Positions 1-64,000 of a stretch of 64,000 bases of DNA are shown in pieces; positions within the stretch are counted from its first letter, which is position 1, and each line of letters begins with the position of its first letter. The notes below the pieces were generated by a model. That model was not told where the DNA came from, did not search any database, and saw nothing but the letters and a program-made list of their open reading frames with translations. The position numbers were made by a program, and so were the translations under genes. The DNA lies in the NCBI RefSeq assembly GCF_056746865.1, contig NZ_CM163382.1; one strand, given 5' to 3'.

Positions 1-28
1 GCGGTAATACCACCGCCCGCTTGCTGAA

Positions 29-1075
29 TTAACGTCCTGCTTTCAGCTTCTGATAATACTCTTCATAAATGCTGCTGGCTGCGCCAACGTCATTCTGCCA
101 TTCACCATTTTTAATGGTTTCAGCATCCGGGTAGAGCGTTTTATCGTTCGCCACTTCCGGACTTAACAGCTTACGCGCCGCAAGGTTTGGCGTTGGATAA
201 CCGATAGTTTCAGCAACCTGTTTTGCCACATCCGGGCGCAGCAGGAAGTTGATCAATTTCAGCGCGCCTTCTTTGTTTTTGGCATTTGCTGGGATCGCCA
301 GGCTGTCCATCCAGAAAATGCCGCCTTCTTTCGGCCACACCACATCAATTGGCGTACCCGCCTGGCGTGCAACGAAAGCAGAACCGTTCCAGATCATGCC
401 GAGGTTAACTTCGCCTTCCATATACGGGTTCGCCGGGTTATCGGAGTTAAACGCCGCGACGTTTGGCATCAGTTTTTTCAGCTCGTTGTATGCAGCTTCA
501 ATCTCTTTCGGATCGGTGGTGTTACCGGAGTAGCCCAGCTTACGCAGCGCCATCTGGAACACTTCACGGGCATCGTCGGTCAGCAGCAGGCTGCCTTTGT
601 ACTCAGGCTTCCACAGATCGGCCCAGCTGGTAACGGATTTGGGATCCACCGCATCACCATTAACACCAATCGCCGTCGCACCCCAGATATACGGAATGGA
701 GTAGTCGTTATTCGGGTCAAACGGCTTATTGAGCATGTCTGGATCGAGGTTGCTGAAATTGCTTAACTTCGACTTGTCGATCTTCTGGATCATCCCTTGT
801 TTACGCATTTTATCGACGTAATAGGTTGAAGGAACCACCAGGTCATAGGCACCGTCTTTGTACGTTTTCAGCTTGGCATACATGGTTTCGTTCGACTCGT
901 AAGTCGAATAGATAACCTTAATACCGGTTTCTTTGGTGAACTGTTCAAGCAGTCCTGGTGGCACGTACTCGGTCCAGTTGTAAAAATACAGCGTGTTGTT
1001 GTCATCGGCGTGAGCGGCGCTCATGCCCAGTGCCAGAGCACCCGCCGCGAGCAGGTGGCGTGACCATTTTTTCAT
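29..1075 (-). CDS. potD: Spermidine/putrescine ABC transporter periplasmic binding protein
   Basis: 348-aa ORF with N-terminal signal peptide (MKKWSRHLLAAGALALGMSAAHA); recognised as PotD; last gene of the pot operon. Confidence 0.92.
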   Translation of the reverse strand: MKKWSRHLLAAGALALGMSAAHADDNNTLYFYNWTEYVPPGLLEQFTKETGIKVIYSTYESNETMYAKLKTYKDGAYDLVVPSTYYVDKMRKQGMIQKIDKSKLSNFSNLDPDMLNKPFDPNNDYSIPYIWGATAIGVNGDAVDPKSVTSWADLWKPEYKGSLLLTDDAREVFQMALRKLGYSGNTTDPKEIEAAYNELKKLMPNVAAFNSDNPANPYMEGEVNLGMIWNGSAFVARQAGTPIDVVWPKEGGIFWMDSLAIPANAKNKEGALKLINFLLRPDVAKQVAETIGYPTPNLAARKLLSPEVANDKTLYPDAETIKNGEWQNDVGAASSIYEEYYQKLKAGR

Positions 1076-1866
1076 TTAACGTCCCCTGTGTTACCTTTCG
1101 TTTTATCACGAGCAATAAGCTGGCTGGCAATTACCATCACCAGCGACAGCACCAGTAATATGGTTGCCAGCGCGTTAACTTCCGGCGATACGCCGACTTT
1201 GACCATCGAATAAATTTTTAACGGCAGAATTTCATAGCTTGGTCCGGTGACGAACGAAGAAACTACTACATCGTCCATCGACAGGGTAAAGCTTAACACC
1301 CAGCCCGCCGCTACCGCTGGCATTGCCAGTGGCAGAATGATTTTTCGCAGAATGGTAAATTCGCTGGCACCGAGATCTTTCGCCGCTTCCAGCATTCGCA
1401 CGTCAAAACCTTTCAGGCGCGAATACACTGTCACCACCACAAATGGCAGGCAGAAGGTGATATGCGAGAACAGCAGCGACCAGAAGCCAAGCTGAATACC
1501 CAGCAGCATAAACAGCACCAGCAGAGAAATCGCCATCACAATATCTGGCGACATCATCACCACAAACAGCATTCCGCTAACGAATGGCTTACCGCGAAAG
1601 CGATAACGGTACAGCGCAACTGCAGTCAGTGAACCGATAAGCGTAGCAAACGTCGCTGAAAACACCGCCATCGTCAATGAATGCTGAGCTGCCTGCAACA
1701 GACTGTCGTTGTTCATCAGCAGGCTATACCATTTAGTGGTAAAACCCTGCCAGTTGATGCCAAAGCGCGAGCTGTTAAAGGAGTTCACAATCAAAATAAT
1801 GATTGGGATATACAGGTACGCGTAGATAGCGGTCATAAAACCGCCGCGAAGCAGTCGACCGATCAT
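1072..1866 (-). CDS. potC: Spermidine/putrescine ABC transporter permease
   Basis: 264-aa polytopic membrane ORF; stop overlaps potD start; RBS GAAGGTGG upstream of the ATG. Confidence 0.92.
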   Translation of the reverse strand: MIGRLLRGGFMTAIYAYLYIPIIILIVNSFNSSRFGINWQGFTTKWYSLLMNNDSLLQAAQHSLTMAVFSATFATLIGSLTAVALYRYRFRGKPFVSGMLFVVMMSPDIVMAISLLVLFMLLGIQLGFWSLLFSHITFCLPFVVVTVYSRLKGFDVRMLEAAKDLGASEFTILRKIILPLAMPAVAAGWVLSFTLSMDDVVVSSFVTGPSYEILPLKIYSMVKVGVSPEVNALATILLVLSLVMVIASQLIARDKTKGNTGDVK

Positions 1867-1874
1867 TCGAGTTC

Positions 1875-1887
1875 CACCTTCTTATTC
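1875..1887. other. Prophage attachment site core, int-proximal (attL); 13-bp CACCTTCTTATTC
   Basis: Exact 13-bp direct repeat of 44579..44591; lies between the potC start and the integrase gene. Confidence 0.6.
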
Positions 1888-2032
1888 ATAAGGCGGGACA
1901 CTTTCAGGATTTTGAATTTATTCAATTTTTCCCTTTCTCCAAAATCTCTCCAAAACGTTTCCCCAAAACTAGGCCACGCATTTTACAACACTTTTTTCCT
2001 GAGATGGTGACGGATATTCCATATGGTGTTTG

Positions 2033-3151
2033 TCAAATAACCAACTTAACCCATTCCTGACCTCGAGTATCGTTATAGCGATCGGTGGTTGCCTGGACTT
2101 TATGTCCTAGTAATGTTTTTGTATCGATACCCTGTGCACGGTACAGCCGTTCTGATAGAGAGCGTTGTTCATGAAATGTTGGCGGAGTTTTTCCTGCTGG
2201 TGGAATTATCCCAGCCAGATCCCGTGCTTTGGCAAAGTAGTCGCTCAGGTTGTCTTTACTCATCGGCTTCGGTTGTTTCTGGTGCCGACTATGGATTAGA
2301 TATGGACTTAATATTCTGTCTCGGCACCCATCAATAACTTCTTTTAACGTTATCCCAATGGCATCACAGCGTAGTGTAAGCGGTAACGCCAGACGCATTC
2401 CGGTTTTTCCCTGGGTGATATGCAAGTGTTCGTTCCACACATCTGAAAAACGCATGTGGCAAATGTCATCACGGCGCTGACCAGTAACAATCGCAAGAAG
2501 CATTGCGTTACGGATAAAGTGTTTTTCAGGCGTTGCATTGTAAATTTTTTGCCAGTCTTCCATGGTGAGCCTGGCTCTGGTTACTTTAGGGATCGGTTTA
2601 CGGGTAGCCTCCGGAGGATTCCATCCAGGAGGAACTTCCCCTGCATGCTGTGCTTCTTTATAAATATCAACCCATAATCCACGATTTACTCTCGCTGTGC
2701 TGACCATGTCTTTATCCAGCCACTCATCCAGTATTAATGCAAAGTCTCTTACTTCCAGTTCTTTCAATGGGTGGTTTCCCAGACGGGAAACCAGGTATGC
2801 AGCCATTCGAGTTTTTTCTTTGTGAGTTGTAGCTGCAATATCTCCATTTTTCAGTCGCGTGTTCTGTATTTTCAGATATCGATCAACCCATGCCTTTAAT
2901 CTGATACCCCGACGTTTTGTTGCTGACGGACTTTCATCAATTTTGCGCATGAAATATTCAGCTTCTGCTGCAGCTATTCGCTGATTGGCTGTGGAAGCGA
3001 TTTTTTCTGCCTTACCTTTGTCTGTTCCGAGTCCGTGAAATTTTCCAGTCACAGGATTTTTATACTGGTAGTAAACTCTGCCAGTTCTGCGATCAAACTT
3101 TTCGTAAAGACCGGCTACGTCAGTGCTGTTTTTTCGTGGCCTCGGTGACAT
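2033..3151 (-). CDS. int: Phage tyrosine integrase (lambda Int family)
   Basis: 372 aa; C-terminal LLGHKVQATTDRYNDTRGQEWVKL resembles the lambda Int catalytic tail; adjacent to att core. Confidence 0.9.
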   Translation of the reverse strand: MSPRPRKNSTDVAGLYEKFDRRTGRVYYQYKNPVTGKFHGLGTDKGKAEKIASTANQRIAAAEAEYFMRKIDESPSATKRRGIRLKAWVDRYLKIQNTRLKNGDIAATTHKEKTRMAAYLVSRLGNHPLKELEVRDFALILDEWLDKDMVSTARVNRGLWVDIYKEAQHAGEVPPGWNPPEATRKPIPKVTRARLTMEDWQKIYNATPEKHFIRNAMLLAIVTGQRRDDICHMRFSDVWNEHLHITQGKTGMRLALPLTLRCDAIGITLKEVIDGCRDRILSPYLIHSRHQKQPKPMSKDNLSDYFAKARDLAGIIPPAGKTPPTFHEQRSLSERLYRAQGIDTKTLLGHKVQATTDRYNDTRGQEWVKLVI

Positions 3152-3389
3152 GAGTTAAAATCTCCTTCAGTGCATCATCATCGCCAGTATGAATTTCCGG
3201 CGCAATTCCCGTTTCACCAGGCCCAACAAATACTGCTCGGCGATCTATCAGCCAACGCCCACGAATTTTTTGTGGTCTTGGAACGATGTATCCTAGTTTT
3301 CCGTATTTCACCAGGGTAGTGTTTGTTATTGGGAGACTGAACCGTTTTGGTTTCCACTCGTCGAGCGTTATCAGGTACTGTTCGCTCAT
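3120..3389 (-). CDS. xis: Excisionase (Xis-like)
   Basis: Small basic ORF directly upstream of int and overlapping it; GGAG 8 nt before the ATG at 3389 (track ORF extends to a GTG at 3398). Confidence 0.65.
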   Translation of the reverse strand: MSEQYLITLDEWKPKRFSLPITNTTLVKYGKLGYIVPRPQKIRGRWLIDRRAVFVGPGETGIAPEIHTGDDDALKEILTHVTEATKKQH

Positions 3390-3450
3390 GGCTATCACTC
3401 CGGAACGCGCCAGTTGCAGAATATCAACGACAACTGGCGACGGTTGAACA

Positions 3451-5889
3451 TTAAAAATCAGCCTGACTCGGGATCAGTTTTTGCCAGATAACTGAAACGT
3501 ATTTTGCCTGGTAACGGGCGTCATCAAGTGCATTATGGCGCTCACCTTCGAATGGAATAGCCGTTCTGGCATCGAAGTCTATGGCTTTCCCCAGCTCAAC
3601 GATTGTGCGTACATCTCGATCGTTGTAGTAACGCCACGGGCAGGGGATCCCCTGCCGTTCGTATGAACGGCGCAAAATCGTGTTGTCGAAGTTGGCTCCA
3701 TTTCCCCAGACCTGAACAAAAAATTCACCGGAGTTTTCGTCGATAAATTCCCGCAATTGTAACAGTGCATCATCTAACGGGATTTCATCGGTCATAATGG
3801 CAGATTGCGCTTCGCGTGATTGCTTAAGCCACCATTTAATGGTGTCCCGATCAATGACCCCGCCAGCAGTTTCCAGATCGATAGTCTTACTAAATTCCGG
3901 TCCCATATCTCCGGTTTGCGGATCGAAAAATATTGCACCTATTGAGATGATCGGGGCATCAGGATTTTTTCCCATGGTTTCAAGGTCGATCATTAGATGG
4001 TCACACGTCCTGCTGGTGGATGTGATAACGTGATGACCGTTCACCGTAATTAAGGGATCTGCCGTCTCGCCAGTTTCACTATCGCTGGCGTGATCCTGAG
4101 CGCTGCCAGCATTCTCCTTGTGTGGATGTTCAGCGCCTTCCATTTCCTTCGGATCATTTTCCTGAACTTCAACCTGATTCTCTTCATCGAATGTTTCCTG
4201 GTATGTTGCGTCGCCCATCACCGCGCCACAATCAGGGCAGTTGCCGCCGCCGGTCTGACCGCAGGCGGTGCAGATCTTTTCCGGTTCCTGTTGCACTACT
4301 GGTTCAGGTTGTTTCGTTTCTGGCTCGTTTTGTAACGCATTTGGGCTGTTTTGTTCCGCTTTCTGGTCGTTCTGTTCCGATTCTTGCTGGTTCTGGTTTA
4401 CAGAATCGCGGGTTTCAATCCCCTTTACCCATTTCGGATCATTCGGGTCGCTAATCCCTGCAACAAATTCTCCGCGAGAGGCAGCAAGCAACTTATCGGC
4501 GTCAGGCTGGCTGATATTGGCTGCCTGCATAATTTTGTTTACTTCGTCAGCGGTAACTTTTACCTGTGACTTGTCATCCAGCGGCTGCGGGTCCTGATGA
4601 TGTTCAACTGTATCCGCTGCCATTGTTTCAGCCGTTGCCTGTTCATCTGCCATTGCGCCAGATGGTTGCGGGTTATCTTCATCATTTTTTTCTTCTTCTG
4701 TTTTGCACTCAGCAGCCAGTCCGCCGTTAATTTCTTCCAGGATATCTTTTTCCGGTGTATGCCGGGCAGCCATGAGCGTTTCAGCTGTGGGATTCTCGTG
4801 ATCAGTTTCTGTCAGGTTGGCATTGATATACCCCTGAAGGCGCCCCGGGTAGTGATAAAACTCAGGGTGGGCGCTTCGGATAAGTGCAAAAATAGCTGCG
4901 CGGGAATAGTCCAGGATACCAGGGGTTGCGCGAAGTGCTGCGGACCATTCCCTGAACGGACTTTCTTTTTTCAGGACGATTTCTTTTGCGCGACGATAAA
5001 CGCTGCCCGGAATTTCATAAATATTAAAATCCATCGGAAGTGTGGCTGCTGCAATCTCCACATCCAGCGCATCGAAGGTGTGTACTAAATTCGGATTGCG
5101 ATCGGTTTTGTTCCCGCCACCGGCATTTGCACCGGAAGCCGTACGGGTGATACGCGAAACACGATTTCCTTTCATCCACTCTTTTGTCAGCAGACCCCGA
5201 TCAGTGTAATCAGCGTCCAGGTATGCCTCGAAAAAAGCAGTTATCAGTCCCAGGTCTGAATTACCGGGATTAGGGAAAACTTTGTCAGTGTCGCGTACCA
5301 GTTTGTGAAGGTCGCGAATCTCCAGCGGGTCGAGCAGCTTTGTTTTGTGAGAAATGGCCAGGGCAGTAACAGCCGGCAGTTCTTCCGCCCGTGCTATATG
5401 TAATGCCTGAAGTTCTTCCCGTGCAACGTGCGTTACTGGTTTTTCGCTGCTGTGTTGCGCAAGCCAGCGAATGGGCAGCTCCTGACCAGAAACCGGCAGG
5501 AGCATATTCTCCTCAATCTCCGTCATGTCTTCGCCGTTGACGTTGGTATTGTCAGTACTGGCTGGTTTCTCCTGCACGGAGGGAGAGGGCGCGATAAATA
5601 CCATTGTAATGCCATCTTCCCCGCCTTTTTCGTATCGGTTGCAGAATTCGGTATCAAACACGCCTTCAGGTGGAAGGTCATTCACAACGGGTAAATGGAC
5701 GCGAACGGGTTTTTTAAAGTCGTCTTCATCATAATCGTTGTCATCCATTGCGGTAATGCAGCGGGAGATGGCAACAGATAATTTTTTTGCTGTAGTCCAG
5801 TAAAAACCACCTTTAATTCCCAGACGTTTTCTGACTTTGTCATTTTTTGCTTCGCAATATAGCGCAAATTCTTCTTTATCAGTGCTCAT
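3451..5889 (-). CDS. Large prophage exonuclease-like protein (DEDDh-type 3'-5' exonuclease C-terminal domain, acidic linker, Cys4 zinc ribbon)
   Basis: 812 aa; C-terminal motifs [23 protein letters not shown] resemble DnaQ-like Exo I/II/III; CTACG...CPDCG zinc ribbon; position equivalent to recE/exo in lambdoid early-left operons. Confidence 0.6.
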
Positions 5890-5981
5890 TGATAAACCTC
5901 ATTACAGATTTAAGGGTGAACAAATCCCTGCCATTGCTGGCATTTTTAATCCGTTGGTATGGTGTTAATATGGCTGGAGGG

Positions 5982-6170
5982 TTATCCAGCCGGTGTTTCG
6001 TTATTCAGGTACAGCGATACTTTTTTTACCGGGAGGCATTCACCAGAAATTTTTTGCTCGTCTCTTGCCTGGAGGCAGGATTCTTTACTGGCATAAATTC
6101 CGGTAATCACATTCTGTGATTCACCCGTTATAAGAAAAACCGTCATCATCAGTGCAAATGCTGAAGTCAT
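5982..6170 (-). CDS. ydfD: YdfD-like small protein
   Basis: 62-aa ORF immediately downstream of dicB-like gene, as in the Qin dicB operon; N-terminal hydrophobic stretch. Confidence 0.45.
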   Translation of the reverse strand: MTSAFALMMTVFLITGESQNVITGIYASKESCLQARDEQKISGECLPVKKVSLYLNNETPAG

Positions 6171-6355
6171 TGACGCTCTCCGAAAATACCAAGTTCAAGA
6201 AGAGCAATTCGGGAAAGTATGGAATTATCATTGAGCAGATAAGGCTCATATTTCCTCATATTAATGGCATCTTCAGTAAACTCCCGGTTACTGAGCAGAA
6301 CACCAATATCAAAACAACCTTCAGACGTATTAACGTTTGGTAATAACGTTTCCAT
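6167..6355 (-). CDS. dicB: DicB-like cell-division inhibitor
   Basis: 62 aa, METLLPNVNTSEGCFDIGV...FTEDAIN closely matches the DicB N-terminus as recalled; sits downstream of a DicF-like sRNA. Confidence 0.75.
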   Translation of the reverse strand: METLLPNVNTSEGCFDIGVLLSNREFTEDAINMRKYEPYLLNDNSILSRIALLELGIFGERQ

Positions 6356-6532
6356 TATCGCGTCCTCAACAATGAATTTTGTGATGCAGTGCCTGGTGCC
6401 TCCAGGTGACGTTAACCAGTTAACAATTAACGCCGGGTTAGTTGATGCTCGTTACGCCAGTAAAAGACCGCCTTACTGCTTTAACTGTTCCGCGTGCGCA
6501 TAGCCGCATTCACCGCATCACAAAATTCACTT

Positions 6533-6590
6533 TAAAAAGGGCGGCAGAGCAGTCACGGAGTAAAACTGATACCGCCAAACGTCACCAGAA
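6533..6590 (-). ncRNA. dicF: DicF small RNA (ftsZ-targeting sRNA) with intrinsic terminator
   Basis: Minus-strand sequence TTTCTGGTGACGTTTGGCGGTATCAGTTTTACTCCGTGACTGCTCTGCCGCCCTTTTT matches DicF as recalled; GC hairpin plus T-run; conserved position upstream of dicB. Confidence 0.75.
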
Positions 6591-6895
6591 AATTGATAAC
6601 AGAGGGCGTTGCAGCGGGGTTGTCACTTAAGCGTATGGTCAACCTGACAACCCGGTGTCCTCAACGGGGAAGGAATAACCCCGTCATACTTACCGCCGCG
6701 CCATTTCGCGGAGTGTCACAACCGGAAGCGCACGGTCGACGAAAATTTAACGACAGGCTATCTATGAACCAGCTACCTCGCCGTGCGCTTTCGCGTTATG
6801 GTCTGACTTTTCATGGAAATATCCTTTCAGTAAACTGTCAGTGCCGGATTCTTATCCGTGTCCGGCGCACGCACTCTACCTCACCTGTGAATAAA

Positions 6896-7270
6896 TTAAT
6901 GATTAATTGATATTTTGTTGTTTGATTCAACTTTCCCATCGGATGTGTGATGCTTTAAATCACAGGAATTAATACTGCTTGCTGTAAAATGATTTTCAAG
7001 GGGAGCTATTCGAATCCCTTTCTTTTTCATTAACAAGCCAAATCCTTTATTAATGATGTCCATTAATTCCAGAAAGTATTTTTCATGTAAATCCTGGTTA
7101 TCAGAGAGCTGCTTCTCTTCGTACAGCCCGATAAAGGCTCGGCGTACGTTACCGGATATATTGTCGATGGTTTCTTTTTCTACGGTACTCAGGTCAAGAG
7201 TCGCCAGTTGAGAGCGAACCACATTCGCTGCCATTTCCTGGAATGGCATTGGTAAATCTTTAAATTCCAT
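6896..7270 (-). CDS. Hypothetical protein, 124 aa
   Basis: ORF in the early-left operon between ydfC-like gene and dicF; no recognisable motif. Confidence 0.4.
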   Translation of the reverse strand: MEFKDLPMPFQEMAANVVRSQLATLDLSTVEKETIDNISGNVRRAFIGLYEEKQLSDNQDLHEKYFLELMDIINKGFGLLMKKKGIRIAPLENHFTASSINSCDLKHHTSDGKVESNNKISINH

Positions 7271-7292
7271 TATTAGCCTCGTTGGTTAGCTA

Positions 7293-7511
7293 TTAACGCG
7301 GGTATGTAATCATTCTGGCAATGCTTAATGCCGCTGCTTTTTCCAGCCTGGTGATATCCTGCTCCAGAGCGGACAGATTTTCAGCCTGCTTAGCCCTGGC
7401 TTCATTGGCCCATTTCAGGTCCTGCGCAGCCTTAATTTTCTGGTGTATCCACTCATAAAGTTCATCATCGGTATAGTCTGGCGCGATGATGACGGGTTCT
7501 CGTTTCTGCAT
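7293..7511 (-). CDS. ydfC: YdfC-like protein
   Basis: 72 aa; operon position after ydfA/ydfB homologues as in Qin. Confidence 0.5.
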   Translation of the reverse strand: MQKREPVIIAPDYTDDELYEWIHQKIKAAQDLKWANEARAKQAENLSALEQDITRLEKAAALSIARMITYPR

Positions 7512-7540
7512 ACTGATTCCTCGCGGTGCTGTTTCGCTTA

Positions 7541-7669
7541 TCAGCCGTTAGATTTTGCCGAACTGGAAAGCGCCTGTTTAAACTCACTGAAGCTGAGGGC
7601 TTCTTCGCCTTCGGCAAGGCCTTCGAAGTATTCTTCGTAAGCCTTTTCCATGATTGTGTTGAAATCCAT
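7541..7669 (-). CDS. ydfB: YdfB-like small protein (42 aa)
   Basis: Minus-strand ORF MDFNTIMEKAYEEYFEGLAEGEEALSFSEFKQALSSSAKSNG found by manual translation; below the 60-aa track cutoff. Confidence 0.5.
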   Translation of the reverse strand: MDFNTIMEKAYEEYFEGLAEGEEALSFSEFKQALSSSAKSNG

Positions 7670-7670
7670 A

Positions 7671-7826
7671 TCACTCACCTGAGTTTCTTTCCAGCCAGCG
7701 ACGGGCACCATTTTCGGTTTTAAACGTTTTGCTTTTGGTATACGTCATCGCGGTGAACGTACCGTCCTGGTTGGGGAACACGCCACATACCAGAGATTCG
7801 CTGTTGCCAAGATCGATAGTATCCAT
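7671..7826 (-). CDS. ydfA: YdfA-like small protein (51 aa)
   Basis: Internal Met of track ORF 7671..7907 (MDTIDLGNSESLV...); GAGG RBS upstream; first gene of the leftward early operon. Confidence 0.5.
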   Translation of the reverse strand: MDTIDLGNSESLVCGVFPNQDGTFTAMTYTKSKTFKTENGARRWLERNSGE

Positions 7827-8070
7827 GCTGACCTCATTTCCCCTTAACGCCGGGGTAGCGGAACAAAAACCTGCTGCATAGTTATTAAAGTTGAACCCTG
7901 CCGTCATGTTCTTACGCCTCGGGCTGGCTACTTAACCCCTGACCACTGCCGGGTAACTCGAAGTATTTCCCTGCGTTCTGTGGGGCGGGGTGGGTTGGTA
8001 TGTTGTTAATGTAACAAGAGTTACCTTTCGAGTCAATACAATGTTGCAAAAGGTACATTTGAGGGCATAA

Positions 8071-8095
8071 AAAACCCGCAATGAATGCGGGTTCT
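8071..8095 (-). terminator. Intrinsic terminator downstream of repressor gene
   Basis: Hairpin ACCCGCA-ttca-TGCGGGT followed by T-run on the minus strand, immediately 3' of cI stop. Confidence 0.5.
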
Positions 8096-8098
8096 GAC

Positions 8099-8872
8099 TC
8101 AGTCTAAGTATTGATGTATTTGTGAAACTTTACCTTTAATGGTGTAACCACCATTCAGTTCGATGGGTTTGTAAAGCGGATTCAGTGACAACAAATAGAT
8201 GTTTGGTCCGTCAATCGCAACTTTTTTTAGTGTTACGTTTGGCGTTCCTTCCAATTGGATTAAGATTATTTTTCCCACCAGTTCTCTAATGTTACTTGAG
8301 CATGGTGTGATCAGCACGGTAGATCCGTCGGGGATGGTTGGGAGGCCGTTAGAGTTTGTCATCGCATCTCCCTCAACATGCAATAAAAAAGAGTTTTCAG
8401 CGGTTTTTGTCATGACATCAACCCAGTTATTAATACCAGGAATCTTGGTTACTGGACAACTCATATCCCAATAACCAGCCTGTTCCCACGTTAAAACGGG
8501 CAACCGGGCGATGTTGTCACTAATGTAAGGGTACTGATTCAGACGCAGATCATCGGTTTTATCGTGACAGTCCTTTCCATAAAGAATCCATTCAGGAGAT
8601 TTGGAAAGCAATTTTGACAGTAGATACAAATTCTCACCGTCAGGTTTTGAAGAGCCATTTTCCCATTTTGTTACGGATACACGAGATATGCCGATTGCTT
8701 TCGCAACCTGCTGTTGGGTTAATCCAACGTCTTTTCGACGATTCCGAATACGTTCGCTGATAGTGTTTTTCATGTAACCAATGTTACTACCAAGTGATGT
8801 TGCTATGGTTGACATTGTTATGTAACTATTGTTACCCTTCTGCTCGAAATAACAGGAGAGTTTTATGTTCAA
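8099..8872 (-). CDS. cI: CI-like phage repressor (XRE HTH plus S24 LexA-like peptidase domain)
   Basis: HTH region GLTQQQVAKAIGISRVSVTKWENG; C-terminal S24-like region; divergent from cro-like gene; likely true start at ATG 8815 (MSTIATSLG). Confidence 0.85.
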   Translation of the reverse strand: MNIKLSCYFEQKGNNSYITMSTIATSLGSNIGYMKNTISERIRNRRKDVGLTQQQVAKAIGISRVSVTKWENGSSKPDGENLYLLSKLLSKSPEWILYGKDCHDKTDDLRLNQYPYISDNIARLPVLTWEQAGYWDMSCPVTKIPGINNWVDVMTKTAENSFLLHVEGDAMTNSNGLPTIPDGSTVLITPCSSNIRELVGKIILIQLEGTPNVTLKKVAIDGPNIYLLSLNPLYKPIELNGGYTIKGKVSQIHQYLD

Positions 8873-9080
8873 AGATGATGTTCTGCGCTATTTCAAAAAA
8901 AAGCGACTAGTAGCTGAGGCTCTTGGAATTTCACATGTGGCTGTTGTGCGGTGGAAAGCAGTTATTCCCAAACTTCGCGCAATGGAACTGGATGAAATTA
9001 CTAACGGTGAATTGAAATACAACCCAGAACTTTACAAGAAGCAGGATAGCACCTCGAACGAAGGAAAGAATGATTCATGA
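8865..9080 (+). CDS. cro: Cro-like HTH regulator
   Basis: 71 aa, LVAEALGISHVAVVRWK HTH; strong RBS AGGAGAG; divergent from cI. Confidence 0.7.
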   Translation: MFKDDVLRYFKKKRLVAEALGISHVAVVRWKAVIPKLRAMELDEITNGELKYNPELYKKQDSTSNEGKNDS

Positions 9081-9502
9081 AAATCAAGCATGAACACATC
9101 CGCATGGCGATGAATGTCTGGGCGCATCCGGACGGCGAAAAAGTACCGGCTGCGAAAATTACCAAAGCGTATTTCGAGCTGGGAATGACGTTCCCGGAAC
9201 TGTATGACGACAGCCATCCGGAAGCCCTGGCCCGTAATACCCAGAAAATTTTCCGTTGGCTGGATAAAGACACCCCTGATGCTGTTGAAAAAATGCAGGC
9301 TCTGTTACCGGCGATCGAAAAGGCGATGCCGCCTTTGCTGGTGGCCCGTATGCGCAGCCACAGTTCTGAATATTACCGTGAGATCGTCGAACGGAGGGAT
9401 CGGCTGGTGAAGGATGTCGATGATTTTGTTGCGTCAGCGGTTGTTTTGTATGACCAGATGAATCGCGGCGGCCCGGCAGGGAATGCTGTGGTGATGCACT
9501 AA
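9077..9502 (+). CDS. YdaT-like protein (CII-position regulator/toxin family)
   Basis: 141 aa starting MKIKHEHI, as Rac YdaT; ATGA overlap with cro stop. Confidence 0.55.
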   Translation: MKIKHEHIRMAMNVWAHPDGEKVPAAKITKAYFELGMTFPELYDDSHPEALARNTQKIFRWLDKDTPDAVEKMQALLPAIEKAMPPLLVARMRSHSSEYYREIVERRDRLVKDVDDFVASAVVLYDQMNRGGPAGNAVVMH

Positions 9503-9509
9503 AAGCACG

Positions 9510-10487
9510 GTGTTCGGGGGTTTTATGAGCAGCAAGCTTCATGGTCTTGTCTGGGAAGGGTGCGCCTTCACCGGCATGATCTTATCCAGGGTGGCGGTTA
9601 TGGCCCGTCTTGCAGACTACAGCAATGACGAGGGCGTGTCATGGCCTGCCATTGAAACTATCCGGCGTCAGATCGGTGCAAGAAGTGAATCCACAGTGAA
9701 ATCGGCTATTGCAGAACTGGCGAAAGAGGGCTGGCTGACGAAGGAAGAGCGTAAGGTCGGTGGGCGTAATGTAAGCAATATCTATCGGCTTAATGTGGAA
9801 AAACTCGAAGCAGCTGCGGCGGCGGCGCGTGAGTCATATAAACCGAAAAGAAAAATTAGCCCGGCAAAAAATGACCCGTTAACAGTTGACCCGTCAAATA
9901 TTGACCCCTCAACGGTTGACCCGTCAAATTTTGATGGATCAACTGTTGATAAAAAACTGCCGATTAGGGGGGCGATGATTGACCCCGATCCGTCAGTATT
10001 AAAACCTGATCCGTCAGATAAAAGATCTTCTTGTCCGGACGCTTCGCAACCGGACCCGCAGACGGCTGAACAGGATTTTTTAACCCGACACCCTGACGCG
10101 GTTGTGTTCAGTGCGAAAAAACGCCAGTGGGGAAGTCAGGAAGATTTGGTGTGCGCACAGTGGATCTGGGGACGAATCGTGAGTCTTTACGAGCAGGCGG
10201 CCAGCGATGATGGCGAGATCACTAGACCGAAAGAACCCAACTGGACAGCATGGGCCAATGACGTTCGCACAATGCGGATGCTGGATGGCAGAACTCACAG
10301 ACAAATTTGTGAAATGTTTGGGCGTCTCCAGCGGGATTCGTTCTGGGTAAAAAACATCATGAGTCCGGCAAAACTCCGGGAAAAATGGGATGAACTGGTT
10401 ATCCGCCTGGGGCGTTCGCCTGCGCAGCGTTGCGTGAATCACATTTCTGAACCGGACACTGAAATACCGCCGGGATTCAGGGGGTGA
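9510..10487 (+). CDS. Replication initiation protein (lambda O functional analogue, YdaU-like)
   Basis: N-terminal winged-helix-like region; internal DNA iterons; immediately upstream of DnaC-like loader; start may be ATG 9525. Confidence 0.6.
   Translation: MFGGFMSSKLHGLVWEGCAFTGMILSRVAVMARLADYSNDEGVSWPAIETIRRQIGARSESTVKSAIAELAKEGWLTKEERKVGGRNVSNIYRLNVEKLEAAAAAARESYKPKRKISPAKNDPLTVDPSNIDPSTVDPSNFDGSTVDKKLPIRGAMIDPDPSVLKPDPSDKRSSCPDASQPDPQTAEQDFLTRHPDAVVFSAKKRQWGSQEDLVCAQWIWGRIVSLYEQAASDDGEITRPKEPNWTAWANDVRTMRMLDGRTHRQICEMFGRLQRDSFWVKNIMSPAKLREKWDELVIRLGRSPAQRCVNHISEPDTEIPPGFRG
9880..10020. repeat. Iteron cluster (candidate phage origin) inside the replication initiator gene
   Basis: Repeated TTGACCCGTCAAAT / TTGACCCCTCAACGG / TGACCCCGATCCGTCAG units, encoding DPSN/DPST peptide repeats. 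Confidence 0.5.
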
Positions 10488-10493
10488 CGTGTC

Positions 10494-11240
10494 ATGAAAA
10501 ACATTGCGGCAGTTGGGGTTCTTGAACGTATTCGCAGACTTGCACCACAGGGGTCGGTTCCACCGTACCGGACGGTGGAGGAGTGGCGGGAATGGCAACT
10601 TGCTGAAGGACGAAAACGCAGCGAGGAGATTAACCGCCAGAATCGCCAGTTGCGGGTGGAAAAAATCCTGAATCGTTCGGGCATCCAGCCTCTGCACAGC
10701 AAATGCTCGTTTGCAAATTATCAGGTGCAGAACGACGGGCAAAAATACGCGCTGAGCCAGGCCAAATCCATAGCTGACGAACTGATGACCGGGTGCACGA
10801 ATTTTGTGTTCAGCGGTAAAACCGGCACCGGGAAAAATCACCTTGCAGCGGCGATGGGCAACCGGCTGATGGTGAAGGGGCGCAGCGTGATTATCGTCAC
10901 CGTGTCTGACGTCATGAGCGTGTTGCATGACAGCTACGACAACGGCAAATCCGGGGAAAAATTTTTACAGGAGCTTTGCGGGGTTGATTTGCTGGTCCTG
11001 GATGAAATAGGCGTTCAGCGGGAGACGAAAAACGAGCAGGTGGTATTGCACCAGATAATTGATCGCCGGACAGCATCACTGTGCAGTGTCGGGATGTTAA
11101 CAAACCTGAATCATGCCGCAATGAGTACGCTTCTTGGTGAGAGGATTATGGACCGCATGACCATGAACGGTGGTCGATGGGTGACGTTTAACTGGGATAG
11201 CTGGCGTCCAAATGTCAGCAATATGAGGGTTGTGAAGTAA
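10494..11240 (+). CDS. DnaC-like helicase loader (IstB-like AAA+ ATPase)
   Basis: Walker A GKTGTGKNHLAAA and Walker B LLVLDEIG. Confidence 0.85.
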   Translation: MKNIAAVGVLERIRRLAPQGSVPPYRTVEEWREWQLAEGRKRSEEINRQNRQLRVEKILNRSGIQPLHSKCSFANYQVQNDGQKYALSQAKSIADELMTGCTNFVFSGKTGTGKNHLAAAMGNRLMVKGRSVIIVTVSDVMSVLHDSYDNGKSGEKFLQELCGVDLLVLDEIGVQRETKNEQVVLHQIIDRRTASLCSVGMLTNLNHAAMSTLLGERIMDRMTMNGGRWVTFNWDSWRPNVSNMRVVK

Positions 11241-11261
11241 TTTTGTCCGGAGGAAATTTTA

Positions 11262-12032
11262 ATGGAAACCGTATCTGACGCACTGAAAGCACTGAAAAAA
11301 GCCTCTTCACATGTGGTGGCAGCTCGCCTTGGAATCAGTCGTGAAGAGGCTGTCAACGAGCTGTGGGAACTCAAAAGAAATGGCGTCGTTGATAAAACTG
11401 GTCACACCTGGTTTCTGGCTGGCGAAGGTGAATCCCGGGTAACCGAAGAGCGGCCAGTAAAATCTGAAGCACAGGATATGCTGACCGGGGAGGTCGAACA
11501 AAAAGTTACCGCAGACATGATGATTGAGTTTATCGGTCAGGATGGGGCTAAAACGTGTGAGGAACTGGCGGGTAAGTTCGGTGTCAGTACTCGCAAGGTT
11601 GCTTCCACGCTGGCGGTGGTAACCGCAACGGGGCGGCTGGCACGCGTTAATCAGAACGGTAAATTTCGTTACTGCATGCCGGGCGATAATTTACCAGCAG
11701 AGCCGAAAGCCGCGCTGGTAACGGAAAGTGATGGTAAGGCCTTTCCTCAGCCAGCAGGTGCTGCGTTACCAGGCCGGGAAGCCGCAACACAGGAAGAAAT
11801 TAAAACAGAAACTGTGGCGGACATTGTGCAGTCGTTGCCATCGTTTACCGAAACGCAAGCAGATGAGCTGATTTTTCCGTCCCTGCGCAGGGCAAACCTG
11901 GCGCTGCGCAGGGCGAAAAGTGATGTTCAGAAGTGGGAGCGAGTCTGCGCCGCGCTGCGGGAGCTGAACAAGCACCGGGATATTGTTCGACAGATTACTG
12001 ATTCTTCCCGCCGTGTTGTATCGGAAAAGTGA
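11262..12032 (+). CDS. Hypothetical protein with two winged-helix-like repeats
   Basis: 256 aa; internal repeats AARLGISREEAVNELWELKRNGVV and LAGKFGVSTRKVASTLAVVTATGRLARV. Confidence 0.5.
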   Translation: METVSDALKALKKASSHVVAARLGISREEAVNELWELKRNGVVDKTGHTWFLAGEGESRVTEERPVKSEAQDMLTGEVEQKVTADMMIEFIGQDGAKTCEELAGKFGVSTRKVASTLAVVTATGRLARVNQNGKFRYCMPGDNLPAEPKAALVTESDGKAFPQPAGAALPGREAATQEEIKTETVADIVQSLPSFTETQADELIFPSLRRANLALRRAKSDVQKWERVCAALRELNKHRDIVRQITDSSRRVVSEK

Positions 12033-12047
12033 TTGCCGGAGGCGCTT

Positions 12048-12470
12048 ATGGCAAAAGTATTTACACAAGAAGAGCGGGAAAAAATTAAAGGGCAGGTTGT
12101 TGAACTTGTACGTCTGAGCGGTCGCGAGACGTTGCGGCAACTGGAAGCCAAGACAGGTGCGACAAGATATCTGATGAGTGTTCTCGCCAGAGAGCTGGTT
12201 GCCAGTGGCGATGTATACAACTCTGGTTACGGGTTATTCCCGTCTGAACAGGCGCGTAAGGACTGGCAAAACGCCCGCAAAAAACTCTCAAGGGCAAATC
12301 TGAAGAAACCATCTGTGGTTGATCCTGACCTTATCTGGCCATTACCAGACGGCGAAATACGCCGCTACGACAGGCGTCAAAACATAATCTGTAGCGAGTG
12401 CCGGAAGAGCGAAGCTATGCAGCGTGTACTGGCTTTCTATCAGGGTAATTTTCAGAAGGTGCTGTTGTGA
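12048..12470 (+). CDS. Hypothetical protein, putative wHTH
   Basis: ATG at 12048 with GGAGG RBS (track ORF starts at an upstream TTG, 12033). Confidence 0.5.
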   Translation: MAKVFTQEEREKIKGQVVELVRLSGRETLRQLEAKTGATRYLMSVLARELVASGDVYNSGYGLFPSEQARKDWQNARKKLSRANLKKPSVVDPDLIWPLPDGEIRRYDRRQNIICSECRKSEAMQRVLAFYQGNFQKVLL

Positions 12471-12575
12471 GCCAAATTAACAATCGGAACTTCGTGAAGA
12501 GAAAGCATAATCCAAATCTGAATAATTAAGTTCAGCACTGTAAATAAAATTTAATCCTTAACTGGAGGTATATCT

Positions 12576-12686
12576 ATGTCAAATACACAGAAAATTATTA
12601 ACACTGAAAAATATAACGAGTGGGTGAAAAATTCTCTGAGCAGATTTTTAAAATTACTGGCGACGAGAATGTGGCAAAAAATGAAT
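12576..12686 (+). CDS. Small basic protein (36 aa), hypothetical
   Basis: Manual translation MSNTQKIINTEKYNEWVKNSLSRFLKLLATRMWQKMN; GGAGG RBS 8 nt upstream; below track cutoff. Confidence 0.3.
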
Positions 12687-12819
12687 TAGAACCGTGGACA
12701 CCTGAAGGAAACGCACCAAATTATTGCTGGTGGGAGGTTGATCCGGTTGATGCTGCAAATGAAGCCATGAGTTACCACAACGATTAATGTCGGGAGGCCG
12801 CCCGAAAGGGCGGTAAGAA

Positions 12820-13038
12820 ATGACTACATTATTCAGAAAAGAATATCCGCAAAAAAGTAGGGCGACAGAATTTTTGTTTCTCATTCTGTTTATCGTATTG
12901 ATGATACCGATATCCCCTCTAATTTTTGTCTGGGCAATCGGGAAAATAATTGAGCCAGTTTCTGAATTGTATAACGACGTGGTGTGGGCGTCATTCAACA
13001 CACTGCACAATAAAATTAATCCGTATAAGGAAAACTGA
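12820..13038 (+). CDS. Small membrane protein, hypothetical
   Basis: 72 aa with one long hydrophobic segment; start preceded by GGAGG and a GNRA hairpin. Confidence 0.4.
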   Translation: MTTLFRKEYPQKSRATEFLFLILFIVLMIPISPLIFVWAIGKIIEPVSELYNDVVWASFNTLHNKINPYKEN

Positions 13039-13039
13039 T

Positions 13040-13243
13040 ATGGCAACTTTGACAAAAAAAGAACGGGCATGGTTGAACGAATTACAGGAAGTTCTTGATC
13101 GCTGTCCATCACCGAAAAAATTGGCTTTTACACCATTGGCGATAAAAGCATTTACCTGTATGACCTACGCCGCATGGATGAAATCATGGAGGCTCTTGAT
13201 AATCGTTCGTCGATGGATTGGTGTGTTGCTGTTCATGATATGA
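13040..13243 (+). CDS. Hypothetical small protein (67 aa)
   Basis: ATG overlapping the previous stop (TGATATG); internal Met of track ORF 12950..13243. Confidence 0.35.
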   Translation: MATLTKKERAWLNELQEVLDRCPSPKKLAFTPLAIKAFTCMTYAAWMKSWRLLIIVRRWIGVLLFMI

Positions 13244-13433
13244 ATGCAGGGTTTGATGAAAAGATTTTGTTCCCCTCATCAGTTGAAAGCACTGCGGGTT
13301 AAGGAGTAACACATGACCACTATTACCAAAGAACGTATTGAATTGTTCATTAAATTTTCAGGAGGCGGTACTGTGAGTGAAATTAGCTATCAGGCTTCAA
13401 TTACCGCTGGCATTCGCATCAAAGGAGAGGAGC

Positions 13434-13790
13434 ATGGAAATAAAACCAGAGGATGAGTTAAGCAATATCGTTTTATTTCCGGTAAAAGAGGATGACCCTC
13501 GTAATCAGGTTAATTTTCTTTATGAGCCATCGGAAAGACCATATTGTCATCACGCCTCTGTCCGGGTTGACGAAAAAGAGCGTCAGGTCCGCTGTAAAAT
13601 CTGCGGTGCAGTTGTGGAACCATTTGACTGGATGCTCTCTGTGGCGAAAAGAGAAACCAGACTGGCAGATGATGTAAGGCTCTTGCGTCAGGAGGAGCGG
13701 GAAAGGCGAAAAAATATAGAAAAGCTAATTCAGATTGAGCGTAACGCGAAAGCGCGGATACGCAGGGCGACAAAATCCAGAACTGAATAA
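13434..13790 (+). CDS. Hypothetical zinc-ribbon protein
   Basis: Start MEIKPEDE after AAAGGAGAGGAG RBS; CHH...CKICG motif; basic C-terminus. Confidence 0.45.
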   Translation: MEIKPEDELSNIVLFPVKEDDPRNQVNFLYEPSERPYCHHASVRVDEKERQVRCKICGAVVEPFDWMLSVAKRETRLADDVRLLRQEERERRKNIEKLIQIERNAKARIRRATKSRTE

Positions 13791-13883
13791 TTAAATTTAG
13801 CTCTGTTAAAAATTTAATCCTTAACCGGAGGGATTTCTGCACCCTCAGAACATCAGGAGGCCGCCCGAAAGGGCGGTAGTTAA

Positions 13884-14066
13884 ATGCGAAAGTTTAAAAT
13901 AATTATTGAAACGGGAATAGCCGGTGGAGATTTCGAGGATGAATTCGAAGTGGATGATGATGCGACGCCTGATGAAATACATGACGAAGCAAAAGATATT
14001 TTCTTTAACTACTGCAATTACTCATATCACGAAATAAAAGACGAAGAGGAAGAACAAAATGGCTGA
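13884..14066 (+). CDS. Small acidic protein, hypothetical
   Basis: 60 aa, highly acidic; start preceded by the second GGAGG/GNRA-hairpin module. Confidence 0.4.
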   Translation: MRKFKIIIETGIAGGDFEDEFEVDDDATPDEIHDEAKDIFFNYCNYSYHEIKDEEEEQNG

Positions 14067-14235
14067 TTTTGGTTCAACTAAATACAACGTCGGTTTTGAA
14101 GAATGGCATGAACTGTTAATGGACTATGCAGAGTTACGTGGTGGCAGTGCTGCTGATGCTGAAGCATGGCGTGATGATTATGAAGCAGGAAAAACTCCGG
14201 TCGAAGCATATTGTGATGAGTGGGGCGATGAATGA
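14059..14235 (+). CDS. Small acidic protein (58 aa), hypothetical
   Basis: Manual translation MADFGSTKYNVGFEEWHELLMDYAELRGG...; overlaps previous stop. Confidence 0.3.
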   Translation: MADFGSTKYNVGFEEWHELLMDYAELRGGSAADAEAWRDDYEAGKTPVEAYCDEWGDE

Positions 14236-14717
14236 GCGAGGTTAATTATCAGGAAGGGCATGAAACGGCGGGGCAAGCAAAAACAGTGGCATGGCGATAT
14301 CGCTACGTGAAAAAAAGGCGTTACGGACTTTCAGGGGAAGTAGTGGTCTGGTGACTGGAAATATGTACCGAAAAAAGAGGATTGTAACGACAGGCCGAAC
14401 TATGAAATTCAGGCCTTATTCACTGCCCCGCCAGTCCCGGTTACATCAGAAGAACTGGTTAAAGCTGTGCACTTTTATGAACAACTAAAATGCGAAAATC
14501 CACCAGCATCCGGAAACCTGATTACAGATTCCCAGATAAGGCAATGAGCTACCTGGCGCAGAACGGGCTGATAAGTATGGGGAATGTTTTACGATGAATA
14601 TTTAGACTAAAGAGTTTGTAACGCTATGTAAGTGATTTTTTCTGGTTTAGATATTTATATGTCCGGCTAAATTGAGGTGTGTTTAAATGTTATTGCACAT
14701 TGATTGTAGGGGGAATA

Positions 14718-14897
14718 ATGAAAAACGCATTGCAGTTTTTGTTTGTTGCGTTCTGGTTGTTCGCATCATGTATGCCCATCATCTTCACAGCAAGGTATAT
14801 GGAAAAAGTTGATGTTTTGATATTAATGTTTGGACATATAAATGCCCTTTTTTTAGGGGTGTTCATGGCGGTCATGTGCATTGAATACTGGCGGTAA
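14718..14897 (+). CDS. Small hydrophobic membrane protein, hypothetical
   Basis: Internal Met MKNALQFLFVAFWLF...; AT-rich surroundings. Confidence 0.3.
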   Translation: MKNALQFLFVAFWLFASCMPIIFTARYMEKVDVLILMFGHINALFLGVFMAVMCIEYWR

Positions 14898-15155
14898 ATA
14901 CAGCGAACGCCATTGGTTTAGTTGGATATTTACTGTGCCGGACAAAAACGGTTTGCGGGGAAATCTTAGTTAAGTAGAATGACTGCGGGTGCTTGAGGCT
15001 ATCTGTCTCAGGCATGAACACCAAAAGGCAGATAGAGAAAAGCCCCAGTTAACATTACGCGTCCTGCAAGACGCTTAACATTAATCTGAGGCCATATCTA
15101 TGCGACACATAGAGATTAGCCTCTTACGGACCGAAAGGTCAAGGAGAAGCAGGCT

Positions 15156-15311
15156 ATGAAGCAGCAAAAGGCGATGTTAATCGCCCTGATCGTCATCTGT
15201 TTAACCGTCATAGTGACGGCACTGGTAACGAGGAAAGACCTCTGCGAGGTACGAATCCGAACCGGCCAGACGGAGGTCGCTGTCTTCACAGCTTACGAAC
15301 CTGAGGAGTAA
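15156..15311 (+). CDS. hok: Hok/Gef-family type I toxin
   Basis: 51 aa MKQQKAMLIALIVICLTVIVTALVTRKDLCEVRIRTGQTEVAVFTAYEPEE, Hok-like TM helix plus CE(I/V)R motif; AAGGAG RBS; short overlapping upstream leader ORF (mok-like). Confidence 0.85.
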   Translation: MKQQKAMLIALIVICLTVIVTALVTRKDLCEVRIRTGQTEVAVFTAYEPEE

Positions 15312-15380
15312 GAGACCAGGCGAGGGGGAAATCCCTCGCCACCTCTGATGAGTCAGGCATCCTCAACGCACCCGCACTTA

Positions 15381-15407
15381 ACCCGCTTCGGCGGGTTTTG
15401 TTTTTTC
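15381..15407 (+). terminator. Intrinsic terminator after hok
   Basis: ACCCGC-ttcg-GCGGGT hairpin followed by TTTGTTTTTT. Confidence 0.6.
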
Positions 15408-15478
15408 CTGGCATTCTGGTTTACAATTCGCACGTCAGCCTGAACACCTGACACCTGCTGCGCCAGTAGAGAAAACAG

Positions 15479-15751
15479 ATGGCGCACAAAACCAAATTTC
15501 ACAATTCTGATACCGACCTTGCCATCCGGCATGGGCGGCGTTCACACGCATTTAAAACCGACTGGTACCAACACCCACCATGTACTGAAGAACAGGCCGA
15601 ATGGCTAATTCATAACTACCGCAGACGCGGATACGAGATTAAGAAAGCCCTCAGCCTCGATTATCGTCACTGGATAATCTATGTCAGGCTCCCTTATTCC
15701 GAACGCTCACCGCGCCCATCCCGCACATTCCAGCAACGCATCTGGAGGTAA
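15479..15751 (+). CDS. Hypothetical protein (90 aa), overlaps the DUF968 gene out of frame
   Basis: ORF overlapping 15681..16802 by 71 nt in another frame. Confidence 0.3.
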   Translation: MAHKTKFHNSDTDLAIRHGRRSHAFKTDWYQHPPCTEEQAEWLIHNYRRRGYEIKKALSLDYRHWIIYVRLPYSERSPRPSRTFQQRIWR

Positions 15752-16802
15752 CGTGCGGATATTACTTCGACCTGTTCTGGTACCGGAACTCGGGCTGGTG
15801 GTCCTTAGGCCGGGCCGTGAATCCATGCCGGTATTCCACAATACCCGGGTACTGGTGGAGCCTGAACCGAAAAGCATGCACGGTCTGCCGTCCGGAGTCG
15901 TCCCTGCCGTTCGCCAGCCGCTGGCGGAGGATAAATCATTTCTGCCATTTTTCAGCGATGAGCGGGTGATTCGTGCTGCTGGCGGCGCTGGGGCACTGTC
16001 TGACTGGCTGTTGCGTCATGTCAAATCCTGCCAGTGGCCTCATGGTGACTATCATCACAGTGAAATCGTCATACATCGTTACGGTACCGGCGCGATGGTG
16101 TTGTGCTGGCACTGCGACAACCAGTTGCGCGACCAGACCTCCGAATCACTCGGGCAACTTGCTCATCAAAACCTGTCAGCATGGATGATTGACGTCATAC
16201 GCCATGCAATGAATGGCACGCAGGAGCGGGAATTGTCGCTGGCTGAATTATCCTGGTGGGCGGTCCGCAATCAGGTGGCGGACGCGCTACCGGAAGTGGT
16301 ATTACGTCGTTCGCTGGGGTTGCGTGCGGAAAAAATCCGCTCAATGTACCGTGAAAGCGACATCGTACCGGGAGAGCAGACCGCCACCAGCATACTGAAA
16401 CAGCGCACAAAAAATATTGCGCCGCTGCCTCACGCCCACCAGCAACAGAACCCACCACAGGAAAAGACGGTGGTCAGCATTGCCGTTGATCCTGAGTCTC
16501 CGGAATCTTTCATGAAACGACCTAAACGTCGCCGCTGGGTTAACGAGAAATACAAACGCTGGGTGAAGACACAGCCGTGTGCGTGTTGTGGTAAGCCAGC
16601 CGACGATCCCCATCACCTGATTGGTCATGGTCAGGGCGGAATGGGGACAAAATCTCACGATATTTTCACGCTACCGCTGTGTCGGGAGCATCACAACGAG
16701 CTTCATGCGGATCCTCTGGCGTTCGAACAAAAGCATGGTTCTCAGGTTGATTTAATTTTTCGTTTTCTTGATCACGCCTTTGCAACTGGCGTGCTTGGGT
16801 AA
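15681..16802 (+). CDS. DUF968-like protein (Cys/His-rich C-terminal domain)
   Basis: C-terminal CACCGK...HHLIGHGQGGMGTKSHD...CREHHNELH region typical of prophage DUF968/YdfU-like proteins; start uncertain (alternative ATG 15825). Confidence 0.55.
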   Translation: MSGSLIPNAHRAHPAHSSNASGGNVRILLRPVLVPELGLVVLRPGRESMPVFHNTRVLVEPEPKSMHGLPSGVVPAVRQPLAEDKSFLPFFSDERVIRAAGGAGALSDWLLRHVKSCQWPHGDYHHSEIVIHRYGTGAMVLCWHCDNQLRDQTSESLGQLAHQNLSAWMIDVIRHAMNGTQERELSLAELSWWAVRNQVADALPEVVLRRSLGLRAEKIRSMYRESDIVPGEQTATSILKQRTKNIAPLPHAHQQQNPPQEKTVVSIAVDPESPESFMKRPKRRRWVNEKYKRWVKTQPCACCGKPADDPHHLIGHGQGGMGTKSHDIFTLPLCREHHNELHADPLAFEQKHGSQVDLIFRFLDHAFATGVLG

Positions 16803-16814
16803 AAGAGGTGACTG

Positions 16815-17174
16815 ATGCTCATAGATTTGGTTTTACCTTACCCGCCGACGGTGAACACTTACTGGCGACGCCGTGGCAGCACATATTTTATTTCGGAGGA
16901 GGGAAAGCGTTATCGCCGGGCTGTGGCGCTTATTGTTCGCCAGCAGCGGCTGAAATTAAGCCTGTCCGGAAGGCTGGCGATAAAGGTGATTGCAGAGCCA
17001 CCGGATAAGCGTCGTCGCGACCTGGACAATATCCTGAAAGCACCGCTGGATGCGCTGACGCATGCGGGAGTGTTAATGGACGATGAGCAGTTTGATGAAA
17101 TCAATATTGTACGTGGTCAGCCAGTATCTGGTGGACGGCTGGGTGTGAAGATTTACAAAATTGAGAGTGAGTGA
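16815..17174 (+). CDS. rusA: Holliday junction resolvase RusA
   Basis: 119 aa; LPYPPTVNTYWRRRG and RRRDLDN motifs match RusA. Confidence 0.9.
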   Translation: MLIDLVLPYPPTVNTYWRRRGSTYFISEEGKRYRRAVALIVRQQRLKLSLSGRLAIKVIAEPPDKRRRDLDNILKAPLDALTHAGVLMDDEQFDEINIVRGQPVSGGRLGVKIYKIESE

Positions 17175-17737
17175 GCGTAAATATGATATATCCGGAAATT
17201 ACAGGCAAAAGCGGCGAGCATTTACGTCTAAAAACGCTGGAAGCAGTCTGGATCCAGGGGAAATTACGGATGTGGGGGCGGTGGCCGTATATTGGCGGCG
17301 GTAAGACGGGAAATATGTTCAACCAATTACTGACCTCTAAAAAGCTGACAAAAACGGCAATTAACGAGGCGCTCCGGAGGATGAAAAAAGCTGGTCTGGA
17401 CAAACCTGAACTTGAGGCTTTTTTGCGGGATATGATCAACGGCAATCAAAAAAGCTGGCTGGCACATTGTACCGATTCAGAGGCGTTAATAATCGACAGG
17501 GTTATTGGTGAAGTCCTGGCAGGCTATCCCGGGCTGCTCAATGTCCTGAGTCAGCGTTATGTGGGGCGGGGGATGACTAAGCGCAAAATGGCTGAACTGC
17601 TGAATGATGCACACCCGGAATGGAGTTTAAGAACCTGTGAAAGACGCATTGAGCATTGGCTAAAGGTGGCAGAATTTATTTTGTACAAACCAATGGTTAT
17701 GGCTTTTGGTATAGAGAAAAAAGTTATTGCTTTTTGA
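17171..17737 (+). CDS. Q: Late antitermination protein Q (lambdoid Q-like)
   Basis: 188 aa directly after rusA and followed by a strong intrinsic terminator (tR'-like). Confidence 0.65.
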   Translation: MSVNMIYPEITGKSGEHLRLKTLEAVWIQGKLRMWGRWPYIGGGKTGNMFNQLLTSKKLTKTAINEALRRMKKAGLDKPELEAFLRDMINGNQKSWLAHCTDSEALIIDRVIGEVLAGYPGLLNVLSQRYVGRGMTKRKMAELLNDAHPEWSLRTCERRIEHWLKVAEFILYKPMVMAFGIEKKVIAF

Positions 17738-17814
17738 CGTAAAAACTGCTTCAATTCCGGTACGCTTCGCAAAGCTGTACCACGAGGCGAATAGCAGACA
17801 TGGACATTTGAAAG

Positions 17815-17839
17815 AGCCCGCTTTTTGCGGGTTTTTTTA
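17815..17839 (+). terminator. tR'-like intrinsic terminator downstream of Q
   Basis: GCCCGC-ttttt-GCGGG hairpin followed by TTTTTTT. Confidence 0.65.
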
Positions 17840-17961
17840 TGCCTGAAAAACGGCACAGAACATTAAACGCGCTGGTGGTTGCGAATACCGGTCTTTCAGC
17901 TTGCTGGCTTTTCCGACAAGAGTTATTGGTATGTTACGTTAACCAGAAAAGGGAAAAAGAC

Positions 17962-18159
17962 ATGCTAAAACAGCAGGATATGACCGAAACCGCCAGAGTG
18001 GTGTTTAATGAGTTAAGCGTCACCGAACCGGCGACAGTCGGGGAGATTGCACAGAATACTTACCTTTCACGCGAACGCTGCCAGTTAATACTGACCCAGC
18101 TTGTTATGGCGGGTCTGGCAGACTATCAGTTTGGTTGTTACAGACACCTTCAGTCCTGA
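17962..18159 (+). CDS. Hypothetical small wHTH-like protein
   Basis: Internal Met MLKQQDMTETARV...; motif TVGEIAQNTYLSRERCQLILTQL; followed by hairpin plus T-run at 18147..18173. Confidence 0.35.
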   Translation: MLKQQDMTETARVVFNELSVTEPATVGEIAQNTYLSRERCQLILTQLVMAGLADYQFGCYRHLQS

Positions 18160-18295
18160 AGGCTTTTTTATTTGTGGTAAATGGGCGGCTGGTGGGTGTG
18201 GTGGTAGACTGGCCCCCTGAATCTCCAGACAACCAATATCACTTATTTAAGTGATAGTCTTAATACTAGTTTTTAGACTAGTCATTGGAGAACAG

Positions 18296-18661
18296 ATGAT
18301 TGATGTCTTAGGGCCGGAGAAACGCAGACGGCGTACCACACAGGAAAAGATCGCAATTGTTCAGCAGAGCTTTGAACCGGGGATGACGGTCTCCCTCGTT
18401 GCCCGGCAACATGGTGTAGCAGCCAGCCAGTTATTTCTCTGGCGTAAGCAATACCAGGAAGGAAGTCTTACTGCTGTCGCCGCCGGAGAACAGGTTGTTC
18501 CTGCCTCTGAACTTGCTGCCGCCATGAAGCAGATTAAAGAACTCCAGCGCCTGCTCGGCAAGAAAACGATGGAAAATGAACTCCTCAAAGAAGCCGTTGA
18601 ATATGGACGGGCAAAAAAGTGGATAGCGCACGCGCCCTTATTGCCCGGGGATGGGGAGTAA
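18296..18661 (+). CDS. insC: IS2 transposase OrfA (InsC)
   Basis: [40 protein letters not shown]... matches InsC. Confidence 0.9.
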
Positions 18662-19524
18662 GCTTAGTCAGCCGTTGTCTCCGGGTGTCGCGTGCGCAGT
18701 TGCACGTCATTCTCAGACGAACCGATGACTGGATGGATGGCCGCCGCAGTCGTCACACTGATGATACGGATGTGCTTCTCCGTATACACCATGTTATCGG
18801 AGAGCTGCCCACGTATGGTTATCGTCGGGTATGGGCGCTGCTTCGCAGACAGGCAGAACTTGATGGTATGCCTGCGATCAATGCCAAACGTGTTTACCGG
18901 ATCATGCGCCAGAATGCGCTGTTGCTTGAGCGAAAACCTGCTGTACCGCCATCGAAACGGGCACATACAGGCAGAGTGGCAGTGAAAGAAAGTAATCAGC
19001 GATGGTGCTCTGACGGGTTCGAGTTCCGCTGTGATAACGGAGAAAAACTGCGAGTCACGTTCGCGCAGGACTGCTGTGACCGTGAGGCACTGCACTGGGC
19101 GGTCACTACGGGCGGCTTCAACAGTGAAACAGTACAGGACGTCATGCTGGGAGCGGTGGAACGCCGCTTCGGCAACGAGCTTCCGGCGTCTCCAGTAGAG
19201 TGGCTGACGGATAATGGTTCATGCTACCGGGCTAATGAAACACGGCAGTTTGCCCGGATGTTGGGGCTTGAACCGAAGAGCACGGCGGTGCGGAGTCCGG
19301 AGAGTAACGGCATAGCAGAGAGCTTCGTGAAAACGATAAAGCGTGACTACATCAGTGTCATGCCCAAACCAGACGGGTTAACGGCAGCAAAGAACCTTGC
19401 AGAGGCGTTCGAGCATTATAACGAATGGCATCCGCATAGTGCACTGGGTTATCGCTCGCCACGGGAATATCTACGGCAGCAAGCCAGTAATGGGTTAAGT
19501 GATAACAGGTGTCTGGAAATATAG
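18619..19524 (+). CDS. insD: IS2 transposase OrfB (InsD), DDE domain
   Basis: 301-aa ORF overlapping orfA in -1 frame, typical IS3-family frameshift arrangement. Confidence 0.9.
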
Positions 19525-19879
19525 GGGCAAATCCAGGTGGTTGTTGCTTTCCCGTTGCTGAAAAAGAAAACGCCAGACTGTTAGCCGGGTATCAGTTATC
19601 TGGAGAAATTTTTAAATACCTCACAATTCAGGCGGTTGACTGTTGTCTGGTTTGCGGGGAGTTTGTTAAAAGAAACTGGCATGGTGAATCCCCCTGTGCG
19701 GAGGGGCAATCAGCAACTGGTGTTTTGTCACCGACCCTTATCCTTTCTGTGCGGGTTCAGGTGCTGATACTGAACTCACCGGGAGGCACCCGGCATCATG
19801 CAATGGCACATAGCGCCACTCTCCAGCCCCTCTCCGGAGGGGCTGTTTATATTGATTTTGTCAGATGTGAGTAAACTCC

Positions 19880-20215
19880 TTATGGACTTTGTTGTTTTAG
19901 TCCATAAGGACATATTTGCAGAGTGCAACGGTTATTAAAGCATTCATTCAATACGTTATCTGTATTTGTAGGACATTCCTGGCTGTTTTTGATTAAATTC
20001 CAGAATGTTTTATTGAATGGTACTACGTTGTAAATGGTTAAAGGTAGCACTTTGTTATTGAGCATGATACCTGTGTGAGTCAGTGTAAATATACTTTCAG
20101 GAGGTAAGAAAGCATCCGATTGATACCAGATTATTAATTTTATTTTACTCCATATGACTGAAAAAGATATTCCGCATGATGGCTGGATAACTGTATCAAT
20201 CACAATCCACTTCAT
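19880..20215 (-). CDS. IraM-like anti-adaptor protein paralogue (prophage-borne)
   Basis: 111 aa, [22 protein letters not shown]...ICPYGLK; alignable over full length with the chromosomal iraM at 57426..57749; AT-rich. Confidence 0.7.
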
Positions 20216-20460
20216 TTAGTTTCCTTGTTTATGTCTTGCTGGTGATGTTCTGAAAAGTATAAATGATATTTTTGAATGTAAACCATAGAGCAGAATTATT
20301 TTTCTGATGTTGTTTATTGTTTATTTAAATGCAGGGTGGTTTATATCTCGTCTTGTAGTTTATCCATGCATATCTGCTTGATGATGAGGTTTTTATTTAA
20401 GGTATGGTTTTGTGTTTTTTCTGTATTACATGTCAGGTATTTTAAAGAATTATTTTTCAG

Positions 20461-22437
20461 ATGGTGGAAAGAACCATGGCATTTAAACACTATGATGTTG
20501 TCAGGGCGGCATCGCCGTCAGACCTTGCGAAACGACTGACACAAAAACTGAAGGAGGGGTGGCAGCCATTTGGCAGTCCGGTGGCCATCACGCCTTATAC
20601 CCTGATGCAGGCCATTGCGGCGGAAGGTGATGTCACCACACCTGTGGTGGTGAAGCCGTCGGATGGAGAAGGCGCAGTTATCAGCACCACCAGCAACCCG
20701 GAGTATTACTTTGTTGTTGCCCTGGCCGGGCAGTCAAACGGTATGGCGTATGGTGAAGGGCTTCCGCTGCCGGAGACATATGACCGTCCGGACCCGCGTA
20801 TTAAACAGCTGGCGCGTCGCAGCACTGTCACGCCGGGTGGTGCGTCCTGTAACTACAATGACATTATTCCTGCGGACCACTGCCTGCATGATGTTCAGGA
20901 TTTGAGTAAGTTTTCACACCCGAAAGCCAGCGCAGCTCAGTATGGATGCGTGGGGCAGGGATTACATATCGCGAAGAAATTGTTGCCGTTTATTCCGGCG
21001 AATGCCGGTATTCTTCTGGTTCCGTGCTGCCGTGGTGGTTCTGCATTTTTGGCGGGCGATGAAGGTACCTTCAGCGAATCCACCGGCGCAAGCGAGACCT
21101 CGGCACGCTGGGGTGTAGATAAGCCACTGTACAAGGACCTGCTTACCCGTACTCAGGCCGCACTGAAGGCCAACCCTAAAAATATTCTGCTTGCAGTGGT
21201 CTGGATGCAGGGCGAGTTTGATTTGAAACAGGGTGCATACGCCACTCAGCCGGGGCTGTTTGATTCCATGGTGGAAAAATATCGTTCTGACCTGTCGGAA
21301 TTCGGAGGTCAGTGTCTCGGGGGCTCTCCGTCATCAGTTCCCTGGATTTGTGGCGACACGACCTACTACTGGAAGCAGACTTATTCTTCGCAATACGATG
21401 CGGTGTATGGTGCATACAAGACGAAATCCGCAAAAAAAATCTTCTTTGTGCCGTTTATGACGGATGAAAACGGGCGAAATGTGGGTACCAACGAGCCGTC
21501 AGAAGATCCGGATGTTGCGGATATTGGGTATTACGGAGCCGGTGGTCGAACGGACGCCAAAACCTGGACGACGGCTGACCGTAAAACGCATTTTGGATCA
21601 TGGGCACGTCGTGGGATTATTTCCGACCGTCTGGCAACGGCGATTCTTGTGCATGCCGGGAGAAACGCTGAATTCATTACCGGAAAACAGCCTGATACGG
21701 TGAAGCCCACCGGACCTTCCGGTGAAGGTACGGAGAGAGAGCCGGGAGCCCCGGTCAGTAACCGAACCCTGATGAGTCTGCTGGCGTCCGGCGAAGACCT
21801 GGCATCACAGGGCTGGCGCTATTATCACAAACCGGCGAGCGGAGACAATGTTAACAAAAACATTGCTGAAGCGGTGGTCAGTGATGCGGGGGCTACGGGA
21901 GGTAAGGCCCTGCAACTGAATAAACCGGAAAACCACATCTGGTTTCTGGAGCATGATGCAGCCGGACAGGGAGTGGAGTTACTGAAGAAGGGGGGACGTG
22001 TGAGCGTACGGTTTAAGTTGCCGGGTTCACTGGTGCCGAATCAGTTTGCCCTGGGCATTTACTGGCAGTTGTCGTCCCTGCCGGAGGGAGTGACGCTGGC
22101 AGAGGAAGGCAACGACATGCTGATGTCCTTCTTTCTGCAGACGGATGCGACGAACCTGAACGCGATGCACCACAAGAAGCCGAATGCGAAGCTGGAAACG
22201 TTCGGGGTCTTTGATAACGGATGGCACACACTGGCTTTTGAGTTTGCCGGAAACAACAGCATTCAGGTGACGCCGGTACTGGATGAGAAACGGGGGACGC
22301 CGTTCACACTGGTGAAATCTCCGGCATCAGGGGCGGCGGACAAACTGCAACTGACAGGCATATCAAAGGCGGCGACATATACGCTGCTGATTGACAGTGT
22401 GAAGGTGGAAGTGAACAACGCGGACATCGCGGCATGA
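20461..22437 (+). CDS. nanS-p: NanS-p-type prophage sialate O-acetylesterase (SGNH hydrolase)
   Basis: 658 aa; N-terminal MAFKHYDVV (DUF1737-like), GQSN catalytic block; typical position downstream of Q in EHEC-type lambdoid prophages; likely start ATG 20476. Confidence 0.75.
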   Translation: MVERTMAFKHYDVVRAASPSDLAKRLTQKLKEGWQPFGSPVAITPYTLMQAIAAEGDVTTPVVVKPSDGEGAVISTTSNPEYYFVVALAGQSNGMAYGEGLPLPETYDRPDPRIKQLARRSTVTPGGASCNYNDIIPADHCLHDVQDLSKFSHPKASAAQYGCVGQGLHIAKKLLPFIPANAGILLVPCCRGGSAFLAGDEGTFSESTGASETSARWGVDKPLYKDLLTRTQAALKANPKNILLAVVWMQGEFDLKQGAYATQPGLFDSMVEKYRSDLSEFGGQCLGGSPSSVPWICGDTTYYWKQTYSSQYDAVYGAYKTKSAKKIFFVPFMTDENGRNVGTNEPSEDPDVADIGYYGAGGRTDAKTWTTADRKTHFGSWARRGIISDRLATAILVHAGRNAEFITGKQPDTVKPTGPSGEGTEREPGAPVSNRTLMSLLASGEDLASQGWRYYHKPASGDNVNKNIAEAVVSDAGATGGKALQLNKPENHIWFLEHDAAGQGVELLKKGGRVSVRFKLPGSLVPNQFALGIYWQLSSLPEGVTLAEEGNDMLMSFFLQTDATNLNAMHHKKPNAKLETFGVFDNGWHTLAFEFAGNNSIQVTPVLDEKRGTPFTLVKSPASGAADKLQLTGISKAATYTLLIDSVKVEVNNADIAA

Positions 22438-22793
22438 TAAAAAAAGCCGCCAGCGGCAGGAATGGAAGCTGGCGGAGGTAATCCCAATGGAGAATGTAAA
22501 GAAAAGATGCTTTCGACATCAATCATTTCTAAATGAAAACAGTTCTCATTGTCAACCATAACGGTAAGAAATTATGACATTTATTCATCAGGTAATGCTG
22601 TACTTCTGTATGGCAGTTTGTGTTATGTATCTTCTTTCGGGTGGGTACAGGGCAGTGCGCGATTTCTGGCGCAGGCAGATTGATAAAAGGGCCGCTGAGA
22701 GAATCAGCGCCAGTCAGTCAGCCGGAAGCAAACCCGAAGATCCGCTCATTCCGTAGTCACTTTCTTGACAACACCTTTCAACGAGAAAATCCC

Positions 22794-23039
22794 ATGTCAG
22801 AAATCACATCCCTGGTCACTGCTGAGGCAGTGAAGGAAGTCCTGCGCTCTGAAGAAGTCCTGAGCGCACTGAAACAGAAACTCCGCCAGAACCTTGAGTC
22901 GCGTCTTGATGCAGAAGTGGATGCCATTCTGGATGAGCTGCTGGGCGTACCAGCGGTTCCGGAGCCGGAAGGTATCGCGGGTGACGGGAGTGCTTCAGAT
23001 GGCGGTGAACCCACACCTGACAGCGACATGATGATGTAA
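22794..23039 (+). CDS. Hypothetical acidic protein (81 aa)
   Basis: Internal Met [13 protein letters not shown]... of track ORF 22620..23039; between nanS-p and holin. Confidence 0.4.
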
Positions 23040-23115
23040 GCCTGCGCAAGGGACCATCGGTGTGTGCCGGTGGTCTTTATATTGTTGTGAGCTTCCGGAT
23101 AACGGGAGACGGGGT

Positions 23116-23331
23116 ATGTACCAGATGGAAAAAATCACAACAGGTGTGTCATACACCACGTCAGCGGTGGGAACGGGCTACTGGTTCCTGCAGTTGCTGG
23201 ACAGGGTTTCCCCGTCTCAGTGGGCGGCAATAGGCGTGCTGGGGAGTCTGCTGTTTGGGCTGCTGACGTACCTGACTAACCTGTATTTCAAAATCAAAGA
23301 GGACCGGCGTAAGGCGGCGCGGGGAGAGTAA
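23116..23331 (+). CDS. S: Holin S (lambdoid, 933W/phage-21 type)
   Basis: 71 aa [28 protein letters not shown]...; TM segments; charged C-terminus. Confidence 0.85.
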
Positions 23332-23332
23332 A

Positions 23333-24226
23333 GTGATGAATAAAAAATATGAACTGGTTGTTAAGGGGATAAATAATTACGGGGATAAGGTTACTGTTAC
23401 TGTGAAGCCGGAAGGTGACGGGCAAGCGTCGCTGTTGTTGCCAGATGTGGCGATTAGTCTTGACCGTACTGAAGGTGCCACGCTGGAGTTTTACGAAGCT
23501 GAGGCGAAAAAGCAGGCGAAGCAGTTTTTCATGGATGTTGCTGCCGGGTTATGTGAATGGAACGAACCGTTGCCGGAAAAGCGCCCCGTAATTTTAGAGG
23601 CGCAGGATGTGTTGATAACCTACAAAGGAAAGCTACCGGGAAGAATTACTTGTTCTCTGAAGATGCCGCCGTCAACACTGCGGTCAGAAAAAGATGATGT
23701 TGAATCACGTATTGAAAAACTGGAGAGCTACGTCGTTGAGCTGAATAAGAAATGGTCGATATTGGTGCCTTCTGGCGATGAAAAGCAGTTTGCTGCGTTT
23801 GACGATTATTGTCGGAAAGTGATGAGCAGAAATCTCGCAGAGTGTTTCAGTATTCATAATGATAATTTCAGTGACCCGGAATGGGAGTGTAACCGGCCAT
23901 CCTTTGTTGTATCCGGTGATGCTGGGAAAATAACCATCTCAGAAAATGGGAAAGTAACACCTCCATCGCACCAGCACAGTGAGGAGCTCATTGAATTTGC
24001 CATTGATTACCTGAAGAACAATAAAAAGCAGGGGCTGATGAAGCGCGTTGGCCGTTGCATGGGATATCTTCAGGTAGCCGCTGAGATTGAAGCGCTGGCC
24101 AGTGGTGCTGATAAGGATGCAATTGTGCGGGAGGCTCTTCTTCGTGATTTTAATACTCCACCCTTTAAAAAAGTGCCGGCTTACTGGCTTCATCCGGGGC
24201 TGACTTATCTTAAAGTGCGTATTTAG
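23333..24226 (+). CDS. Unknown 297-aa protein inserted between holin and endolysin
   Basis: ORF begins 2 nt after holin stop (GTG 23333 / ATG 23336); no TM, no signal peptide, no motif recognised. Confidence 0.6.
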   Translation: MMNKKYELVVKGINNYGDKVTVTVKPEGDGQASLLLPDVAISLDRTEGATLEFYEAEAKKQAKQFFMDVAAGLCEWNEPLPEKRPVILEAQDVLITYKGKLPGRITCSLKMPPSTLRSEKDDVESRIEKLESYVVELNKKWSILVPSGDEKQFAAFDDYCRKVMSRNLAECFSIHNDNFSDPEWECNRPSFVVSGDAGKITISENGKVTPPSHQHSEELIEFAIDYLKNNKKQGLMKRVGRCMGYLQVAAEIEALASGADKDAIVREALLRDFNTPPFKKVPAYWLHPGLTYLKVRI

Positions 24227-24262
24227 TGGGCCAGGGACAGCGGCTGAATATTTAATATATCC

Positions 24263-24796
24263 ATGAACACCAAAATCAAATACGGCCTGTCGGCTGCCGT
24301 TCTGGCGCTGATTGCCGCTGGTGCGCCTGCGCCTGACATTCTCGACCAGTTTCTGGATGAAAAGGAAGGCAACCACACCACGGCATACCGTGATGGTGCA
24401 GGTATCTGGACCATCTGCCGTGGTGCCATCATGGTGGATGGCAAACCTGTCGTTCCGGGCATGAAGTTGTCGAAGGAAAAATGCGACCAGGTTAACGCCA
24501 TTGAGCGTGATAAAGCGCTGGCGTGGGTGGAGAAAAACATCAGAGTGCCGCTGACCGAACCCCAGAAAGCGGGGATCGCGTCATTCTGTCCGTACAACAT
24601 TGGTCCCGGTAAGTGTTTCCCGTCGACGTTTTACAGACGAATTAATGCAGGTGATCGAAAAGGTGCCTGCGAAGCGATTCGCTGGTGGATTAAGGACGGT
24701 GGCAGAGACTGCCGTATTCGTTCAAACAACTGTTACGGTCAGGTATCCCGTCGTGACCAGGAGAGCGCGCTGGCGTGCTGGGGTATCGACAGATAA
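24263..24796 (+). CDS. R: Endolysin R, lysozyme with N-terminal SAR (signal-anchor-release) segment
   Basis: 177 aa; YGLSAAVLALIAAGAPAPDIL SAR segment; EGNHTTAYRDGAGIWTICRG lysozyme catalytic region. Confidence 0.9.
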   Translation: MNTKIKYGLSAAVLALIAAGAPAPDILDQFLDEKEGNHTTAYRDGAGIWTICRGAIMVDGKPVVPGMKLSKEKCDQVNAIERDKALAWVEKNIRVPLTEPQKAGIASFCPYNIGPGKCFPSTFYRRINAGDRKGACEAIRWWIKDGGRDCRIRSNNCYGQVSRRDQESALACWGIDR

Positions 24797-24919
24797 GCAG
24801 AATATTTTGCTGAAAAATGAGGAATGGCCACGCGGGCGGATAACACGAAATCCTGCGAACTGGCGAAACGTAAGTGAATAAAAGTAAAAACCCCGTTTGT
24901 TGGCACCAAGCGAGGTTTT

Positions 24920-25135
24920 GTGTTTCTGACCTTGAGTAAGGCAAGGGAGAACATGGCGAAGTGTAAACGAATTCTGTTGAGGTTGACTATGAAAAATGGC
25001 CTTGAACTGAAAGCGCCTGTAACTGATGACATCAGCAGAGCACTGGCTTTTGCCATTAAGTGGGTGGCGGTCGGTGTTGCTGTGTCCCCGATGCTGTATG
25101 GGCTGGCAAAACTGGTCATTGCGTTGAAATCGTGA
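24920..25135 (+). CDS. Hypothetical protein between R and Rz
   Basis: 71-aa ORF; C-terminal hydrophobic segment. Confidence 0.35.
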
Positions 25136-25149
25136 AGGGAGGATTAAGC

Positions 25150-25281
25150 ATGTCAGACAAACTCATAACGCTGGCGAAGATCCTCTGTGTAATTGTCGGC
25201 ATTTCATTTTCACTAATGCTGGTTGCTCTTTTTCTTTCCATGGCCTGGATGATGTTGTCTTCGTCGGGGTTGCTGGGGTGA
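25150..25281 (+). CDS. Small membrane protein (43 aa), hypothetical
   Basis: [51 protein letters not shown]. Confidence 0.3.
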
Positions 25282-25751
25282 ACATAAACCGAATGCTTTC
25301 CGCGTTTATCGTTATTCTGCTGGTGGCCTGTGGTGCGCTGTGGATGGCAACAGACCATTACCGTGATAACGCGATTACCTACAAAGCGCAGCGCGATAAC
25401 AAAGCCAGTGAACTGAAGCTGGCGAACGCAACCATTACTGATATGCAGGTGCGCCAGCGCGATGTTGCTGCGCTCGATGCAAAATACTCGAGGGAATTAG
25501 CCGATGCGAGAGCTGAAAATGAAACTCTTCGCGCTGACGTTGCCGCTGGTCGTAAGCGCCTGCGGATCAACGCCACCTGTCCAGGCTCCGTGCGTGAAGC
25601 CCCCACCACCTCCGGCGTGGATAATGCAACCGGCCCCCAACTGGCAGACACCGTTACACGGGATTATTTCACCCTCAGAGAGCGGCTGATGACGATGCAC
25701 AAGCAACTGGAAGGGGCACAGGACTATATCCGCACTCAGTGCCTGAAATAA
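25278..25751 (+). CDS. Rz: Spanin inner-membrane subunit Rz
   Basis: 157 aa; N-terminal TM; coiled-coil periplasmic region; embedded Rz1. Confidence 0.85.
25519..25689 (+). CDS. Rz1: Spanin outer-membrane lipoprotein Rz1 (embedded in Rz, +1 frame)
   Basis: [15 protein letters not shown] lipobox, proline-rich mature peptide. Confidence 0.75.
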
Positions 25752-26061
25752 GTTTTGTTGATGCGCCGTATCGTCGCTATATTCCCTCATTAACAGAGAC
25801 CGCAGCCCGACAGGGAGACTCCTCTGCGCGAGTGTGCGGGGATAATTAAAAACGATGCACACCGGGTTTTTACCGCGTTAATGATTCGCGGGTTTATCCC
25901 GGTGCGATGGTGGAAGAAACAGGAAGCTGTATTACAGAAAGTGCTACTACTGTATCCCGATGCGATGTATGTAATGTGAGTCAGATAATGGCACAGGATG
26001 TGGTGATGTGGCAGTCTGGAACACAGGATATATTGTCAGAATAAGACCCGTAGGAATAAAA

Positions 26062-26388
26062 ATGAAAAGACGCCTTTTACTACTTTTTCTGTTATCTGTC
26101 CTGGCAGTGGGATGCTCGCAGCAAAAAGCTGATGAGCCCCGGCAATTAGTGACGGTGTATCCACGATATCCGGAATATGCTGCAGCAAATTATATCAAGG
26201 GGCTGGTTGAGGTTAAGTTCGATATTGGTGCTGATGGGACTGTGACACGGATCGTTTTTCTCCGCTCAGAGCCTCATAATTTGTTTCGTGATGAAGTGGT
26301 GAAGGCCATGGCGAAATGGCGATTTGAAAAGAATCGCCCCTGTCAGGGAGTGAAGAGACAATTTATCTTTACGCCGTCACGTCCTTGA
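26062..26388 (+). CDS. Lipoprotein with TonB C-terminal-like domain
   Basis: MKRRLLLLFLLSVLAVGCSQQ lipobox; YPRYPEYAAANYIKGLVEVKFDIGADGTV resembles TonB_C. Confidence 0.55.
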   Translation: MKRRLLLLFLLSVLAVGCSQQKADEPRQLVTVYPRYPEYAAANYIKGLVEVKFDIGADGTVTRIVFLRSEPHNLFRDEVVKAMAKWRFEKNRPCQGVKRQFIFTPSRP

Positions 26389-26510
26389 TGCTTCCAGGTA
26401 GAGAGGGGCTGGACGCAGGAGAAAAATGAAAGAGCCAGCGGTTATATTTTTGTCATGGCTGACGAGGAATGATGGAAGAAGGCGTTGTATGCCACACAAC
26501 GCCTCACTGT

Positions 26511-27003
26511 TCATTTCTTCTTTTTCTCTGGTGGAACCCGATGAATAAGAGTTGCACTGGTTTCCGATGAGATGGCGATATACTCGGGCAAAGTATGCTG
26601 GCAGTTTTCCAACTGGTCAAAAATACCTGCTCTCGTCTGTTGCAATGCCTGCAGCATGCGGCGGCAATGCGCCTTGCTTTTACTAACCATCTTTCCTTCC
26701 TCTATCAGTCGCTGCGTGAACTCATCATGTAATACCAGGTAAATGCGGATGTTATCGGTTTTGGCTACGCAGCATAGTACAAAACGGACAGGGGCATCCC
26801 GGGACGGGGGAGGCGTCACATGTCCCTGTGATGGTTGTTCCGGGTAATGCACTGTGTGGGGCATAAAAATGTCCGATAATTTTACTTTCTACCGCAGTTA
26901 GTTGATTCGTTGGTCCTGGTAGCACATTGGGCGAGGATTTAAATGCCAGGCAACTGAAGGATGATGTTGCAAGGGAGATAGCGAGAATATTTCTGATTTT
27001 CAT
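26511..27003 (-). pseudogene. Possible frameshifted secreted-protein gene (two overlapping minus-strand ORFs)
   Basis: Track ORFs 26752..27072 (signal peptide MKIRNILAISLATSSFSCLA) and 26511..26864 overlap in different frames. Confidence 0.3.
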
Positions 27004-27151
27004 TTGATGATGCCTCTGTGTGAAATGACGGTAAACGACGCACTTGTGCCGGCACATAATAGCAAGCACCATAATAGATCAGATTCGATTCTTGCTGTAA
27101 GTGATAATTATTCTCGTTTTCGGGTCCTTTCCGTCGATCCAACAGGTTACG

Positions 27152-27163
27152 GGGCGGCGACCT
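27152..27163. other. cos: cosN cohesive-end site (GGGCGGCGACCT)
   Basis: ACGGGGCGGCGACCTCGCGCGTTTTCGCTATTTATGA matches lambda cos as recalled; about 220 bp upstream of Nu1. Confidence 0.7.
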
Positions 27164-27379
27164 CGCGCGTTTTCGCTATTTATGAGATTTTTTGAGGGGG
27201 TGGTTGTTGTTTAATTGTTTGGTATATCTACTTGATAAGTAAGGTGAAAATAAAATAAATACAACAACCTTACGATGTATTTTGATGTCATTAATGTGAA
27301 AAAATTCAATGATATCAAATGGTTTTGTAAAAACACATGGTTGTTGTATCGCTTTTTATCGATGACTTATGGAGAGGAG

Positions 27380-27886
27380 ATGGCCTTTTTATTGAATAAA
27401 AGTGATATGGCCTCCTCCATTGGTATCTCTGTTCAGGCATTTGATAAATGGGGCGTTCCTCCTGTTGAGCGTCGGGGTAGGGAGGTTTTTTATGACGTTA
27501 AAACTGTACTGGAGATAGATCGCGAGCGGCGACAATACAATCAGAGAACACCTGATGACGGGGGCGATCTGGAGGAAAGACTGCTTCGGGCCAGAGCTGA
27601 ACTGACAGAAGAACAGGCTGTAGCTCAAAAACTTAAAAATCAGGTAACCGAAGGTAAGCTCATCGATTCAGACTTCTGCGTTTTCGCCCTCAGCAAACTG
27701 GCGATGGCATTGTCCAGTACGCTTGATTCCATTCCGTTATCCATGCAGCGACAGTTCCCGGATTTAACGCCACGTCATATTGACCATCTGAAAACCCTTA
27801 TTGCAAAGGGCGCAAATCAGTGTGCGCGGGCGGGGGATAAATTACCGGATTTACTCGATGAATATATCAGAGCAACAACTGAATAA
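27380..27886 (+). CDS. nu1: Terminase small subunit (Nu1-like)
   Basis: Alignable with lambda Nu1 (FALSKLA...LDSIPLSMQRQFPDL); start ATG 27380 with GGAGAGGAG RBS. Confidence 0.8.
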   Translation: MAFLLNKSDMASSIGISVQAFDKWGVPPVERRGREVFYDVKTVLEIDRERRQYNQRTPDDGGDLEERLLRARAELTEEQAVAQKLKNQVTEGKLIDSDFCVFALSKLAMALSSTLDSIPLSMQRQFPDLTPRHIDHLKTLIAKGANQCARAGDKLPDLLDEYIRATTE

Positions 27887-29786
27887 TATGATGAGTGCTG
27901 TCACAACAGCATTACAGCCCCTGATAAGGGCATTGCCGGTGACGCCAGTTGAATGGGCTGATCAAAATTATTATCTGCCTAAAGAATCTTCATATGGTGA
28001 GGGAGAATGGAAAACGCTGCCGTTCCAGATCGCCATCATGAACAGTATGGGGAATGATCAGATCCGCACTGTTAATCTGATTAAATCTGCCCGTGTTGGC
28101 TATACAAAGATGTTGCTGGGAGTCGCCGGGTATTTTATTGAGCATAAATCCCGAAACAGTCTGCTTTTTCAGCCCACGGATTCTGCCGCTGAAGATTTTA
28201 TGAAGTCTCACGTGGAGGCGACGATTCGGGACGTGCCATGCCTGAAAGATCTTTCCCCGTGGCTGGGTCGTAAACATCGTGACAATACTCTCACGCTGAA
28301 ACGCTTTTCATCGGGCGTGGGCTTCTGGTGCCTGGGCGGGGCTGCCGCTAAAAACTACCGTGAAAAATCCGTGGATGTGGTCTGTTATGACGAGCTTTCC
28401 TCGTTCGAACCGGATGTTGAAAAAGAGGGTTCGCCAACCCTGCTGGGGGATAAACGTATTGAGGGCTCTGTATGGCCCAAATCCATTCGCGGCTCGACGC
28501 CTAAAATCAAAGGCTCCTGCCAGATCGAAAAAGCCGCTAACGAGTCGGCACACTTCATGCGTTTTTATGTGCCCTGTCCGCACTGTGGGGAGGAGCAGTA
28601 TCTGAAATTTGGCGATGATGCCTCGCCTTTCGGTCTTAAGTGGGAGAAGAATAAGCCAGAAAGTGTTTTCTACCTTTGTGAGCATCATGGCTGTGTGATC
28701 CATCAGTCTGAGCTTGACCAGAGTAACGGGCGGTGGATCTGTGAAAACACGGGCATGTGGACCCGTGACGGCCTGACGTTTTTCAGCGCTGCGGGTAATG
28801 AAATTCCGCCGCCGCGCTCCATCACGTTCCATATCTGGACGGCGTACAGTCCGTTCACCACCTGGGTACAGATAGTCTATGACTGGCTGGATGCACTGAA
28901 AGATCCCAACGGCCTGAAAACCTTTGTGAACACCACGCTGGGCGAGACCTGGGAAGAGGCTGTGGGCGAAAAACTCGATCACCAGGTACTGATGGATAAG
29001 GTTGTGCGTTACACGGCGGCGGTGCCTGCCCGGGTGGTTTATCTGACGGCGGGCATTGACTCGCAGCGAAACCGTTTTGAGATGTATGTCTGGGGATGGG
29101 CACCGGGAGAGGAAGCTTTTCTGGTGGATAAAATCATCATTATGGGCCGTCCCGATGAGGAAGAGACGCTGTTACGTGTGGATGCGGCGATCAACAAAAA
29201 ATACTGCCATGCAGACGGAACCGAAATGACCATTTCCCGTGTCTGCTGGGACACCGGGGGGATCGATGGTGAAATTGTCTATCAGAGGTCAAAAAAACAC
29301 GGTGTTTTCCGGGTGCTGCCGGTAAAAGGCGCATCTGTCTATGGCAAGCCGGTGATCACCATGCCGAAAACCCGCAATCAGCGGGGCGTGTATCTGTGTG
29401 AAGTGGGGACGGACACCGCAAAAGAAATTCTCTATGCCCGTATGAAAGCCGAGCCCACGCCTGCGGATGAAGCCACGTCGTATGCCATCCGTTTTCCTGA
29501 TGATCCGGAGATTTTTTCGCAGACAGAGGCGCAGCAACTGGTCGCGGAAGAGCTTGTGGAGAAGTGGGAAAAAGGAAAGATGCGTCTGCTGTGGGATAAC
29601 AAAAAGCGGCGTAACGAAGCGCTGGACTGCCTGGTGTATGCCTACGCGGCATTACGTGTGTCCGTGCAACGCTGGCAGCTTGATCTGGCTGTACTGGCAA
29701 AATCCCGGGAAGAAGAGACGACCCGGCCAACCCTTAAAGAACTGGCAGCGAAGCTGTCCGGAGGAGTGAATGGTTACAGTCGCTGA
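27858..29786 (+). CDS. A: Terminase large subunit (gpA-like)
   Basis: Extensive similarity to lambda gpA (VEWADQNYYLPKESSYGEGEWKTLPFQ, Walker A-like region, CPHCGEEQYLKFGD). Confidence 0.92.
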   Translation: MNISEQQLNNMMSAVTTALQPLIRALPVTPVEWADQNYYLPKESSYGEGEWKTLPFQIAIMNSMGNDQIRTVNLIKSARVGYTKMLLGVAGYFIEHKSRNSLLFQPTDSAAEDFMKSHVEATIRDVPCLKDLSPWLGRKHRDNTLTLKRFSSGVGFWCLGGAAAKNYREKSVDVVCYDELSSFEPDVEKEGSPTLLGDKRIEGSVWPKSIRGSTPKIKGSCQIEKAANESAHFMRFYVPCPHCGEEQYLKFGDDASPFGLKWEKNKPESVFYLCEHHGCVIHQSELDQSNGRWICENTGMWTRDGLTFFSAAGNEIPPPRSITFHIWTAYSPFTTWVQIVYDWLDALKDPNGLKTFVNTTLGETWEEAVGEKLDHQVLMDKVVRYTAAVPARVVYLTAGIDSQRNRFEMYVWGWAPGEEAFLVDKIIIMGRPDEEETLLRVDAAINKKYCHADGTEMTISRVCWDTGGIDGEIVYQRSKKHGVFRVLPVKGASVYGKPVITMPKTRNQRGVYLCEVGTDTAKEILYARMKAEPTPADEATSYAIRFPDDPEIFSQTEAQQLVAEELVEKWEKGKMRLLWDNKKRRNEALDCLVYAYAALRVSVQRWQLDLAVLAKSREEETTRPTLKELAAKLSGGVNGYSR

Positions 29787-29970
29787 ACTACAGGCGCTGC
29801 GTCAGGCGCGCCTTGATTTATTAACCGGTAAACGGGTGGTGTCTGTCCAGAAAGATGGTCGCAGAATTGAATATACGGCGGCTTCTCTGGATGAGCTTAA
29901 CCGGGCGATCAATGATGCGGAGTCGGTACTGGGGACAACCCGCCGTCGTCCGCTGGGAGTGAGGTTATGA
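29770..29970 (+). CDS. W: Head-tail joining protein gpW
   Basis: 66 aa; LTGKRVVSVQKDGRRIEYTAASLDEL matches lambda W. Confidence 0.8.
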   Translation: MVTVAELQALRQARLDLLTGKRVVSVQKDGRRIEYTAASLDELNRAINDAESVLGTTRRRPLGVRL

Positions 29971-31559
29971 AACGAACGCCTGTCCTGATTGATGTGAACG
30001 GCGTTCCGCTTCGTGAGAGTCTCAGCTACAACGGGGGCGGCGCAGGATTTGGCGGGCAAATGGCTGAGTGGTTGCCACCGGCGCAGAGTGCCGATGCGGC
30101 CCTGCTGCCCGCGTTGCGTCTGGGGAATGCCCGGGCAGATGATCTGGTGCGCAATAACGGAATAGCGGCTAATGCGGTGGCTCTGCATAAGGATCACATT
30201 GTCGGGCATATGTTTCTGATCAGCTACCGTCCGAACTGGCGCTGGCTGGGGATGCGGGAGACCGCAGCAAAAAGCTTTGTCGATGAGGTGGAGGCGGCCT
30301 GGTCGGAATACGCCGAAGGGATGTTTGGCGAGATCGACGTGGAAGGAAAACGCACGTTCACGGAATTTATCCGTGAAGGTGTGGGCGTTCATGCGTTTAA
30401 CGGCGAAATCTTTGTGCAGCCGGTCTGGGATACGGAAACCACGCAGTTATTCCGTACGCGTTTTAAAGCCGTGAGTCCGAAACGGGTGGACACGCCTGGA
30501 CACGGTATGGGGAACCGTTTTCTGCGGGCCGGTGTGGAGGTCGATCGATATGGCCGTGCCGTCGCGTACCATATTTGTGAGGATGATTTTCCGTTCTCTG
30601 GTAGTGGACGATGGGAACGGATCCCGCGTGAACTTCCCACCGGGCGTCCGGCCATGCTGCATATTTTCGAGCCGGTGGAGGACGGGCAGACCCGTGGGGC
30701 TAATCAGTTTTACAGCGTCATGGAACGGCTGAAGATGCTCGATTCCCTGCAGGCAACACAGCTTCAGTCGGCCATAGTGAAGGCGATGTATGCAGCGACG
30801 ATTGAAAGTGAACTTGATACCGAAAAGGCCTTTGAATATATCGCCGGCGCGCCACAGGAGCAGAAGGATAATCCGCTTATTAATATTCTGGAGAAGTTCT
30901 CCAGCTGGTATGACACGAATAACGTGACACTGGGCGGTGTCAAAATTCCGCACCTTTTCCCTGGTGATGATCTGAAACTACAGACTGCGCAGGATTCAGA
31001 CAATGGATTTTCGGCGCTTGAACAGGCGCTGCTGCGGTATATCGCCGCCGGTCTTGGCGTTTCCTACGAACAGTTGTCCCGTGATTACTCGAAGGTCAGT
31101 TACTCAAGTGCCCGCGCCTCCGCCAATGAGTCGTGGCGCTATTTTATGGGGCGGCGAAAATTTATTGCGGCCCGGCTGGCCACGCAGATGTTTTCCTGCT
31201 GGCTGGAAGAGGCACTTCTTCGGGGGATTATTCGTCCGCCACGGGCACGTTTTGATTTTTATCAGGCGCGATCAGCCTGGTCACGGGCAGAGTGGATTGG
31301 TGCCGGAAGAATGGCCATTGACGGGCTCAAGGAAGTCCAGGAATCAGTGATGCGCATTGAGGCCGGACTGAGCACGTATGAGAAAGAGCTGGCGCTGATG
31401 GGCGAGGATTATCAGGACATTTTCCGCCAGCAGGTCAGGGAATCTGCAGAGCGGGAAAAAGCCGGACTCTCACGTCCGGTGTGGATAGCGCAGGCGTATC
31501 AGCAGCAGATAGCGGAGAGTCGCAGGCCGGAAGAGGAGACAACACCACGTGAGACGTAA
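29967..31559 (+). CDS. B: Portal protein (gpB-like)
   Basis: 530 aa at the lambda B position; ATGA overlap with W. Confidence 0.9.
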   Translation: MKRTPVLIDVNGVPLRESLSYNGGGAGFGGQMAEWLPPAQSADAALLPALRLGNARADDLVRNNGIAANAVALHKDHIVGHMFLISYRPNWRWLGMRETAAKSFVDEVEAAWSEYAEGMFGEIDVEGKRTFTEFIREGVGVHAFNGEIFVQPVWDTETTQLFRTRFKAVSPKRVDTPGHGMGNRFLRAGVEVDRYGRAVAYHICEDDFPFSGSGRWERIPRELPTGRPAMLHIFEPVEDGQTRGANQFYSVMERLKMLDSLQATQLQSAIVKAMYAATIESELDTEKAFEYIAGAPQEQKDNPLINILEKFSSWYDTNNVTLGGVKIPHLFPGDDLKLQTAQDSDNGFSALEQALLRYIAAGLGVSYEQLSRDYSKVSYSSARASANESWRYFMGRRKFIAARLATQMFSCWLEEALLRGIIRPPRARFDFYQARSAWSRAEWIGAGRMAIDGLKEVQESVMRIEAGLSTYEKELALMGEDYQDIFRQQVRESAEREKAGLSRPVWIAQAYQQQIAESRRPEEETTPRET

Positions 31560-33054
31560 TCTTTCACACATTATTGCCGCAGCATTCAATGAACCGCTGC
31601 TTCTGGAGCCCGCCTATGCGCGGGTTTTCTTTTGCGCGCTCGGGCGCGAGATGGGGGCAGCAAGTCTTTCGGTACCACAACAGCAGGTACAGCTTGATGC
31701 TCCCGGAATGCTGGCTGAAACGGACGAGTACATGGCCGGAGGTAAACGACCGGCCCGTGTTTACCGGGTGGTGAACGGTATTGCGGTACTGCCGGTGACC
31801 GGCACGCTGGTGCACCGGCTGGGGGGGATGCGGCCATTTTCCGGAATGACTGGCTATGACGGTATTGTCGCCTGTCTTCAGCAGGCAATGGCAGATAGCC
31901 AGGTGCGGGGCATACTGCTGGACATTGACAGTCCGGGCGGGCAGGCCGCCGGCGCGTTTGACTGCGCTGACATGATTTACCGCCTCCGTCAGCAGAAGCC
32001 GGTCTGGGCACTGTGCAATGACACGGCCTGTTCTGCAGCCATGCTGCTGGCGTCGGCCTGCTCCCGACGGCTGGTTACCCAGACATCCCGTATCGGCTCC
32101 ATTGGCGTGATGATGAGCCATGTCAGCTATGCCGGTCATCTGGCGCAGGCCGGTGTGGATATTACGCTGATTTATGCCGGGGCGCACAAGGTGGATGGCA
32201 ATCAGTTTGAAGCGTTGCCGGCAGAGGTTCGCCAGGATATGCAGCAGCGGATTGATGCGGCGCACCGGATGTTTGCCGAAAAAGTGGCGATGTATACCGG
32301 GTTGTCTGTGGATGCGGTCACGGGAACAGAGGCCGCCGTTTTTGAAGGTCAGTCCGGCATTGAGGCCGGGCTGGCGGATGAATTAATCAATGCGTCGGAT
32401 GCCATCAGTGTGATGGCCACGGCGCTGAACAGTAATGTCAGAGGAGGCACTATGCCGCAATTAACTGCAACGGAAGCCGCCGTGCAGGAGAACCAGCGAG
32501 TGATGGGGATCCTGACATGCCAGGAAGCGAAAGGACGTGAACAGCTTGCCACGATGCTGGCAGGGCAACAGGGCATGAGCGTTGAACAGGCCCGGGCGAT
32601 TCTGGCCGCGGCGGCACCGCAGCAGCCGGTGGCATCCGCACAGAGTGAAGCCGATCGCATTATGGCGTGTGAAGAAGCGAACGGTCGTGAACAACTGGCA
32701 GCAACGCTGGCGGCGATGCCGGAGATGACGGTGGAAAAAGCCCGCCCGATCCTGGCTGCTTCACCGCAGGCGAATGCCGGACCATCACTCCGTGATCAGA
32801 TCATGGCACTGGATGAGGCAAAAGGGGCTGAGGCGCAGGCTGAACAGCTGGCTGCCTGCCCGGGAATGACTGTGGAGAGCGCCCGGGCTGTGCTGGCTGC
32901 GGGATCAGGTAAGGCAGAACCGGTCTCTGCATCCACAACCGCCCTGTTTGAACATTTCATGGCGAACCATTCACCGGCTGCGGTCCAGGGGGGCGTGTCA
33001 CAGGCGTCAGAAGACGGTGATGCGGACGTGAAAATGCTCATGGCCATGCCATGA
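31549..33054 (+). CDS. C: Prohead protease / scaffold (gpC with nested Nu3-like C-terminal region)
   Basis: 501 aa, ClpP/S49-like N-terminal half, Ala/Gln-rich repetitive C-terminal half. Confidence 0.88.
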   Translation: MRRNLSHIIAAAFNEPLLLEPAYARVFFCALGREMGAASLSVPQQQVQLDAPGMLAETDEYMAGGKRPARVYRVVNGIAVLPVTGTLVHRLGGMRPFSGMTGYDGIVACLQQAMADSQVRGILLDIDSPGGQAAGAFDCADMIYRLRQQKPVWALCNDTACSAAMLLASACSRRLVTQTSRIGSIGVMMSHVSYAGHLAQAGVDITLIYAGAHKVDGNQFEALPAEVRQDMQQRIDAAHRMFAEKVAMYTGLSVDAVTGTEAAVFEGQSGIEAGLADELINASDAISVMATALNSNVRGGTMPQLTATEAAVQENQRVMGILTCQEAKGREQLATMLAGQQGMSVEQARAILAAAAPQQPVASAQSEADRIMACEEANGREQLAATLAAMPEMTVEKARPILAASPQANAGPSLRDQIMALDEAKGAEAQAEQLAACPGMTVESARAVLAAGSGKAEPVSASTTALFEHFMANHSPAAVQGGVSQASEDGDADVKMLMAMP

Positions 33055-33090
33055 AGTCAGTGCTGACCATCAATATGAGGTTTTAACAAA

Positions 33091-33438
33091 ATGGTGACGA
33101 AAACCATCACTGAACAGCGTGCGGAAGTACGTATTTTTGCCGGTAATGATCCGGCTCATACCGCCACAGGCAGCAGCGGGATTTCTTCTGCAACACCGGC
33201 TCTGACGCCCCTGATGCTGGATGAAGCCACCGGGAAACTGGTGGTCTGGGATGGACAGAAAGCCGGTAGTGCGGTTGGCATACTGGTACTGCCGCTTGAA
33301 GGCACAGAGACGGTGCTGACCTATTACAAGTCGGGGACCTTTGCGACGGAGGCAATCCGCTGGCCTGACAGTGTGGATGAACACAAAAAGGCAAATGCCT
33401 TTGCCGGCACAGCCCTGAGTCACGCGGCGCTGCCGTAA
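33091..33438 (+). CDS. D: Head decoration protein gpD
   Basis: 115 aa; DPAHTATG...PLMLD...VGILV...YKSGTF similar to lambda gpD. Confidence 0.85.
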   Translation: MVTKTITEQRAEVRIFAGNDPAHTATGSSGISSATPALTPLMLDEATGKLVVWDGQKAGSAVGILVLPLEGTETVLTYYKSGTFATEAIRWPDSVDEHKKANAFAGTALSHAALP

Positions 33439-33495
33439 CACGTTATCAGGCCACCATGGCGGCCTGACTGATTTCTGAATGAAAGGAACTGATTT

Positions 33496-34416
33496 ATGGG
33501 ATTGTTTACGACCCGCCAGTTACTCGGTTATACCGAACAAAAAGTGAAATTCCGTGCGCTGTTTCTGGAGCTGTTTTTCCGCCGTACGGTGAATTTCCAC
33601 ACCGAAGAGGTGATGCTGGACAAAATTACCGGAAAAACGCCGGTGGCGGCCTATGTCTCCCCAATCGTTGAAGGAAAAGTGCTTCGCCATCGCGGTGGTG
33701 AAACCCGCGTGTTACGTCCGGGCTACGTCAAGCCCAAACACGAATTTAGCACGCCGGAGGGGGAGCGGTATATCCCTTGTGTGAATATTTCCGCGGAGCC
33801 GGAGGCGTATTTTCGTATCGCACCGGAAGACTGGCTGCGGGCAGAGATGCAGGGGGAGATTGTGGCACTGGTCCACAGTCATCCCGGTGGGCTGCCCTGG
33901 CTGAGCGAGGCTGACCGGCGGCTGCAGATAAAAAGCGCACTGCCCTGGTGGCTGGTCTGCCGGGGTGACATTCACAAATTCCGCTGTGTGCCACATCTGA
34001 CGGGACGGCGCTTTGAGCACGGGGTGACGGACTGTTACACGCTGTTCCGGGATGCTTATCATCTGGCGGGGACTGAAATGCCGGATTTTCATCGCGAGGA
34101 TGACTGGTGGCGCAACGGCCAGAACCTGTACCTGGACAACCTGGCGGAAAACGGCTTTTGCCGGGTGTCTCCGTCCTCTGCACAGGCAGGCGATGTGCTG
34201 CTGTGCTGCTTTGGATCATCGGTGCCGAATCATGCCGCCGTTTACTGTGGTGACGGCGAGCTGCTGCACCATATTCCTGAACAACTGAGTAAACGGGAGA
34301 GGTATTCCGAAAAATGGCAACGACGAACGCATTCAGTCTGGCGTCACCGCCACTGGCACGCATCCGCCTTTACGGGGATTTACAACGATTTGGCCGCCGC
34401 CTCAGCCTGTATGTGA
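33496..34416 (+). pseudogene. In-frame chimera: N-terminal ~84 aa of major capsid protein E fused to C-terminal ~220 aa of tail protein K
   Basis: Residues 1-84 align with lambda gpE N-terminus (QLL...FRRTVNF...YVSPIV...PGYVKPKHE); remainder aligns with lambda gpK (STPEGERY.PCVNIS.EPEAYFR, HSHPGG JAMM motif); junction near 33745. Confidence 0.8.
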
Positions 34417-34994
34417 ACACGGCAGCGGAAGCCATTCGCGCCCTGTCGATGCAGATGCCGGGCTTTCGCCGTCAGATGAACGAAGGCTGGTACCAGATAC
34501 GTATTGCCGGTGATGACACGGCACCGGAGGCGGTGTACGCCCGTCTTCACGAACAGCTGGGTGAGGGAACGGTCATCCATATTGTGCCGCGACTGGCCGG
34601 GGCCGGAAAGGGTGGACTGCAGATTGTGCTGGGGGCGGCAGCCATCGTGGGCTCTTTCTTCACTGCCGGTGCCTCGATGGCGTTATGGGGTACAGCCCTG
34701 AGTGCCGGCGGTTTTTCTGCCACCACGATGCTGTTTTCACTGGGGGCCAGCATGATACTGGGCGGTGTGGCCCAGATGCTGGCCCCGAAGGCAAAAACAC
34801 CGGATTACCGCGCAACGGATAACGGCAGACAGAACACGTACTTTTCCTCGCTGGATAACATGATTGCCCAGGGGAACCCGATGCCGGTGCCTTACGGGGA
34901 AATGCTGGTTGGCTCCCGCCGTATATCCCAGGACATCAGCACCCGTGATGAAGGCGGGGGCGGAAAGGTCGTGGTTATCGGGCGGCAGGGGTAA
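34314..34994 (+). CDS. I: Tail assembly protein I
   Basis: 226 aa; RLYGDLQRFGRR...QNTYFSSLDNM...GEMLVGSRRISQ similar to lambda gpI; overlaps K end as in lambda. Confidence 0.85.
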   Translation: MATTNAFSLASPPLARIRLYGDLQRFGRRLSLYVNTAAEAIRALSMQMPGFRRQMNEGWYQIRIAGDDTAPEAVYARLHEQLGEGTVIHIVPRLAGAGKGGLQIVLGAAAIVGSFFTAGASMALWGTALSAGGFSATTMLFSLGASMILGGVAQMLAPKAKTPDYRATDNGRQNTYFSSLDNMIAQGNPMPVPYGEMLVGSRRISQDISTRDEGGGGKVVVIGRQG

Positions 34995-35170
34995 AAAGAA
35001 TAAAAAAATCCCGCAGTGATCGCGGACAGGAACTGCGGGAGAGTTACGAAGATTAAGTGTAAGGAATTATTCTTATGTCACGACAAAAAAATTAACGCAG
35101 AGAAATTATACGCGCCACAGTCAGTTTGTGAAAATGTGAAGATATTCAGAATTTTTATTCAGTCATGATA

Positions 35171-35200
35171 CAGGCATCCTCCGGGGTGCCTGTTGTTTTT
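35171..35200 (+). terminator. Candidate intrinsic terminator in the I-J intergenic insert
   Basis: CAGGCA.CC-tccg-GG.TGCCTG hairpin followed by TTGTTTTTTGGG. Confidence 0.45.
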
Positions 35201-35244
35201 TGGGCATAAACAGATTCAGACATCAGACAGGAGAGGGGGAGCGA

Positions 35245-38200
35245 GTGGGTAAAGGTGGCGGTAAGGCGCACACACCGCGCGAGGCGAAGGATAATCTCAA
35301 ATCCACGCAGATGATGAGTGTGATTGATGCGATTGGTGAGGGACCGATAGAAGGTCCGGTGAAGGGACTGCAGAGTATCCTGGTGAACAAAACCCCGCTG
35401 ACGGACACGGACGGTAATCCCGTGATACACGGTGTGACCGCGGTCTGGCGTGCCGGGGAGCAGGAGCAGACACCACCGGAAGGCTTTGAGTCCTCCGGAG
35501 CTGAAACCGGACTGGGCGTGGAAGTGACGAAGGCAAAACCGGTGACGCGCACCATTACGTCCGCGAACATTGACCGCCTGCGGGTTACCTTCGGGGTGCA
35601 GTCACTGGTGCAGACCACGTCAAAGGGTGACCGTAACCCGACATCCGTCCGCCTGCTGATTCAGTTACAGCGTAACGGTAACTGGGTGACAGAAAAGGAC
35701 GTCACCATTAACGGCAAGACCACCTCACAGTTCCTGGCCTCGGTGATTCTGGATAATCTGCCTCCCCGGCCCTTTAACATCCGGATGGTCAGGGAGACGG
35801 CGGACAGCACCACGGACCAGCTGCAGAATAAGACGCTGTGGTCGTCATACACCGAAATCATCGATGTGAAACAGTGCTACCCGAACACGGCCATTGTGGG
35901 GCTGCAGGTGGATGCGGAGCAGTTCGGCGGCCAGCAGATGACGGTGAACTACCATATCCGCGGTCGCATCATCCAGGTGCCGTCAAACTATGACCCGGAA
36001 AAACGCACGTACAGTGGTATCTGGGACGGCAGCCTGAAACCGGCATACAGCAACAACCCGGCCTGGTGTCTGTGGGACATGCTGACTCACCCGCGCTACG
36101 GCATGGGAAAACGTCTGGGGGCGGCGGATGTGGACAAGTGGGCGCTGTATGCCATCGGGCAGTACTGCGACCAGACGGTCCCGGATGGTTTCGGGGGGAC
36201 CGAGCCGCGGATGACCTTTAATGCGTACCTGGCACAACAGCGTAAGGCGTGGGACGTTCTCAGTGATTTCTGCTCTGCGATGCGCTGTATGCCGGTATGG
36301 AACGGCCAGACGCTGACGTTCGTTCAGGACCGTCCGTCGGATGTGGTGTGGCCGTACACCAACAGCGATGTGGTGGTGGATGATAACGGCGTGGGTTTCC
36401 GCTACAGCTTCAGTGCCCTGAAGGACCGGCACACGGCAGTGGAGGTGAATTACACCGACCCGCAGAACGGCTGGCAGACCTCCACGGAACTGGTGGAAGA
36501 CCCGGAAGCCATACTGCGCTACGGACGCAACCTGCTGAAGATGGACGCGTTCGGCTGTACCAGCCGCGGTCAGGCCCACCGTGCCGGGCTGTGGGTGATA
36601 AAGACCGAACTGCTGGAAACGCAGACGGTGGATTTCACGCTCGGGTCACAGGGGCTGCGTCACACACCCGGTGACATCATTGAAATCTGTGATAACGACT
36701 ATGCCGGGACCATGACCGGCGGACGTGTCCTGTCCATCGATGCCGCCAGCCGTACCCTGACGCTGGACCGGGAGGTGACACTGCCGGAGACCGGCACGGC
36801 CACTGTTAATCTGATTAACGGCAGCGGTAAGCCGGCGAGCGTGGCCATCACCGCACACCCCGCGCCTGACCGGATACAGGTCAGCACCCTGCCGGATGGT
36901 GTGGAGACATACGGTGTGTGGGGACTCTCCCTGCCGTCACTGCGTCGTCGCCTGTTCTGCTGTGTCTCCATCCGGGAAAACACGGACGGCACGTTCGCCA
37001 TCACGGCGGTGCAGCACGTACCGGAAAAAGAAGCCATTGTGGATAACGGGGCCAGCTTTGAGCCGCAGTCAGGCAGCCTGAACAGCGTTATCCCACCGGC
37101 AGTGCAGCACCTGACGGTGGAGGTGAGTGCAGCTGACGGTCAGTATCTGGCACAGGCGAAATGGGACACGCCGCGGGTGGTGAAGGGTGTGCGCTTCAGT
37201 CTGCGTCTGACCAGCGGAAGCGGAGAAGACAGCCGTCTGGTGAGCACCGCCATCACCGCAGACACGGAGCACCGTTTCAGTGGTCTGCCGCTGGGGGAAT
37301 ACACCCTGACGGTGCGGGCCATTAACAGCTACGGCCAGCAGGGCGAACCTGCGACCACCACCTTCCGGATTAACGCGCCTGCAAAACCCGCCACCATTGA
37401 GCTGACGCCGGGGTATTTTCAGATAACGGCGGTCCCGCGTCTTGCGGTGTATGACCCGACGGTACAGTTTGAATTCTGGTTCTCAGAAAAACGCATCACG
37501 AACACGGCACAGGTGGAAAAATCTGCCCGTTATCTGGGGACCGGCAGTCAGTGGACTGTCCAGGGGAGCCGGATTAAGCCGGGGACGGATTTCTGGTTTT
37601 ACGTGCGAAGCGTCAACCTGGTGGGAAAATCTGCTTTTGTGGAAGCCAGCGGGCAGCCCAGCAATGATGGTGAAGGGTATCTGGAAATTTTCCGGGGGCT
37701 GATAGATGAGACGCTTCTGGGCCAGGCACTGAAAGAGCGCATTGATGCTTCAGCGCTGCGTACGGAGGTCACGCAACTGGAAGAAGACATCCGTCAGCGG
37801 ATGGACACGGATATCGCAGAAGTGACCCGGAAAATCGGGGAGGCGGAAAACAGCCTCACGCAGCTGGTTGCGAAAAAGAATGAGGACCAGACACTGGCCA
37901 TCGCGCAGGTGAGCCAGAAAGTGGACCGGGTGAGCAGTGAAATCTCACAGACTGTCAGCCAGGGGCAGTCAGAAAATGCCCGACAGATAGCACAGGTCCG
38001 CCAGTACGTGGATAAAAAAGGGAGTGAAATTACCTCGACCACGGATAAAAAACTGGGTGACCAGGCCGTGACCATACAGCAAATCCAGCGGGTTCAGTCA
38101 GACACGCGCAATGAGCTGAATGCCATGTATATGCTGAAGGTGCAGAAAACAAAAAACGGTATTCCCTATGTGGCCGGGATTGGTGCGGGGATTGAGGATG

Positions 38201-38937
38201 TTGATGGTCAGACGCTGAGCAGTATTCTGCTGCAGGCTGACCGTATCGCGATGATTACCCCGGAGAACGGCAACACCACGCCGCTGTTTGTGGCGCAGGG
38301 GAATCAGCTGTTCATGAACGACGTGTTCCTGAAGCGACTGTTTGCGGTGAGCATCACGTCATCCGGCAATCCTCCGACGTTTTCCCTGACGCCGGATGGC
38401 AGGCTGACAGCCCGCAATGCGGATATCAGTGGAGCCATCACGGCGAATACCGGCACGCTCAATAATGTCACCATTAACGAGAACTGTGTCATCAGAGGGA
38501 AACTGTCTGCAAACCAGATTGAAGGCGATCTCGTTAAAACAGTGGGTAAGGCTTTCCCTCGTGACTCCCGTGCACCGAAGCGGTGGCCATCAGGAACCAT
38601 TACCGTCAGGGTTTATGACGATCAGCCGTTTAACCGGCAGATTGTTATTCCGGCGGTGGCTTTCAGCGGTGCCAGACATGAGCGGGAGAACAGCGATACT
38701 TATTCGTCATGCCGCCTGATAGTGAAGAAAAACGGTGCTGAAATTTATAACCGTACCGCGCTGGATAATACGCTGATTTACAGTGGTGTTATTGATATGC
38801 CAGCTGGTCGCGGCCACATGACGCTGGAGTTTTCTGTATCAGCATGGTGGGTAAATGGCTGGTATCCCACAGCAAGTATCAGCGATTTGCTGGTTGTTGT
38901 GATGAAGAAAGCCACTGCAGGCATCACGATTAGCTGA
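35245..38937 (+). CDS. J: Host-specificity / central tail fibre protein J
   Basis: About 1230 aa, GTG start ([21 protein letters not shown] as lambda J); collinear with lambda J with an extra coiled-coil-like segment. Confidence 0.92.
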
Positions 38938-38957
38938 ATTTTATAACCCCAATACGG

Positions 38958-38985
38958 GCGCCAGAAATGGTGCCTTTTTTATTGC
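38958..38985 (+). terminator. Candidate intrinsic terminator between J and lom
   Basis: GGCGCC-agaaat-GGTGCC hairpin followed by TTTTTT. Confidence 0.5.
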
Positions 38986-39004
38986 AGAAAAGCGAGAGGT
39001 AATT

Positions 39005-39604
39005 ATGCGTAAAGTTTGTGCAGCCATTTTGTCCGCAGCCATCTGTCTGTCCGTATCCGGTGCGCCTGCATGGGCGTCTGAACATCAGTCCACACTGAGC
39101 GCAGGGTATCTTCATGCCCGTACGAACGCTCCCGGCAGCGATAATCTGAACGGGATTAACGTGAAATACCGTTATGAGTTTACGGACGCGCTGGGGCTGA
39201 TTACGTCCTTCAGTTATGCCAATGCTGAGGATGAGCAAAAAACGCACTACAGCGATACCCGCTGGCATGAAGATTCCGTGCGTAACCGCTGGTTCAGCGT
39301 GATGGCGGGGCCGTCTGTACGCGTGAATGAATGGTTCAGCGCGTATGCGATGGCGGGTGTGGCTTACAGCCGTGTGTCGACTTTCTCCGGGGATTATCTC
39401 CGCGTAACTGACAACAAGGGGAAAAAGCACGATGTGCTGACCGGAAGTGATGACGGTCGCCACAGCAACACGTCTCTGGCGTGGGGAGCTGGCGTGCAGT
39501 TTAACCCGACCGAATCCGTGGCCATTGATGTCGCTTATGAAGGCTCCGGCAGCGGTGACTGGCGTACCAACAGTTTCATCGTTGGTGTCGGTTATAAGTT
39601 CTGA
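39005..39604 (+). CDS. lom: Outer-membrane protein Lom (Ail/Lom family)
   Basis: 199 aa, signal peptide, beta-barrel pattern ending GVGYKF. Confidence 0.9.
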   Translation: MRKVCAAILSAAICLSVSGAPAWASEHQSTLSAGYLHARTNAPGSDNLNGINVKYRYEFTDALGLITSFSYANAEDEQKTHYSDTRWHEDSVRNRWFSVMAGPSVRVNEWFSAYAMAGVAYSRVSTFSGDYLRVTDNKGKKHDVLTGSDDGRHSNTSLAWGAGVQFNPTESVAIDVAYEGSGSGDWRTNSFIVGVGYKF

Positions 39605-39630
39605 TTAGCCAGGTAACACAGTGTTATGAC

Positions 39631-39657
39631 AGCCCGCCGGTTCAGGCGGGCTTTTTT
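39631..39657 (+). terminator. Intrinsic terminator after lom
   Basis: GCCCGCC-ggttca-GGCGGGC plus TTTTTT. Confidence 0.7.
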
Positions 39658-39662
39658 GTGGA

Positions 39663-42600
39663 GTGGATATGGCAGCAGTAAAAATCTCAGGTGTGCTGAA
39701 AGATGGCACAGGAAAACCAGTACAGAACTGCACCATTGTGCTGAAGGCCAGACGAACCAGCAGCACGGTGGTGGTGAACACGGTGGCCTCTGAAAATCCG
39801 GATGAAGCCGGACGTTACAGCATGGATGTTGAGCATGGCCAGTACAGCGTCACCCTGCTGGTTGAAGGTTTTCCGCCTTCACATGCCGGGACCATTACCG
39901 TCTATGAAGGTTCCAGACCAGGTACGCTGAATGATTTTCTCGGTGCCATGACGGAGGATGATGTCCGACCGGAGGCACTGCGCCGCTTTGAGCAGATGGT
40001 GGAAGAGGTGTCACGTAACGCCTCCGCGGTTGCACAGAATACGGCAGCCGCGAAAAAATCAGCCAGCGATACCAGTGCATCAGCCAGCGAGGCGGCAACT
40101 CATGCAACCGATGCTGCAGCCTCAGCACGTGCCGCCAGCACGTCAGCCGGACAGGCCGCGTCGTCGGCTCAGTCAGCGTCTTCCAGCGCAGGAACGGCAT
40201 CGACAAAGGCCCGTGAAGCAGCAAAAAGTGCTGCTGCTGCAGAGTCATCAAAAAGCGCGGCAGCTACCAGCGCCAGTGCCGCGAAAACGTCAGAAACGAA
40301 TGCCGCAGCATCACAAAAATCGGCAGCCACTTCTGCATCCACAGCGACCACGAAGGCGTCAGAAGCTGCCACCTCGGCACGGGGTGCGGCGGCCTCAAAA
40401 GAGGCAGCGAAATCTTCAGAAACGAATGCATCATCAAGTGCCAGTAGTGCAGCTTCCTCGGCAACGGCGGCAGGAAATTCCGCGAAGGCGGCAAAAACGT
40501 CCGAGACGAACGCTAAGTCTTCTGAAACAGCAGCGGGACAGAGCGCCTCAGCTGCGGCAGGTTCAAAAACAGCGGCTGTATTATCTGCCAGTGCCGCGTC
40601 AACAAGTGCCGGGCAGGCCTCAGCCAGTGCCACCGCCGCCGGAAAATCGGCAGAAAGCGCCGCATCATCCGCTTCAACAGCCACAACGAAGGCTGGCAAA
40701 GCCACTGAGCAAGCCACTGCAGCAGCGAGGTCTGCTTCTGCAGCAAAAACCTCTGAAACAAATGCAAAGACTTCAGCAGACAATGCTGCTTCCTCTAAGG
40801 CGGCAGCCGCATCGTCAGCCAGTTCAGCGGCGTCATCGGCATCATCTGCGTCTGCTTCAAAAGATGAGGCGACCAGACAAGCGTCAGCAGCGAAAGGTAG
40901 TGCCACGACAGCAACAACGAAAGCATCAGAGGCGGCAGGCAGTGCGACGGCTGCATCTCAGAGCAAAGTTGCTGCTGAATCCGCGGCAACGCGCGCCGAG
41001 ACAGCAGCAAAACGGGCAGAGGATATTGCATCCGCCGTGGCGCTGGAGGATGCGAGCACGACGAAAAAGGGGATAGTACAGCTCAGCAGTGCAACAAACA
41101 GCACCAGTGAAAAGCTGGCGGCAACGCCAAAGGCAGTTAAAACTGTTAAAGATAGTTCAGTTCAAAAAACTGGCGACACAATGGGAGGGCAGTTAAAAAT
41201 CAGCACGATAAATGCTCTTCGAATATTCAACCAAGCCTTTGGCCTTATTTTTAGGCGTTCCGAAGATCATCTTCATCTTATTCCGACTAATGAAGGGGAG
41301 GGGGAAAATGGAGACATCGGTTCATTAAGACCATTCTCTATAAACTTAAGATCAGGGTTGGTGTCCATCGGTAATGGACTAAAAGTTGGTGGTAGTGTTA
41401 CTGGTAATTTGACCGGAAACGCAGATACTGCGACCAAGATCAAGACAGCACGTAAGATTGGGGGCGTGGCATTTGATGGATCGGCAGATATCAACTTGCC
41501 TGGAGTCAACGCTACCGGTAATCAAAACACTACAGGTAATGCTGCGACCGCCACGAAACTTCAGGCAGCCAGAACGATTAACGGTGTGTCATTTGATGGT
41601 AGTGCAAATATCACATTGACCCCTTCAAATATTGGGGCATTGGCATTAACTGGAGGGACTCTTTCAGGTGGTTTAACTGCTGCTGGTGAGGTTATTTCAA
41701 GGTCAGCAAATGGTCTGCGTATTGCCTATGGCAACTATGGATTCTTTATCCGAAATGATGGATCAAACACATATTTTATGTTGACAGATTCGGGTAACAG
41801 TCTTGGTACGCACAATAGCTTAAGGCCGTTTATAATTAGTAACCATACTGGCAATGTTACAATTGCAACTAAATTAAACGCGAGTGGTGGTATCACTGGA
41901 TCTTTATCGGGTAATGCAAGCACAGCAACCAAATTGCAAACTGCAAGGACAATTAACGGCGTAAAATTTGACGGCTCGGCAAATATTGAAGCGTTTCCGC
42001 CAGGTGTTCCGCTGCCGTGGCCATCAGATACACCACCTGCAGGTTATGCAATCATGCAGGGGCAGACGTTTGATAAGGCAGCATATCCGAAACTGGCTAT
42101 TGCCTATCCTTCAGGTGTTATTCCAGATATGCGCGGCTGGACAATCAAGGGCAAACCCGCCAGTGGCCGGGCCGTATTGTCTCAGGAACAGGACGGCATT
42201 AAATCGCACACCCACAGCGCCAGCGCATCCAGTACGGATTTGGGGACGAAAACCACATCGTCGTTTGATTACGGCACTAAATCCACGAATAACACCGGGG
42301 CGCATACGCACAGTCTGAGTGGCTCTACGGGGTCTGCCGGTGTTCATACTCATGGTAATGGTATTCGTTGGCCAGGAGGCGGCGGTTCTGCGTTAGCATT
42401 TTATGATGGCGGTGGGTTCACTTATGTCCAGAATTCACAGTATCAAGTAAGCCCGGAGACTTCTTCCTATAGATCGTATTATCAACGTATTCAGACACAG
42501 TCAGCAGGTGCTCATACCCACTCGCTGTCTGGTACTGCAGCAAGTTCTGGCGCACATGCACATACTGTAGGTATTGGTGCGCATACGCACTCCGTTGCGA

Positions 42601-42698
42601 TTGGTTCACATGGACACACCATCACCGTTAACGCTGCGGGTAACGCGGAAAACACCGTCAAAAACATCGCATTTAACTATATTGTGAGGCTTGCATAA
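39663..42698 (+). CDS. stf: Side tail fibre protein Stf
   Basis: 1011 aa; N-terminus [23 protein letters not shown] and C-terminus ...[18 protein letters not shown] as lambda Stf; long Ala/Ser-rich repeats. Confidence 0.9.
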
Positions 42699-43282
42699 TG
42701 GCATTCAGAATGAGTGAACAACCACGGACCATAAAAATTTATAATCTGTTGTCCGGAACTAATGAATTTATTGGTGAAGGTGATGCATATATTCCGCCTC
42801 ATACAGGTCTGCCAGCAAACAGTACCGATATTGCACCGCCAGATATTCCGGCTGGCTTCGTGGCTGTTTTCAATAGTGATGAGTCATCGTGGCATCTCGT
42901 TGAAGACCATCGGGGTAAAACGGTTTATGACGTAGCGTCAGGGGACGAGTTATTTATTTCTGAACTCGGTCCGTTACCGGAAAATGTTACCTGGTTATCG
43001 CCGGAAGGGGAGTTTCAGAAGTGGAACGGCACAGCCTGGGTGAAGGATACGGAAGCAGAAAAACTGTTCCGGATCCGGGAGGCGGAAGAAACAAAAAACA
43101 ACCTGATGCAGGTAGCCAGTGAGCATATTGCGCCGCTTCAGGATGCTGCAGATCTGGAAATTGCAACGGAGGAAGAAACCTCATTGCTGGAAGCCTGGAA
43201 AAAGTATCGGGTGTTGCTGAACCGTGTTGATACATCAACTGCACCTGATATTGAGTGGCCTACGAACCCTGTCAGGGAGTAA
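42698..43282 (+). CDS. tfa: Tail fibre assembly protein Tfa
   Basis: 194 aa, [18 protein letters not shown]... as lambda Tfa. Confidence 0.9.
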
Positions 43283-43336
43283 TCATTGGGATTATGCCGC
43301 AGCACGTCTTAAGCAAGAACGTGCTGCGGTTGGATG

Positions 43337-44005
43337 CTATTTTTTCCCTGAAGCGGAAAACATTACTACAGTACCTTGAACCTTGGTTTTAACATTCTCG
43401 AAATGCTCTGAGAGTATATGTGTTAAGCCTTCTTCGGAATCTTTTGTGTTTGAAAAGATGCCTTTCTGATTGTAAATGCGCATCAGTTTTTGACCGAAGC
43501 TATTGTGCACAACTCCATCGCCAAGAATTGTGGCTCCGTATAGAGTTCCATCGTCAGTTAAGGCCTGCGCCGCATTGCGTATTACACAGCTTTTTGTAGA
43601 TATATTTCCAGGCAGGCAGTGAAGAAGGTAAAACATGGAAATGGAATCAAATTGACCATGTAACGCCGCGGGATAAGGTTCAAAAACATCATGGCTAATT
43701 TTATGTTTAATTTTTGATTCCCCAGCCCTTGTAGATGCCGCGTTCAGGCTAGCTTCGTTCAAATCCATTAAAGATATCAGACTACTCTCAGGTACGTGAG
43801 TAAGGTAAAACCCAGTTCCAACACCAATATCCAGATGGTTGTTACCTAAATGTTCCAGAAAGTGTGGAAGAAGGTGTTCCTTTGTAGGACATCCCCATGC
43901 AAGCCGATTTGATACTCCCAAAACCCACCAGTCATAAAGCTTTAGGGTAAGTGGTGTGTAAATTTTAGCCCCATCATCTGTGTTTTTTTTCATTGATTTC
44001 ACCAT
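43337..44005 (-). CDS. Class I SAM-dependent methyltransferase-like cargo protein
   Basis: 222 aa; motif-I-like LDIGVGTGFY; AT-rich relative to flanks; opposite strand to the tail genes. Confidence 0.6.
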   Translation of the reverse strand: MVKSMKKNTDDGAKIYTPLTLKLYDWWVLGVSNRLAWGCPTKEHLLPHFLEHLGNNHLDIGVGTGFYLTHVPESSLISLMDLNEASLNAASTRAGESKIKHKISHDVFEPYPAALHGQFDSISMFYLLHCLPGNISTKSCVIRNAAQALTDDGTLYGATILGDGVVHNSFGQKLMRIYNQKGIFSNTKDSEEGLTHILSEHFENVKTKVQGTVVMFSASGKK

Positions 44006-44061
44006 GTTATAGTTTTATTTGTAAATTAAATCAATTATGGCGATGAATTACAAGGGGTTAA

Positions 44062-44328
44062 ATGCTGCCGCAGCATAGCGATATTGAAATAGCCTGGTAT
44101 GCTTCGATACAGCAGGAGCCGAATGGCTGGAAGACCGTCACCACACAGTTCTACATCCAGGAATTCAGTGAGTATATTGCGCCACTGCAGGATGCTGTAG
44201 ATCTGGAAATCGCAACGGAGGAAGAAAGATCGTTGCTGGAGGCATGGAATAAATATCGGGTGTTGTTGAATCGTGTTGATACATCAACTGCACCTGATAT
44301 TGAGTGGCCGACTTCACCTGCAGAGTAA
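44062..44328 (+). pseudogene. Duplicate 3' fragment of tail fibre assembly gene (tfa remnant)
   Basis: C-terminal 53 aa nearly identical to Tfa C-terminus; DNA 44174..44310 repeats 43124..43260. Confidence 0.6.
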
Positions 44329-44560
44329 TCAACGGCGCAGGGATGATATTTTGTGCTTGAAGTGCCTCCCCGACCATTCAGATAGTCGGGGAGGGGGGAT
44401 TGGGATTATACGCAATCAGTTTTAGTTAAAGACCGAAGTTCTCGAAAAATCTTTCTCCAAAACCAGAATGCAATTGATTGATTTTGATAGGATCTATAAT
44501 GCCGTTACCTTAAACGGCAAAACCACTCAAAAACAAACCTAATGCATTGAATATAAAGGA

Positions 44561-45424
44561 TTAATCATCTAATTCGCTCACCTTCTTATTCAGCAAACGA
44601 GAAGCGCGCCAGTAAACCAGCAACATCAGGCCCATTACGATAGTCAGCGTAATGCTGGTGGCTGCACCAAACGGCCAGTCACGAATATTGAGGAACTGTA
44701 CTTTGATGACGTTACCGATCAGCAGGTTTTTCGCACCGCCCATCAGGTCGGACACATAGAACAGGCCCATCGCTGGCAGCATCACCAACAGGCATCCGGC
44801 AATAATCCCCGGCATCGTCAGTGGGATAATGATACGGATAAAGGTCTGCAACTTGCTGGCACCGAGATCGCGCGCCGCCTCCAGCAACGGCTTATCCAGT
44901 TTTTCGATACTCGAGTACAGCGGCATCACCATAAACGGCAGCAGAATGTAAACCAGACCGATAATCACCGCACTGGGTGTGAACATGATGCGAATTGGTG
45001 TATCGATAACGCCCAGCCAGAGCAAAAACTCGTTGAGATAGCCTTTGGTGCTGAGGAAAATTTTCAGCCCGTAGATACGAATCAATGAGTTGGTCCAGAA
45101 CGGAACAATCAGCAGAAACAGCAGCAGCGGACGCACCTTGTGTGGCAGCTTCGCCAGAAACCAGGCAAAAGGATAGCCCAGCACCAGGCAGGCGAGGGTG
45201 GCGATCAGCGCCATATTCAGCGAGTGCAATAGCACTTCAAAATAGAGCGGATCGAGCAGACGCGTGTAGTTATCCAGCGTAAAGACCATTTTGACGAAAC
45301 TGGCGTCGTCGCGGGTCAAAAAGCTGGTGCCAATGATCATCAGGTTGGGCAGAAAGACAAACAACACAAGCCAACCGACAATAGTGACAATCACTACATT
45401 CTGGAACTTACTTGTGTTCTTCAT
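44561..45424 (-). CDS. potB: Spermidine/putrescine ABC transporter permease PotB (3' end supplied by prophage sequence)
   Basis: Polytopic membrane ORF overlapping potA stop; C-terminal codons lie on the phage side of the att core; start may be the downstream GTG (about 45394). Confidence 0.9.
44579..44591. other. Prophage attachment site core, distal (attR); 13-bp CACCTTCTTATTC
   Basis: Exact direct repeat of 1875..1887; lies within the 3' end of potB. Confidence 0.6.
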
Positions 45425-46544
45425 CAGCCAGTACGACCTCCCAGCTTTCTACCCAATTAATGGCCATTTTTTGGTCGAGAGAGTGGTCAAAGTCAGGATC
45501 GTCTTCATTGAAGAATTCGCTGACCATCACCATCTTGCCATTTTCCAGTTCAACAACCGACTCCAGCGTCATGCCTTTGTAGTTACGCTCGCGAACGTAA
45601 CCAATCAGCCCTTCAGCGTGGTTGTCGTCGTTAATCTCTTCAACACGTAAGTCTTCCGGGCGCAGCAGAACATGCAGTTTTTGCCCCGGTTCAACGGCGA
45701 AGTTAACGTAGATATTACATTCGCGGCCTTCAACGTTGGCGCGTACGCGCTGCTCGTCGAGACGTTCGATGACAGTGGCGTTAAACATATTGATTTCGCC
45801 AATAAACCCAGCAACAAACAGGTTTTTCGGCTCTTCATAGATTTCACGCGGCGTGCCGTCTTGCTCAATGCGACCATCGCGCATCACCACAATCCTGTCC
45901 GACATGGTGAGTGCTTCTTCCTGGTCGTGAGTCACGAAGACGAATGTAATGCCAAGCTTACGCTGTAACGCTTTCAGCTCGTTCTGCATTTGCTTGCGCA
46001 GTTTGTAATCCAGCGCTGAGAGCGACTCATCCAGCAACAACAGACGAGGCTTGTTAACCACCGCGCGGGCAATGGCGACGCGTTGCTGTTGACCACCAGA
46101 GAGCTGATGCGGTTTGCGTTGAGCGAAGGTTTCCAGCTGCACCATCCGCAGGGCTTCCATCACGCGGGGCGTAATTTCAGCAGCGGGGGTTTTTTGCATG
46201 CGTAACCCAAAGGCCACATTTTCGAACACGGTCATGTGGGGGAAAAGTGCGTAGCTTTGGAAAACAGTGTTCACATAGCGGTTTTCCGCCGGAACGTGGG
46301 TGATGTCCTCGTTATCCAGCATGATGCGTCCGGAATCAACAGTTTCCAGACCTGCAATCAGGCGAAGAACGGTTGTTTTACCGCAGCCAGAAGGGCCAAG
46401 CAGCGTGAGGAACTCGCCATTGTTGATAGTCAGATCCAGCTGGGGAATGACCTCTTTACCATCAAAGCATTTGCGAATTCCCGCCAATTGCACCAGCGGT
46501 GAAAGCGAACTCGGTTGTTTATTCAATTTTTTACTCTGTCCCAT
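45408..46544 (-). CDS. potA: Spermidine/putrescine ABC transporter ATPase PotA
   Basis: 378 aa; Walker [13 protein letters not shown] signature LSGGQQQR, Walker B LLLLDE. Confidence 0.93.
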
Positions 46545-46793
46545 GTAAACGCAACGGATGGCTTACCGATGCGGGGTTTGTGGTTAACCACCTTGGTGAC
46601 TCTTAATGAGGGCGGTAATTCTACGGCAAACCGCTTGAATCGCCAATCTTTGTTGTGAATTACTGGCTTAGCTTTATATTCATTAAGGTAATGCTGATAA
46701 ATATTCCCGCTTGCAGGGGTAAAAGTGACCTGACGCAATATTTGTCTTTTCTTGCTTCTTAATAATGTTGTCACAAAAAGTGAGGGTGACTAC

Positions 46794-48020
46794 ATGGATA
46801 AACTACTTGAGCGATTTTTGAACTACGTGTCTCTGGATACCCAATCAAAGGCAGGGGTGAGACAGGTTCCCAGCACGGAAGGCCAATGGAAGTTATTGCA
46901 TCTGCTGAAAGAGCAGCTCGAAGAGATGGGGCTTATCAATGTGACCTTAAGTGAGAAGGGCACTTTGATGGCGACGTTACCGGCTAACGTCCCTGGCGAT
47001 ATCCCGGCGATTGGCTTTATTTCTCATGTGGATACCTCACCGGATTGCAGCGGCAAAAATGTGAATCCGCAAATTGTTGAAAACTATCGCGGTGGCGATA
47101 TTGCGCTGGGTATCGGCGATGAAGTTTTATCACCGGTTATGTTCCCGGTGCTGCATCAGCTACTGGGTCAGACGCTGATTACCACCGATGGTAAAACCTT
47201 GTTAGGTGCCGATGACAAAGCAGGTATTGCAGAAATCATGACCGCGCTGGCGGTATTACAACAAAAAAACATTCCGCATGGTGATATTCGCGTCGCCTTT
47301 ACCCCGGATGAAGAAGTGGGTAAAGGGGCGAAACATTTTGATGTTGACGCCTTCGATGCCCGCTGGGCTTACACCGTTGATGGTGGTGGCGTAGGCGAAC
47401 TGGAGTTTGAAAACTTCAACGCTGCGTCGGTCAATATCAAAATTGTAGGCAATAACGTTCACCCAGGCACAGCGAAAGGTGTAATGGTGAATGCGCTGTC
47501 GCTGGCGGCACGTATTCATGCGGAAGTTCCGGCGGATGAAAGCCCGGAAATGACAGAAGGCTATGAAGGTTTCTATCACCTGGCGAGCATGAAAGGCACC
47601 GTTGAACGGGCCGATATGCACTACATCATCCGTGATTTCGACCGTAAACAGTTTGAAGCGCGTAAACGTAAAATGATGGAGATCGCCAAAAAAGTGGGCA
47701 AAGGGTTACATCCTGATTGCTACATTGAATTGGTGATTGAAGACAGTTACTACAATATGCGCGAGAAAGTGGTTGAGCATCCGCATATTCTCGATATCGC
47801 CCAGCAGGCGATGCGTGACTGCGATATTGAACCGGAACTGAAACCGATCCGCGGCGGTACCGACGGCGCGCAGTTGTCGTTTATGGGATTACCGTGCCCG
47901 AACCTGTTCACTGGCGGTTACAACTATCATGGTAAGCATGAGTTTGTGACTCTGGAAGGTATGGAAAAAGCGGTGCAGGTGATCGTCCGTATTGCCGAGT
48001 TAACGGCGCAACGGAAGTAA
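46794..48020 (+). CDS. pepT: Peptidase T (tripeptide aminopeptidase)
   Basis: Start [18 protein letters not shown] (internal Met of track ORF); M20 peptidase. Confidence 0.9.
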
Positions 48021-48068
48021 GCGAAAAGGGATGCGGCATGTGATGCCGCATCCGGCTTAAATCCAAAC

Positions 48069-49190
48069 TTACCCTTCGAAGAACCAATACCCGCTATTGA
48101 CCAGCGCCGCGAGCATCGCGAGGAATGACGGATCTTCCAGCGCATCGCCAAAATTCTCCGCAGTCAGCGCAATGTTGCTGGCGAGTGCATCCAGTGCCGG
48201 ACGGTGCGGGGAATCGATCTTCTCACCATTGGTATACACGTCGTCGCCAATGCGCAATACGCGCAGACCACCCAGACGCACCAGCACTTCACCTTGTTTC
48301 AGCGCATCGTAGATTTCATCCGGCTGATAAGGCGGCTCTGGCGGCGCGATATCCAGTTCATGGCGTGACTGGGATATAAACTCGCCAAACCATTGCTTAA
48401 AGTGTTCCGGCTGGTTGATCAATTCGAGCATCATCTCACGCAGTTTATCCATCTCTTGCGGCAGAACATCCGCAGGATGAGCGCGAGGTGAAACATCAGG
48501 ATCGCTGTAGTAGTTGCCGCCCAGTTCACGTTGCAGCACATAATCGGCAAATCCGCTAATCAGTTCCCGCGTATTTGGTGCGCGAAAACCGACGGAATAG
48601 TTCATCGCATTTTCCAGCGCGTAGCCTTCATGGGGGAATCCTGGCGGAATATAAAGAATATCGCCTGGCTCCAGTTCTTCATCAATGATGGCTTCGAACG
48701 GATCGACCTGTAACAGATCCGGATGTGGGCAGTGCTGTTTCATTTGCAGCTTTTCGCCCACTCGCCAGCGACGACGTCCGGTACCCTGAATGATAAACAC
48801 GTCGTACTGATCGAGATGCGGGCCGACGCCGCCGCCAGGTACAGAAAAAGAGATCATCAGATCATCAATACGCCAGTCCGGTAGTTCACGGAACGGTCGC
48901 ATCAGCGCGGCGGTCGGCTCATGCCAGTGATTCACTGCTTGCACTAACAATGACCAGTTAGTTTCACCGAGATGATCGTAGCTTTCGAACGGACCGTGGC
49001 TGACCTGCCATTTGCCATCCTGGTGACTGACCAGTCGACTGTCGACTTCGCTTTCCATCGCCAGACCCGCCAACTCGTCTGGAGAGATCGGGTCAATAAA
49101 ATTATTAAAGCCGCGTTTTAACACCACCGGGCGTTTCTGCCAGTGACGTTCAAGAAAATCGGGCCAGTTAAGAGTGAGTTGGTATTCCAT
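48069..49190 (-). CDS. roxA: JmjC-domain ribosomal protein hydroxylase RoxA (YcfD)
   Basis: Start MEYQLTLNWPDFLERHWQKRP; cupin/JmjC-like. Confidence 0.85.
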   Translation of the reverse strand: MEYQLTLNWPDFLERHWQKRPVVLKRGFNNFIDPISPDELAGLAMESEVDSRLVSHQDGKWQVSHGPFESYDHLGETNWSLLVQAVNHWHEPTAALMRPFRELPDWRIDDLMISFSVPGGGVGPHLDQYDVFIIQGTGRRRWRVGEKLQMKQHCPHPDLLQVDPFEAIIDEELEPGDILYIPPGFPHEGYALENAMNYSVGFRAPNTRELISGFADYVLQRELGGNYYSDPDVSPRAHPADVLPQEMDKLREMMLELINQPEHFKQWFGEFISQSRHELDIAPPEPPYQPDEIYDALKQGEVLVRLGGLRVLRIGDDVYTNGEKIDSPHRPALDALASNIALTAENFGDALEDPSFLAMLAALVNSGYWFFEG

Positions 49191-49265
49191 GTTAAGCATC
49201 CACAGGCTGGTATCTGCAACCGATTATAACGGATGCTTAACGTAATGCGTGAAGTATGGACATAT

Positions 49266-50726
49266 TTATTCATCTTTCGGCGTAGAATGCTGGCGACCAA
49301 AAATCACCTCCATCCGCGCACCGCCAAGCATGCTCTCTCCGGCGACGATTTTACCCTCATATTGCTCGGTGATTTCGCGGGCTACCGCCAGCCCTACACC
49401 TTGCCCAGGGCGTAAAGTATCAACCCGTTGACCACGGTCGAAAATGACCTCTCGCTTGCTTAATGGAATACCGGGGCCATCATCCTCGACCACAATATAG
49501 AGATGCTCGTCTGTTTGCCTTGCAGATATTTCGACAAACTCGAGGCAATATTTACAGGCATTATCCAGCACGTTGCCCATCACCTCGACAAAATCGTTCT
49601 GCTCACCGACAAAGCTGATCTCTGGCGAAATATCGAGAGAGATATTGACCCCTTTGCGTTGATACACTTTGTTCAGCGCCGAGGTGAGATTGTCCAGCAG
49701 TGGGGCGACCGGATGCAGCTCGCGGCTGAGCAATGTCCCGCCGCGCATACTGGCACGATGCAGGTAGTAGCCAATTTGCTGTGAAATGCGGCTGATTTGC
49801 TCCAGCATTACCGGTTCAGCATCACTGACGCTCATCTTCTCACTACGCAGAGAACGCAGCGTACTTTGCAGCACCGCCAGTGGCGTTTTCAGACTATGGG
49901 TCAGGTCGGTGAGCGTTGTACGATATTTGTCGTAACGTTCGCGTTCACTTTTTAACAATCGGTTCAGGTTTCGTACCAGACTGGTCAGTTCTCGCGTTGT
50001 GGCTGGATTGAGCAATTCGCGGTTATGTTCTTCCAGTTCGCGGACTTCTTTTGCCAGGGCTTCGATGGGGCGTAAACTCCACCAGGCGGCGACCCACAGC
50101 AGCGGGATCACTAACAGCAGATTGGCTGAGAGCACATAGATAAACCAGCTCCAGACCATATAGGAACTTTTTAGCTCCACCGGAATGGTATCCACCACCA
50201 CAATGGTTAACTTTGGCATCCGCGATGTTGCCGGGTAGACGTTTACCGCCACCGAGTGGGTCATCTCCGCGTCGTCATCATCTTCCCGCACTTCCTGCAA
50301 CTGTTGCTGTATCGTATGATCTCCACTCAGCAAGAGGCTGGTATCGTTAACATCCGCTTCAATTTCATGAAAACCATTCGATTTCAGCCAGTCAGGCTGG
50401 ATCATCTTCATCAGCCAGGGCACGTCACGTTGCGCCCATAAAAGCTGCCCGTTCTCATCATAAATTAGCGTCATGGTGGGGCTTTGCTTGTCGATATTTT
50501 CGGGTAACTCGACATGCAACTTATTGTTTTCCCACTTCGCAAGGGTATAGAACAGATTGCTCTCGCCACGTAACAGCCGAAACGTAGTTTTATCGAAACT
50601 GACGCTATAACCGATCAGCGCGACCATTCCGTAGGCAAGCGAAAGCACCAGTACTACCGCTGCCGTTGCCAACAGAAAACGTACCCGCAGCGAGAGCGGG
50701 AAAAAAAGACGTAGTAATTTTTTCAT
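49266..50726 (-). CDS. phoQ: Sensor histidine kinase PhoQ
   Basis: 486 aa, two TM segments, H-box, HATPase domain; downstream of phoP. Confidence 0.93.
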
Positions 50727-51397
50727 CAGCGCAATTCGAACAGATAGCCCTGGCCGCGAACGGTGGTAATCACTTCTTGCGGATATTGTGCCTGAATTTT
50801 TTTGCGCAGACGTCCCATCAGTACATCAATGGTATGGCTTTCCCGCAGCTCCGCATCCGGATAGAGTTGGAGCATTAACGAATCTTTGCTCACCACTTTG
50901 CCATTATTGCGTATCAACGTTTCCATAATGGTGTATTCGAACGCGGTCAGTTTGATCACTTCGTCATTAATAGATAATTCACGGCGAGAGAGATCAACCT
51001 GAAACGGGGGTAGCGAAATGACCTGTGAAGCCAGACCGCTATTACGCCGCATTAATGCCTGCATTCGCGCCATCACCTCTTCAATATGAAATGGTTTAGT
51101 CACGTAATCATCAGCGCCAGCACTTAATACTTCGACTTTGTCCTGCCAGCTTTCACGGGCGGTTAATACCAGAATCGGCAGTGAAACATCATTGCTACGC
51201 CAGCGGCGAATCAGTGACAGACCGTCCTCGTCTGGCAATCCCAGATCGACAATCGCAATATCCGGTAAATGTTCATTGAGATAATAATCGGCTTCTTTGG
51301 CATCTTCTGCGTCATCGACCTGATGACCAGCATCCTGAATCTGAACTTTAAGGTGGTGACGTAACAACGCATTGTCTTCAACAACCAGTACGCGCAT
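50726..51397 (-). CDS. phoP: Response regulator PhoP (OmpR family)
   Basis: 223 aa [28 protein letters not shown]... Confidence 0.93.
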
Positions 51398-51457
51398 TTT
51401 TATTTCTCCCTGTCTTAATTATTAAAATAGTGTAACGCGATTATGTGGTTATGGGGG

Positions 51458-64000: not shown

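Follow-up and report, generated by a model that had tools for sequence, protein, structure and literature searches.

The IraM-like gene in the late region of a defective potB/potC prophage is iraL, a published RssB anti-adaptor gene of Escherichia coli

The small open reading frame (ORF) found in the late region of a lambdoid prophage between potC and potB is iraL. This gene was named, mapped and functionally characterized in 2014 (PMC4045071; Hryckowian et al., 2014) and is already present in RefSeq, and hence it is not new. It was detected in a stretch of 64,000 nucleotides (NCBI RefSeq assembly GCF_056746865.1, contig NZ_CM163382.1), to which we will refer as "the window", and which also contains the chromosomal iraM gene. 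An earlier note, written from the letters of the window, had described the ORF as a prophage-borne paralogue of IraM, which could let the prophage alter general stress-response signalling in its host. What the note observed is confirmed, but the ORF is not a new paralogue, as it matches the published iraL by protein, coding sequence, promoter, mRNA start and prophage site. The idea of a phage-borne anti-adaptor altering RpoS signalling is supported by the experiments carried out with IraL from E. coli CFT073 (PMC4045071), which is identical to the window protein at 110 of 111 positions. The ORF very probably acts as an RssB anti-adaptor stabilizing RpoS. The features on which this account is based are collected in Table 1.

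Table 1. Coordinates of iraL, its regulatory elements and the surrounding features in the 64-kb window.
Feature	Position	Strand	Remarks
Lambdoid prophage, defective	1875..44592	.	Between potC and potB; bounded by a 14-bp direct repeat; site of the CFT073 potB prophage
Prophage integrase	2033-3151		Adjoins potC; potB on the far side
Q-like late antiterminator	17183..17737	+	PHROG 753 "anti-termination protein Q-like", E = 9e-80
IS2, 1331 bp	18205..19535	+	Intact 5-bp target duplication GGTGG at 18200-18204 and 19536-19540
STnc100-family prophage sRNA gene	19650..19854	+	Rfam RF02076, 133.5 bits (gathering threshold 47), full-length model match
iraL CDS	19880..20215	-	111 aa plus stop, ATG start; RssB anti-adaptor, IraM/IraL/RssC family
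iraL 5' UTR, 33 nt	20216..20248	-	Start at 20248; Shine-Dalgarno AAGGA 8-12 nt before ATG
iraL core promoter	20256..20282	-	-10 TATACT 20261-20256; -35-like TTTACA 20282-20277; 15-nt spacer
PhoP-box-like direct repeat TGTTTA-TTGTT-TATTTA	20311..20327	+	One mismatch; candidate regulatory site
nanS-p-type SASA carbohydrate esterase gene	20476..22437	+	PGAP annotation in a 100%-identical genome; PHROG 143; divergent from iraL
Deletion junction, 7,835 bp	33748	.	Major capsid gene joined to gpK-like C40 peptidase gene
phoQ	49266-50726		Window gene
phoP	50726-51397		Window gene
PhoP box of the phoPQ promoter	51458..51474	-	Perfect match, 12 nt upstream of the -10; positive control
Chromosomal iraM, 107 aa	57426..57749	-	102 nt downstream of icd (56073-57323); e14 absent

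As had been described, the ORF lies on the minus strand in the late region of the prophage, between the Q-like gene and the esterase and lysis genes, and its product aligns end to end with the chromosomal IraM of the window: BLASTP returned 64 identities in 107 positions (60%) and 75% positives, without gaps and over the full length of IraM (E = 8e-51). The substantial identity proposed for both proteins is thus borne out, its estimate of one half being slightly low, and the motifs quoted as shared occur in both of them. With IraL from the uropathogenic strain CFT073 (locus tag c1429 in later papers, formerly named ycgW), the only difference in the protein is V59L, and 333 of 336 nucleotides of the coding sequence are identical (99.1%). 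The potC-adjacent prophage of the CFT073 chromosome encodes a 111-aa "IraM" in a slot equal to that of the window gene, and the original description reported 58.9% amino acid identity between IraL and IraM, placing iraL "on the potB genomic island" (PMC4045071). In that work, iraL was delimited by at least 95% identity across the complete coding region together with at least 96% identity of the promoter/upstream regulatory region. The window gene reaches 99.1% and 97.7% (promoter fragment), respectively, with the mapped mRNA start present, and it is because of these coding and promoter values that it was assigned to iraL and not to iraM in the strict sense. Its location in the potB/potC prophage, and not beside icd, is also that of iraL. 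Conversely, iraM proper would be at least 95% identical to K-12 iraM and would sit directly downstream of icd; the ORF shows 60-65% identity and belongs to a prophage late region. In genomes identical to the window, RefSeq/PGAP names the product "anti-adapter protein IraM", which is a family-level label. No sequence evidence against the iraL identity was seen.

The start of the iraL transcript can be located by means of published data, since the 5'-RACE 32-mer ACATCACCAGCAAGGCATAAACAAGGAAACCA has a single match in the window (20248-20217, minus strand, 30/32, zero expected by chance), ending one base short of the iraL ATG. The -35 and -10 hexamers were assigned by reading the sequence relative to this mapped start, which gives the layout TTTACA-N15-TATACT-N7-A(+1). 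A generic promoter scan did not report this promoter, because the tool demands spacers of 16-18 nt. The fragment from -100 to +33 is 97.7% identical to that of CFT073 (130/133; 99/100 for -100 to -1), with one non-coding difference just ahead of the start site (-1) and two within the 5' UTR (+15 and +31); the CFT073 allele has identical -35, -10 and Shine-Dalgarno elements. A fragment of this same extent (-100 to +33) was sufficient for iraL expression in K-12 (PMC4045071). Moreover, the -10 hexamer is kept across seven upstream regions of the family sharing just 41-68% identity. The description of the ORF as an independently regulated cargo gene, AT-rich and opposed to the late operon, therefore holds, given its own mapped transcription start and a sigma-70-type promoter, its position on the minus strand among plus-strand esterase and lysis genes, and a GC content of 0.31-0.33 over positions 19850-20450, compared with 0.45-0.58 in the flanks (iraL coding sequence 0.336; upstream intergenic region 0.296; whole window 0.495).

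The function of IraL has been established in other strains. Deletion of iraL lowers log-phase RpoS in CFT073 and Shigella sonnei, the half-life of RpoS in log phase being around 5 min with iraL and around 2.5 min without it; complementation works from the native promoter, and RpoS is raised in K-12 carrying iraL (PMC4045071). The interaction of IraL with RssB was described by two-hybrid assays and co-purification, the receiver domain of RssB being the part bound (PMC4045071). Later work reported higher IraL in a fur mutant, and more iraL mRNA once cells had been shifted to 37 °C. In the strain studied here, RssB binding and RpoS stabilization would be expected from the 110/111 identity with CFT073 IraL. 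Broadly, iraL would be transcribed from its own sigma-70-type promoter, against phage late transcription and independently of it, and because of this independence it would be expressed in the lysogen. The 12.7-kDa product would bind the N-terminal receiver domain of the adaptor RssB, so that the latter would no longer deliver RpoS to ClpXP, and the half-life and level of RpoS would increase during exponential growth. IraL would thereby coexist with the chromosomal, PhoP-induced IraM as two related inhibitors of one adaptor; rssB, rpoS and clpXP all lie outside the 64-kb window. H-NS could silence the iraL region (30-34% GC) in some backgrounds.

Family models and structure prediction support the assignment to the anti-adaptors. 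The protein scores 161.4 bits (residues 1-110) with the IraM subfamily model NCBIfam NF007393, for which the curated cut-off is 121, and is included in PHROG 4407, a family of unknown function. A Pfam-A scan of the ORF was empty even at E ≤ 10, whereas precomputed annotation assigns PF11183 (PmrD) to the family; this discrepancy was treated as a difference in library version, and the NCBIfam and fold matches were relied on instead. Residues 1-78 are 65% identical to the crystallized IraM fragment (PDB 8TWD). An AlphaFold (AF2) model built from 14 family members places seven strands within residues 2-66 and a helix at 69-77 with moderate confidence (core pLDDT values of 60-81), recovering in this core the IraM fold (antiparallel beta-barrel, beta-hairpin and C-terminal helix); residues 81-111 had pLDDT below 50, and gave no usable model of the tail. 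The top Foldseek match of the model is 8TWD_A, IraM in complex with RssB (E = 1e-7, TM 0.86, rmsd 1.6 Å), and the next structural match after IraM is PmrD (4HN7, TM 0.76; 2JSO), in agreement with the likeness between IraM and PmrD pointed out in the structural paper (PMC10844676). PmrD shares with the IraL model this unusual fold of beta-barrel plus helix, and like IraL and IraM it binds the receiver domain of a response regulator; pmrD is also PhoP-activated in Salmonella (Zwir et al., 2012). It differs in its low identity to IraL (12-14%), in its target (PmrA), in its action, protecting phospho-PmrA from dephosphorylation, and in having no four-cysteine tail. A likeness to the zinc proteins Kti11/Dph3 was discarded as noise, as these PDB sequence matches (E 0.26-0.9) cover residues 9-47 and do not involve the cysteine tail.

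At the residue level, all 30 invariant columns of the 14-sequence family alignment are present in the window protein, including C81, C92, C97 and C102. This invariant four-cysteine C-terminal tail is missing from the crystal structure, and could add a metal or redox input. V59L is a conservative change, and position 59 varies among V, L, I and M within the family. Three clusters of IraM residues contact RssB (PMC10844676). The five contacts of IraM with the receiver domain are all retained in IraL (I4, I6, W22, K26 and I42), and IraL carries substitutions (T13S, L75I, H63N and I64V) in the clusters touching the C-terminal domain or the linker of RssB. [quoted passage not shown]

The comparison of both anti-adaptors outlines what is shared and what is not. 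IraM, both that of K-12 (b1160) and the window copy, has the family, length, fold, RssB target and RpoS-stabilizing effect of IraL, and the two share the five receiver-domain contacts and the four C-terminal cysteines. However, iraM is chromosomal and adjacent to icd, whereas iraL belongs to a prophage late region; IraM is PhoP-induced at low Mg2+, whereas IraL is reported as active in unstressed log phase; and IraM contacts both RssB domains. The window IraM is identical to K-12 IraM at 72 of 78 positions over residues 1-78. The wording of PMC4045071, where iraM is part of the e14 prophage, was not followed, since the annotated e14 of K-12 does not include iraM, and the window has iraM but no e14. 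The promoters of iraL and iraM are not homologous, BLAST similarity being limited to the coding region.

The iraL region is widespread. With at least 80% of positions 19780-20460 covered at 95% identity or more, it was found in 1,427 of 5,426 complete E. coli genomes (around 26%), with up to five copies per genome. At its sensitivity, the homologue search returned Escherichia sequences only, whose clusters form a gradient from IraL to IraM (97, 88, 75, 70, 66 and 63% identity to the query). Most of the contexts retrieved correspond to the same slot of a lambdoid late region. In cluster P0005 the gene is flanked by stx and the esterase gene, in P0016 by a methylase and the esterase gene, and in P0008 (E. 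albertii) by Q and ORF6N genes on one side and DUF3927 and esterase genes on the other. Cluster P0007 has a non-phage context. RssC of Salmonella is the third member of the iraL-iraM-rssC family, around 49% identical to iraL and restricted to Salmonella (PMC4045071); the word-indexed homologue search did not retrieve it.

A further clade is carried by Stx2a/Stx2c phages (e.g. phage 2851, Stx2_EH2201; also cluster P0005), and was found in 236 of the 5,426 complete genomes. Its members are 74-75% identical to IraL (74% for the Stx-phage clade, which is 62% identical to IraM) and lie outside the iraL and iraM groups of at least 95% identity defined in 2014. They occupy the same slot as iraL, with nanS-p on one side and the toxin or tRNA region on the other, in the same orientation and next to the same sRNA-like region, and the -10 hexamer and PhoP-like box are conserved. 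They differ in their position directly downstream of stx2B and in two extra cysteines, C23 and C41. No paper on an iraM-family gene in Stx2 phages was found among those searched.

Inspection of the region upstream of iraL for PhoP boxes, which the earlier note had suggested, provided one candidate site with a single mismatch. The pattern KGTTTA-N5-KGTTTA was searched in the whole 64-kb window, and this candidate is the only match with at most one mismatch besides the box of the phoPQ promoter. With respect to iraL it is a reverse box, which is centred near -71 and precedes the -10 hexamer by 49 nt. By itself it is not beyond chance window-wide, since 29 of 100 shuffles of the window give two or more such matches; in local shuffles of the 245-nt region, 5% give an equally good box. 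The idea was retained despite this, because the position of the box is conserved in diverged homologues. The upstream regions of the family contain two conserved islands, the -10 hexamer and the box region, and a reverse box recurs 49 nt upstream of the -10 in CFT073, 49 nt in P0005 (with the perfect consensus TGTTTA-TTCTT-TGTTTA), 48 nt in the Stx2-phage variant (with a different single mismatch) and 47 nt in the E. albertii copy (with two mismatches and an unrelated spacer), in regions of 47-68% identity and with differing spacers. Among the homologues compared, P0016 is without a box and P0007 is ambiguous. Shuffles of each sequence give a box with at most one mismatch in that position window in 0.03-0.2% of cases, and with at most two in 0.2-1.7%, figures to be read in the light of the shared ancestry of the homologues, which are not independent tests, and of a distance window picked after seeing the data.

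This geometry has a precedent. Architecture V comprises PhoP-activated, mostly horizontally acquired genes, with natural reverse boxes 30-58 nt upstream of the -10, including distances of 47, 48 and 49 nt, and engineered reverse boxes are active at 27, 37 and 48 nt (Zwir et al., 2012). The iraL box, reverse and at 49 nt, falls within this range. Together with the PhoP dependence of the paralogue IraM, and with the lack of a conserved -10 at canonical distance on the nanS-p side, this makes it a reasonable hypothesis, though on balance a somewhat improbable one, that iraL receives PhoP/PhoQ input like iraM, which would refine its regulation and not its identity. Several points weigh against such input. 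Architecture V usually includes a second box overlapping the -10 or downstream of the start (Zwir et al., 2012), and the search for it in iraL gave just an unconvincing match with three mismatches and one good half-site (TGTTTATGTCTTGCTGG, 20226-20242, around +7 to +23). Furthermore, iraL is expressed in log phase in LB, where Mg2+ is not limiting, and the inputs described for it, Fur and temperature, do not include PhoP. The original description contains no Mg2+ or PhoP test and presents IraL regulation as still under study (PMC4045071), and the papers searched held nothing relevant on PhoP control of iraL/ycgW or on binding of PhoP-P there. The broader proposal that phage-borne IraL-type genes, including the clade behind stx2 in Stx2a/Stx2c phages, are wired into host PhoP/PhoQ through the conserved reverse box is tentative and, in our view, rather doubtful. 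If true, lambdoid prophages would deliver a ready-made PhoP-to-RssB-to-RpoS connector, and the contrast between a "constitutive" IraL and a "Mg2+-responsive" IraM would become a matter of degree.

The same box could instead serve the divergent nanS-p gene, conferring PhoP-dependent, induction-independent expression of the esterase in the lysogen. It reads as a direct box on the plus strand, around 150 nt upstream of the nanS-p start, and direct boxes, which work at around 12 or 21-23 nt from the -10, are the commonest PhoP arrangement (Zwir et al., 2012). Nonetheless, the fit is poor at these canonical distances: neither the window nor CFT073 has an A2/T6 hexamer with at least 4/6 matches 9-25 nt downstream of the box toward nanS-p, and in the other homologues such hexamers occur at no conserved distance (16, 16 and 25 nt, or none). 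In addition, the E. albertii copy retains the box although DUF3927, not the esterase gene, occupies that side. Control of nanS-p by this element thus seems quite unlikely.

The prophage that carries iraL is bounded by the 14-bp direct repeat CACCTTCTTATTCA at 1875 and 44579. Two stretches are collinear with CFT073, one running from potD to the end of the early region and the other spanning the iraL region; the mRNA start, the potB/potC prophage and the slot between Q and the lysis genes are the same. It differs in its Q type, in the presence of IS2 (IS200 in CFT073), in having no DUF3927 gene, in nanS-p, which is intact here and truncated in CFT073, and in a deletion of tail genes. No tRNA genes were found in the window, whereas they lie between Q and the cargo block in CFT073 and in Stx2 phages, the latter also having a methylase gene and stx there. 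IS2 is a simple insertion between a small post-Q ORF and the sRNA gene, and the loss of the tRNA and methylase genes through an IS2-mediated deletion was discarded, as the 5-bp target duplication is intact. The sRNA gene converges on iraL, with a terminator hairpin at 19824-19845 (terminator scan), 35 nt past the iraL stop codon. On the other side, nanS-p is the first gene of the late/lysis block, whose esterase, holin and lysozyme genes are all on the plus strand; its counterpart in an Stx2 phage is annotated as yjhS / 9-O-acetyl-N-acetylneuraminic acid deacetylase. The cargo block formed by the STnc100-family sRNA gene, iraL and nanS-p is 95% conserved in CFT073 and around 72% in Stx2 phages, where it starts just downstream of stx2B. 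The 7,835-bp deletion, which extends from within the major capsid gene into the gpK-like gene, has removed the tail genes FI to L; strain CFSAN061770 is 100% identical to the window on both sides of 33748 (its 29458 joined to 21622). The prophage is defective, owing to this 7.8-kb deletion together with the IS2 insertion.

That defect, the AT-rich locus (30-34% GC), two substitutions in the 33-nt 5' UTR and a further one at -1 might suggest iraL as a silent passenger of a decaying prophage, H-NS-silenced or inactivated by the 5' UTR changes or V59L, with IraM doing the RpoS work; this is very unlikely, given an intact ORF with the -35, -10 and Shine-Dalgarno elements of the expressed CFT073 allele, a conservative change at a position variable in the family, a region that 1,427 of 5,426 complete genomes retain with at least 95% identity, and the expression driven in K-12 by a fragment of the same extent. 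An iraL gene acting as RssB anti-adaptor is the preferred reading.

The finding is a rediscovery, and its discovery value is low because the gene had already been published. It is nonetheless a useful check, as a phage-borne regulator of the general stress response was correctly recognized from sequence alone. There are also modest but testable by-products, namely a candidate PhoP site conserved across the phage-borne family, a third, unstudied clade directly behind Shiga toxin genes, and an invariant four-cysteine tail that has so far been omitted from structural work. For the strain itself, RpoS turnover would be controlled by a pair of related anti-adaptors, the chromosomal IraM and the IraL encoded by a defective prophage. 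In uropathogenic and Shigella strains, this arrangement has been reported to promote high RpoS levels in log phase.

Beside prophage IraL and chromosomal IraM, the IraM family has a third clade, carried by Stx2a- and Stx2c-converting phages directly behind stx2B or another stx gene. Its members are 74–75% identical to IraL and 62% to IraM, and thus fall outside both of the groups (≥95%) of the 2014 IraL paper (PMC4045071). The clade is present in 236 of 5,426 complete E. coli genomes, and no functional study of it was found in our literature search. The gene is often left without annotation in phage records.

The family has a C-terminal tail with the pattern CP-x9-C-x4-C-x4-CP-x-G, in which C81, C92, C97 and C102, together with P82, I101, P103 and G105, are invariant in the 14 family representatives compared (14/14). 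The crystallised form of IraM comprised residues 1–78, the tail having been removed, and the tail was referred to as flexible and less conserved (PMC10844676); its pLDDT in the AlphaFold model is also below 50. The tail might have a metal-binding or redox role. As for family assignment, a Pfam-A scan of the IraL protein (19883–20215) retrieved no family even at E ≤ 10, whereas the precomputed annotation of its homologues gives PF11183 (PmrD) for every member, a discrepancy probably due to a difference between Pfam releases.

Features of the window and of related loci (coordinates without a prefix are window positions; L-prefixed ones belong to the loci named)
Feature	Position	Strand	Remarks
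DicF sRNA	6539-6590	-	Rfam match; adjoins dicB
sok antitoxin RNA	14987-15158	+	Rfam match; upstream of hokD (15156-15311)
IS2, 1331 bp	18205-19535		5-bp target duplication GGTGG intact
STnc100-family prophage sRNA	19650-19854	+	Rfam RF02076, 133.5 bits, full-length match
C-terminal tail, IraL residues 81-111	19880-19975		
IS009 RNA	43041-43239	+	Rfam match; near tail-fibre end
C-terminal tail, IraM residues 81-107	57426-57509		
Third-clade IraM-family gene	L002:6001-6324		Stx2a phage EH2201
Third-clade IraM-family gene, homologue cluster P0005	L006:3206-3541 and L007:3173-3508		
IraM-family member, homologue cluster P0007	L010:4001-4321		70% identical to IraL

Within the prophage, iraL is convergent with the gene of an STnc100-family sRNA, whose terminator hairpin (19824–19845) lies 35 nt beyond the iraL stop codon. 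On the iraL strand this hairpin lacks a T-tract, and iraL transcripts might therefore read through into the sRNA in antisense. The block formed by the sRNA, iraL and the divergent esterase gene nanS-p is kept in CFT073, and Stx2 phages carry a diverged version of it right after stx2B; a preprint of 2026 about Pas/STnc100 sRNAs makes no mention of iraL or iraM as a neighbour. Among the other prophage RNAs, the IS009 segment has a partial second copy at 44166–44312.

The prophage has lost 7,835 bp (junction at 33748) with respect to its otherwise 100%-identical counterpart in strain CFSAN061770, joining the major capsid gene to that of a gpK-like C40 peptidase. The deletion removed FI, the head-tail joining genes, the tail tube, the tape measure, M and L, and the carrier of iraL is therefore a tailless, defective prophage. 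The CFSAN061770 prophage contains an IS4 which is lacking here (junction near 5928–5939). Furthermore, an IS2 is inserted between a small post-Q ORF (17962–18159) and the sRNA, and thus between the presumed late promoter region and the lysis genes. No tRNA genes are present in the whole window, whereas CFT073 and Stx2 phages carry them in the corresponding region.

Regarding the chromosomal paralogue, the wording in PMC4045071 places iraM in the e14 prophage. In K-12 (1194000–1216000) iraM is situated 102 nt past the icdC remnant, outside annotated e14 (1196209–1211412), and in the e14-free window it lies 102 nt beyond icd (the two genes together spanning 56073–57749); iraM is thus not an e14 gene but is located next to the site where e14 attaches. 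Its upstream region (57750–58066; GC 0.26) contains four PhoP-box-like repeats with two mismatches, three of them in direct orientation, where about 0.5 would be expected and four were reached in only ~0.1% of local shuffles. This excess fits the PhoP dependence already known for iraM, although the K-12 upstream region has only one of the four in common.

Finally, the P0007 member is located outside a phage late region, its neighbours being IS21, a GGDEF protein and a PerC-like regulator. Since a -10 element and a weak PhoP-like box are still found upstream of this gene, its sequence context suggests that an IraM-family gene can travel along with its own promoter.

Follow-up and report, generated by a model that had tools for sequence, protein, structure and literature searches.

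Downstream of its putative late antiterminator gene, the lambdoid prophage carried by the 64,000-nucleotide stretch of E. coli DNA analysed here (the window) is ordered like a Shiga toxin (Stx)-converting phage and holds no toxin genes, which raises the question of whether the locus descends from a toxin phage or from a lineage organised without stx. The reading adopted here, with a probability of roughly 0.9, is that a lambda-like, long-tailed prophage resides between potC and potB and that the region represents its late-operon leader and cargo zone. The window matches the chromosome of E. coli CFSAN061770, a strain from raw-milk cheese, at 100%, and the prophage extends over ~50 kb, from the integrase to the tail fibres; it is of the same family as the "potB island" of CFT073. 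Downstream of Q, a terminator, a 65-aa ORF, IS2, the STnc100 small RNA (sRNA) gene, iraL on the opposite strand and nanS-p are followed by the DUF1378 and DUF826 ORFs, the holin gene, a DUF1327 ORF, the lysozyme gene, two small ORFs and Rz/Rz1 (Table 1). The original prediction assigned this layout to positions 20461-22437, which delimit a real ORF but span nanS-p alone. The Q-stx-nanS-p-S arrangement, with IS elements inside it and multiple prophage alleles of nanS-p, is already well documented in lambdoid prophages, both Stx and non-Stx (PMC10462455, PMC8065619).

Table 1. Features of the prophage late region, in window coordinates
Feature	Position	Strand	Evidence or detail
Q-like putative late antiterminator gene, 184 aa, DUF1133 family	17183-17737	+	Pfam
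tR'-like intrinsic terminator, GC hairpin and run of 7 U	17810-17840	+	RNA fold
Late-leader 65-aa ORF, conserved	17962-18159	+	DNA homology
DUF3927-remnant ORF, 5' part	18174-18204	+	Chi octamer 18188-18195; left GGTGG 18200-18204
IS2, complete (orfA 18296-18661, orfB 18619-19524)	18205-19535	+ (late-gene orientation)	K-12 IS2A alignment
DUF3927-remnant ORF, 3' part	19536-19584	+	right GGTGG copy 19536-19540
STnc100 (RF02076) prophage sRNA gene	19650-19854	+	Rfam
STnc100 intrinsic terminator, strong	19824-19845	+	fold -20.3 kcal/mol, z -4.4
iraL, RssB anti-adaptor of IraM family, 111 aa	19880-20215	-	NCBIfam, CFT073 match
nanS-p, sialate O-acetylesterase, 653 aa, intact	20476-22437	+	Pfam, PDB matches
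DUF1378 ORF	22574-22756	+	Pfam E 2e-35
DUF826 ORF	22794-23039	+	Pfam E 4e-44
Holin S, phage 21 class II family	23116-23331	+	Phage_holin_2_1 (PF04971) E 7e-33
297-aa ORF, N-terminal DUF1327 (YdfR-like) and long C-terminal extension	23333-24226	+	
Endolysin R, phage lysozyme	24263-24796	+	Phage_lysozyme (PF00959) E 2e-24
Rz spanin	25293-25751	+	Phage_lysis (PF03245) E 2e-47
Rz1, embedded in Rz in another frame, 61 aa	25504-25689	+	lipoprotein-type signal ending VVSAC

The likeness to Stx phages, first proposed from gene order, holds at the DNA level. Specifically, block-by-block alignment places the region in collinearity with the long-tailed Stx2a-converting phage Stx2_95 (LC567838), in which, as in O111/O26-type Stx2 phages, the late order is the same and the DNA is homologous: after Q, positions 17827-18199 are 94% identical to Stx2_95, and homology is rejoined at STnc100. 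Identity is 94% over the terminator tail and the 65-aa ORF, 70% over STnc100, 73-79% over nanS-p (62% for the protein), 94% over the endolysin gene and 87% over Rz, and the small ORFs, the holin gene and the DUF1327 ORF are homologous as well. A backbone composed of the tR' hairpin, the 65-aa ORF, a cargo slot, STnc100, nanS-p, DUF1378/DUF826, S, DUF1327, R and Rz/Rz1 is, as the sequences show, common to Stx-converting and many non-Stx lambdoid phages; 392 phage records match it, the majority of them Stx1- or Stx2-converting phages. Stx2_95 differs as follows: it carries a methylase gene, three tRNA genes and stx2AB at the point taken by IS2 in the window; its Q is a 126-aa protein, whereas that of the window is of the DUF1133 type; and, upstream of nanS-p, 231 bp of Stx2_95 are replaced in the window by the iraL module.

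The anticipated succession of Q and tR' was found as a Q-like gene followed by a strong U-run hairpin. The Q-like protein scores 349 bits with DUF1133 and 32.1 bits (cut-off 26) with Phage_antitermQ (PF06530) in Pfam, and its gene lies 3' of DUF968 and RusA, an order also seen in related prophages; it is predicted to function as an antiterminator. DUF1133 proteins are not known to have been shown to antiterminate in experiments. The hairpin lies 75-100 nt 3' of the gene and folds at -20.4 kcal/mol (z -4.4), a value equalled by none of 200 shuffles; Stx2_95 and phage PhiR5_1 (PV340545) have a hairpin and a T-run at the aligned tR' position, with homology to both starting at 17827. Neither a consensus scan nor a relaxed -35/-10 scan found a sigma-70-like site for the PR' promoter on the plus strand of 17450-17830, and no Q-binding/pause site was located between Q and tR', so the tR' label is based on position and on alignment with the other phages. 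The 65-aa ORF, whose counterpart after Q in Stx2_95 and in PhiR5_1 is ~94% identical in DNA, gives a weak match to a TrmB-type HTH (Pfam E 0.003). A terminator-like hairpin comes after it at 18147-18170; its candidacy (18147-18162) as a strong terminator was considered and rejected: at -6.8 kcal/mol it is weak at best, because shuffles fold equally well.

At the other end of the region, S, R and Rz are all present, as predicted, together with Rz1, but they are not adjacent, since the DUF1327 ORF and two small ORFs are interposed. The phages compared likewise have extra ORFs interspersed among these genes. In Stx2a phages, too, DUF1378 and DUF826 family members are reported from the space that separates nanS-p from S (PMC10462455). 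In the 297-aa ORF, the DUF1327 domain covers residues 2-101 (Pfam E 3e-40); RefSeq annotates only 23336-23671 of this ORF, as a partial pseudogene, while at the same position Stx2_95 has an annotated 329-aa ORF with 79-94% identical DNA.

Between the leader and the remaining late genes lies IS2, which was expected in the tR'-to-nanS-p interval and proved to be a full-length element. All 1331 bases align with the annotated K-12 IS2A (1331/1331, 97.9% identity), and the element has the characteristic features of IS2: a length of 1331 bp, imperfect terminal inverted repeats, orfA and orfB with the programmed frameshift annotated in RefSeq, and a 5-bp target duplication, GGTGG, on both sides; the encoded domains are HTH_Tnp_1 and rve. 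The cargo slot, which in Stx2_95 accommodates the methylase gene, the tRNA genes and stx2AB, holds this complete IS2 and is otherwise empty, as the sequence shows.

By analogy with lambdoid phages, upon induction Q would load onto RNA polymerase at PR', and the antiterminated polymerase would cross tR', the hairpin after the 65-aa ORF, IS2, the STnc100 terminator and iraL (in antisense) to reach nanS-p and the lysis genes, while in the lysogen transcripts would end at these terminators. A different view of the activity of the region, compatible with the main reading because it does not concern identity, is that the late region is transcriptionally dead, with a polar IS2 cutting nanS-p and the lysis genes off from Q in a decaying prophage where only iraL, and perhaps STnc100 and nanS-p, would be active from promoters of their own. 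The position of IS2 between the Q/tR' module and all the late genes agrees with this view, as do a further insertion, of IS4, and frameshifts in three early ORFs, on account of which the prophage may be defective, and the minority status of the IS2-bearing form, found in 50 genomes versus 175 with an uninterrupted Q-to-nanS-p interval, including ATCC 25922. However, every late ORF examined is intact (nanS-p, holin, lysozyme, Rz/Rz1, terminase and others), and in lambda the polarity of IS insertions is classically overridden by the antiterminated polymerase. On balance, a silent late region is a possibility to be kept in mind rather than the expected state.

A clue to how the slot may have been emptied is a short ORF that IS2 splits, which the original prediction had missed. 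With IS2 removed, this 24-aa ORF reads VVNGRLVGVVVVAFPLLKKKTPDC and matches DUF3927 with 26.2 bits in Pfam, over profile positions 32-53 only; the IS2-free copy in ATCC 25922 carries the annotation DUF3927 family protein. Starting at 19536, the window shares 95% identity with CFT073 and with a non-Stx prophage of the O104:H4 strain C227-11, one of the NanS-p-encoding prophages of that strain. The latter shares the backbone, including iraL, in the order Q, orf65, cargo, STnc100, iraL, nanS-p, holin, YdfR and lysozyme, and is 92-95% identical to the IS2-free interval of the window on both sides of the junction; it lacks IS2, has a different Q type and retains ~2.0 kb absent from the window, comprising the methylase gene, tRNA Ile/Arg/Arg, a spacer and the full DUF3927 gene. 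This parent layout, annotated in C227-11 as Q, orf65, methylase, tRNA Ile/Arg/Arg, DUF3927, STnc100, iraL and nanS-p, is contiguous, with methylase, tRNAs and DUF3927 and without stx, in 495 E. coli genomes. The truncation of the DUF3927 ORF suggests that the 2-kb difference reflects a deletion rather than an insertion, and the remnant probably marks the place where the methylase-tRNA cassette, flanked by two short repeats with Chi sites, was lost. Specifically, the IS2-free sequence of the window matches one parent-layout locus (L010) at 4001-4371 and 6395-7337, the two matches overlapping by 18 nt in the query; repeats with a Chi site are located at 4360 and 6398 of that locus. In the proposed course of events, ~2.0 kb would have been lost from a C227-11-type layout between two 15-18-nt direct repeats, each with a Chi octamer, and IS2 would have inserted at the deletion junction afterwards. 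The window contains 17 Chi sites versus 2.4 expected from shuffles, a density that is ordinary for E. coli, and no window-wide significance is therefore claimed; only the presence of two Chi-bearing repeats at the endpoints of the deletion is singled out.

The short junction recurs elsewhere. In the ATCC 25922 prophage, the Q-to-nanS-p interval is 99.9% identical to that of the window and free of IS2, and its nanS-p is frameshifted, whereas that of the window is intact; PhiR5_1 has the same short junction and STnc100 (96%) and, unlike the window, a 126-aa Q and no iraL. The site coincides with the left edge of the Stx2_95 cargo block (methylase, tRNAs, stx2AB) and with the IS2 target in the window. 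A bolder reading, put forward tentatively and judged rather doubtful, is that the late-region cargo slot is bracketed by two Chi-containing direct repeats (GCTGGTGG-GTGT) across hundreds of E. coli lambdoid prophages, one copy after the 65-aa leader ORF and the other inside DUF3927, and that recurrent excision of the methylase-tRNA cargo between them would give the "empty" form that the window shares with ATCC 25922 and PhiR5_1; the junction might then be a general hotspot. Whatever the reach of such a mechanism, neither the particular IS2 insertion nor the 2-kb deletion junction is more than a minor variant at the strain level.

The same junction bears on the idea that the locus is a scar of toxin loss, left when a former Stx-converting phage lost stxAB by deletion or replacement. 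The loss of Stx from lysogens is a known phenomenon, the backbone flanking the slot is 70-94% identical to Stx2_95, and the ~2-kb deletion junction falls exactly at the slot. Against these points, the right deletion endpoint lies inside the DUF3927 gene, which is absent from Stx2_95 because stx2AB fills the tRNA-to-STnc100 space; a comparison of the spacer and the 5' half of DUF3927 with 50,697 phage records gave no match to any Stx-converting phage; and the DUF3927 parent layout without stx is the one contiguous in the E. coli genomes cited above. Moreover, stxA and stxB downstream of Q, which define an Stx-converting phage, are missing: the best tblastn hit to Stx2A/B in the whole window has an E value of 0.37 and nothing falls below E 30 in the interval, which measures ~1.05 kb without IS2 and iraL, and a six-frame Pfam scan of the interval detected no RIP or SLT_beta domain, and hence no stx remnant, with DUF3927 as the sole match. 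The absence of stx A/B genes reported at the outset thus stood up to a sensitive search, and so did the absence of tRNA genes between tR' and nanS-p, as ARAGORN and Rfam detected none anywhere in the window. A toxin-loss origin is accordingly very improbable, and the locus appears, from its junction, to derive from a non-Stx parent layout with DUF3927 in the place of stx rather than from an Stx phage that lost its toxin.

A relative at the insertion site, the CFT073 phi-potB prophage, fits the main reading. It occupies the same potC-potB site with the same overall gene order, and its DNA is 95% identical over a stretch that runs from the 3' end of DUF3927, across STnc100 and iraL, to the first part of nanS-p. 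It has its own 273-aa Q type, IS200C, three tRNA genes and the full 43-aa DUF3927 gene, and of its nanS-p only a DUF1737 fragment is left, whereas the window has an intact nanS-p, no tRNA genes and IS2.

Downstream of the cargo slot, the STnc100 gene, overlooked in the first reading of the DNA, matches its Rfam model at full length (model positions 1-206) with 133.5 bits, the gathering score being 47. In Stx2_95 the sRNA gene lies 75 nt 3' of stx2B, and in PhiR5_1 it precedes nanS-p; its location downstream of stx2 has been described (PMC12370729), and it is also treated in a preprint (bioRxiv 10.64898/2026.05.13.724894). The iraL module, on the opposite strand, occupies a second slot bounded by the STnc100 terminator and nanS-p, so that of the two elements first said to stand in place of the toxin, IS2 sits in the stx slot and the other does not. 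The latter, described as iraM-like, is indeed of the IraM family and inside the interval but is iraL rather than iraM: its product scores 161 bits with NCBIfam IraM NF007393 (cut-off 121) and shares 110 of 111 residues (99%) with CFT073 IraL. K-12 iraM was rejected as the identity or source of the gene, with 62% protein identity and unrelated flanks. The 630-bp module (19845-20474) has its own AT-rich upstream region, where a possible PhoP-type site was inspected by eye, places iraL convergent with the late transcript and is found in four deposited phage genomes. The potB-site prophage matches the published context of iraL, which was characterised on the potB genomic island of CFT073, where IraL binds RssB and stabilises RpoS (Hryckowian et al. 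2014, PMC4045071). One residue away from that protein, the IraL of the window probably acts in the same manner and, transcribed from its own promoter, would block RssB and thereby stabilise RpoS.

The last element of the cargo zone is nanS-p, whose start is placed at the ATG at 20476, conserved in phages and used in RefSeq, instead of the longest-ORF start at 20461; homology to Stx2_95 and PhiR5_1 resumes precisely at this ATG. The suggestion of a NanS-p-type esterase is upheld by a three-domain architecture comprising an N-terminal capsid-binding DUF1737, an SGNH/SASA esterase and a C-terminal lectin-like DUF6645 (Pfam), by matches of residues 73-391 to the NanS/YjhS crystal structure 3PT5 (E 1e-118) and of residues 464-648 to NanS-p 6YP6 (E 2e-60), and by 62% identity, end to end, with the Stx2_95 protein. 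Of the catalytic blocks, the GQSN serine block (AGQSNGMAYG) is aligned with AGQSNAMAYG of 3PT5 and the histidine block (DRKTHF) with LRSSHF, and the variant of block IV, the histidine block, is RKTH, where published NanS-p alleles have RSSH, RASH or RPTH (PMC10462455). The close match of the core to 3PT5 could alternatively mark the ORF at 20461-22437 as the chromosomal nanS (yjhS) or a copy of it, but NanS, of ~330 aa, covers residues 73-391 only, leaving the DUF1737 and DUF6645/6YP6 domains as extras, and the gene sits between Q and the holin gene inside a lambdoid prophage, so that domain architecture and gene context refute this identity. The enzyme would strip 9-O-acetyl groups from sialic acids, giving the host access to Neu5,9Ac2 from mucin. 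By analogy with phi24B, for which capsid decoration through DUF1737 has reportedly been demonstrated, the protein may in addition decorate the capsid.

All these components are already in the literature, and beyond correct annotation the significance of the locus is small: it is the ordinary late region of a lambda-like prophage of a kind common in E. coli. The late scaffold of Stx phages, with an intact NanS-p and STnc100, is nevertheless widespread in non-toxigenic E. coli, where the "stx slot" can contain nothing, an IS, or tRNA and methylase cargo, and it brings fitness cargo in the form of nanS-p (use of mucin sialic acid) and iraL (RpoS stabilisation). Prophages of this sort could recombine with Stx phages. 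If the junction is truly a hotspot, it might drive the acquisition and loss of cargo in the late region, including that of toxin genes.

The Q-proximal late region has the layout of a Shiga-toxin-converting lambdoid phage and lacks the toxin genes, as originally predicted, and this interpretation is supported by gene content, synteny with the Stx2a phage Stx2_95 (LC567838), and a negative stx search. When 17100-25800 was compared with 50,697 phage records, the majority of the 392 matches were Stx1- or Stx2-converting phages, and the blocks shared with Stx2_95 lie on both sides of the slot, 3' of a 65-aa ORF, where that phage carries its methylase, tRNAs, and stx2AB (see table). The Q-(methylase)-stx-nanS-p-(DUF1378/DUF826)-S layout has been described with IS elements inside it (PMC10462455), and the EDL933 and O104:H4 prophages hold multiple nanS-p alleles that outnumber the stx genes of those strains (PMC8065619). 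This is an ordinary feature for which the literature already has an explanation; the papers cited here leave undescribed just two strain-level details, namely where exactly IS2 inserted and the Chi-flanked junction of a putative 2-kb deletion.

Features of the prophage late region and their counterparts in Stx2_95
Feature	Window position	Stx2_95 position	Identity or score	Remark
Integrase end of prophage	~595			adjoins potC
sok RNA	14987-15158		107 bits	Rfam
hokD	15156-15311			annotated
Q-like (184-aa DUF1133 gene)	17183-17737
First hairpin (tR'-like)	17810-17840
Shared block	17827-18199	2501-2871	94%	terminator tail, 65-aa ORF, small-ORF start
IS2 + 85 nt	18200-19620	2872-5709	none	Stx2_95: methylase, three tRNAs, stx2A, stx2B
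IS2	18205-19535		1331/1331 bases, 97.9%	to annotated K-12 IS2A; transposase in late-gene direction
Shared block	19621-19844	5710-5942	70%	STnc100
STnc100 sRNA gene (RF02076)	19650-19854		133.5 bits	gathering score 47
iraL module	19845-20474	5943-6173 (231 bp)	none	replaced segment
iraL ("iraM-like"), minus strand	19880-20215		161 bits	NCBIfam IraM, threshold 121
Shared block	20475 onward	6174 onward	73-94%	nanS-p, small ORFs, holin, DUF1327 ORF, lysozyme, Rz
297-aa ORF	23333-24226			DUF1327 (YdfR-like) N-terminus + long extension
Tail-fibre end of prophage	~52,160			adjoins potB

The predicted Q, terminator, and S-R-Rz elements are all recognizable by Pfam, RNA folding, and ORF content. DUF968, RusA, and the DUF1133 protein, which also exceeds the Pfam threshold for Q21-type antiterminators (32.1 bits vs 26), precede a strong hairpin with a U-run about 75 nt past the DUF1133 stop codon (-20.4 kcal/mol, z -4.4); consensus promoter scans of the + strand from 17450 to 17830 did not locate PR'. 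The phages compared diverge in the Q gene and in the DNA as far as the terminator stem, which fits the idea that Q may move with its promoter and binding site as a single specificity module. Downstream of nanS-p, the order is DUF1378, DUF826, a phage-21-type holin, the 297-aa DUF1327 ORF, lysozyme, two small ORFs, and Rz with an embedded Rz1 lipoprotein ORF. Between holin and endolysin, the 297-aa ORF may represent a real, longer gene, since Stx2_95 has an annotated 329-aa ORF in its place with 79-94% DNA identity; RefSeq calls only 23336-23671, as a partial pseudogene. Past Rz, 26062-26388 encodes a 108-aa protein that is little more than a TonB C-terminal domain (Pfam TonB_C, E 7e-13). The related phage vB_EcoS-640R1 carries bor at about this place, and the protein could interfere with TonB-dependent phage or colicin uptake.

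The ORF at 20461-22437 proved to be a real gene for a predicted NanS-p-type esterase. Its product contains DUF1737, SASA, and DUF6645 domains (Pfam); residues 73-391 match the E. coli NanS/YjhS crystal structure 3PT5 (E 1e-118), with the serine (GQSN) and histidine blocks both aligned, and residues 464-648 match the phage NanS-p C-terminal domain 6YP6 (E 2e-60). The gene is intact because its alignment to the 648-aa NanS-p of Stx2_95 runs end to end (62% identity), whereas the copy of ATCC 25922 is frameshifted in an otherwise identical locus. Translation is assigned to ATG 20476, the RefSeq start and the exact point where phage homology resumes; ATG 20461 was rejected as a conserved start, as it sits in unrelated upstream DNA. 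The iraL module replaces the nanS-p ribosome-binding region GGGAGG of Stx2_95 and of the non-Stx phage PhiR5_1 (PV340545) with GGTGGAAAG. All tested prophage NanS-p alleles of O157:H7 EDL933 and O104:H4 gave active esterases (PMC8065619), and for phi24B, binding of the DUF1737 domain to capsid hexons has been described (bioRxiv 10.64898/2026.04.10.717836).

Neither toxin nor tRNA genes were recovered from the interval, in keeping with the prediction. Using Stx2A and Stx2B of Stx2_95 as tblastn queries (word size 2, E up to 100) returned noise only, with a best E of 0.37 and nothing below E 30 in the interval, and when the Q-to-nanS-p interval, with IS2 taken out, was scanned with Pfam in all six frames (E up to 10), DUF3927 was the sole hit and neither a RIP nor an SLT_beta domain appeared; the sensitive search for stx homologues was thus negative. 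ARAGORN found no tRNA in the whole 64 kb, nor did Rfam in 14000-28000.

The interval was said to hold IS2 and an iraM-like gene; both are present, the latter being iraL instead of a K-12-type iraM. IS2 (HTH_Tnp_1 and rve domains) ends in imperfect terminal repeats and is flanked by a 5-bp GGTGG duplication. The interval rebuilt without IS2 and one GGTGG copy was found uninterrupted in 175 complete E. coli genomes, with 99.9-100% identity in ATCC 25922 and other strains; the RefSeq annotation of ATCC 25922 has a 24-aa "DUF3927 family protein" over the insertion point. For these reasons, IS2 evidently entered this tiny ORF recently. STnc100, whose 3' end folds as a strong terminator, lies 75 nt 3' of stx2B in Stx2_95 and 5' of nanS-p in PhiR5_1, and such positions next to stx or esterase genes are published (PMC12370729; Pas sRNAs, bioRxiv 10.64898/2026.05.13.724894). 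The gene beside it is, by its sequence, iraL: 110 of 111 residues are identical to the protein at the same spot in the potB-site prophage of CFT073. A K-12 iraM identity was rejected, the protein being just 62% identical and the flanks unrelated. Four deposited phage genomes have the 630-bp module between Q and holin, at 98% identity. Its AT-rich iraL/nanS-p intergenic region (20216-20475) contains a tandem TTGTTTA-TTGTTTA repeat (20310-20323). The iraM gene of K-12 is PhoP-regulated, and PhoP half-sites are TGTTTA-like, to which this candidate repeat upstream of iraL may be compared. IraL of CFT073 was shown to bind RssB and stabilize RpoS in log phase, and the "potB genomic island" was reported as the site of its gene (PMC4045071).

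Of the 53 positions in the DUF3927 profile, the 24-aa ORF matches just the C-terminal part (32-53). In CFT073 the DUF3927 gene is complete (43 aa), and a spacer and three tRNA genes lie 5' of it. A chimeric query was built from Stx2_95 (leader, methylase, and tRNA block) and CFT073 (spacer, DUF3927 gene, and STnc100 start). At least 80% of it was covered at a single place in 495 E. coli genomes; among the matches listed, O104:H4 strains had it unbroken (100% coverage, 95.7% identity). O104:H4 C227-11 is annotated as Q, the 65-aa ORF, methyltransferase, tRNA Ile/Arg/Arg, DUF3927, iraL (minus), SASA esterase, and holin, with no stx. With IS2 removed, the window sequence aligns to this locus at 4001-4371 and 6395-7337, the two matches overlapping by 18 nt in the query; the C227-11 sites read GGCG-GCTGGTGG-GTGT/TAGG and GTGT-GCTGGTGG-CGGGTGT/GGTGG, and the window junction GGCG-GCTGGTGG-GTGT/GGTGG. 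The two-part match and these repeats thus indicate that the window has the C227-11-type non-Stx layout minus ~2.0 kb (methylase, three tRNAs, spacer, and DUF3927 5' part). The endpoints are two 15-18-nt direct repeats, each with a Chi octamer (4360 and 6398 of the C227-11 locus), and the change was probably a deletion and not an insertion because the DUF3927 ORF is truncated. The junction lies right at the left edge of the Stx2_95 cargo block (methylase, tRNAs, stx2AB), and CFT073 homology starts there. That the prophage is a former Stx phage after toxin loss is unlikely, because the parent of this junction carried DUF3927 and not stx; in Stx2_95, stx2AB takes the spacer/DUF3927 space, and the spacer with the DUF3927 5' half matched no Stx-converting phage in the 50,697-record collection.

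The small ORF split by IS2 (18174-18204 and 19536-19584) is a chimera marking the putative deletion. Two same-strand Chi sites (17871-17878 and 18188-18195), 317 bp apart on either side of the 65-aa leader ORF, are both kept in Stx2_95, PhiR5_1, and C227-11. The window holds 17 Chi sites, a density typical of E. coli.

Bases 16000-28000 are found at 100% identity in the chromosome of E. coli CFSAN061770, from raw-milk cheese, and at least 80% of these 12 kb is present in 50 complete E. coli genomes. RefSeq annotation of the matching record delimits a ~50-kb lambdoid prophage, from the integrase by potC to tail-fibre genes by potB, with lambda-type terminase, portal, S49 protease, gpD-like decoration protein, major capsid protein, tape measure, and gpJ; CFT073 has a close relative at the identical site. 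The prophage splits potABCD between potB and potC (~1-600 and 52160-54400), so potCD transcription must start within, or run across, the prophage end; potB and potC are both annotated intact, likewise in CFT073. An IS4 transposase gene (~4568-5914) lies in the early-left region between an exonuclease gene and DUF1482/dicB genes, and three early ORFs (~12576-14597) are annotated as frameshifted, so the prophage may be defective. A hok/sok-type toxin-antitoxin locus occupies the nin-like region.

From the parts and order observed, a working scheme can be proposed. In the lysogen, transcription from 3' of Q would end at the first hairpin, while STnc100 and iraL would be expressed independently and IraL would lift RpoS levels. 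Upon induction, Q-modified polymerase would pass the hairpins, IS2, and the STnc100 terminator and then cross iraL antisense, expressing nanS-p and the lysis genes, and NanS-p would take O-acetyl groups off mucin-derived Neu5,9Ac2.

Follow-up and report, generated by a model that had tools for sequence, protein, structure and literature searches.

A stretch of 64,000 nt, referred to here as the window, carries a prophage lysis cassette in which an additional open reading frame (ORF) lies between the TAA stop codon of the holin gene (23329-23331) and the ATG start codon of the endolysin gene (24263). In the ORF listing of the window it comprises 297 codons on the + strand (23333..24226), if a GTG start is assumed. 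The original prediction treated the product as unassignable and as the best candidate in the window for an undescribed function. The locus raises the question of what this gene is, and whether a protein encoded inside a lysis cassette belongs to the lysis machinery at all.

Gene structure and family assignment

The ATG codon at 23336 is more likely than the GTG at 23333 to be the start, because PGAP places the start there on 100% identical DNA (position 20004 of L001, the closest ST131 reference, corresponds to 23336 of the window), because neither the Pfam nor the PHROG alignment includes the first residue of the GTG form, both starting at residue 2, and because a GGAG in the final holin codons lies about 10 nt upstream, a layout shared with K-12 essQ-ydfR, where the Shine-Dalgarno sequence is likewise found inside the last codons of the holin gene. 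The gene, supported by its open frame, by matches to DUF1327 and phrog_1085 and by dN/dS, thus occupies 23336..24226 (+) and encodes 296 aa followed by a stop codon; the frame originally predicted stands, while its start and its length of 297 codons probably need correction. With the ATG start, the gap between holin and gene is 4 nt, the last holin codons (GGA GAG TAA) contain the Shine-Dalgarno sequence for the following gene, and the latter is predicted to be translationally coupled to the S21-type holin gene. The spacer between the gene and the endolysin gene is 36 nt.

The predicted product has a mass of 33.3 kDa, a pI of 5.95 and a GRAVY value of -0.41. Hydropathy analysis found no transmembrane segment (maximal 19-residue Kyte-Doolittle mean of 0.75), the N-terminus is not signal-like and no secretion signal was found; the protein is predicted to be soluble and cytoplasmic. 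Coordinates and hydropathy therefore agree with the earlier description of a hydrophilic product, free of transmembrane segments and signal peptides, encoded immediately after the holin.

Contrary to the view that the product is unassignable, it has a clear family. Residues 2-101 of the GTG form match positions 1-88 of the 93 positions of Pfam DUF1327 (PF07041) with an E value of 4.5e-40, and residues 1-74 of the 296-aa form alone match this model with an E value of 4e-35. The match to phrog_1085, annotated as 'unknown function', is full-length and collinear (residues 2-297 of the GTG form against profile positions 1-296 of 296, E 6.8e-190), and all eight PHROG matches of the protein fall into the 'unknown function' category, while an NCBIfam search gave no match. 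An identical protein is named 'YdfR family protein' on 746 public contigs, and DNA 100% identical to the ORF is present in many complete E. coli genomes, ST131 among them. On sequence grounds the gene can be securely assigned as a long-form member of the YdfR (DUF1327) family, a catalogued family of prophage accessory genes. The window protein, having 296 aa with a coiled coil and a C-terminal module, does not correspond to the short, K-12-type form of DUF1327 proteins (about 100 aa); long forms are nonetheless placed in the YdfR family by NCBI.

The gene is therefore already known in the sense of being catalogued, not in the sense of being understood, and the C-terminal two-fifths of its product form a domain that has no name and is a structural orphan. 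Searching the literature for DUF1327 yielded one incidental mention, and a search for experimental functional data on the YdfR family yielded a single study (PMC13232886). Accordingly, the part of the original prediction that concerned an undescribed function survives, while the gene itself had been catalogued before. Homology to a well-characterised family would have spoken against that prediction, and what was found goes only halfway, because the YdfR family is catalogued but not characterised.

Lysis genes and late operon

Upstream of the cassette, a Q-like late antiterminator gene (17171..17737, +; phrog_753 'anti-termination protein Q-like', E 1e-79) is followed by a late-promoter leader RNA matching Rfam STnc100 (19650..19854, +; RF02076, 133.5 bits). 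The leader ends with a tR'-like hairpin terminator at 19824-19845, consisting of a 9-bp stem with 7 GC pairs and a subsequent T-run. As judged from these matches, the Q-like gene, the STnc100 leader and the hairpin represent the lambdoid pR'-tR' anatomy. The order of genes after the leader is SASA/NanS-p-type esterase, DUF1378, DUF826, holin, YdfR-family gene, endolysin and Rz.

The holin gene (23116..23331, +) encodes a class II (S21-type) protein of 71 aa that matches phrog_9876 and phrog_20, is named 'class II holin family protein' by PGAP on identical DNA, and has relatives matching PF04971. The endolysin gene (24263..24796, +) encodes a SAR-type, R21-like lysozyme of 177 aa (phrog_7, E 1.9e-62; 'lysozyme rrrQ' in PGAP), in which the Phage_lysozyme domain is combined with a Gly/Ala-rich, SAR-like N-terminus. 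Both flanking genes had been correctly recognised in the original prediction. Further downstream lies the Rz i-spanin gene (25278..25751, +; phrog_13 'Rz-like spanin', E 1.6e-73), within which the ORF list contains an embedded Rz1-like ORF (25504..25689, +). In the YdfR-family protein, no lysis-type transmembrane segment, SAR sequence or lipoprotein signal and no homology to lysis families (holin, antiholin, endolysin, spanin or releasin) was found.

A consensus scan of the region 19500-26500 revealed no sigma-70-like promoter site on the + strand. The same type of scan found no convincing terminator between the YdfR-family gene and the lysis genes, the sole nearby hairpin (24185-24202) being weak and located inside the ORF. 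Since a Q-like gene and a pR'-type leader lie upstream and the gene has no promoter-like site of its own, the anatomy of the region argues for joint expression of this gene and the lysis genes under the late promoter, in line with the placement in the late operon proposed at first. The gene would be transcribed only within the Q-dependent late operon, and its translation would be coupled to that of the holin. Its base composition differs from that of its neighbours: GC content is 46.2% and GC3 0.47, versus 54.5-55.1% and 0.59-0.71 in the holin, endolysin and Rz genes. Such a low GC content is consistent with an accessory origin.

Two other small conserved genes accompany the holin, namely a DUF1378 gene (22574-22756; phrog_494) located just upstream of it together with a DUF826 gene (22797-23039; phrog_311 / phrog_8301), the latter being directly 5' of the holin. 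Both are present in every related locus examined.

Domain architecture and structure models

An AlphaFold2 model of the full protein, built on an alignment of 21 sequences, divides it into two confidently predicted domains connected by a linker and a variable middle part. The N-module (residues 1-74; 23336..23557, +) corresponds to the DUF1327 domain, and is modelled as a beta3-alpha fold of three strands and a long helix (residues about 1-73) with pLDDT values of about 75-95. It is acidic, with a pI of 4.8. The linker (residues 75-111; 23558..23668, +) is basic, the pI of residues 76-115 being 9.05, and predicted to be disordered (pLDDT below 50 for residues 74-118). The helical middle part (residues 112-175; 23669..23860, +) is rich in indels across the family and consists of two helices, 112-146 and 149-175, modelled with pLDDT of about 56-67. 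These helices contain a heptad-like stretch, VESRIEKLESYVVELNKK, and the coiled coil probably drives oligomerisation.

The C-module (residues 185-296; 23888..24223, +) has pLDDT values of about 80-94 in the full model; modelled alone, it forms a compact domain of 3 short strands and 4 helices (pLDDT 89.3, pTM 0.82). Across alignments A1 and A3 the invariant residues are H214, I223, L226, G239, R240, L245, Q246, A248, P276, K278, W284, P287, G288, Y291 and L292, and they are located at the start of helix 1, in helix 2 (KRxGRCMGYLQVAAEIE), in the DFDNPPFK loop and in the final helix. These motifs are kept in relatives from Salmonella at about 30-40% identity. Relatives sharing 29-35% identity with the whole protein (P0142, P0150, P0155, P0167, P0180, P0192 and others, Salmonella included) have the same domain order: their N-domain is DUF1327-like but divergent (...EGKxLEQY...EIVCGGE), their coiled-coil middle is variable, and the C-module comes last. 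Pfam DUF1327 was detected in 8-9 of 15 N-domains, and at least one of those detected must be of the distant type.

Searches of PDB by sequence with the single protein, the C-module profile and the N-module profile gave nothing significant, and the C-module alignment had no match in Pfam. Foldseek searches returned only members of the same family from AFDB50, while the best hits of the full model in PDB were de novo curved-sheet and NTF2 designs (E 0.3); levivirus coat proteins (E about 0.9) were set aside as insignificant. For neither module was similarity to characterised proteins detected in PDB and AFDB at the level of sequence or structure, the PDB searches revealed no likeness of the protein to any solved structure in fold or sequence, and Pfam, PDB and AFDB contained no relatives of the C-module outside the E. 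coli/Shigella/Salmonella family. The structure prediction and Foldseek comparison suggested at the outset thus delivered two confident domain models, though no outside homologue. An internal duplication relating the N-module to the C-module was rejected (hhalign probability 0.05). For the conserved His, Arg and Cys sites, a HEPN-like, an HPt-like and a metal-binding reading were likewise dropped: the motifs do not fit, and the E. coli forms lack the Cys cluster that the Salmonella relatives possess.

Selection and RefSeq annotation

Pairwise Nei-Gojobori comparisons with diverged copies yielded dN/dS values of 0.34-0.63 for the whole gene, 0.28-0.64 for the N-module and 0.17-0.43 for the C-module. 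As estimated from these ratios, the gene is under purifying selection, which is strongest on the C-terminal part ignored by RefSeq. Because dN/dS is below 1 and homologues of the same architecture exist at 29-35% identity, some of them in Salmonella, chance cannot account for the open frame.

Two ORFs on the opposite strand were considered as alternative genes. The one at 23939..24376 (-) has no family, and dN/dS backs the + frame. The other, at 24223..24600 (-), encodes 125 aa and matches phrog_22558 (function category unknown; E 6.5e-65), but overlaps the endolysin gene in antisense orientation and probably represents a shadow ORF, one predicted in phage genomes so frequently that a PHROG resulted.

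PGAP confines its annotation in NZ_OX637961 and NZ_CP023142 to the initial 336 nt of the gene, given as 'YdfR family protein; incomplete; missing C-terminus', although the full 891-nt frame is open on the very DNA that is treated as a truncated pseudogene. The unannotated C-terminal stretch corresponds to 23672-24226 in the window, 20340-20894 in L001 and 1840-2394 in L015, and the C-module lacks any annotation in four of the five top-listed genomes. In view of the intact frame and the substitution pattern, the pseudogene call is regarded as an annotation artefact, by which a strongly conserved orphan module that is present also in Stx2 phages is currently dropped by RefSeq.

Distribution, modularity and position

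The closest studied relative is YdfR of E. coli K-12 (b1555, P76160), encoded by the Qin prophage, which is 47% identical to the window N-module over residues 1-74. The Qin gene order, essQ-ydfR-rrrQ-rzpQ, places it in the identical slot between a class II holin and a lysozyme. K-12 YdfR has only 103 aa and consists of the domain and a 29-aa tail, with its stop codon overlapping the start of rrrQ, whereas the window protein has in addition the linker, the coiled coil and the conserved C-module of 112 residues. The same slot is occupied in inducible Stx2 phages, namely phage 86 (Stx2-86_gp05, 268 aa), Stx2_95 (329 aa) and Stx2_12E129 (213 aa); Stx2-86_gp05 and BCI50300.1, of 268 and 329 aa, respectively, differ from the window protein in length and in their middle segments.

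In 5,426 complete E. coli genomes, the holin type was found at 8,847 places (2,451 genomes) and a match to some part of the ORF at 6,174 places (2,702 genomes). The N-module of the window allele group accounted for 3,748 places in 1,332 genomes, and the C-module for 951 places in 776 genomes (about 14%). The numbers for ORF and holin show that the premise of the original prediction, an endolysin directly following the holin, fails for cassettes with a class II holin, as it does in K-12 Qin and in the Stx2 phages. A ydfR-type gene beside an S21-type holin is a common state of the E. coli cassette, and should not be flagged as an anomaly.

Family members differ in length and composition. Full forms have 268, 287, 296, 305 or 325-333 aa; forms containing only the N-module include the 103-aa K-12 protein and many others; and forms containing only the C-module have 185-222 aa and begin at the coiled coil (MNHEEMNQRFSRLENEIAELNKK...). 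Among 80 sampled IMG/VR viral-contig loci, the 185-aa C-only form lies directly 3' of the holin in 33 and the 296-aa fusion in 28, and the end of the C-module is at most 60 nt from the endolysin gene in 75. In five loci (L003-L006 and L095) the modules are split and their order is reversed, so that the holin is followed by a 213-aa C-only gene, a 75-aa divergent DUF1327 gene with its own Shine-Dalgarno sequence and the endolysin (4001-4897 in L003-L006); one of them, L005, is a Stx prophage. This arrangement suggested that each module might need the other as an obligate partner, a view weakened by the abundance of the 185-aa C-only form with no DUF1327 gene nearby. The fused, N-only, C-only and reversed forms together indicate that the modules are independent units recombining at domain boundaries. 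BLAST comparisons likewise revealed a mosaic, in which nt 1-331 and nt 541-887 of the gene match different sets of phages. In P0022, the window C-module is fused to an N-domain of the K-12 type, which shares 81% identity with K-12 YdfR over residues 1-74; therefore, the domain studied in K-12 and the C-module of the window function in a single natural polypeptide.

The position of the gene is less uniform among distant relatives. These sit between Q and the holin, adjoining HicAB and DUF4406 genes, and are separated from the holin by other genes. The question posed originally, whether the gene is always found between S and R, is thus answered in the negative, and the conserved feature is a promoter-proximal site in the late operon near the lysis genes rather than the S-R slot. 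Other cargo near family loci includes stx, the nanS-p esterase gene, ant, bor and HicAB.

A frameshift that splits the gene is present in about 10% of the 80 loci. In L056 and L057 (about 3370-4360), for instance, a 329-aa-type gene is broken by a shift of 1 nt, which leaves an N-part of 162 aa and a C-part of about 134-158 aa. Other variants include P0047, with a tandem duplication of the DUF1327 domain, and P0051 and P0172, with an extra middle domain (…VELPARVTPGVKVG…EYALSVFAAVRG) that is missing from the window protein. Several loci contain a minus-strand ORF of 95-105 aa between the ydfR-family gene and the endolysin gene (4809-5123 in L013, 4366-4680 in L014 and 4902-5189 in L003), which is gp06 in Stx2 phage 86 and is present likewise in Stx2_12E129, whereas the window has only the 36-nt spacer at this site.

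Possible function

Phage proteins that contact RNase E and reshape RNA decay during infection include T4 Srd, T7 gp0.7 and phiKZ Dip, all of which are products of early genes of virulent phages; the YdfR-family gene differs in being a late gene of temperate phages. Both T4 Srd and K-12 YdfR bind the N-terminal half of RNase E (Srd cited in PMC13232886). A two-hybrid screen that used RNase G as bait yielded K-12 YdfR three times, in the form of residues 1-72 (Gopel et al., RNA Biol 2026; PMC13232886). According to the same study, K-12 YdfR prefers the N-terminal half of RNase E, residues 1-72 being sufficient for the BACTH signal; the full-length YdfR fusion gave a signal with Rne1-597 only; and Strep-YdfR co-purified Rne1-598 and DNase-resistant nucleic acid. 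Few transcripts were changed upon ydfR overexpression (PMC13232886), which argues against a strong global effect of K-12 YdfR on RNase E.

On the basis of this homologue, we infer that the window protein would bind RNase E or RNA. The reading favoured here, with a probability of about 0.4, is that the protein is expressed late, stays in the cytoplasm and makes contact with RNase E or RNA as an accessory, and that it does not belong to the lysis machine. Late in the lytic cycle, the N-module would dock on RNA, on the catalytic half of the host's RNase E, or on both, while the C-module would be an independent partner-binding or effector unit, because it is found also without the N-module. The protein would be a modular accessory of the cytoplasm that is lodged in the lysis cassette and stands apart from the holin, endolysin and spanin machinery. 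Against the involvement of RNase E, the K-12 homologue is only 47% identical over 74 residues and the data on it come from two-hybrid assays and a pull-down upon overexpression; furthermore, the pI of 4.8 of the N-module is atypical for an RNA binder. The function of the C-module need not involve RNase E, because this module is found without DUF1327 (33 loci out of 80) about as frequently as in the fusion (28 loci).

A bolder and rather improbable extension would be that the long YdfR-family proteins constitute a class of RNase E-directed late effectors of temperate phages. DUF1327 would dock on the catalytic half, and the coiled coil with the C-module would form a new effector or adaptor fold, which, with its invariant H214, R240, Q246, K278, W284 and Y291, would redirect or block RNA decay, or recruit a host factor, prior to lysis. 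If so, a large share of E. coli prophages, Stx phages included, would carry an RNase E effector system, half of whose coding sequence is at present left without annotation in RefSeq. The interaction of K-12 YdfR with RNase E reported in 2026 offers a testable handle on a widespread y-gene family co-expressed with Shiga toxin and lysis genes.

T4 RIII, P1 LydB and the Mu gp25 releasin are soluble or accessory lysis regulators encoded in or beside lysis cassettes and co-expressed with the holin, RIII and LydB being soluble antiholin cofactors. By analogy with the latter two, the window protein could be a cytoplasmic regulator of lysis timing that binds the S21-type pinholin at its cytoplasmic tail or tunes triggering in some other way, although this appears unlikely. 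The gene does share with all three regulators its location in a lysis cassette and its expression with the holin, and in E. coli it begins within 10 nt of the holin, to which it is apparently coupled in translation, with the C-module ending close to the endolysin in 75 of 80 loci. PMC13232886 refers to an envelope-integrity screen in which the ydfR mutant of K-12 stood out; this phenotype finds no confirmation in the main text of PMC3879167, and it could stem from a polar effect of the Keio cassette on the lysozyme gene downstream. The protein, however, has no transmembrane segment, no match to PHROG 'lysis' families and no homology to RIII, LydB or gp25. It is dispensable for lysis, because the holin occurs at 8,847 places compared with 951 for the C-module and 3,748 for the N-module allele group, so that most cassettes with the same holin do without it. 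Unlike the three regulators, moreover, its distant relatives are not adjacent to the holin, other genes intervening.

Equally doubtful is a role as moron-type cargo, serving in defence, anti-defence or superinfection exclusion, or as a protein released by lysis in the manner of Stx and NanS-p encoded in the late region. The GC content, about 9 points below that of the adjacent lysis genes, the patchy presence of the gene, the heavy shuffling of its modules and neighbours such as stx, nanS-p, ant, bor and HicAB would fit such cargo. Expression in the lysogen, however, is not indicated, because the consensus scan found no promoter-like site belonging to the gene on the + strand, nor a convincing terminator; the protein has no detectable secretion signal; and the best PADLOC match, PbeC (E 0.018, 11.3 bits, a partial stretch of 64 residues), is not meaningful.

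That the gene is a decaying remnant or functionless filler, as the RefSeq pseudogene call, the frameshifted loci and the many truncated forms might suggest, is very improbable and, judged by the substitution ratios, least compatible with the selection data, given the open 891-nt frame with dN/dS of 0.17-0.43 in the very part that PGAP ignores, the invariant motifs kept in Salmonella, the identical protein on 746 contigs and the presence of the gene in inducible Stx2 phages.

Other features of the window

An IS3-family element of about 1.3 kb (18214-19527), presumably IS2 judging by its end sequences, separates the Q-like gene from the leader of the late promoter. The element has 32-nt imperfect inverted repeats and two ORFs, orfA (18251..18661) and orfB (18619..19524; phrog_157 transposase), and about 1.34 kb corresponding to it is missing from L001. 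Its insertion at this site might affect expression of the prophage late operon. Downstream of Rz, a 126-aa ORF (26008-26388) carries conflicting labels, being matched by phrog_1267 'Rz-like spanin' while the equivalent gene is labelled TonB / TonB_C by PGAP and Pfam. No tRNA genes were found in the 64,000 nt. Further Rfam matches are DicF antisense RNA (6539-6590, -), IS009 (43041-43239, +) and sok antitoxin RNA (14987-15158, +), the last of which adjoins hokD in a related ST131 prophage.

What the first reader, a model, noticed from the sequence alone, without database searches (positions are those of the whole stretch)
26062..26388. Lipoprotein with TonB C-terminal-like domain downstream of the lysis cassette
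This ORF sits where lambdoid phages often carry bor-type cargo genes. It has a lipobox signal (LAVGCSQQ) and a short domain resembling the TonB C-terminal fold. Such a protein could interact with TonB-dependent receptors, for example to mediate superinfection exclusion or alter iron or colicin uptake.
Basis: inference. Interest (0 to 1): 0.45.

Follow-up and report, generated by a model that had tools for sequence, protein, structure and literature searches.

The report
Prophage lipoprotein carrying a TonB head
A small prophage cargo gene encodes an outer-membrane-anchored copy of just the receptor-docking head of the TonB energy-coupling protein; databases already annotate it and it is common in E. 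coli, but its function is untested, and it most likely acts as a decoy that jams TonB-dependent uptake of phages, colicins and iron.

Summary
Window 26062-26388 (+) is a 108-aa ORF with a good Shine-Dalgarno, a signal peptide ending in the lipobox LAVGC, no Asp at +2, a 15-residue tether and a TonB_C domain (Pfam 49 bits against a cut-off of 24.6). The AlphaFold model superposes on solved E. coli TonB C-terminal domains at about 1 Å. The gene lies after holin, lysozyme and Rz/Rz1 and before terminase, in a defective lambdoid prophage of E. coli.

It is not new as a sequence. The identical gene is in phage 21 ('TonB C-terminal domain protein') and in 1224 of 5426 complete E. coli genomes ('TonB family protein'). 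A 70%-identical allele is in 415 more genomes, and Klebsiella has 40%-identical relatives. dN/dS of about 0.1 and a lipobox kept in every clade show a working gene. I found no functional study. PHROGs labels the family 'Rz-like spanin', which is probably wrong.

It is not a TonB: the membrane anchor and the proline-rich spacer are missing. The best explanation, which is inferred, is an outer-membrane-tethered TonB-head decoy that competes for Ton boxes. Support comes from a fused-Ton-box AlphaFold model and from published inhibition by periplasmic TonB fragments. Against it, three Ton-box contact residues are not kept and expression in lysogens is unproven. Interest is moderate.

The parts
26062..26388 (+). 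CDS, 108 aa: outer-membrane lipoprotein made of a TonB C-terminal domain only. Identical to WP_000830178.1 and to phage 21 CPT_21_73.
   Evidence: ORF and translation; Pfam, NCBIfam and PDB matches; 100% identical in phage 21 and in 1224 E. coli genomes; dN/dS 0.10-0.12 against the 70% allele.
26062..26115 (+). Signal peptide with lipobox LAVGC (residues 1-18). Cys18 is the predicted lipidated first residue of the mature protein. +2 Ser predicts outer-membrane sorting.
   Evidence: The PROSITE lipoprotein rule is met in 7 members down to about 40% identity, and none has Asp at +2. pLDDT is below 50, as expected for a signal peptide. The '+2 rule' is established knowledge, not tested here.
26116..26157 (+). 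Short tether (residues 19-32, SQQKADEPRQLVTV). It includes the stretch equivalent to TonB 150-159.
   Evidence: The distance from Cys to the PxYP motif is 15-17 residues in all clades. Alignment to TonB 150-160.
26158..26358 (+). TonB_C domain as delimited by Pfam (residues 33-99). The folded core in the model spans residues 25-105.
   Evidence: Conserved YP motif (Y36, P37 = TonB Y163, P164) and core residues F53, G59, F75, W86, F88, F103 (= TonB F180, G186, F202, W213, Y215, F230).
26341..26370 (+). Beta3 strand (residues 94-103, QGVKRQFIF), equivalent to TonB 221-230. It covers most of the TonB 225-231 strand that pairs with Ton boxes. No C-terminal beta4 follows it.
   Evidence: DSSP strand 94-103 in the model. 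TonB 225-231 pairs with the BtuB Ton box (PMC13253070). In the fusion model the FhuA Ton box becomes a strand.
26052..26055 (+). Shine-Dalgarno AGGA.
   Evidence: Read from the sequence.
26032..26047 (+). Conserved block ATTGTCAGAATAAGAC. It is a candidate extended -10 promoter (TGTCAGAAT; TGTTAGAAT in the other allele and in one allele-1 variant). Inference only.
   Evidence: It is the only well-conserved block just upstream of the ATG across alleles whose flanks diverge. It was not picked up by the sigma-70 consensus scan.
25762..26061 (+). Upstream non-coding block that travels with the gene between phage types.
   Evidence: The match to phage 21 starts at 25762, just after Rz. Homologous at 68-70% overall, and about 90% in its 5' half, to the region upstream of allele 2. 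No Rfam hit and no significant fold.
23062..25751 (+). Context: lysis cassette. Holin 23062-23331, DUF1327 protein 23333-24226, lysozyme 24263-24796, Rz 25278-25751 with embedded Rz1 25504-25689.
   Evidence: Pfam hits. Rz1 belongs to phrog_3198.
27275..29786 (+). Context: terminase small (Nu1) and large subunits, co-oriented with the gene. The gene therefore lies inside the late transcription unit.
   Evidence: Pfam Phage_Nu1. Annotation of identical regions.

Best explanation
The gene encodes a 91-residue mature lipoprotein. [quoted passage not shown] It consists of a short tether and a complete TonB C-terminal domain, the part of TonB that docks onto the 'Ton box' of outer-membrane transporters by adding a beta strand. 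It lacks TonB's inner-membrane anchor and its periplasm-spanning spacer, so it cannot deliver energy. The most likely mode of action is as a tethered, energy-dead TonB head sitting under the outer membrane. There it would occupy the Ton boxes of TonB-dependent transporters, and of incoming group B colicins, in competition with the cell's scarce TonB. That would partly phenocopy a tonB mutant: less TonB-dependent entry of phages such as T1 and phi80, of colicins and microcins, and of siderophores and vitamin B12. The gene is a mobile cargo gene (moron) of lambdoid prophages. It is transcribed at least with the late operon and possibly from its own weak promoter. Shown here: the ORF, the lipobox, the TonB_C fold, purifying selection, mobility and prevalence. 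Inferred: outer-membrane location, Ton-box binding, the inhibitory outcome and the time of expression.
For: Identity and fold. The lipobox is kept, and Asp at +2 is absent, in seven members down to about 40% identity, with tether length held at 15-17 residues. The gene is functional: dN/dS is 0.10-0.12 over the whole gene, signal peptide included, between alleles with saturated synonymous sites. The binding edge is present: beta3 (residues 94-103) is a free edge strand with no beta4 after it. The YP motif and the aromatic core are conserved. An AlphaFold2 fusion of domain, GS linker and FhuA N-terminus turns exactly the Ton box TITVT into a beta strand at pLDDT about 80, while the linker stays below 50. 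Ton-box binding is mainly backbone strand addition; in the TonB homologue FusB, loss of the salt bridge costs only about 3-fold in affinity (PMC13253070). Precedent for the outcome: over-expressed periplasmic TonB domain inhibits TonB-dependent iron import, and a Ton-box peptide reduces colicin killing and phi80 infection (PMC9841981 citing Howard 2001 and Tuckman 1992). Precedent for the strategy: the phage lipoproteins Llp and Cor sit in the inner leaflet of the outer membrane and act on the periplasmic face of FhuA (bioRxiv 10.64898/2026.03.26.714494). Cargo behaviour: the same slot is used in phages with different packaging modules; one copy is on a non-phage integrase island in K. aerogenes; GC is 46.8% against 54-55% for the lysis genes; the gene is intact in this defective prophage.
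Against: No experiment or expression data exist. My ten literature searches found no functional study. The TonB residues that make side-chain contacts with receptors are not kept: R158 becomes T, K or S; Q160 becomes Y, L or H; R166 becomes Tyr in every family member. The partner may therefore differ. The fusion model is close to homology modelling, had no control, and I could not inspect which strand the Ton box pairs with. No consensus sigma-70 promoter or terminator flanks the gene, so expression in lysogens is unproven. Stoichiometry is a problem (my knowledge): transporters far outnumber TonB, so a decoy must be abundant to block Ton boxes. The gene is present in E. coli Nissle 1917, a strain known to depend on several siderophore systems (my knowledge), which argues against strong constitutive inhibition. 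Phage 21 uses LamB, so the gene does not protect the phage's own receptor. There is no PADLOC hit. Similar small TonB_C lipoproteins occur in ordinary chromosomal contexts, so the ancestral role need not be anti-phage.
Confidence: 0.45

Rival explanations
1. TonB trap. The lipoprotein pairs not with transporters but with the C-terminal domain of TonB itself, through the same beta3 edge and aromatic surface that TonB uses to dimerise. This would hold the few hundred TonB molecules at the outer membrane. The phenotype is the same as for the decoy model, but far fewer copies are needed.
For: The top structural match, 1u07, is a TonB CTD dimer, and the aromatic core residues are conserved. PMC13253070 describes the same strand serving dimerisation, Ton-box binding and substrate binding in the homologue FusB. 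It removes the stoichiometry objection (my knowledge of TonB copy number). The invariant R166-to-Tyr change and the loss of R158 and Q160 fit a changed partner.
Against: The physiological relevance of TonB CTD dimers is debated (my knowledge). The fusion model accepted a Ton box.
Confidence: 0.15
2. A lipoprotein with another ligand. It would be a member of a wider family of small secreted or lipidated TonB_C proteins whose role is unrelated to blocking TonB, for example envelope or peptidoglycan association, stress tolerance, or a Bor/Iss-like host-interaction role. Prophages would carry it as a fitness factor.
For: The exhaustive search found about 18 clusters of 100-135-aa proteins with a signal peptide or lipobox plus TonB_C only. 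Two of them sit next to ahpCF/GST or Usp genes, not in prophages. Six residues are invariant in the family and differ from E. coli TonB. The neighbours bor/iss and lom are host-fitness morons.
Against: No alternative ligand is indicated by any result. The only documented activity of this fold's beta3 edge is strand addition to Ton boxes and relatives.
Confidence: 0.25
3. Lysis accessory or spanin, as implied by the PHROGs label 'Rz-like spanin' for phrog_1267.
For: phrog_1267 matches end to end, E=5e-43. The protein is a lipoprotein encoded just after the lysis genes, inside the late operon.
Against: A complete Rz with embedded Rz1 (Pfam Rz1, phrog_3198) is already present, and Rz precedes the gene in almost every locus that extends far enough upstream. 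The protein is a globular TonB_C domain, not a short Pro-rich o-spanin. It has no C-terminal transmembrane segment as a unimolecular spanin would. The K. aerogenes copy is far from any lysis gene.
Confidence: 0.04
4. Inert remnant: a fragment of a host tonB gene picked up by illegitimate recombination ('TonB fragment', 'partial tonB-like' in some annotations) with no function.
For: Some records name it 'Partial tonB-like membrane protein' or 'TonB fragment'.
Against: dN/dS is about 0.1. It has an acquired signal peptide and a lipobox kept across clades at 40% identity. It is only 38% identical to the E. coli TonB CTD and has lower GC. It is intact in 1224 and 415 complete genomes.
Confidence: 0.03

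Closest known systems
E. coli TonB C-terminal domain (residues about 150-239; PDB 1u07, 2gsk_B, 2grx_C)
   Same: Same fold (TM 0.89-0.92, rmsd about 1 Å). 38-41% identity. YP motif, aromatic core and the beta3 Ton-box-pairing strand are present.
   Different: There is no N-terminal membrane anchor and no Pro-rich spacer, so no coupling to ExbB/ExbD. It is anchored to the opposite (outer) membrane by a lipid. R158, Q160 and R166 are replaced, and the last four residues or so are absent.
Engineered periplasmic TonB fragments (Howard, Herrmann, Stratilo and Braun 2001, J Bacteriol 183:5885; cited in PMC9841981)
   Same: A TonB periplasmic domain exported without its energy-coupling anchor. It is reported to inhibit transport through FecA and FhuA. 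This is the behaviour proposed for the natural protein.
   Different: Those were laboratory constructs: soluble, over-expressed, and made from E. coli TonB itself. This protein is natural, lipid-tethered, diverged and phage-borne, and its activity is untested.
Llp (T5) and Cor (phi80, HK022, mEp167, T1) superinfection-exclusion lipoproteins
   Same: Small phage-encoded lipoproteins of the inner leaflet of the outer membrane that act on the periplasmic face of a TonB-dependent transporter.
   Different: Unrelated fold and sequence. Llp and Cor are specific for FhuA, the receptor of the phages that carry them. The TonB_C lipoprotein would be generic for all Ton boxes, and its carrier phage 21 uses LamB.
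Bor / Iss lipoproteins of lambdoid prophages
   Same: Same genomic slot (between Rz and cos/terminase). Both are small outer-membrane lipoprotein morons, and they lie side by side in phage 21 and Nissle 1917.
   Different: No sequence or domain similarity (only TonB_C was found). Opposite strand. bor is absent from this window.
Small chromosomal 'signal peptide or lipobox + TonB_C only' proteins (for example P0074, P0082, P0121, P0149)
   Same: Same architecture and length, 33-46% identity.
   Different: They sit in ordinary chromosomal neighbourhoods rather than prophages. They are also uncharacterised.

Membership tests
TonB_C domain family (Pfam PF03544 / TIGR01352) | Profile score above the curated cut-off | tested here: met
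   PF03544 49.2 bits against 24.6. TIGR01352 47.4 bits against 27.1.
TonB_C domain family (Pfam PF03544 / TIGR01352) | Three-stranded sheet plus helices fold that superposes on solved TonB CTDs | tested here: met
   AlphaFold2 pLDDT 95-98. Foldseek TMt 0.89-0.92 and rmsd 0.8-1.2 Å to 1u07, 2gsk_B and 2grx_C.
TonB_C domain family (Pfam PF03544 / TIGR01352) | Conserved YP motif and aromatic core (TonB Y163, P164, F180, G186, F202, W213, Y215, F230) | tested here: met
   Y36, P37, F53, G59, F75, W86, F88 (Tyr to Phe) and F103.
TonB energy transducer (NCBIfam equivalogs NF008080-NF008084) | Full-length equivalog score above cut-off | tested here: not met
   The best is 69 bits against a cut-off of 315. 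Only profile positions about 150-240 are matched.
TonB energy transducer (NCBIfam equivalogs NF008080-NF008084) | Uncleaved N-terminal transmembrane anchor that couples to ExbB/ExbD | tested here: not met
   The only hydrophobic segment is a signal peptide ending in a lipobox. The protein is 108 aa.
TonB energy transducer (NCBIfam equivalogs NF008080-NF008084) | Proline-rich periplasm-spanning spacer | tested here: not met
   Only 15 residues lie between Cys18 and the PxYP motif.
TonB energy transducer (NCBIfam equivalogs NF008080-NF008084) | Receptor-contact residues R158, Q160 and R166 | tested here: not met
   T31, Y33 and Y39 here. K/L/Y and S/H/Y in the other clades.
TonB energy transducer (NCBIfam equivalogs NF008080-NF008084) | Binding of Ton boxes by beta-strand addition to beta3 | tested here: inconclusive
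   In the fusion AlphaFold2 model the Ton box TITVT is a strand at pLDDT about 80. There was no control, the strand partner was not inspected, and there is no binding assay.
Bacterial lipoproteins (signal peptidase II substrates) | Lipobox within a positively charged, hydrophobic signal peptide (PROSITE PS51257 rule) | tested here: met
   LAVGC with Cys18. The rule is met in all 7 diverged members.
Bacterial lipoproteins (signal peptidase II substrates) | Actual lipidation and outer-membrane sorting (no Lol-avoidance Asp at +2) | not testable with these tools
   +2 is S, A, T or G and never D, which predicts the outer membrane. Needs fractionation or globomycin and palmitate labelling.
Llp/Cor superinfection-exclusion lipoproteins | Llp/Cor fold and sequence family | tested here: not met
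   All sequence and fold matches are to TonB_C. Llp/Cor is described as a distinct fold.
Llp/Cor superinfection-exclusion lipoproteins | Blocks infection through the carrier phage's own TonB-dependent receptor | not testable with these tools
   Phage 21's native receptor is LamB, so self-receptor blocking is unlikely. Heterotypic exclusion is untested.
Spanins (PHROG phrog_1267 label 'Rz-like spanin') | o-spanin: a short Pro-rich lipoprotein encoded within or next to its i-spanin partner. u-spanin: a lipoprotein with a C-terminal transmembrane segment. | tested here: not met
   A separate Rz/Rz1 pair is present. This protein is globular and has no C-terminal hydrophobic segment. One homologue is far from any lysis gene.
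Bor/Iss family | Sequence similarity to Bor | tested here: not met
   No Bor hit in Pfam or NCBIfam. bor/iss is a separate neighbouring gene in phage 21 and Nissle.
Phage moron (autonomous cargo unit) | Inserted between conserved phage genes, present or absent among relatives, and compositionally distinct | tested here: met
   Same slot in phages with Nu1-type or HNH/Terminase_2 packaging modules, with or without bor. Present in 15 of 50,697 phage records. GC 46.8% against 54-55% for the lysis genes.
Phage moron (autonomous cargo unit) | Own promoter and terminator | tested here: inconclusive
   No consensus promoter or terminator on the + strand. A conserved candidate extended -10, TGT(C/T)AGAAT, was seen by eye.

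The most novel reading that the evidence does not exclude
Temperate phages of E. coli and Klebsiella carry a natural dominant-negative TonB. It would be an outer-membrane-tethered TonB head that blocks energy coupling to all TonB-dependent transporters at once. That would make it a broad-spectrum exclusion and colicin or microcin tolerance factor acting on the shared energy step rather than on a single receptor. It would be present in roughly a quarter of sequenced E. coli, including Nissle 1917 and the classical phage 21.
Probability: 0.35. Interest if true: 0.65.

Novelty: new variant of a known kind. Interest (0 to 1): 0.42.

Why it matters
If the decoy model is right, this would be the first natural example I am aware of in which a mobile element disables TonB energy coupling by mimicking TonB's docking head. 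No such case turned up in my literature searches. Known phage lipoproteins (Llp, Cor) each block one receptor. A TonB mimic would affect every TonB-dependent route at once: T1- and phi80-type phages, group B colicins, several microcins, siderophore-antibiotic conjugates, and iron and B12 uptake. The gene sits in 1224 of 5426 complete E. coli genomes, and a second allele in 415. It could therefore contribute to strain-to-strain differences in phage, colicin and 'Trojan horse' antibiotic susceptibility. The test is cheap: express one 327-bp gene and spot phages and colicins. A practical by-product is that the PHROGs label 'Rz-like spanin' for phrog_1267 appears to be wrong and propagates into phage annotations.

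Tried and rejected
1. Literature. Ten full-text searches found no functional study. The terms were phage 21 + TonB C-terminal domain; prophage + TonB-like + lipoprotein + exclusion; 'tonB-like membrane protein'; TonB family protein + prophage; OL657228; WP_000830178; and others. The phage 21 genome announcement does not mention the gene in its text. Howard 2001 (PMC99666) is not held, so I cite it only through PMC9841981.
2. PADLOC defence models: no hit.
3. Structured RNA or riboswitch in the conserved upstream block: no Rfam match, and the fold z-score is -1.0. Rejected.
4. Fur box upstream of the window gene: the best match is 11/19, P(shuffle)=0.74. Rejected for this allele.
5. Consensus sigma-70 promoter or intrinsic terminator flanking the gene on the + strand: none found.
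6. BFVD viral structure library: no match at E<0.001. The afdb50 library was unavailable.
7. Receptor of the window prophage from the J C-terminus: only 62% identical to lambda-type J tips, so uninformative.
8. Monophyly of the phage clades relative to TonB: identities of 40-47% within the clades against 35-38% to the E. coli TonB CTD are too close to decide.
9. The spanin, Bor-like and dead-fragment readings were considered and rejected (see rivals).
10. I did not run the expensive genome contigs or metagenome scans, because viral contigs and the exhaustive protein search gave enough.

Full report
**1. What is in the sequence**

Window 26062-26388 (+) is an ATG-to-TGA ORF of 108 codons. An AGGA Shine-Dalgarno lies 6 nt upstream. 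The product is MKRRLLLLFLLSVLAVGC|SQQKADEPRQLVTVYPRYPEYAAANYIKGLVEVKFDIGADGTVTRIVFLRSEPHNLFRDEVVKAMAKWRFEKNRPCQGVKRQFIFTPSRP.

- The N-terminus meets the PROSITE lipoprotein rule, with Cys18 as the lipidation site.
- The rest matches Pfam TonB_C (E=7e-13, 49.2 bits against a gathering score of 24.6) and TIGR01352 (47.4 against 27.1).
- It aligns to E. coli TonB residues 150-230 in solved structures at E about 1e-14.
- An AlphaFold2 model is confident over residues 25-105 (pLDDT 95-98). It superposes on TonB CTD chains, including the receptor-bound ones in BtuB:TonB (2gsk_B) and FhuA:TonB (2grx_C), at TM 0.89-0.92 and rmsd about 1 Å.

**2. Context**

The window is E. coli chromosome, 100% identical over 3.8 kb to strain CFSAN061770 among others. 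It carries a lambdoid prophage.

- Upstream of the gene and on the same strand lie a nanS-p-type esterase, a P21-type holin (23062-23331), a DUF1327 protein, the lysozyme (24263-24796) and Rz (25278-25751) with embedded Rz1 (25504-25689).
- Downstream lie Nu1, the large terminase, portal, protease, the head decoration protein D and the rest of the late genes.
- The gene therefore lies inside the late transcription unit. In lambda-type phages the Q-antiterminated pR' transcript runs through this region (established knowledge).
- In phage 21 and in Nissle 1917 the bor/iss gene sits, on the opposite strand, between Rz and this gene. In the window bor is absent, and homology to phage 21 starts at 25762, right after Rz.

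**3. It is already catalogued but not studied**

- The identical protein is CPT_21_73, 'TonB C-terminal domain protein', of phage 21 (OL657228).
- It is 'TonB family protein' WP_000830178.1 in 1224 of 5426 complete E. coli genomes, 1202 of them at 99% identity or more, including Nissle 1917 and the type strain.
- The exact sequence is on at least 1000 contigs in the large protein collection.
- Other records call it 'partial tonB-like membrane protein encoded within prophage CP-933N' or 'TonB fragment'.
- PHROGs places it end to end in phrog_1267, labelled 'Rz-like spanin'.
- None of my ten full-text searches found a functional study. The phage 21 genome announcement mentions morons only in general terms.

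**4. It is a working gene and a family**

- A second allele, about 70% identical, is found in Stx1a-converting phages, JLK-2012 and Lys8385Vzw, and in 415 complete E. coli genomes.
- It occupies the same slot after Rz, but in phages with a different packaging module, HNH plus Terminase_2.
- Between the alleles synonymous sites are saturated (dS 1.5-2.2) while dN is 0.18-0.22. That gives dN/dS of 0.10-0.12, and the signal peptide is equally constrained.
- Klebsiella prophages and genomes carry relatives at about 40% identity.
- One K. aerogenes copy is on an integrase-bounded island with no lysis or terminase gene within 5 kb.
- In all seven diverged members examined the lipobox is kept, +2 is never Asp, and the distance from the Cys to the PxYP motif is 15-17 residues.
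- The exhaustive search of 1.8 billion representatives found 2795 hits at E of 1e-3 or better. The best 150 include about 18 clusters of 100-135-aa proteins that align from the signal peptide onward. About ten of these have lipoboxes and several have plain signal peptides.
- Two that I looked up sit in ordinary chromosomal neighbourhoods.

The architecture 'export signal plus TonB_C and nothing else' is thus wider than phages. The prophage genes are one branch of it.

**5. What it is not**

- *Not a TonB.* The NCBIfam TonB equivalogs score 45-69 bits against cut-offs of 265-448 and match only their C-terminal third. There is no uncleaved membrane anchor and no proline-rich spacer.
- *Not a spanin.* A complete Rz/Rz1 pair is present. 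The protein is a globular domain with no C-terminal membrane segment, and a homologue exists away from lysis genes.
- *Not Bor/Iss*.
- *Not a decaying fragment*.

**6. How it most likely works**

With TonB numbering equal to query numbering plus 127, the following are kept:

- the YP motif (Y36, P37 = TonB Y163, P164);
- the structural residues F180, G186, F202, W213, Y215 (here Phe) and F230;
- the beta3 strand. Residues 98-104, KRQFIFT, correspond to TonB 225-231.

The published BtuB:TonB structure shows that the Ton box DTLVVTAN aligns against TonB 225-231 by strand addition. In the TonB homologue FusB the accompanying salt bridge contributes only about 3-fold to affinity (PMC13253070). The prophage protein ends just after beta3, so that edge is not covered by a C-terminal strand.

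I also folded a single chain made of the mature domain, a 20-residue Gly-Ser linker and the first 20 residues of mature FhuA. The linker stayed disordered (pLDDT below 50). The five residues TITVT, exactly the Ton box, became a beta strand with pLDDT about 80. This is compatible with Ton-box binding, but it is weak evidence.

[quoted passage not shown] The short, length-conserved tether would hold the domain just under the transporters.

Without an anchor in the inner membrane the domain can bind but cannot pull. Over-produced periplasmic TonB domain is reported to inhibit iron import through TonB-dependent transporters, and a Ton-box peptide to reduce colicin killing and phi80 infection (PMC9841981, citing Howard 2001 and Tuckman and Osburne 1992). 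Phage lipoproteins that sit in the same membrane leaflet and act on the periplasmic face of FhuA are established (Llp and Cor).

I therefore rank first a tethered, energy-dead TonB head that competes with TonB for Ton boxes, with confidence 0.45.

**7. Doubts and rivals**

- Three TonB residues that make side-chain contacts with receptors are not conserved: R158, Q160 and R166. R166 is an invariant Tyr in the family. The partner could be different.
- One attractive variant is that the protein pairs with TonB's own C-terminal domain and sequesters it. That would solve the stoichiometry problem that transporters greatly outnumber TonB (confidence 0.15).
- The existence of chromosomal relatives leaves room for an unrelated ligand (confidence 0.25).
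- Timing is open. No consensus promoter or terminator was found. By eye, a block ATTGT(C/T)AGAATAAGAC just upstream of the ATG is conserved between alleles whose flanks differ, and it reads as an extended -10, TGnTAGAAT.
- The gene's presence in Nissle 1917, a strain that relies on siderophore uptake (my knowledge), argues against strong constitutive inhibition in lysogens.
- Phage 21's native receptor is LamB, so any exclusion would be directed at other phages or at colicins.

**8. Novelty and score**

As a sequence and as an annotation this is already known. As a mechanism it is an untested new variant on two known themes: phage outer-membrane lipoproteins that target TonB-dependent transporters, and dominant-negative TonB fragments. 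It is common, sits in a classical laboratory phage, and can be tested in a week. I score interest at 0.42. The most novel reading is a natural broad-spectrum anti-TonB exclusion factor, with probability about 0.35 and interest about 0.65 if true.

Noticed in passing
window 33496-34416 (+): A single 306-aa ORF joins the first 85 residues or so of the lambda-type major capsid protein E (Pfam Phage_cap_E positions 1-81 of 329) to JAB and NlpC/P60 domains typical of tail protein K. gpI follows at 34314-34994 and J at 35200-38937. The rest of E and all tail-shaft genes (Z, U, V, G, T, H, M, L) are missing, so the prophage is defective, yet the TonB-like gene is intact.
   Followed up: partly
phrog_1267 (database label); window 26062-26388: PHROGs labels the family that matches this protein end to end, and its Klebsiella relatives, as 'Rz-like spanin' in category lysis. 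The window's true Rz1 belongs to phrog_3198. The label looks like a positional mis-annotation that will propagate into phage annotations.
   Followed up: yes
window 25762-25920 (+); L005 and L003 upstream regions: The non-coding block upstream of the gene travels with it. Its 5' half is about 90% identical between alleles whose coding regions are only about 70% identical. There is no Rfam match and no significant RNA fold. The reason for the higher conservation is unexplained; recent recombination or a regulatory element are possibilities.
   Followed up: partly
L005 about 2965-2985 and L003 about 1500-1520 (allele 2, not in the window): Allele 2 has a perfect palindrome AGAATAAG-A-CTTATTCT overlapping the candidate -10. 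It matches the Fur-box consensus at 13/19, P(shuffle)=0.03-0.05, uncorrected for testing five sequences. The window allele lacks the second half-site (best 11/19, P=0.74). This is a possible iron-responsive operator in one allele only.
   Followed up: partly
L086/L087 5001-5342 (Klebsiella aerogenes): A 43%-identical lipoprotein homologue lies on an integrase-bounded island with PerC-like and ShlB-type two-partner-secretion genes, not in a phage late region.
   Followed up: no
window 23333-24226 (+): A 297-aa ORF with an N-terminal DUF1327 domain (residues 2-101) sits between holin and lysozyme. Its C-terminal 200 residues have no Pfam match.
   Followed up: no
window 39005-39604 (+) and 20461-22437 (+): The prophage carries other cargo genes. 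One is a Lom/Ail outer-membrane protein between J and the side tail fibre. The other is a 658-aa NanS-p-type esterase (DUF1737, SASA, DUF6645) upstream of the lysis genes.
   Followed up: no
window 25752-27886: A block of lower GC (44-47%) runs from the end of Rz through the TonB-like gene and the cos region to Nu1. It is flanked by lysis genes at 54-55% and terminase/portal at 52-56%.
   Followed up: no
protein library (P0091, P0117, P0129, P0191 and others): Besides the lipoproteins, there are short TonB_C-only proteins with ordinary, non-lipobox signal peptides, that is, predicted soluble periplasmic TonB heads. Their organisms and functions are unknown.
   Followed up: no

What the first reader, a model, noticed from the sequence alone, without database searches (positions are those of the whole stretch)
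33496..34416. In-frame capsid E'-'tail K chimera marks a large deletion; prophage is assembly-defective
One continuous 306-codon ORF has an N-terminal ~84 aa that aligns with the lambda major capsid protein E and a remainder that aligns with the C-terminal two-thirds of tail protein K (JAMM HSHPGG motif and NlpC/P60-like region). All genes expected between D and I (most of E, FI, FII, Z, U, V, G, T, H, M, L and the K N-terminus) are absent. The prophage therefore cannot make capsids or tail tubes, yet retains intact int/xis, immunity, replication, lysis and terminase genes. The fusion could still give a JAMM/NlpC-domain protein with a capsid-derived N-terminus.
Basis: partly seen in the sequence, partly recalled or inferred. 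Interest (0 to 1): 0.65.

Follow-up and report, generated by a model that had tools for sequence, protein, structure and literature searches.

The report
Prophage deletion scar fusing capsid-tail genes
A lambda-like prophage in this E. coli chromosome has lost 7.8 kb of head and tail genes in one recent deletion that happens to join the start of the capsid gene in frame to most of tail gene K; this is ordinary prophage decay, not a new system.

Summary
ORF 33496-34416 (306 aa) is residues 1-84 of the lambda-type major capsid protein E joined in frame to residues 26-247 of tail-assembly protein K.

Three complete E. coli genomes (CFSAN061770, EC31, EF5-18-41) carry the same prophage at the same potB/potC site. 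They are about 100% identical on both sides, and all lose collinearity at window base 33748. They hold an extra 7,835 bp encoding the rest of E, then FI, FII, Z, U, V, G, T, H, M, L and the start of K. None of these genes is elsewhere in the window.

The junction shares a single base, so the cause is illegitimate recombination, not repeat-mediated deletion. The window prophage has no private SNPs, so the event is recent.

The junction and the chimeric protein were found in no public collection searched. Similar chimeras (W'-'K, V'-'K, H'-'K, D'-'T) exist in other E. coli prophages.

The chimera keeps a whole NlpC/P60 domain. Its JAB domain lacks helix 1, most of strand 1 and the invariant catalytic-motif Glu19, so the metalloprotease half is probably dead. 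The prophage cannot build virions alone, but it keeps cos, terminase, portal, the tail-tip genes and the regulatory genes. Low interest.

The parts
33496..34416 (+). Chimeric ORF E(1-84)::K(26-247), 306 aa. It uses the E start codon and the Shine-Dalgarno-like sequence (AAAGGAA) upstream of it.
33496..33747 (+). E' part: codons 1-84 of the major capsid gene. From general knowledge of the HK97 fold this is the N-arm and part of the E-loop region, not the fold core.
   Evidence: 100% identical to L001 21997-22248; Phage_cap_E model positions 1-81 of 329; aligned to lambda gpE of PDB entry 7vi9
33748..33748 (+). Deletion junction: a single base 'A' shared by both parental sides (E codon 85 AAT, K codon 26 AGC). 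7,835 bp are missing here.
   Evidence: the same breakpoint appears against L005, L006 and L007
33748..34416 (+). 'K part: codons 26-247 of tail assembly protein K. The JAB domain is truncated (HSHPGG...S..D retained, Glu19 lost); the NlpC/P60 domain is complete.
34413..34994 (+). Tail assembly protein I. In the sister-genome annotation its GTG start overlaps the chimera's TGA stop (GTGA), so the K-I gene overlap is unchanged.
33091..33438 (+). Head decoration protein D, intact, immediately upstream of the chimera.
27152..27163 (+). Exact lambda cosN 12-mer GGGCGGCGACCT, 217 nt upstream of the Nu1 start.
27380..33054 (+). Retained packaging and head genes: Nu1, A, W, portal B and protease/scaffold C.
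35245..43282 (+). Retained tail-tip and fibre genes: J, lom, stf and tfa.
   Evidence: 100% identical to the annotated L001
1875..44592 (.). The whole prophage between 14-bp att cores (CACCTTCTTATTCA at 1875-1888 and 44579-44592), in the potB 3' end / potC start. It is 42.7 kb now and 50.5 kb before the deletion.
2033..3389 (-). Integrase and excisionase.
8099..11240 (.). LexA-family repressor (-), then Cro, a YdaT-family gene, the O-like initiator and the DnaC-like loader (+).
17183..17737 (+). Q-like antiterminator (DUF1133), intact.
18203..19536 (+). IS2-like (IS3 family) insertion downstream of Q and upstream of the late genes. It is shared with the undeleted relatives.

Best explanation
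This is a deletion scar. One illegitimate-recombination event inside the late operon of a lambda-like prophage, integrated at potB/potC, removed 7,835 bp. The lost stretch runs from codon 85 of capsid gene E to codon 25 of tail gene K.

Shown:
- The two ends shared only one base.
- The ends happen to be in the same codon phase, so a 306-codon ORF results.
- The event is recent. The window prophage has no other private difference from intact copies in three sister genomes.

Inferred consequences:
- On induction the element could still excise, replicate, lyse the cell and cut cos.
- It cannot make capsid shells, tail tubes or tail tips on its own, so it depends on a co-resident lambdoid phage for any transfer.
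- The chimera would be made only from the late transcript, translated from the E ribosome-binding site.
- It is most likely a functionless by-product. Its capsid-derived part is not a folding unit, and its JAB metalloprotease domain lacks helix 1, most of strand 1 and the catalytic-motif glutamate. Only the NlpC/P60 domain is whole.
For: Deletion and its boundaries:
- The window is collinear with L001 (CFSAN061770) over 11500-33748 with 1 mismatch in 22,249 bp, and over 33748-45912 with 0 mismatches in 12,165 bp. Between these blocks 7,835 bp of L001 are absent.
- The same breakpoint is seen against EC31, EF5-18-41 and B2.3.
- The absent segment is annotated E, FI, FII, Z, U, V, G, T, H, M, L, K.
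- Deletion, not insertion: E and K are intact single genes in phage lambda and in the relatives.

Recency and mechanism:
- The only SNP against CFSAN061770 (window 29719) is private to CFSAN061770; the window carries the common allele.
- Microhomology at the junction is 1 bp.

Loss of function:
- The missing genes are nowhere else in the window.
- The JAB match starts at model position 34 of 114.
- K residues 1-25 hold 10 invariant positions among 23 homologs of 67-95% identity, including P17, E19, S20, C21, G22.
- E19 aligns with the Glu of the PNEACG motif in the 2kks chain that matches K's JAB region.
- The AlphaFold model of K places helix 3-15 and strand 20-27 in the lost part, at pLDDT about 90.

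Precedent:
- Comparable chimeras and deletions occur in other E. coli prophages.
- Defective lambdoid prophages are known to be complemented by co-resident ones (PMC2669165).
Against: - There are no reads or a second assembly, so an assembly or consensus error cannot be formally excluded.
- The junction was found in no other public sequence. The event rests on this one window.
- Nothing here measures expression or activity of the chimera.
- The NlpC/P60 domain, the HxH...S..D part of the JAB motif and the overlap with gene I are all preserved. Residual or new activity is therefore not excluded.
Confidence: 0.88

Rival explanations
1. Assembly or consensus artefact. The source strain has the intact 50.5-kb prophage, and the 7.8-kb gap was introduced when the genome was assembled.
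For: The junction occurs in no other public sequence: 0 of 5,426 complete E. coli genomes span it, and the 30-mer is absent from the viral, genome and metagenome collections. The exact protein is not among about 15 billion sequences. Clear assembly-type artefacts, K proteins with internal duplications, do exist in public data.
Against: Assembly collapses happen at repeats. Here the two ends share 1 bp and no similarity. Both flanks belong to the same prophage at 100% identity. The window is a long contiguous stretch that correctly crosses an IS element and differs from the relatives in other genuine ways: no IS4, and no prophage at icd. Absence of the protein from NCBI sets is expected, because in the complete genome examined here the split D'/'T genes are annotated as pseudogenes without a protein record.
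Confidence: 0.07
2. Helper-dependent mobile element. The deletion derivative persists because it can still be excised, replicated and packaged through its own cos, terminase and portal into capsids and tails supplied by a co-resident lambdoid prophage. It would then act like a satellite.
For: An exact cosN, Nu1, A, W, B, C and D, together with I, J, stf and tfa, int/xis, the repressor and the replication genes, are all retained. At 42.7 kb the element lies inside lambda's packaging range, about 38-51 kb from general knowledge. E. coli genomes that match this region hold a median of 3 and up to 18 matching places, so helpers are common. Defective O157 prophages are packaged and transferred through inter-prophage complementation (PMC2669165).
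Against: This describes what the element might still be able to do; it is not evidence that the deletion was selected. The deletion is seen once and is very recent. No helper lies in the window. Compatibility of the capsid and tail proteins with a helper is untested.
Confidence: 0.25
3. Functional chimera. The in-frame E'-'K protein has been kept for an activity. It could be an NlpC/P60 peptidase with a new N-terminus, or a dominant-negative capsid fragment that interferes with assembly of related phages.
For: The frame is preserved and the NlpC/P60 domain is complete, with the conserved Cys and His retained. The E translation start and the overlap with gene I are intact. Several other X'-'K chimeras exist in public data.
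Against: An in-frame junction has a 1-in-3 chance. There is a single occurrence and no time for selection to act, since there are no private SNPs. No E'-'K protein appears among the best 120 listed of 1,160 matches in the 5.8-billion-cluster search, where one would have ranked at the top. The JAB domain is truncated. The other chimeras have different partners and breakpoints and were ascertained by searching with K, so they point to recurrent decay, not convergence.
Confidence: 0.04

Closest known systems
Defective lambdoid prophages of E. coli with deletions in morphogenesis genes (for example the Sp prophage pool of O157:H7 Sakai; PMC2669165)
   Same: It is a lambda-like prophage that keeps regulation, replication, terminase and lysis genes but has lost part of the head/tail module. 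Any transfer would need complementation by co-resident lambdoid prophages.
   Different: This deletion (E codon 85 to K codon 25, 7,835 bp) and its in-frame product were found in no sequence collection searched. Nearly isogenic undeleted copies exist, so the event can be dated as very recent.
Other deletion chimeras and deletions in E. coli prophage late operons: W'-'K (P0064/L008), V'-'K (P0039/L009), H'-'K (P0044) and D'-'T (Z1323CEC0018, L004)
   Same: An internal late-operon deletion joins two unrelated structural genes. In the three K chimeras the ORF ends with the K NlpC/P60 domain, and where the context was read (L008, L009) it is followed by gene I.
   Different: The 5' partners and breakpoints differ (K residues about 39, 42 and 58, against 26 here). 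They are independent events in different prophages.
Phage lambda tail assembly protein K (JAB + NlpC/P60; TAPK of Iyer et al. 2006, PMC1779556)
   Same: Residues 85-306 are K residues 26-247, 87% identical to lambda gpK. They are followed by the ubiquitin-like gene I, as in all lambdoid tail clusters.
   Different: It lacks the conserved N-terminal 25 residues, including the motif Glu, and carries 84 capsid-derived residues instead. The tail-tip partners L, M and H are absent from the element.
Phage lambda major capsid protein gpE (HK97 fold; PDB 7vi9)
   Same: Residues 1-84 are homologous to gpE 1-84. They are identical to the sister prophage's E and about 53% identical to lambda gpE.
   Different: Only one quarter of the protein is present. 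The P and A domains that make up the HK97 fold are gone.

Membership tests
Lambda-type major capsid protein E (Pfam Phage_cap_E, HK97 fold) | A full-length match to the roughly 330-residue family model, covering the N-arm, E-loop, P domain and A domain. | tested here: not met
   Only model positions 1-81 of 329 are matched. The intact E of the sister prophage is 342 aa and aligns end to end with lambda gpE 7vi9.
JAB/JAMM (MPN+) metalloprotease domain | The complete motif: an upstream Glu plus HxH-x7-S-xx-D on an intact fold. | tested here: not met
   HSHPGGLPWLSEAD is present. The Pfam Prok-JAB match starts at model position 34 of 114. Invariant Glu19 (PAESCG) is deleted, as are helix 3-15 and most of strand 20-27.
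NlpC/P60 (C40) peptidase domain | A complete domain with the conserved catalytic Cys and His. | tested here: met
   NLPC_P60 model positions 1-105 of 105 match residues 170-283. Invariant D120-C121 and H187 (K numbering) are retained. Catalytic activity was not tested.
Lambda tail assembly protein K (functional member) | A full-length K of about 245-250 aa with a conserved N-terminus, encoded between L and I in a complete tail-tip cluster. | tested here: not met
   K residues 1-25, with 10 invariant positions, are missing. L, M, H, T, G and V are absent from the window. Gene I still follows.
Inducible lambdoid prophage (regulatory and replicative competence) | Int/Xis, a cleavable LexA-type repressor and Cro, replication initiator and loader, a Q antiterminator, a lysis cassette, cos and terminase. 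| tested here: met
   All are present as full-length ORFs, named by the annotation of the 100%-identical sister sequence; a subset and cosN were checked directly. Function was not tested. An IS2-like element lies between Q and the late genes.
Virion-producing (plaque-forming) lambdoid phage | A complete set of head genes (E, FI, FII) and tail genes (Z, U, V, G, T, H, M, L, K). | tested here: not met
   tblastn with all 12 proteins finds only the E 1-84 and K 26-247 fragments.
Phage satellite (PICI/P4-like, helper-exploiting element) | Dedicated genes for hijacking a helper (capsid-size redirection, helper-sensing derepression) and a conserved, recurrent architecture. | tested here: not met
   The gene content is that of the parental lambdoid prophage minus 7.8 kb. 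The architecture is unique to this window.

The most novel reading that the evidence does not exclude
The E'-'K chimera, or the deleted prophage as a whole, is biologically active and not mere debris. The protein would be translated from the E translation start, presumably efficiently since E is the major capsid gene, whenever a compatible Q protein switches on the late operon. That Q could come from this prophage or from a superinfecting relative. The capsid N-arm fragment could then poison capsid assembly of related phages, or the fusion could deliver an NlpC/P60 peptidase activity. Meanwhile the 42.7-kb element could ride in helper capsids through its intact cos, terminase and portal genes.
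Probability: 0.04. Interest if true: 0.5.

Novelty: new member of a known kind. Interest (0 to 1): 0.12.

Why it matters
The main value is a clean, datable example of how prophages decay. One microhomology-independent deletion turned a probably complete 50.5-kb lambdoid prophage into a 42.7-kb element that cannot build particles. Nearly isogenic undeleted copies are available as controls.

This is useful for annotation: the ORF should be marked as two pseudogene fragments, and the prophage as defective. It could also serve as a natural test case for helper-dependent packaging. It does not reveal a new gene family or mechanism.

Tried and rejected
- Searched for the same junction or protein elsewhere. 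The exact-sequence look-up in about 15 billion proteins was negative. The homology search in 5.8 billion clusters listed no protein combining E and K among its best 120, where such a protein would have ranked. The two top hits with self-like scores turned out to be K proteins with internal duplications. The junction 30-mer is absent from the viral, genome and metagenome contig collections. No complete E. coli genome spans the junction.
- Considered repeat-mediated deletion or repeat collapse. Rejected: the ends share only 1 bp.
- Considered recombination between two different prophages. Rejected: both flanks match one and the same prophage at 100% in three genomes.
- Considered insertion in the relatives instead of deletion here. 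Rejected: E and K are single intact genes in lambda and in all homologs.
- Considered that the window might be CFSAN061770 itself with an edit. Rejected: the window lacks that strain's IS4 and its icd prophage, and carries the common allele at 29719.
- Considered a deletion hotspot at the 5' end of K, because four other chimeras break at K residues about 39-58. Not pursued: the hits were ranked by how much of K they retain, so the pattern is an ascertainment effect.
- Did not model the chimera itself. Only K homologs were in hand, so the E-derived part would have had no alignment depth, and low confidence there could not be told from disorder.

Full report
**1. The observation**

The window contains an ATG-initiated ORF at 33496..34416 on the + strand, 306 codons long.

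- Pfam finds three pieces. Phage_cap_E covers residues 5-85 but uses only model positions 1-81 of 329. Prok-JAB covers residues 90-164 and starts at model position 34 of 114. NLPC_P60 covers residues 170-283 and is a complete match.
- PHROGs gives the same split: major head protein on residues 1-91 and minor tail protein on residues 85-306.
- Against phage lambda itself, the N-terminal part is 53% identical to gpE over residues 1-94 (E 2e-28). Residues 108-304 are 87% identical to the annotated gpK (E 1e-135).

**2. What lies around it**

The ORF sits in the late operon of a lambda-like prophage.

- The prophage is bounded by a 14-bp direct repeat, CACCTTCTTATTCA, at 1875-1888 and 44579-44592. 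In E. coli K-12 this sequence occurs once, at the potB 3' end / potC start. The prophage is 42.7 kb long.
- The flanking chromosome is E. coli: potD and potC on the left; potB, potA, pepT, roxA, phoQP, purB, hflD, mnmA and icd on the right.

**3. The undeleted parent exists**

Megablast against 5,426 complete E. coli genomes found no genome that spans the junction. Three genomes do carry the same prophage at the same site, about 100% identical on both sides: CFSAN061770, EC31 and EF5-18-41.

Base-by-base comparison with CFSAN061770 (locus L001) gives:

| Window | L001 | Result |
|---|---|---|
| 11500-33748 | 1-22249 | 1 mismatch in 22,249 bp |
| 33748-45912 | 30085-42249 | 0 mismatches in 12,165 bp |
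| (absent) | 22250-30084 | 7,835 bp missing from the window |

- EC31, EF5-18-41 and the more distant B2.3 prophage all lose collinearity at the same window base.
- In every one of them the extra segment is annotated as major capsid protein, FI, FII, Z-, U- and V-type tail proteins, G, T, tape measure, M-type tail protein, L and the C40 peptidase K.
- tblastn of these 12 proteins against the whole window returns only E residues 1-~84 and K residues 25-247. The missing genes have not moved elsewhere in the window.

**4. Anatomy of the junction**

- The left parental sequence reads ...CACGAATTTA|ATTACC.
- The right parental sequence reads ...CGTGATA|AGCACG.
- The window reads ...CACGAATTT-A-GCACG.

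Only the single A is shared. It is the first base of E codon 85 (AAT) and of K codon 26 (AGC). The two genes are therefore joined in the same phase, and the product is E(1-84)+K(26-247) = 306 aa.

With 1 bp of microhomology and no flanking repeat, the event is illegitimate (homology-independent) recombination. It is not slippage between repeats or repeat collapse. An in-frame outcome has a prior chance of one in three and needs no special explanation.

**5. Polarity and age**

E and K are single intact genes in lambda and in every homolog examined. The window therefore lost DNA; the relatives did not gain it.

The single SNP against CFSAN061770 (window 29719, K621T in terminase A) is private to CFSAN061770. 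EC31, EF5-18-41 and B2.3 share the window's base. Apart from the deletion, the window prophage has no private substitution over about 34 kb, so the deletion is very recent.

The window is nevertheless a different strain from CFSAN061770:

- It lacks an IS4 that interrupts the CFSAN061770 prophage.
- It lacks a second prophage at icd. The only eight flank mismatches cluster at the icd 3' end.

**6. What is retained**

On the 100%-identical sister sequence the genome annotation names the following as intact: integrase, excisionase, exonuclease, DicB, a LexA-family repressor, Cro, a YdaT-family protein, a helix-turn-helix (O-like) protein, a DnaC-like ATPase, RusA, a DUF1133 protein, holin, lysozyme, a lysis protein, small and large terminase, W, portal, S49 protease, D, I, J, Lom, and the tail fibre with its assembly protein.

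- PHROGs confirms the repressor, the O-like initiator, the DnaC-like loader, a Q-like antiterminator (the DUF1133 protein), Nu1, the protease/scaffold, D and I.
- An exact lambda cosN 12-mer lies 217 nt upstream of Nu1.

The element is not pristine. An IS2-like element (18203-19536) lies between the Q-like gene and the late genes, and several small early genes and ydfR are pseudogenes. All of these defects are shared with the undeleted relatives, and B2.3 lacks the IS.

**7. The chimeric protein**

*E part.* In the HK97 fold the chain runs N-arm, E-loop, P domain, A domain, and the first two elements protrude from the fold core (PMC5701804). That 84 of 342 residues cover only the N-arm and E-loop region is my inference; I did not map it residue by residue.

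*K part: the JAB domain is truncated.*

- Among 23 K homologs of 67-95% identity, residues 1-25 contain 10 invariant positions: I8, L9, H11, A12, P17, E19, S20, C21, G22 and V24.
- The PAESCG segment aligns with PNEACG of PDB chain 2kks, deposited as an uncharacterized protein, which matches K residues 7-108, the JAB region. This is the upstream Glu of the JAMM motif (E...HxH-x7-S-xx-D, established knowledge).
- An AlphaFold model of full-length K (mean pLDDT 75, about 90 over the first 40 residues) places helix 3-15 and strand 20-27 in this region.
- The chimera therefore loses helix 1, most of strand 1 and the motif Glu. Its metalloprotease half is most probably inactive and perhaps misfolded.

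*K part: the NlpC/P60 domain is complete*, with its invariant Cys and His.

*Link to gene I.* The chimera's stop codon still overlaps the start of gene I (GTGA), as in the parent.

*Background on K.* Lambda gpK is required for tail assembly but was not detected by mass spectrometry of the virion or resolved in cryo-EM structures (PMC10721106; PMC12617516). It has been proposed to process the ubiquitin-like protein I (PMC1779556). In an element lacking L, M, H, V and the other tail genes, that role has no object.

**8. Is it unique, and is the kind known?**

The exact protein is not among about 15 billion public sequences. No protein combining E and K appears among the best 120 listed of 1,160 matches in the 5.8-billion-cluster search, where it would have ranked at the top. 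The junction 30-mer is absent from the viral, species-representative genome and metagenome collections.

The kind of event is common, however:

- Z1323CEC0018 has a D'-'T deletion in a related prophage.
- Public assemblies hold W'-'K (P0064, locus L008), V'-'K (P0039, locus L009), H'-'K (P0044) and Bro-N-'K (P0048) chimeras. Where the context was read (L008, L009) they are followed by gene I, with J or a J fragment further on.
- Their breakpoints in K (residues about 39-58) differ from this one (residue 26). The apparent clustering at the 5' end of K is an ascertainment effect of ranking hits by K coverage.
- Deleted and IS-disrupted morphogenesis modules, and their complementation by co-resident lambdoid prophages, are well documented for E. 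coli O157 (PMC2669165).

**9. Explanation and rivals**

*Best explanation (confidence about 0.88).* A recent, real, homology-independent 7.8-kb deletion made the prophage unable to assemble virions. The in-frame chimera is a by-product.

*Rivals.*

- Assembly artefact (about 0.07). The junction is seen only here, but artefacts arise at repeats and none is present.
- Helper-dependent element (about 0.25 as a capability, not exclusive of the main explanation). cos, terminase, portal, D and the tail-tip and fibre genes are retained. The 42.7-kb size lies within lambda's packaging range (general knowledge). E. coli genomes that match this region hold a median of three matching places.
- Selected, functional chimera (about 0.04).

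**10. Verdict**

The refinements are:

- the exact junction (33747/33748), the deleted length (7,835 bp) and the 1-bp microhomology;
- the existence of nearly isogenic intact parents;
- the truncated and probably dead JAB domain;
- the pre-existing IS2-like insertion and pseudogenes.

This is a new instance of a well-known process, prophage decay by deletion, and is of low general interest.

Noticed in passing
window 18203-19536: A 1.33-kb IS2-like (IS3 family) element lies about 0.45 kb downstream of the Q-like antiterminator gene (17183-17737), just after a terminator-like hairpin (18147-18162). It is in the leader of the late operon. It is shared with CFSAN061770, EC31 and EF5-18-41 and absent from the related B2.3 prophage. 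It could attenuate late transcription even in the 'intact' relatives.
   Followed up: partly
window 1875-1888 and 44579-44592: The prophage is integrated in the potB 3' end / potC start (att core CACCTTCTTATTCA). It splits the potABCD operon into potAB and potCD, 42.7 kb apart, and changes the PotB C-terminus (287 aa here, 275 aa in K-12).
   Followed up: partly
L011 (phage lambda NC_001416) 8431-8580, i.e. lambda 14130-14279: The reference lambda record annotates K as 199 aa starting at MSPEDWL. Relative to the prophage K genes it has a 1-nt gap (GAGGC-TATTTCC). This puts the conserved JAB N-terminus (MTQTESAILAHARRCAPAESCGFVVSTPEGERYFPCVNISGEPEA) in another reading frame. It is either an error in the reference sequence or a frameshift in laboratory lambda.
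   Followed up: partly
L008 1923-2663; L009 6001-7113; L004 6092-6537; proteins P0044, P0048: There are independent late-operon deletions in other E. coli prophages: W'-'K in an effector-carrying prophage that also has a truncated terminase A, V'-'K, H'-'K, Bro-N-'K, and a D'-'T junction in strain Z1323CEC0018.
   Followed up: partly
proteins P0001-P0005: Public K proteins of 277-347 aa carry internal tandem duplications of 30-110 residues. They are probably assembly artefacts from multi-copy lambdoid prophages. They outscore genuine K proteins in HMMER searches.
   Followed up: no
window 34995-35244: A 250-bp AT-rich spacer lies between I and J. It has a strong promoter-like site on the minus strand (35132-35105, 11 of 12 matches) and a terminator-like hairpin on the plus strand (35170-35193). 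In relatives (L004, L008) a sodC moron occupies this position, so this may be a moron remnant or an empty moron site.
   Followed up: no
window 5928-5939 and 57236-57376: Compared with its closest complete relative, CFSAN061770, the window lacks an IS4 insertion between the exonuclease gene and a DUF1482 gene (a 12-bp overlap marks the target site). It also lacks a second lambdoid prophage at the icd 3' end. All eight chromosomal mismatches cluster in the last about 125 bp of icd.
   Followed up: partly
window 43337-44005 (-) and about 44150-44330: The right end of the prophage carries a class I SAM-dependent methyltransferase gene on the opposite strand and a partial second tail-fibre-assembly gene. 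The latter is about 90% identical to part of tfa at 43117-43260.
   Followed up: no

What the first reader, a model, noticed from the sequence alone, without database searches (positions are those of the whole stretch)
34995..35244. 250-bp insert with a terminator-like hairpin between tail genes I and J
In lambda, I and J are nearly contiguous. Here about 250 bp of AT-rich sequence separates them. It contains a hairpin plus T-run on the sense strand (35171..35200) and an A-run/hairpin at 35005..35038, with no convincing ORF. It may be a small RNA, a regulatory element within the late operon, or a scar from recombination near the E-K deletion.
Basis: seen in the sequence. Interest (0 to 1): 0.35.

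Follow-up and report, generated by a model that had tools for sequence, protein, structure and literature searches.

The report
Prophage small RNA gene (PasB family)
The 250-bp gap between tail genes I and J holds an unannotated small regulatory RNA gene on the opposite strand, a divergent allele of the known prophage sRNA family PasB/EcOnc22, next to an ordinary sense-strand hairpin that lambda-like phages also have in front of J.

Summary
I ends at 34994, J starts at GTG 35245, and the 250-bp spacer is 42% G+C against about 58-61% in the flanks. Both hairpins are real.

The interpretation needs re-orienting. The "A-run/hairpin" next to I is the intrinsic terminator of a minus-strand gene with its own near-consensus sigma-70 promoter. 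The predicted RNA runs 35098->35002 (97 nt). This is the pasB slot. PasB of EPEC E2348/69 lies at the same place and orientation, with the same promoter, 5' GCGUUA, AAUCUUC box, terminator and 3' end. EcOnc22/23/24 of EHEC Sakai occupy the same slot. Both were shown experimentally to be Hfq-dependent RNAs of about 85 nt.

The window allele is only about 74% identical to either, and it differs in the seed.

The sense-strand hairpin + U-run (35170-35201) is not part of the insert. Lambda, D2, ev017 and HK75 have an equivalent hairpin just upstream of J.

The spacer is not a deletion scar, because the identical 251 bp sits in an intact prophage. No ORF is conserved.

Verdict: a real but largely known element, and a new, uncharacterised allele of a known sRNA family. 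Low to moderate interest.

The parts
34314..34994 (+). tail assembly gene I (context; left boundary of the spacer)
   Evidence: 226-aa ORF. RefSeq annotates the identical sequence as 'tail assembly protein'.
35002..35098 (-). predicted pasB-family sRNA gene, 97 nt, from predicted +1 G35098 to the last U of the U7 tail at 35002
   Evidence: The covariance model built from 17 alleles hits only here in the window (92.3 bits, E = 1.3e-15). The alignment with E2348/69 PasB shows the 3' end coinciding with the published PasB 3' end. The 5' end is inferred from the promoter, not measured.
35002..35039 (-). intrinsic terminator of the sRNA: stem CCCGCAG (35039-35033) / CUGCGGG (35016-35010), then A, then U7 (35008-35002)
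   Evidence: -15.7 kcal/mol, z = -4.0. The stem is invariant in 17 alleles and is the only consensus structure. The first 20 of 23 nt of the published PasB Northern probe AATCCCGCAGTGATCGCGGAGCT match 35005-35024 on the + strand.
35043..35065 (-). predicted seed region UCCUUACACUUAAUCUUCGUAAC (RNA nt 34-56)
   Evidence: It is homologous to PasB nt 37-59. That stretch is perfectly complementary over 9-11 nt to RIL-seq partners napF, fabR/yijD, caiF and tolC. UCCUU and AAUCUU are conserved, while the centre is hypervariable: 14 versions in 119 loci.
35066..35074 (-). A-R-N triplet run AAG AAU AAU next to the seed (candidate contact for the Hfq distal face)
   Evidence: runs of 3-5 A-R-N triplets in 113 of 119 loci, always just 5' of UCCUU. 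The window run has p about 0.04 against shuffles; PasB has 5 triplets, reached by 0 of 300 shuffles.
35085..35091 (-). internal U7 run near the 5' end of the RNA (conserved in nearly all alleles)
   Evidence: Alignments.
35105..35132 (-). sigma-70 promoter: -35 TTCACA (35132-35127), 16-nt spacer, -10 TATAAT (35110-35105)
   Evidence: 11 of 12 matches. Conserved in types A, B and D.
35133..35165 (-). conserved AT-rich block upstream of the promoter (possible UP element or regulator site)
   Evidence: ATAAAAATTCTGAATATC is conserved in both short-type and long-type spacers. Function inferred only.
35170..35201 (+). sense-strand hairpin (10 bp, loop UCCG) plus UGUUUUUU, 44 nt upstream of J; ancestral I-J junction element, not part of the sRNA gene
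   Evidence: -19.6 kcal/mol on the + strand, -13.2 on the - strand. One pair runs C-G / U.G (window, 35177/35186) / U-A across relatives. Analogous hairpins occur in lambda, D2, ev017 and HK75, where the HK75 record annotates it as 'terminator'.
35245..38937 (+). tail tip / host specificity gene J (context; right boundary), GTG start, SD-like GGAG at 35238-35241

Best explanation
The spacer is a small 'moron' inserted between I and the hairpin that normally precedes J. It is a self-contained gene for an Hfq-dependent, trans-acting small RNA of the PasB/EcOnc22 family, transcribed against the direction of the late operon.

Shown here:
- a near-consensus sigma-70 promoter (35132-35105, minus strand);
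- a 97-nt transcription unit ending in a 7-bp GC stem plus U7 (35039-35002);
- the same slot, orientation and conserved blocks as PasB and EcOnc22-24.

Taken from the literature for sister alleles: the RNA is made in lysogens, is about 83-85 nt, is destabilised without Hfq, and forms Hfq-bound chimeras with about 37 cellular and virulence transcripts.

Inferred:
- The U7 tail and terminator bind the proximal face of Hfq.
- The AAG-AAU-AAU run may bind the distal face.
- The single-stranded stretch UCCUUACACUUAAUCUUCGUAAC (35065-35043) pairs with ribosome-binding or start-codon regions of target mRNAs and blocks translation. This is suggested for PasB by my finding of 9-11-nt perfect matches at the napF start codon, the yijD Shine-Dalgarno, caiF codons 2-4 and the tolC 5'UTR.
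- The centre of the seed differs between alleles, so this allele should control a different target set from PasB or EcOnc22.

The sense-strand hairpin + U-run (35170-35201) is a separate, ancestral feature of I-J junctions. It is most likely an intrinsic terminator for RNA polymerase that has not been modified by Q, and it is read through during lytic growth.
For: - Promoter and terminator. Hairpin stability.
- PasB location, from PMC8550237 table S6: NC_011601 minus strand 1466343->1466261, between E2348C_1436 and E2348C_1437. RefSeq places these coordinates between the tail assembly protein (ends 1466255) and gpJ (starts 1466496).
- Alignment: the -35, -10, GCGUUA, U-run, UCCUU, AAUCUUC, stem and U7 all align, and the 3' ends coincide. 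20 of 23 Northern-probe bases match.
- The covariance model of the family hits the window once, at 35002-35098 on the minus strand, E = 1.3e-15. It also hits E2348/69, PhiR12_1, 1720a-02, E. albertii and CFSAN061770, but not lambda.
- EcOnc22/23/24: Hfq-CRAC peaks, Northern about 85 nt, 'destabilised' in the hfq deletion strain. They lie in the I-J spacers of Sakai Sp15, Sp14 and Sp11 on the strand opposite the tail genes, where the model hits at E = 4.7e-14. An offset calibrated on AgvB1 puts the peaks on nt ~17-78 of the RNA.
- PasB dependence on Hfq: log2FC -6.8 in the hfq deletion strain. Northern blot and interaction count.
- Seed complementarity to RIL-seq partners.
- A-R-N runs.
- 35 alleles share the fixed frame around a variable seed.
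Against: - No expression, 5'-end or Hfq data exist for this allele. It is only 74% identical to PasB and 73% to the Sakai allele.
- The predicted +1 gives 97-98 nt, whereas PasB was reported as 83 nt and EcOnc22 as about 85 nt. Either the 5' end is processed or one of the estimates is off.
- The consensus fold shows no covariation, because the terminator stem never varies. Structure support is therefore conservation only, and the 3' arm was part of my search pattern.
- The original authors found no shared target motif for PasB. My seed assignment rests on 4-5 of only 8 partners tested.
- No target of the window allele could be searched, because the host genome is not available. There is none in the 64-kb window.
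- The role of the sense-strand hairpin is inferred from position and conservation only.
Confidence: 0.82

Rival explanations
1. Cis-antisense control or phage-phage interference. The RNA's main partner would be the late polycistronic mRNA itself, to which it is perfectly complementary across the I-J junction. Duplex formation would trigger RNase III cleavage and change J expression, either of the resident prophage on induction or of an incoming phage with the same tail-module allele. Allelic diversification would then be an escape race. This reading is not exclusive of trans action.
For: The gene lies wholly inside the late transcription unit, in antisense orientation. The slot and orientation are fixed in all 119 loci, while the body of the RNA diversifies. 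One genome can carry up to 11 spacer copies.
Against: The RNA overlaps no coding sequence or ribosome-binding site: its 3' end is 8 nt after the I stop, and its 5' end is 147 nt before the J start. PasB is Hfq-dependent and has many trans partners in RIL-seq, none of them the I-J region in the rows I read. The blocks conserved across alleles (UCCUU, AAUCUU, A-R-N, U-tail) are those expected of an Hfq trans-acting sRNA. No experiment addresses this reading.
Confidence: 0.1
2. The functional element is the sense-strand terminator or attenuator that sets the I:J expression ratio. The rest of the spacer would be inert AT-rich filler.
For: The hairpin + U-run is stable and significant. It keeps pairing through C-G/U.G/U-A changes. 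Counterparts exist in lambda, D2, ev017 and HK75.
Against: Phages with only that hairpin need a spacer of just 52-60 nt. The extra ~190 bp carries a conserved promoter, transcript body and second terminator on the other strand. Sister alleles give a detectable Hfq-bound RNA.
Confidence: 0.05
3. A small protein gene on the sense strand (window ORF 35016-35168, 50 aa; 'MKINVKELF...' in relatives), as annotated in phages PhiR12_1 and 1720a-02.
For: 'Hypothetical protein' calls exist in two phage records. The first ~9 codons (x-K-I-N/K-x-K/R-E-L/F-F) stay in frame across many alleles, with third-position changes.
Against: - The ATG is replaced by ACG in 51 of 119 loci, including the window.
- Peptide length varies from 12 to 31 aa, and the frame breaks after about 10 codons.
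- There is no Shine-Dalgarno.
- The window's own GTG start lies inside the terminator stem-loop.
- The period-3 variation is what an (A-R-N)n Hfq motif on the opposite strand predicts.
Confidence: 0.02
4. A recombination scar left by the deletion that fused E to K upstream.
For: Only proximity: the E-K junction lies about 1.2 kb upstream.
Against: An identical 251-bp spacer sits in a prophage with a complete E...K-I-J-lom-stf operon. The spacer family is in 1,815 genomes and in plaque-forming phages. K-I-spacer-J is 100% identical to intact relatives right up to the junction at about 33748.
Confidence: 0.01

Closest known systems
PasB (E2348CN_0006), a prophage PP6 sRNA of EPEC E2348/69. Sources: Pearl Mizrahi et al. 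2021, PMC8550237; Zhu, Shabalina & Storz 2026 preprint, 10.64898/2026.05.13.724894
   Same: - Same slot between tail genes I and J, and same orientation against the late operon.
- Same promoter: TTCACA-16-TATAAT.
- Same 5' GCGUUA, internal U-run, A-R-N run, UCCUU, AAUCUUC, 7-bp stem CCCGCAG/CUGCGGG and U7, with the same 3' end.
- As the preprint reports for PasB flanks, an IS009 Rfam hit lies within 10 kb (window 43041-43239).
   Different: - 77 of 104 aligned columns are identical, with several indels.
- The centre of the seed differs (UCCUUACACUUAAUC against UCCUUCACAUUGAUC), as does the terminator loop (16 nt against 11 nt).
- The longest shared word is 25 nt. The preprint's blastn (word size 28, coverage >75%) would not retrieve it. 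Accordingly, my PasB megablast found only hits of 90% identity or more, in 956 genomes.
- None of PasB's top RIL-seq partners tested keeps significant complementarity to the window allele.
EcOnc22 / EcOnc23 / EcOnc24 of EHEC O157:H7 Sakai, prophages Sp15 (Stx1), Sp14 and Sp11. Sources: Tree et al. 2014, PMC4104026 table S2; listed as 'target unknown' in PMC7873438
   Same: Same I-J slot, same antisense orientation and same family by covariance model (80.5 bits). Experimentally an Hfq-bound RNA of about 85 nt that is destabilised without Hfq.
   Different: 73% identity to the window allele, with a different seed (UCCAUAACGUUAAUC) and a weaker promoter (-10 AATAAT, poor -35). In the papers I could read, these RNAs are not linked to PasB.
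AgvB / AsxR 'anti-sRNAs' and PasA/PasC (sRNAs at the PR' moron site of lambdoid prophages)
   Same: They are also prophage-borne, Hfq-dependent, short sRNAs oriented against the late operon. They have a conserved 3' module, a variable 5' region and A-R-N motifs.
   Different: Their slot is different: downstream of Q/PR', not in the tail operon. There is no sequence similarity, and Rfam models RF02702 and RF02703 do not hit the spacer. AgvB and AsxR act as sponges of core sRNAs; nothing indicates that here.
Phage 'morons' (Juhala et al. 2000, cited in PMC4104026): autonomous promoter-gene-terminator units inserted between conserved late genes, such as lom and bor
   Same: An extra, lower-G+C unit with its own promoter and terminator sits between two genes that are 60 nt apart in lambda.
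   Different: The cargo is an RNA, not a protein, and it points against the operon.
The I-J junction hairpin of lambda and HK97-type phages (annotated 'terminator' in the HK75 record HM173637)
   Same: A GC-rich stem plus U-run on the sense strand, a few tens of nt upstream of J. The window element at 35170-35201 is its positional equivalent.
   Different: The sequence is unrelated. In the window the hairpin is separated from I by the pasB insert.

Membership tests
PasB / EcOnc22 sRNA family | Gene lies in the spacer between tail assembly gene I and host-specificity gene J of a lambdoid prophage | tested here: met
   Window 34995-35244 lies between I and J. PasB sits between the same genes, and so do EcOnc22-24.
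PasB / EcOnc22 sRNA family | Transcribed on the strand opposite to the tail genes, ending a few nt from the I stop codon | tested here: met
   Promoter and terminator are on the minus strand. The 3' end at 35002 lies 8 nt from the I stop. It aligns to the last U of the published PasB 3' end.
PasB / EcOnc22 sRNA family | Sequence homology over the whole RNA, including the conserved blocks (GCGUUA, U-run, UCCUU, AAUCUUC, stem CCCGCAG/CUGCGGG, U7) | tested here: met
   74% identity to PasB and 73% to the Sakai allele, with all blocks present. Family covariance model: 92.3 bits, E = 1.3e-15.
PasB / EcOnc22 sRNA family | Same seed, and hence the same targets, as PasB | tested here: not met
   The seed centre differs. 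PasB has 9-11-nt matches to napF, fabR/yijD, caiF and tolC (p = 0.002-0.03). The window allele has none (p > 0.13). It is a family member but not the same regulator.
PasB / EcOnc22 sRNA family | An RNA of about 83-85 nt accumulates in lysogens | not testable with these tools
   Published for PasB and EcOnc22. There are no data for this allele.
Hfq-dependent trans-acting sRNA | Rho-independent terminator followed by at least 6 U (Otaka 2011 and Ishikawa 2012, cited in PMC4104026) | tested here: met
   7-bp GC-rich stem plus U7.
Hfq-dependent trans-acting sRNA | Single-stranded conserved seed 5' of the terminator | tested here: inconclusive
   The consensus fold leaves the whole body unpaired. 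However, the MFE of the window allele pairs part of it weakly, at frequency 0.05. The seed is inferred by homology to PasB nt 37-59.
Hfq-dependent trans-acting sRNA | Physical binding to Hfq and Hfq-dependent stability | not testable with these tools
   Shown for sister alleles only.
Hfq-dependent trans-acting sRNA | A-R-N repeat (distal-face motif; class II sRNAs, AgvB-like) | tested here: met
   AAG AAU AAU at 35074-35066. 3-5 triplets occur in 113 of 119 loci. Its functional meaning is inferred.
Phage moron | Own promoter and own terminator, inserted between genes that are adjacent in related phages, with deviant base composition | tested here: met
   Promoter and terminator. Spacers of 52-60 nt without the gene in lambda, D2, ev017 and HK75. 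G+C is 0.42 against about 0.6.
Any Rfam 15 family | Score at or above the gathering threshold | tested here: not met
   No gathering-level hit in the spacer. The best sub-threshold hits are spurious: MicX 18.3 bits against a threshold of 75, and PK-repZ 17.8 against 44. No gathering-level or plausible hit from any Rfam 15 family, so the family seems not to be in Rfam.
Small protein gene | Conserved start codon, reading frame and length across homologues | tested here: not met
   ACG replaces ATG in 51 of 119 loci. Lengths vary from 12 to 31 aa, with frame breaks.

The most novel reading that the evidence does not exclude
The I-J slot carries a 'seed cassette'. The frame is fixed: promoter, 5' GCGUUA, A-R-N run, AAUCUU, terminator. 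Only the centre of the seed is swapped: 14 versions in 119 loci, and up to 11 spacer copies per genome.

The RNA is also perfectly antisense to the late mRNA. It might therefore serve as an allele-specific weapon between related prophages, silencing or cleaving the tail-operon transcript of an incoming phage that carries the same allele. Seed and body diversification would then be an escape race, on top of its known trans effects on host and virulence mRNAs.
Probability: 0.08. Interest if true: 0.65.

Novelty: new member of a known kind. Interest (0 to 1): 0.27.

Why it matters
Annotation. This RNA gene is not annotated in any of the RefSeq or GenBank records I inspected ('none', or only 'gpJ', under the matches). 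It has no Rfam model. Yet the spacer family is in about one third of complete E. coli genomes (1,815 of 5,426). The window allele itself is at 95% identity or more in about 725 records.

Scope of the family. The family is larger than the published census. Searching with the E2348/69 sequence at word size 28 finds 956 genomes and cannot see this allele. The EHEC RNAs EcOnc22-24 and the EPEC RNA PasB turn out to be alleles of one gene. That pools two independent lines of experimental evidence.

Biology. Alleles differ exactly where PasB appears to pair with targets. Strains that look alike in prophage gene content may therefore differ in post-transcriptional wiring, including virulence genes such as map, espC, bfpB and cesD2, which are PasB partners in EPEC.

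None of this is surprising in kind. Prophage sRNA morons with variable seeds are known.

Tried and rejected
- **Rfam.** No family matches the spacer at gathering or relaxed thresholds. A MicX 'hit' at 18 bits only reflects two terminators.
- **AgvB/AsxR.** I first suspected these. They sit at the PR' moron site, not at I-J.
- **PasA/C/D.** Also excluded by synteny: they lie near Q, holin and RusA.
- **Consensus structure and covariation.** Only the invariant terminator stem is predicted, with zero compensatory pairs. No structural argument is possible beyond conservation. My locus set was seeded with the 3' arm of that stem, which biases it.
- **RNAduplex on whole RNAs.** It gave long, loop-ridden duplexes that were not informative. 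I replaced it with a longest-perfect-match test against shuffles.
- **Targets inside the window.** None found.
- **A second copy in the window.** None. A weak plus-strand model hit at 35112-35200 (E = 0.29) is only the sense hairpin + U-run.
- **A plus-strand sRNA ending at 35201.** No plus-strand promoter passes the scan. By eye there is only a weak extended -10 (TGTGAAAAT, about 35127-35135). Not pursued.
- **Host range.** Only Escherichia albertii plus probable contaminant contigs are real; 9 of 14 pattern matches were chance.
- **Other EcOnc candidates.** EcOnc36 (Sp5) and EcOnc54 (Sp6) are not at I-J junctions.
- **Literature search by sequence strings.** Nothing found.
- **Window genome.** It could not be identified. 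No complete E. coli genome spans its E-K junction.

Full report
**1. What is in the sequence**

Gene I ends at 34994 (TAA 34992-34994). J starts at GTG 35245. The mechanical ORF list extends J to TTG 35200, but the N-terminus [15 protein letters not shown] matches lambda J. The spacer is 34995-35244, 250 bp, with 42% G+C against 58-63% in the flanks.
- The sense-strand hairpin is at 35170-35193, followed by UGUUUUUU: -19.6 kcal/mol, z = -3.5.
- The I-proximal hairpin is at 35010-35039 with A7 at 35002-35008. On the minus strand it reads as stem + U7: -15.7 kcal/mol, z = -4.0.

The consensus scan also finds a minus-strand sigma-70 promoter, TTCACA-16 nt-TATAAT (35132-35127 / 35110-35105, 11 of 12 matches). 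Promoter and terminator delimit a 97-nt minus-strand unit, 35098->35002.

**2. Identity**

The spacer is common. It is in 1,815 of 5,426 complete E. coli genomes, with a median of 2 places per genome and up to 11. It is also in 149 phage records, mostly Stx-converting phages.

A literature search led to the Pas sRNAs of EPEC. Table S6 of Pearl Mizrahi et al. 2021 gives PasB as NC_011601 minus strand 1466343->1466261, 83 nt, prophage PP6, with Northern probe AATCCCGCAGTGATCGCGGAGCT. RefSeq places those coordinates between the tail assembly protein (ends 1466255) and gpJ (starts 1466496). The first 20 probe bases equal window 35005-35024.

Alignment of the two spacers shows the same -35, -10, 5' GCGUUA, U-run, UCCUU, AAUCUUC, stem CCCGCAG/CUGCGGG and U7. 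The published 3' end falls on the last U. [quoted passage not shown] That fixes the register of the 83-nt RNA.

A covariance model built from 17 alleles hits the window once, at 35002-35098 on the minus strand, with 92.3 bits.

**3. A second, independent experimental record**

Table S2 of Tree et al. 2014 lists EcOnc22 (Sp15/Stx1 phage, + strand, Northern ~85 nt, destabilised in the hfq deletion strain). Its repeats are EcOnc23 (Sp14) and EcOnc24 (Sp11).

In Sakai these coordinates fall in the I-J spacers, on the strand opposite the tail genes. The family model hits there at E = 4.7e-14.

The published peaks lie a constant 122-124 nt from the model hits. Calibrating the coordinate versions on AgvB1 gives a shift of +139. 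That places the peaks on nt ~17-78 of the RNA.

I found no paper linking EcOnc22-24 to PasB.

**4. The window allele is a distinct family member**

It is 74% identical to PasB and 73% to the Sakai allele.

An IMG/VR scan with the terminator 3' arm gave 120 loci. From these I extracted 119 gene copies with 35 distinct RNAs and 14 versions of the putative seed. The window version (UUCCUUACACUUAAUCUUCGUA) is the commonest, at 42 of 119.

The longest word shared with PasB is 25 nt. The preprint's blastn (word size 28, coverage >75%) cannot retrieve it:
- My PasB megablast finds 956 genomes, all at 90% identity or more.
- The window RNA finds 1,394 genomes by blastn, about 725 records at 95% or more, and O157:H7 strains at 94.7%.

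Outside E. coli the only credible host is E. albertii.

**5. How it probably works**

Published for PasB:
- It is validated by Northern blot.
- It is strongly Hfq-dependent (log2FC -6.8).
- It has about 37 RIL-seq interactions, and it is more abundant under non-activating conditions.

I read its partner list for the non-activating condition and tested eight strong partners. PasB nt 37-59 (98-nt numbering; UCCUUCACAUUGAUCUUCAUUUG) has perfect matches as follows:

| Partner | Site | Match | p against shuffles |
|---|---|---|---|
| napF | across the GUG start codon | 11 nt | 0.006 |
| fabR-yijD junction | over the yijD Shine-Dalgarno | 11 nt | 0.002 |
| caiF | codons 2-4 | 9 nt | 0.03 |
| tolC | 5'UTR | 10 nt | 0.008 |
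| map | - | 11 of 12 to the motif | - |

This points to the classical mechanism, occlusion of translation initiation regions. The original authors reported no motif for PasB.

The window allele shows no significant match to these sites (p > 0.13). Its specificity is therefore predicted to differ.

Just 5' of the seed, all alleles carry 2-5 A-R-N triplets (window: AAG AAU AAU). This is the Hfq distal-face motif described in Tree et al. Only the terminator stem is predicted as consensus structure, without covariation.

**6. The sense-strand hairpin**

It is not part of the insert. Lambda's 60-nt I-J spacer has its own hairpin + U-run, and the family model finds no pasB there. D2 and ev017 have the same. 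HK75 has an unrelated hairpin that its record annotates as 'terminator'.

In relatives of the window, one pair runs C-G / U.G / U-A. The window's U.G (35177/35186) pairs only on the plus strand.

I infer a terminator for polymerase that has not been Q-modified. This is untested.

**7. Rejected readings**

- **Scar of the E-K deletion.** The identical 251 bp lies in an intact operon. The window is 100% identical to intact relatives from about 33748 onward. No complete genome shares its E-K junction.
- **Small protein.** The ATG is ACG in 51 of 119 loci, including the window. Lengths vary from 12 to 31 aa with frame breaks. The period-3 pattern is explained by the A-R-N motif.
- **Cis-antisense action on the late mRNA.** This remains possible but is unsupported.

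**8. Verdict**

The kind of element is already known. The allele is uncharacterised, is unannotated in the records I inspected, and is missed by the published census. Interest is low to moderate.

Noticed in passing
window 33496-34416 (junction near 33748): An ORF fuses the N-terminus of major capsid protein E to tail protein K, so the genes from the rest of E through to K are missing. No place in 5,426 complete E. coli genomes spans this junction. Downstream K-I-spacer-J is 100% identical to intact prophages.
   Followed up: partly
window 6539-6590 (-), 14987-15158 (+), 19650-19854 (+), 43041-43239 (+): Rfam gathering-level hits to DicF, sok, STnc100 and IS009. So this prophage region carries at least four further RNA elements. 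The 2026 preprint reports IS009 within 10 kb as typical of PasB flanks.
   Followed up: no
L009:2237-2582 (and about 55 other IMG/VR loci): A longer I-J spacer (~342 nt) keeps the pasB gene and promoter. It replaces the J-proximal module with another sequence that has its own hairpin, AAACCCCGGTATCAGCAGATACCGGGGTTTTCTTT. No Rfam match.
   Followed up: partly
L069 (IMG/VR), I-J spacer of 848 nt: A pasB copy whose usual promoter is replaced by unrelated sequence. It may hold extra cargo or an insertion.
   Followed up: no
L148:2137-2227, L149:2168-2258, L150:2118-2208 (Sakai NC_002695.2 2902836-2902926, 2676767-2676857, 2166817-2166907): The EHEC sRNAs EcOnc22/23/24 (Tree et al. 2014) are alleles of the same gene as EPEC PasB. 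The papers I could read do not make this link.
   Followed up: yes
L147:760-800 (lambda 15459-15499); L157:432-455 (HK75): Lambda-type and HK97-type phages all have a sense-strand GC hairpin + U-run between I and J, inside a Q-antiterminated operon. HK75 annotates it as a terminator. Its role is not known to me.
   Followed up: partly
L135, L131, L136 (genome contigs): E. coli prophage I-J spacers (74-99% identical) sit on contigs assigned to a Collinsella MAG, a Clostridiales MAG and a Parendozoicomonas isolate. This is probably contamination or mis-binning.
   Followed up: no
E2348/69 NC_011601 1466343 against the predicted +1 at 1466358; window 35098 against ~35084: Published PasB (83 nt) starts 15 nt downstream of the +1 predicted from the conserved promoter. 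EcOnc22 is ~85 nt by Northern against 91 nt predicted. Either the 5' end is processed or the published ends are approximate.
   Followed up: no
L048 (IMG/VR), just upstream of J: The motif TGTCTGATG near the J ribosome-binding site is present three times in tandem in one locus, where the window has one copy.
   Followed up: no
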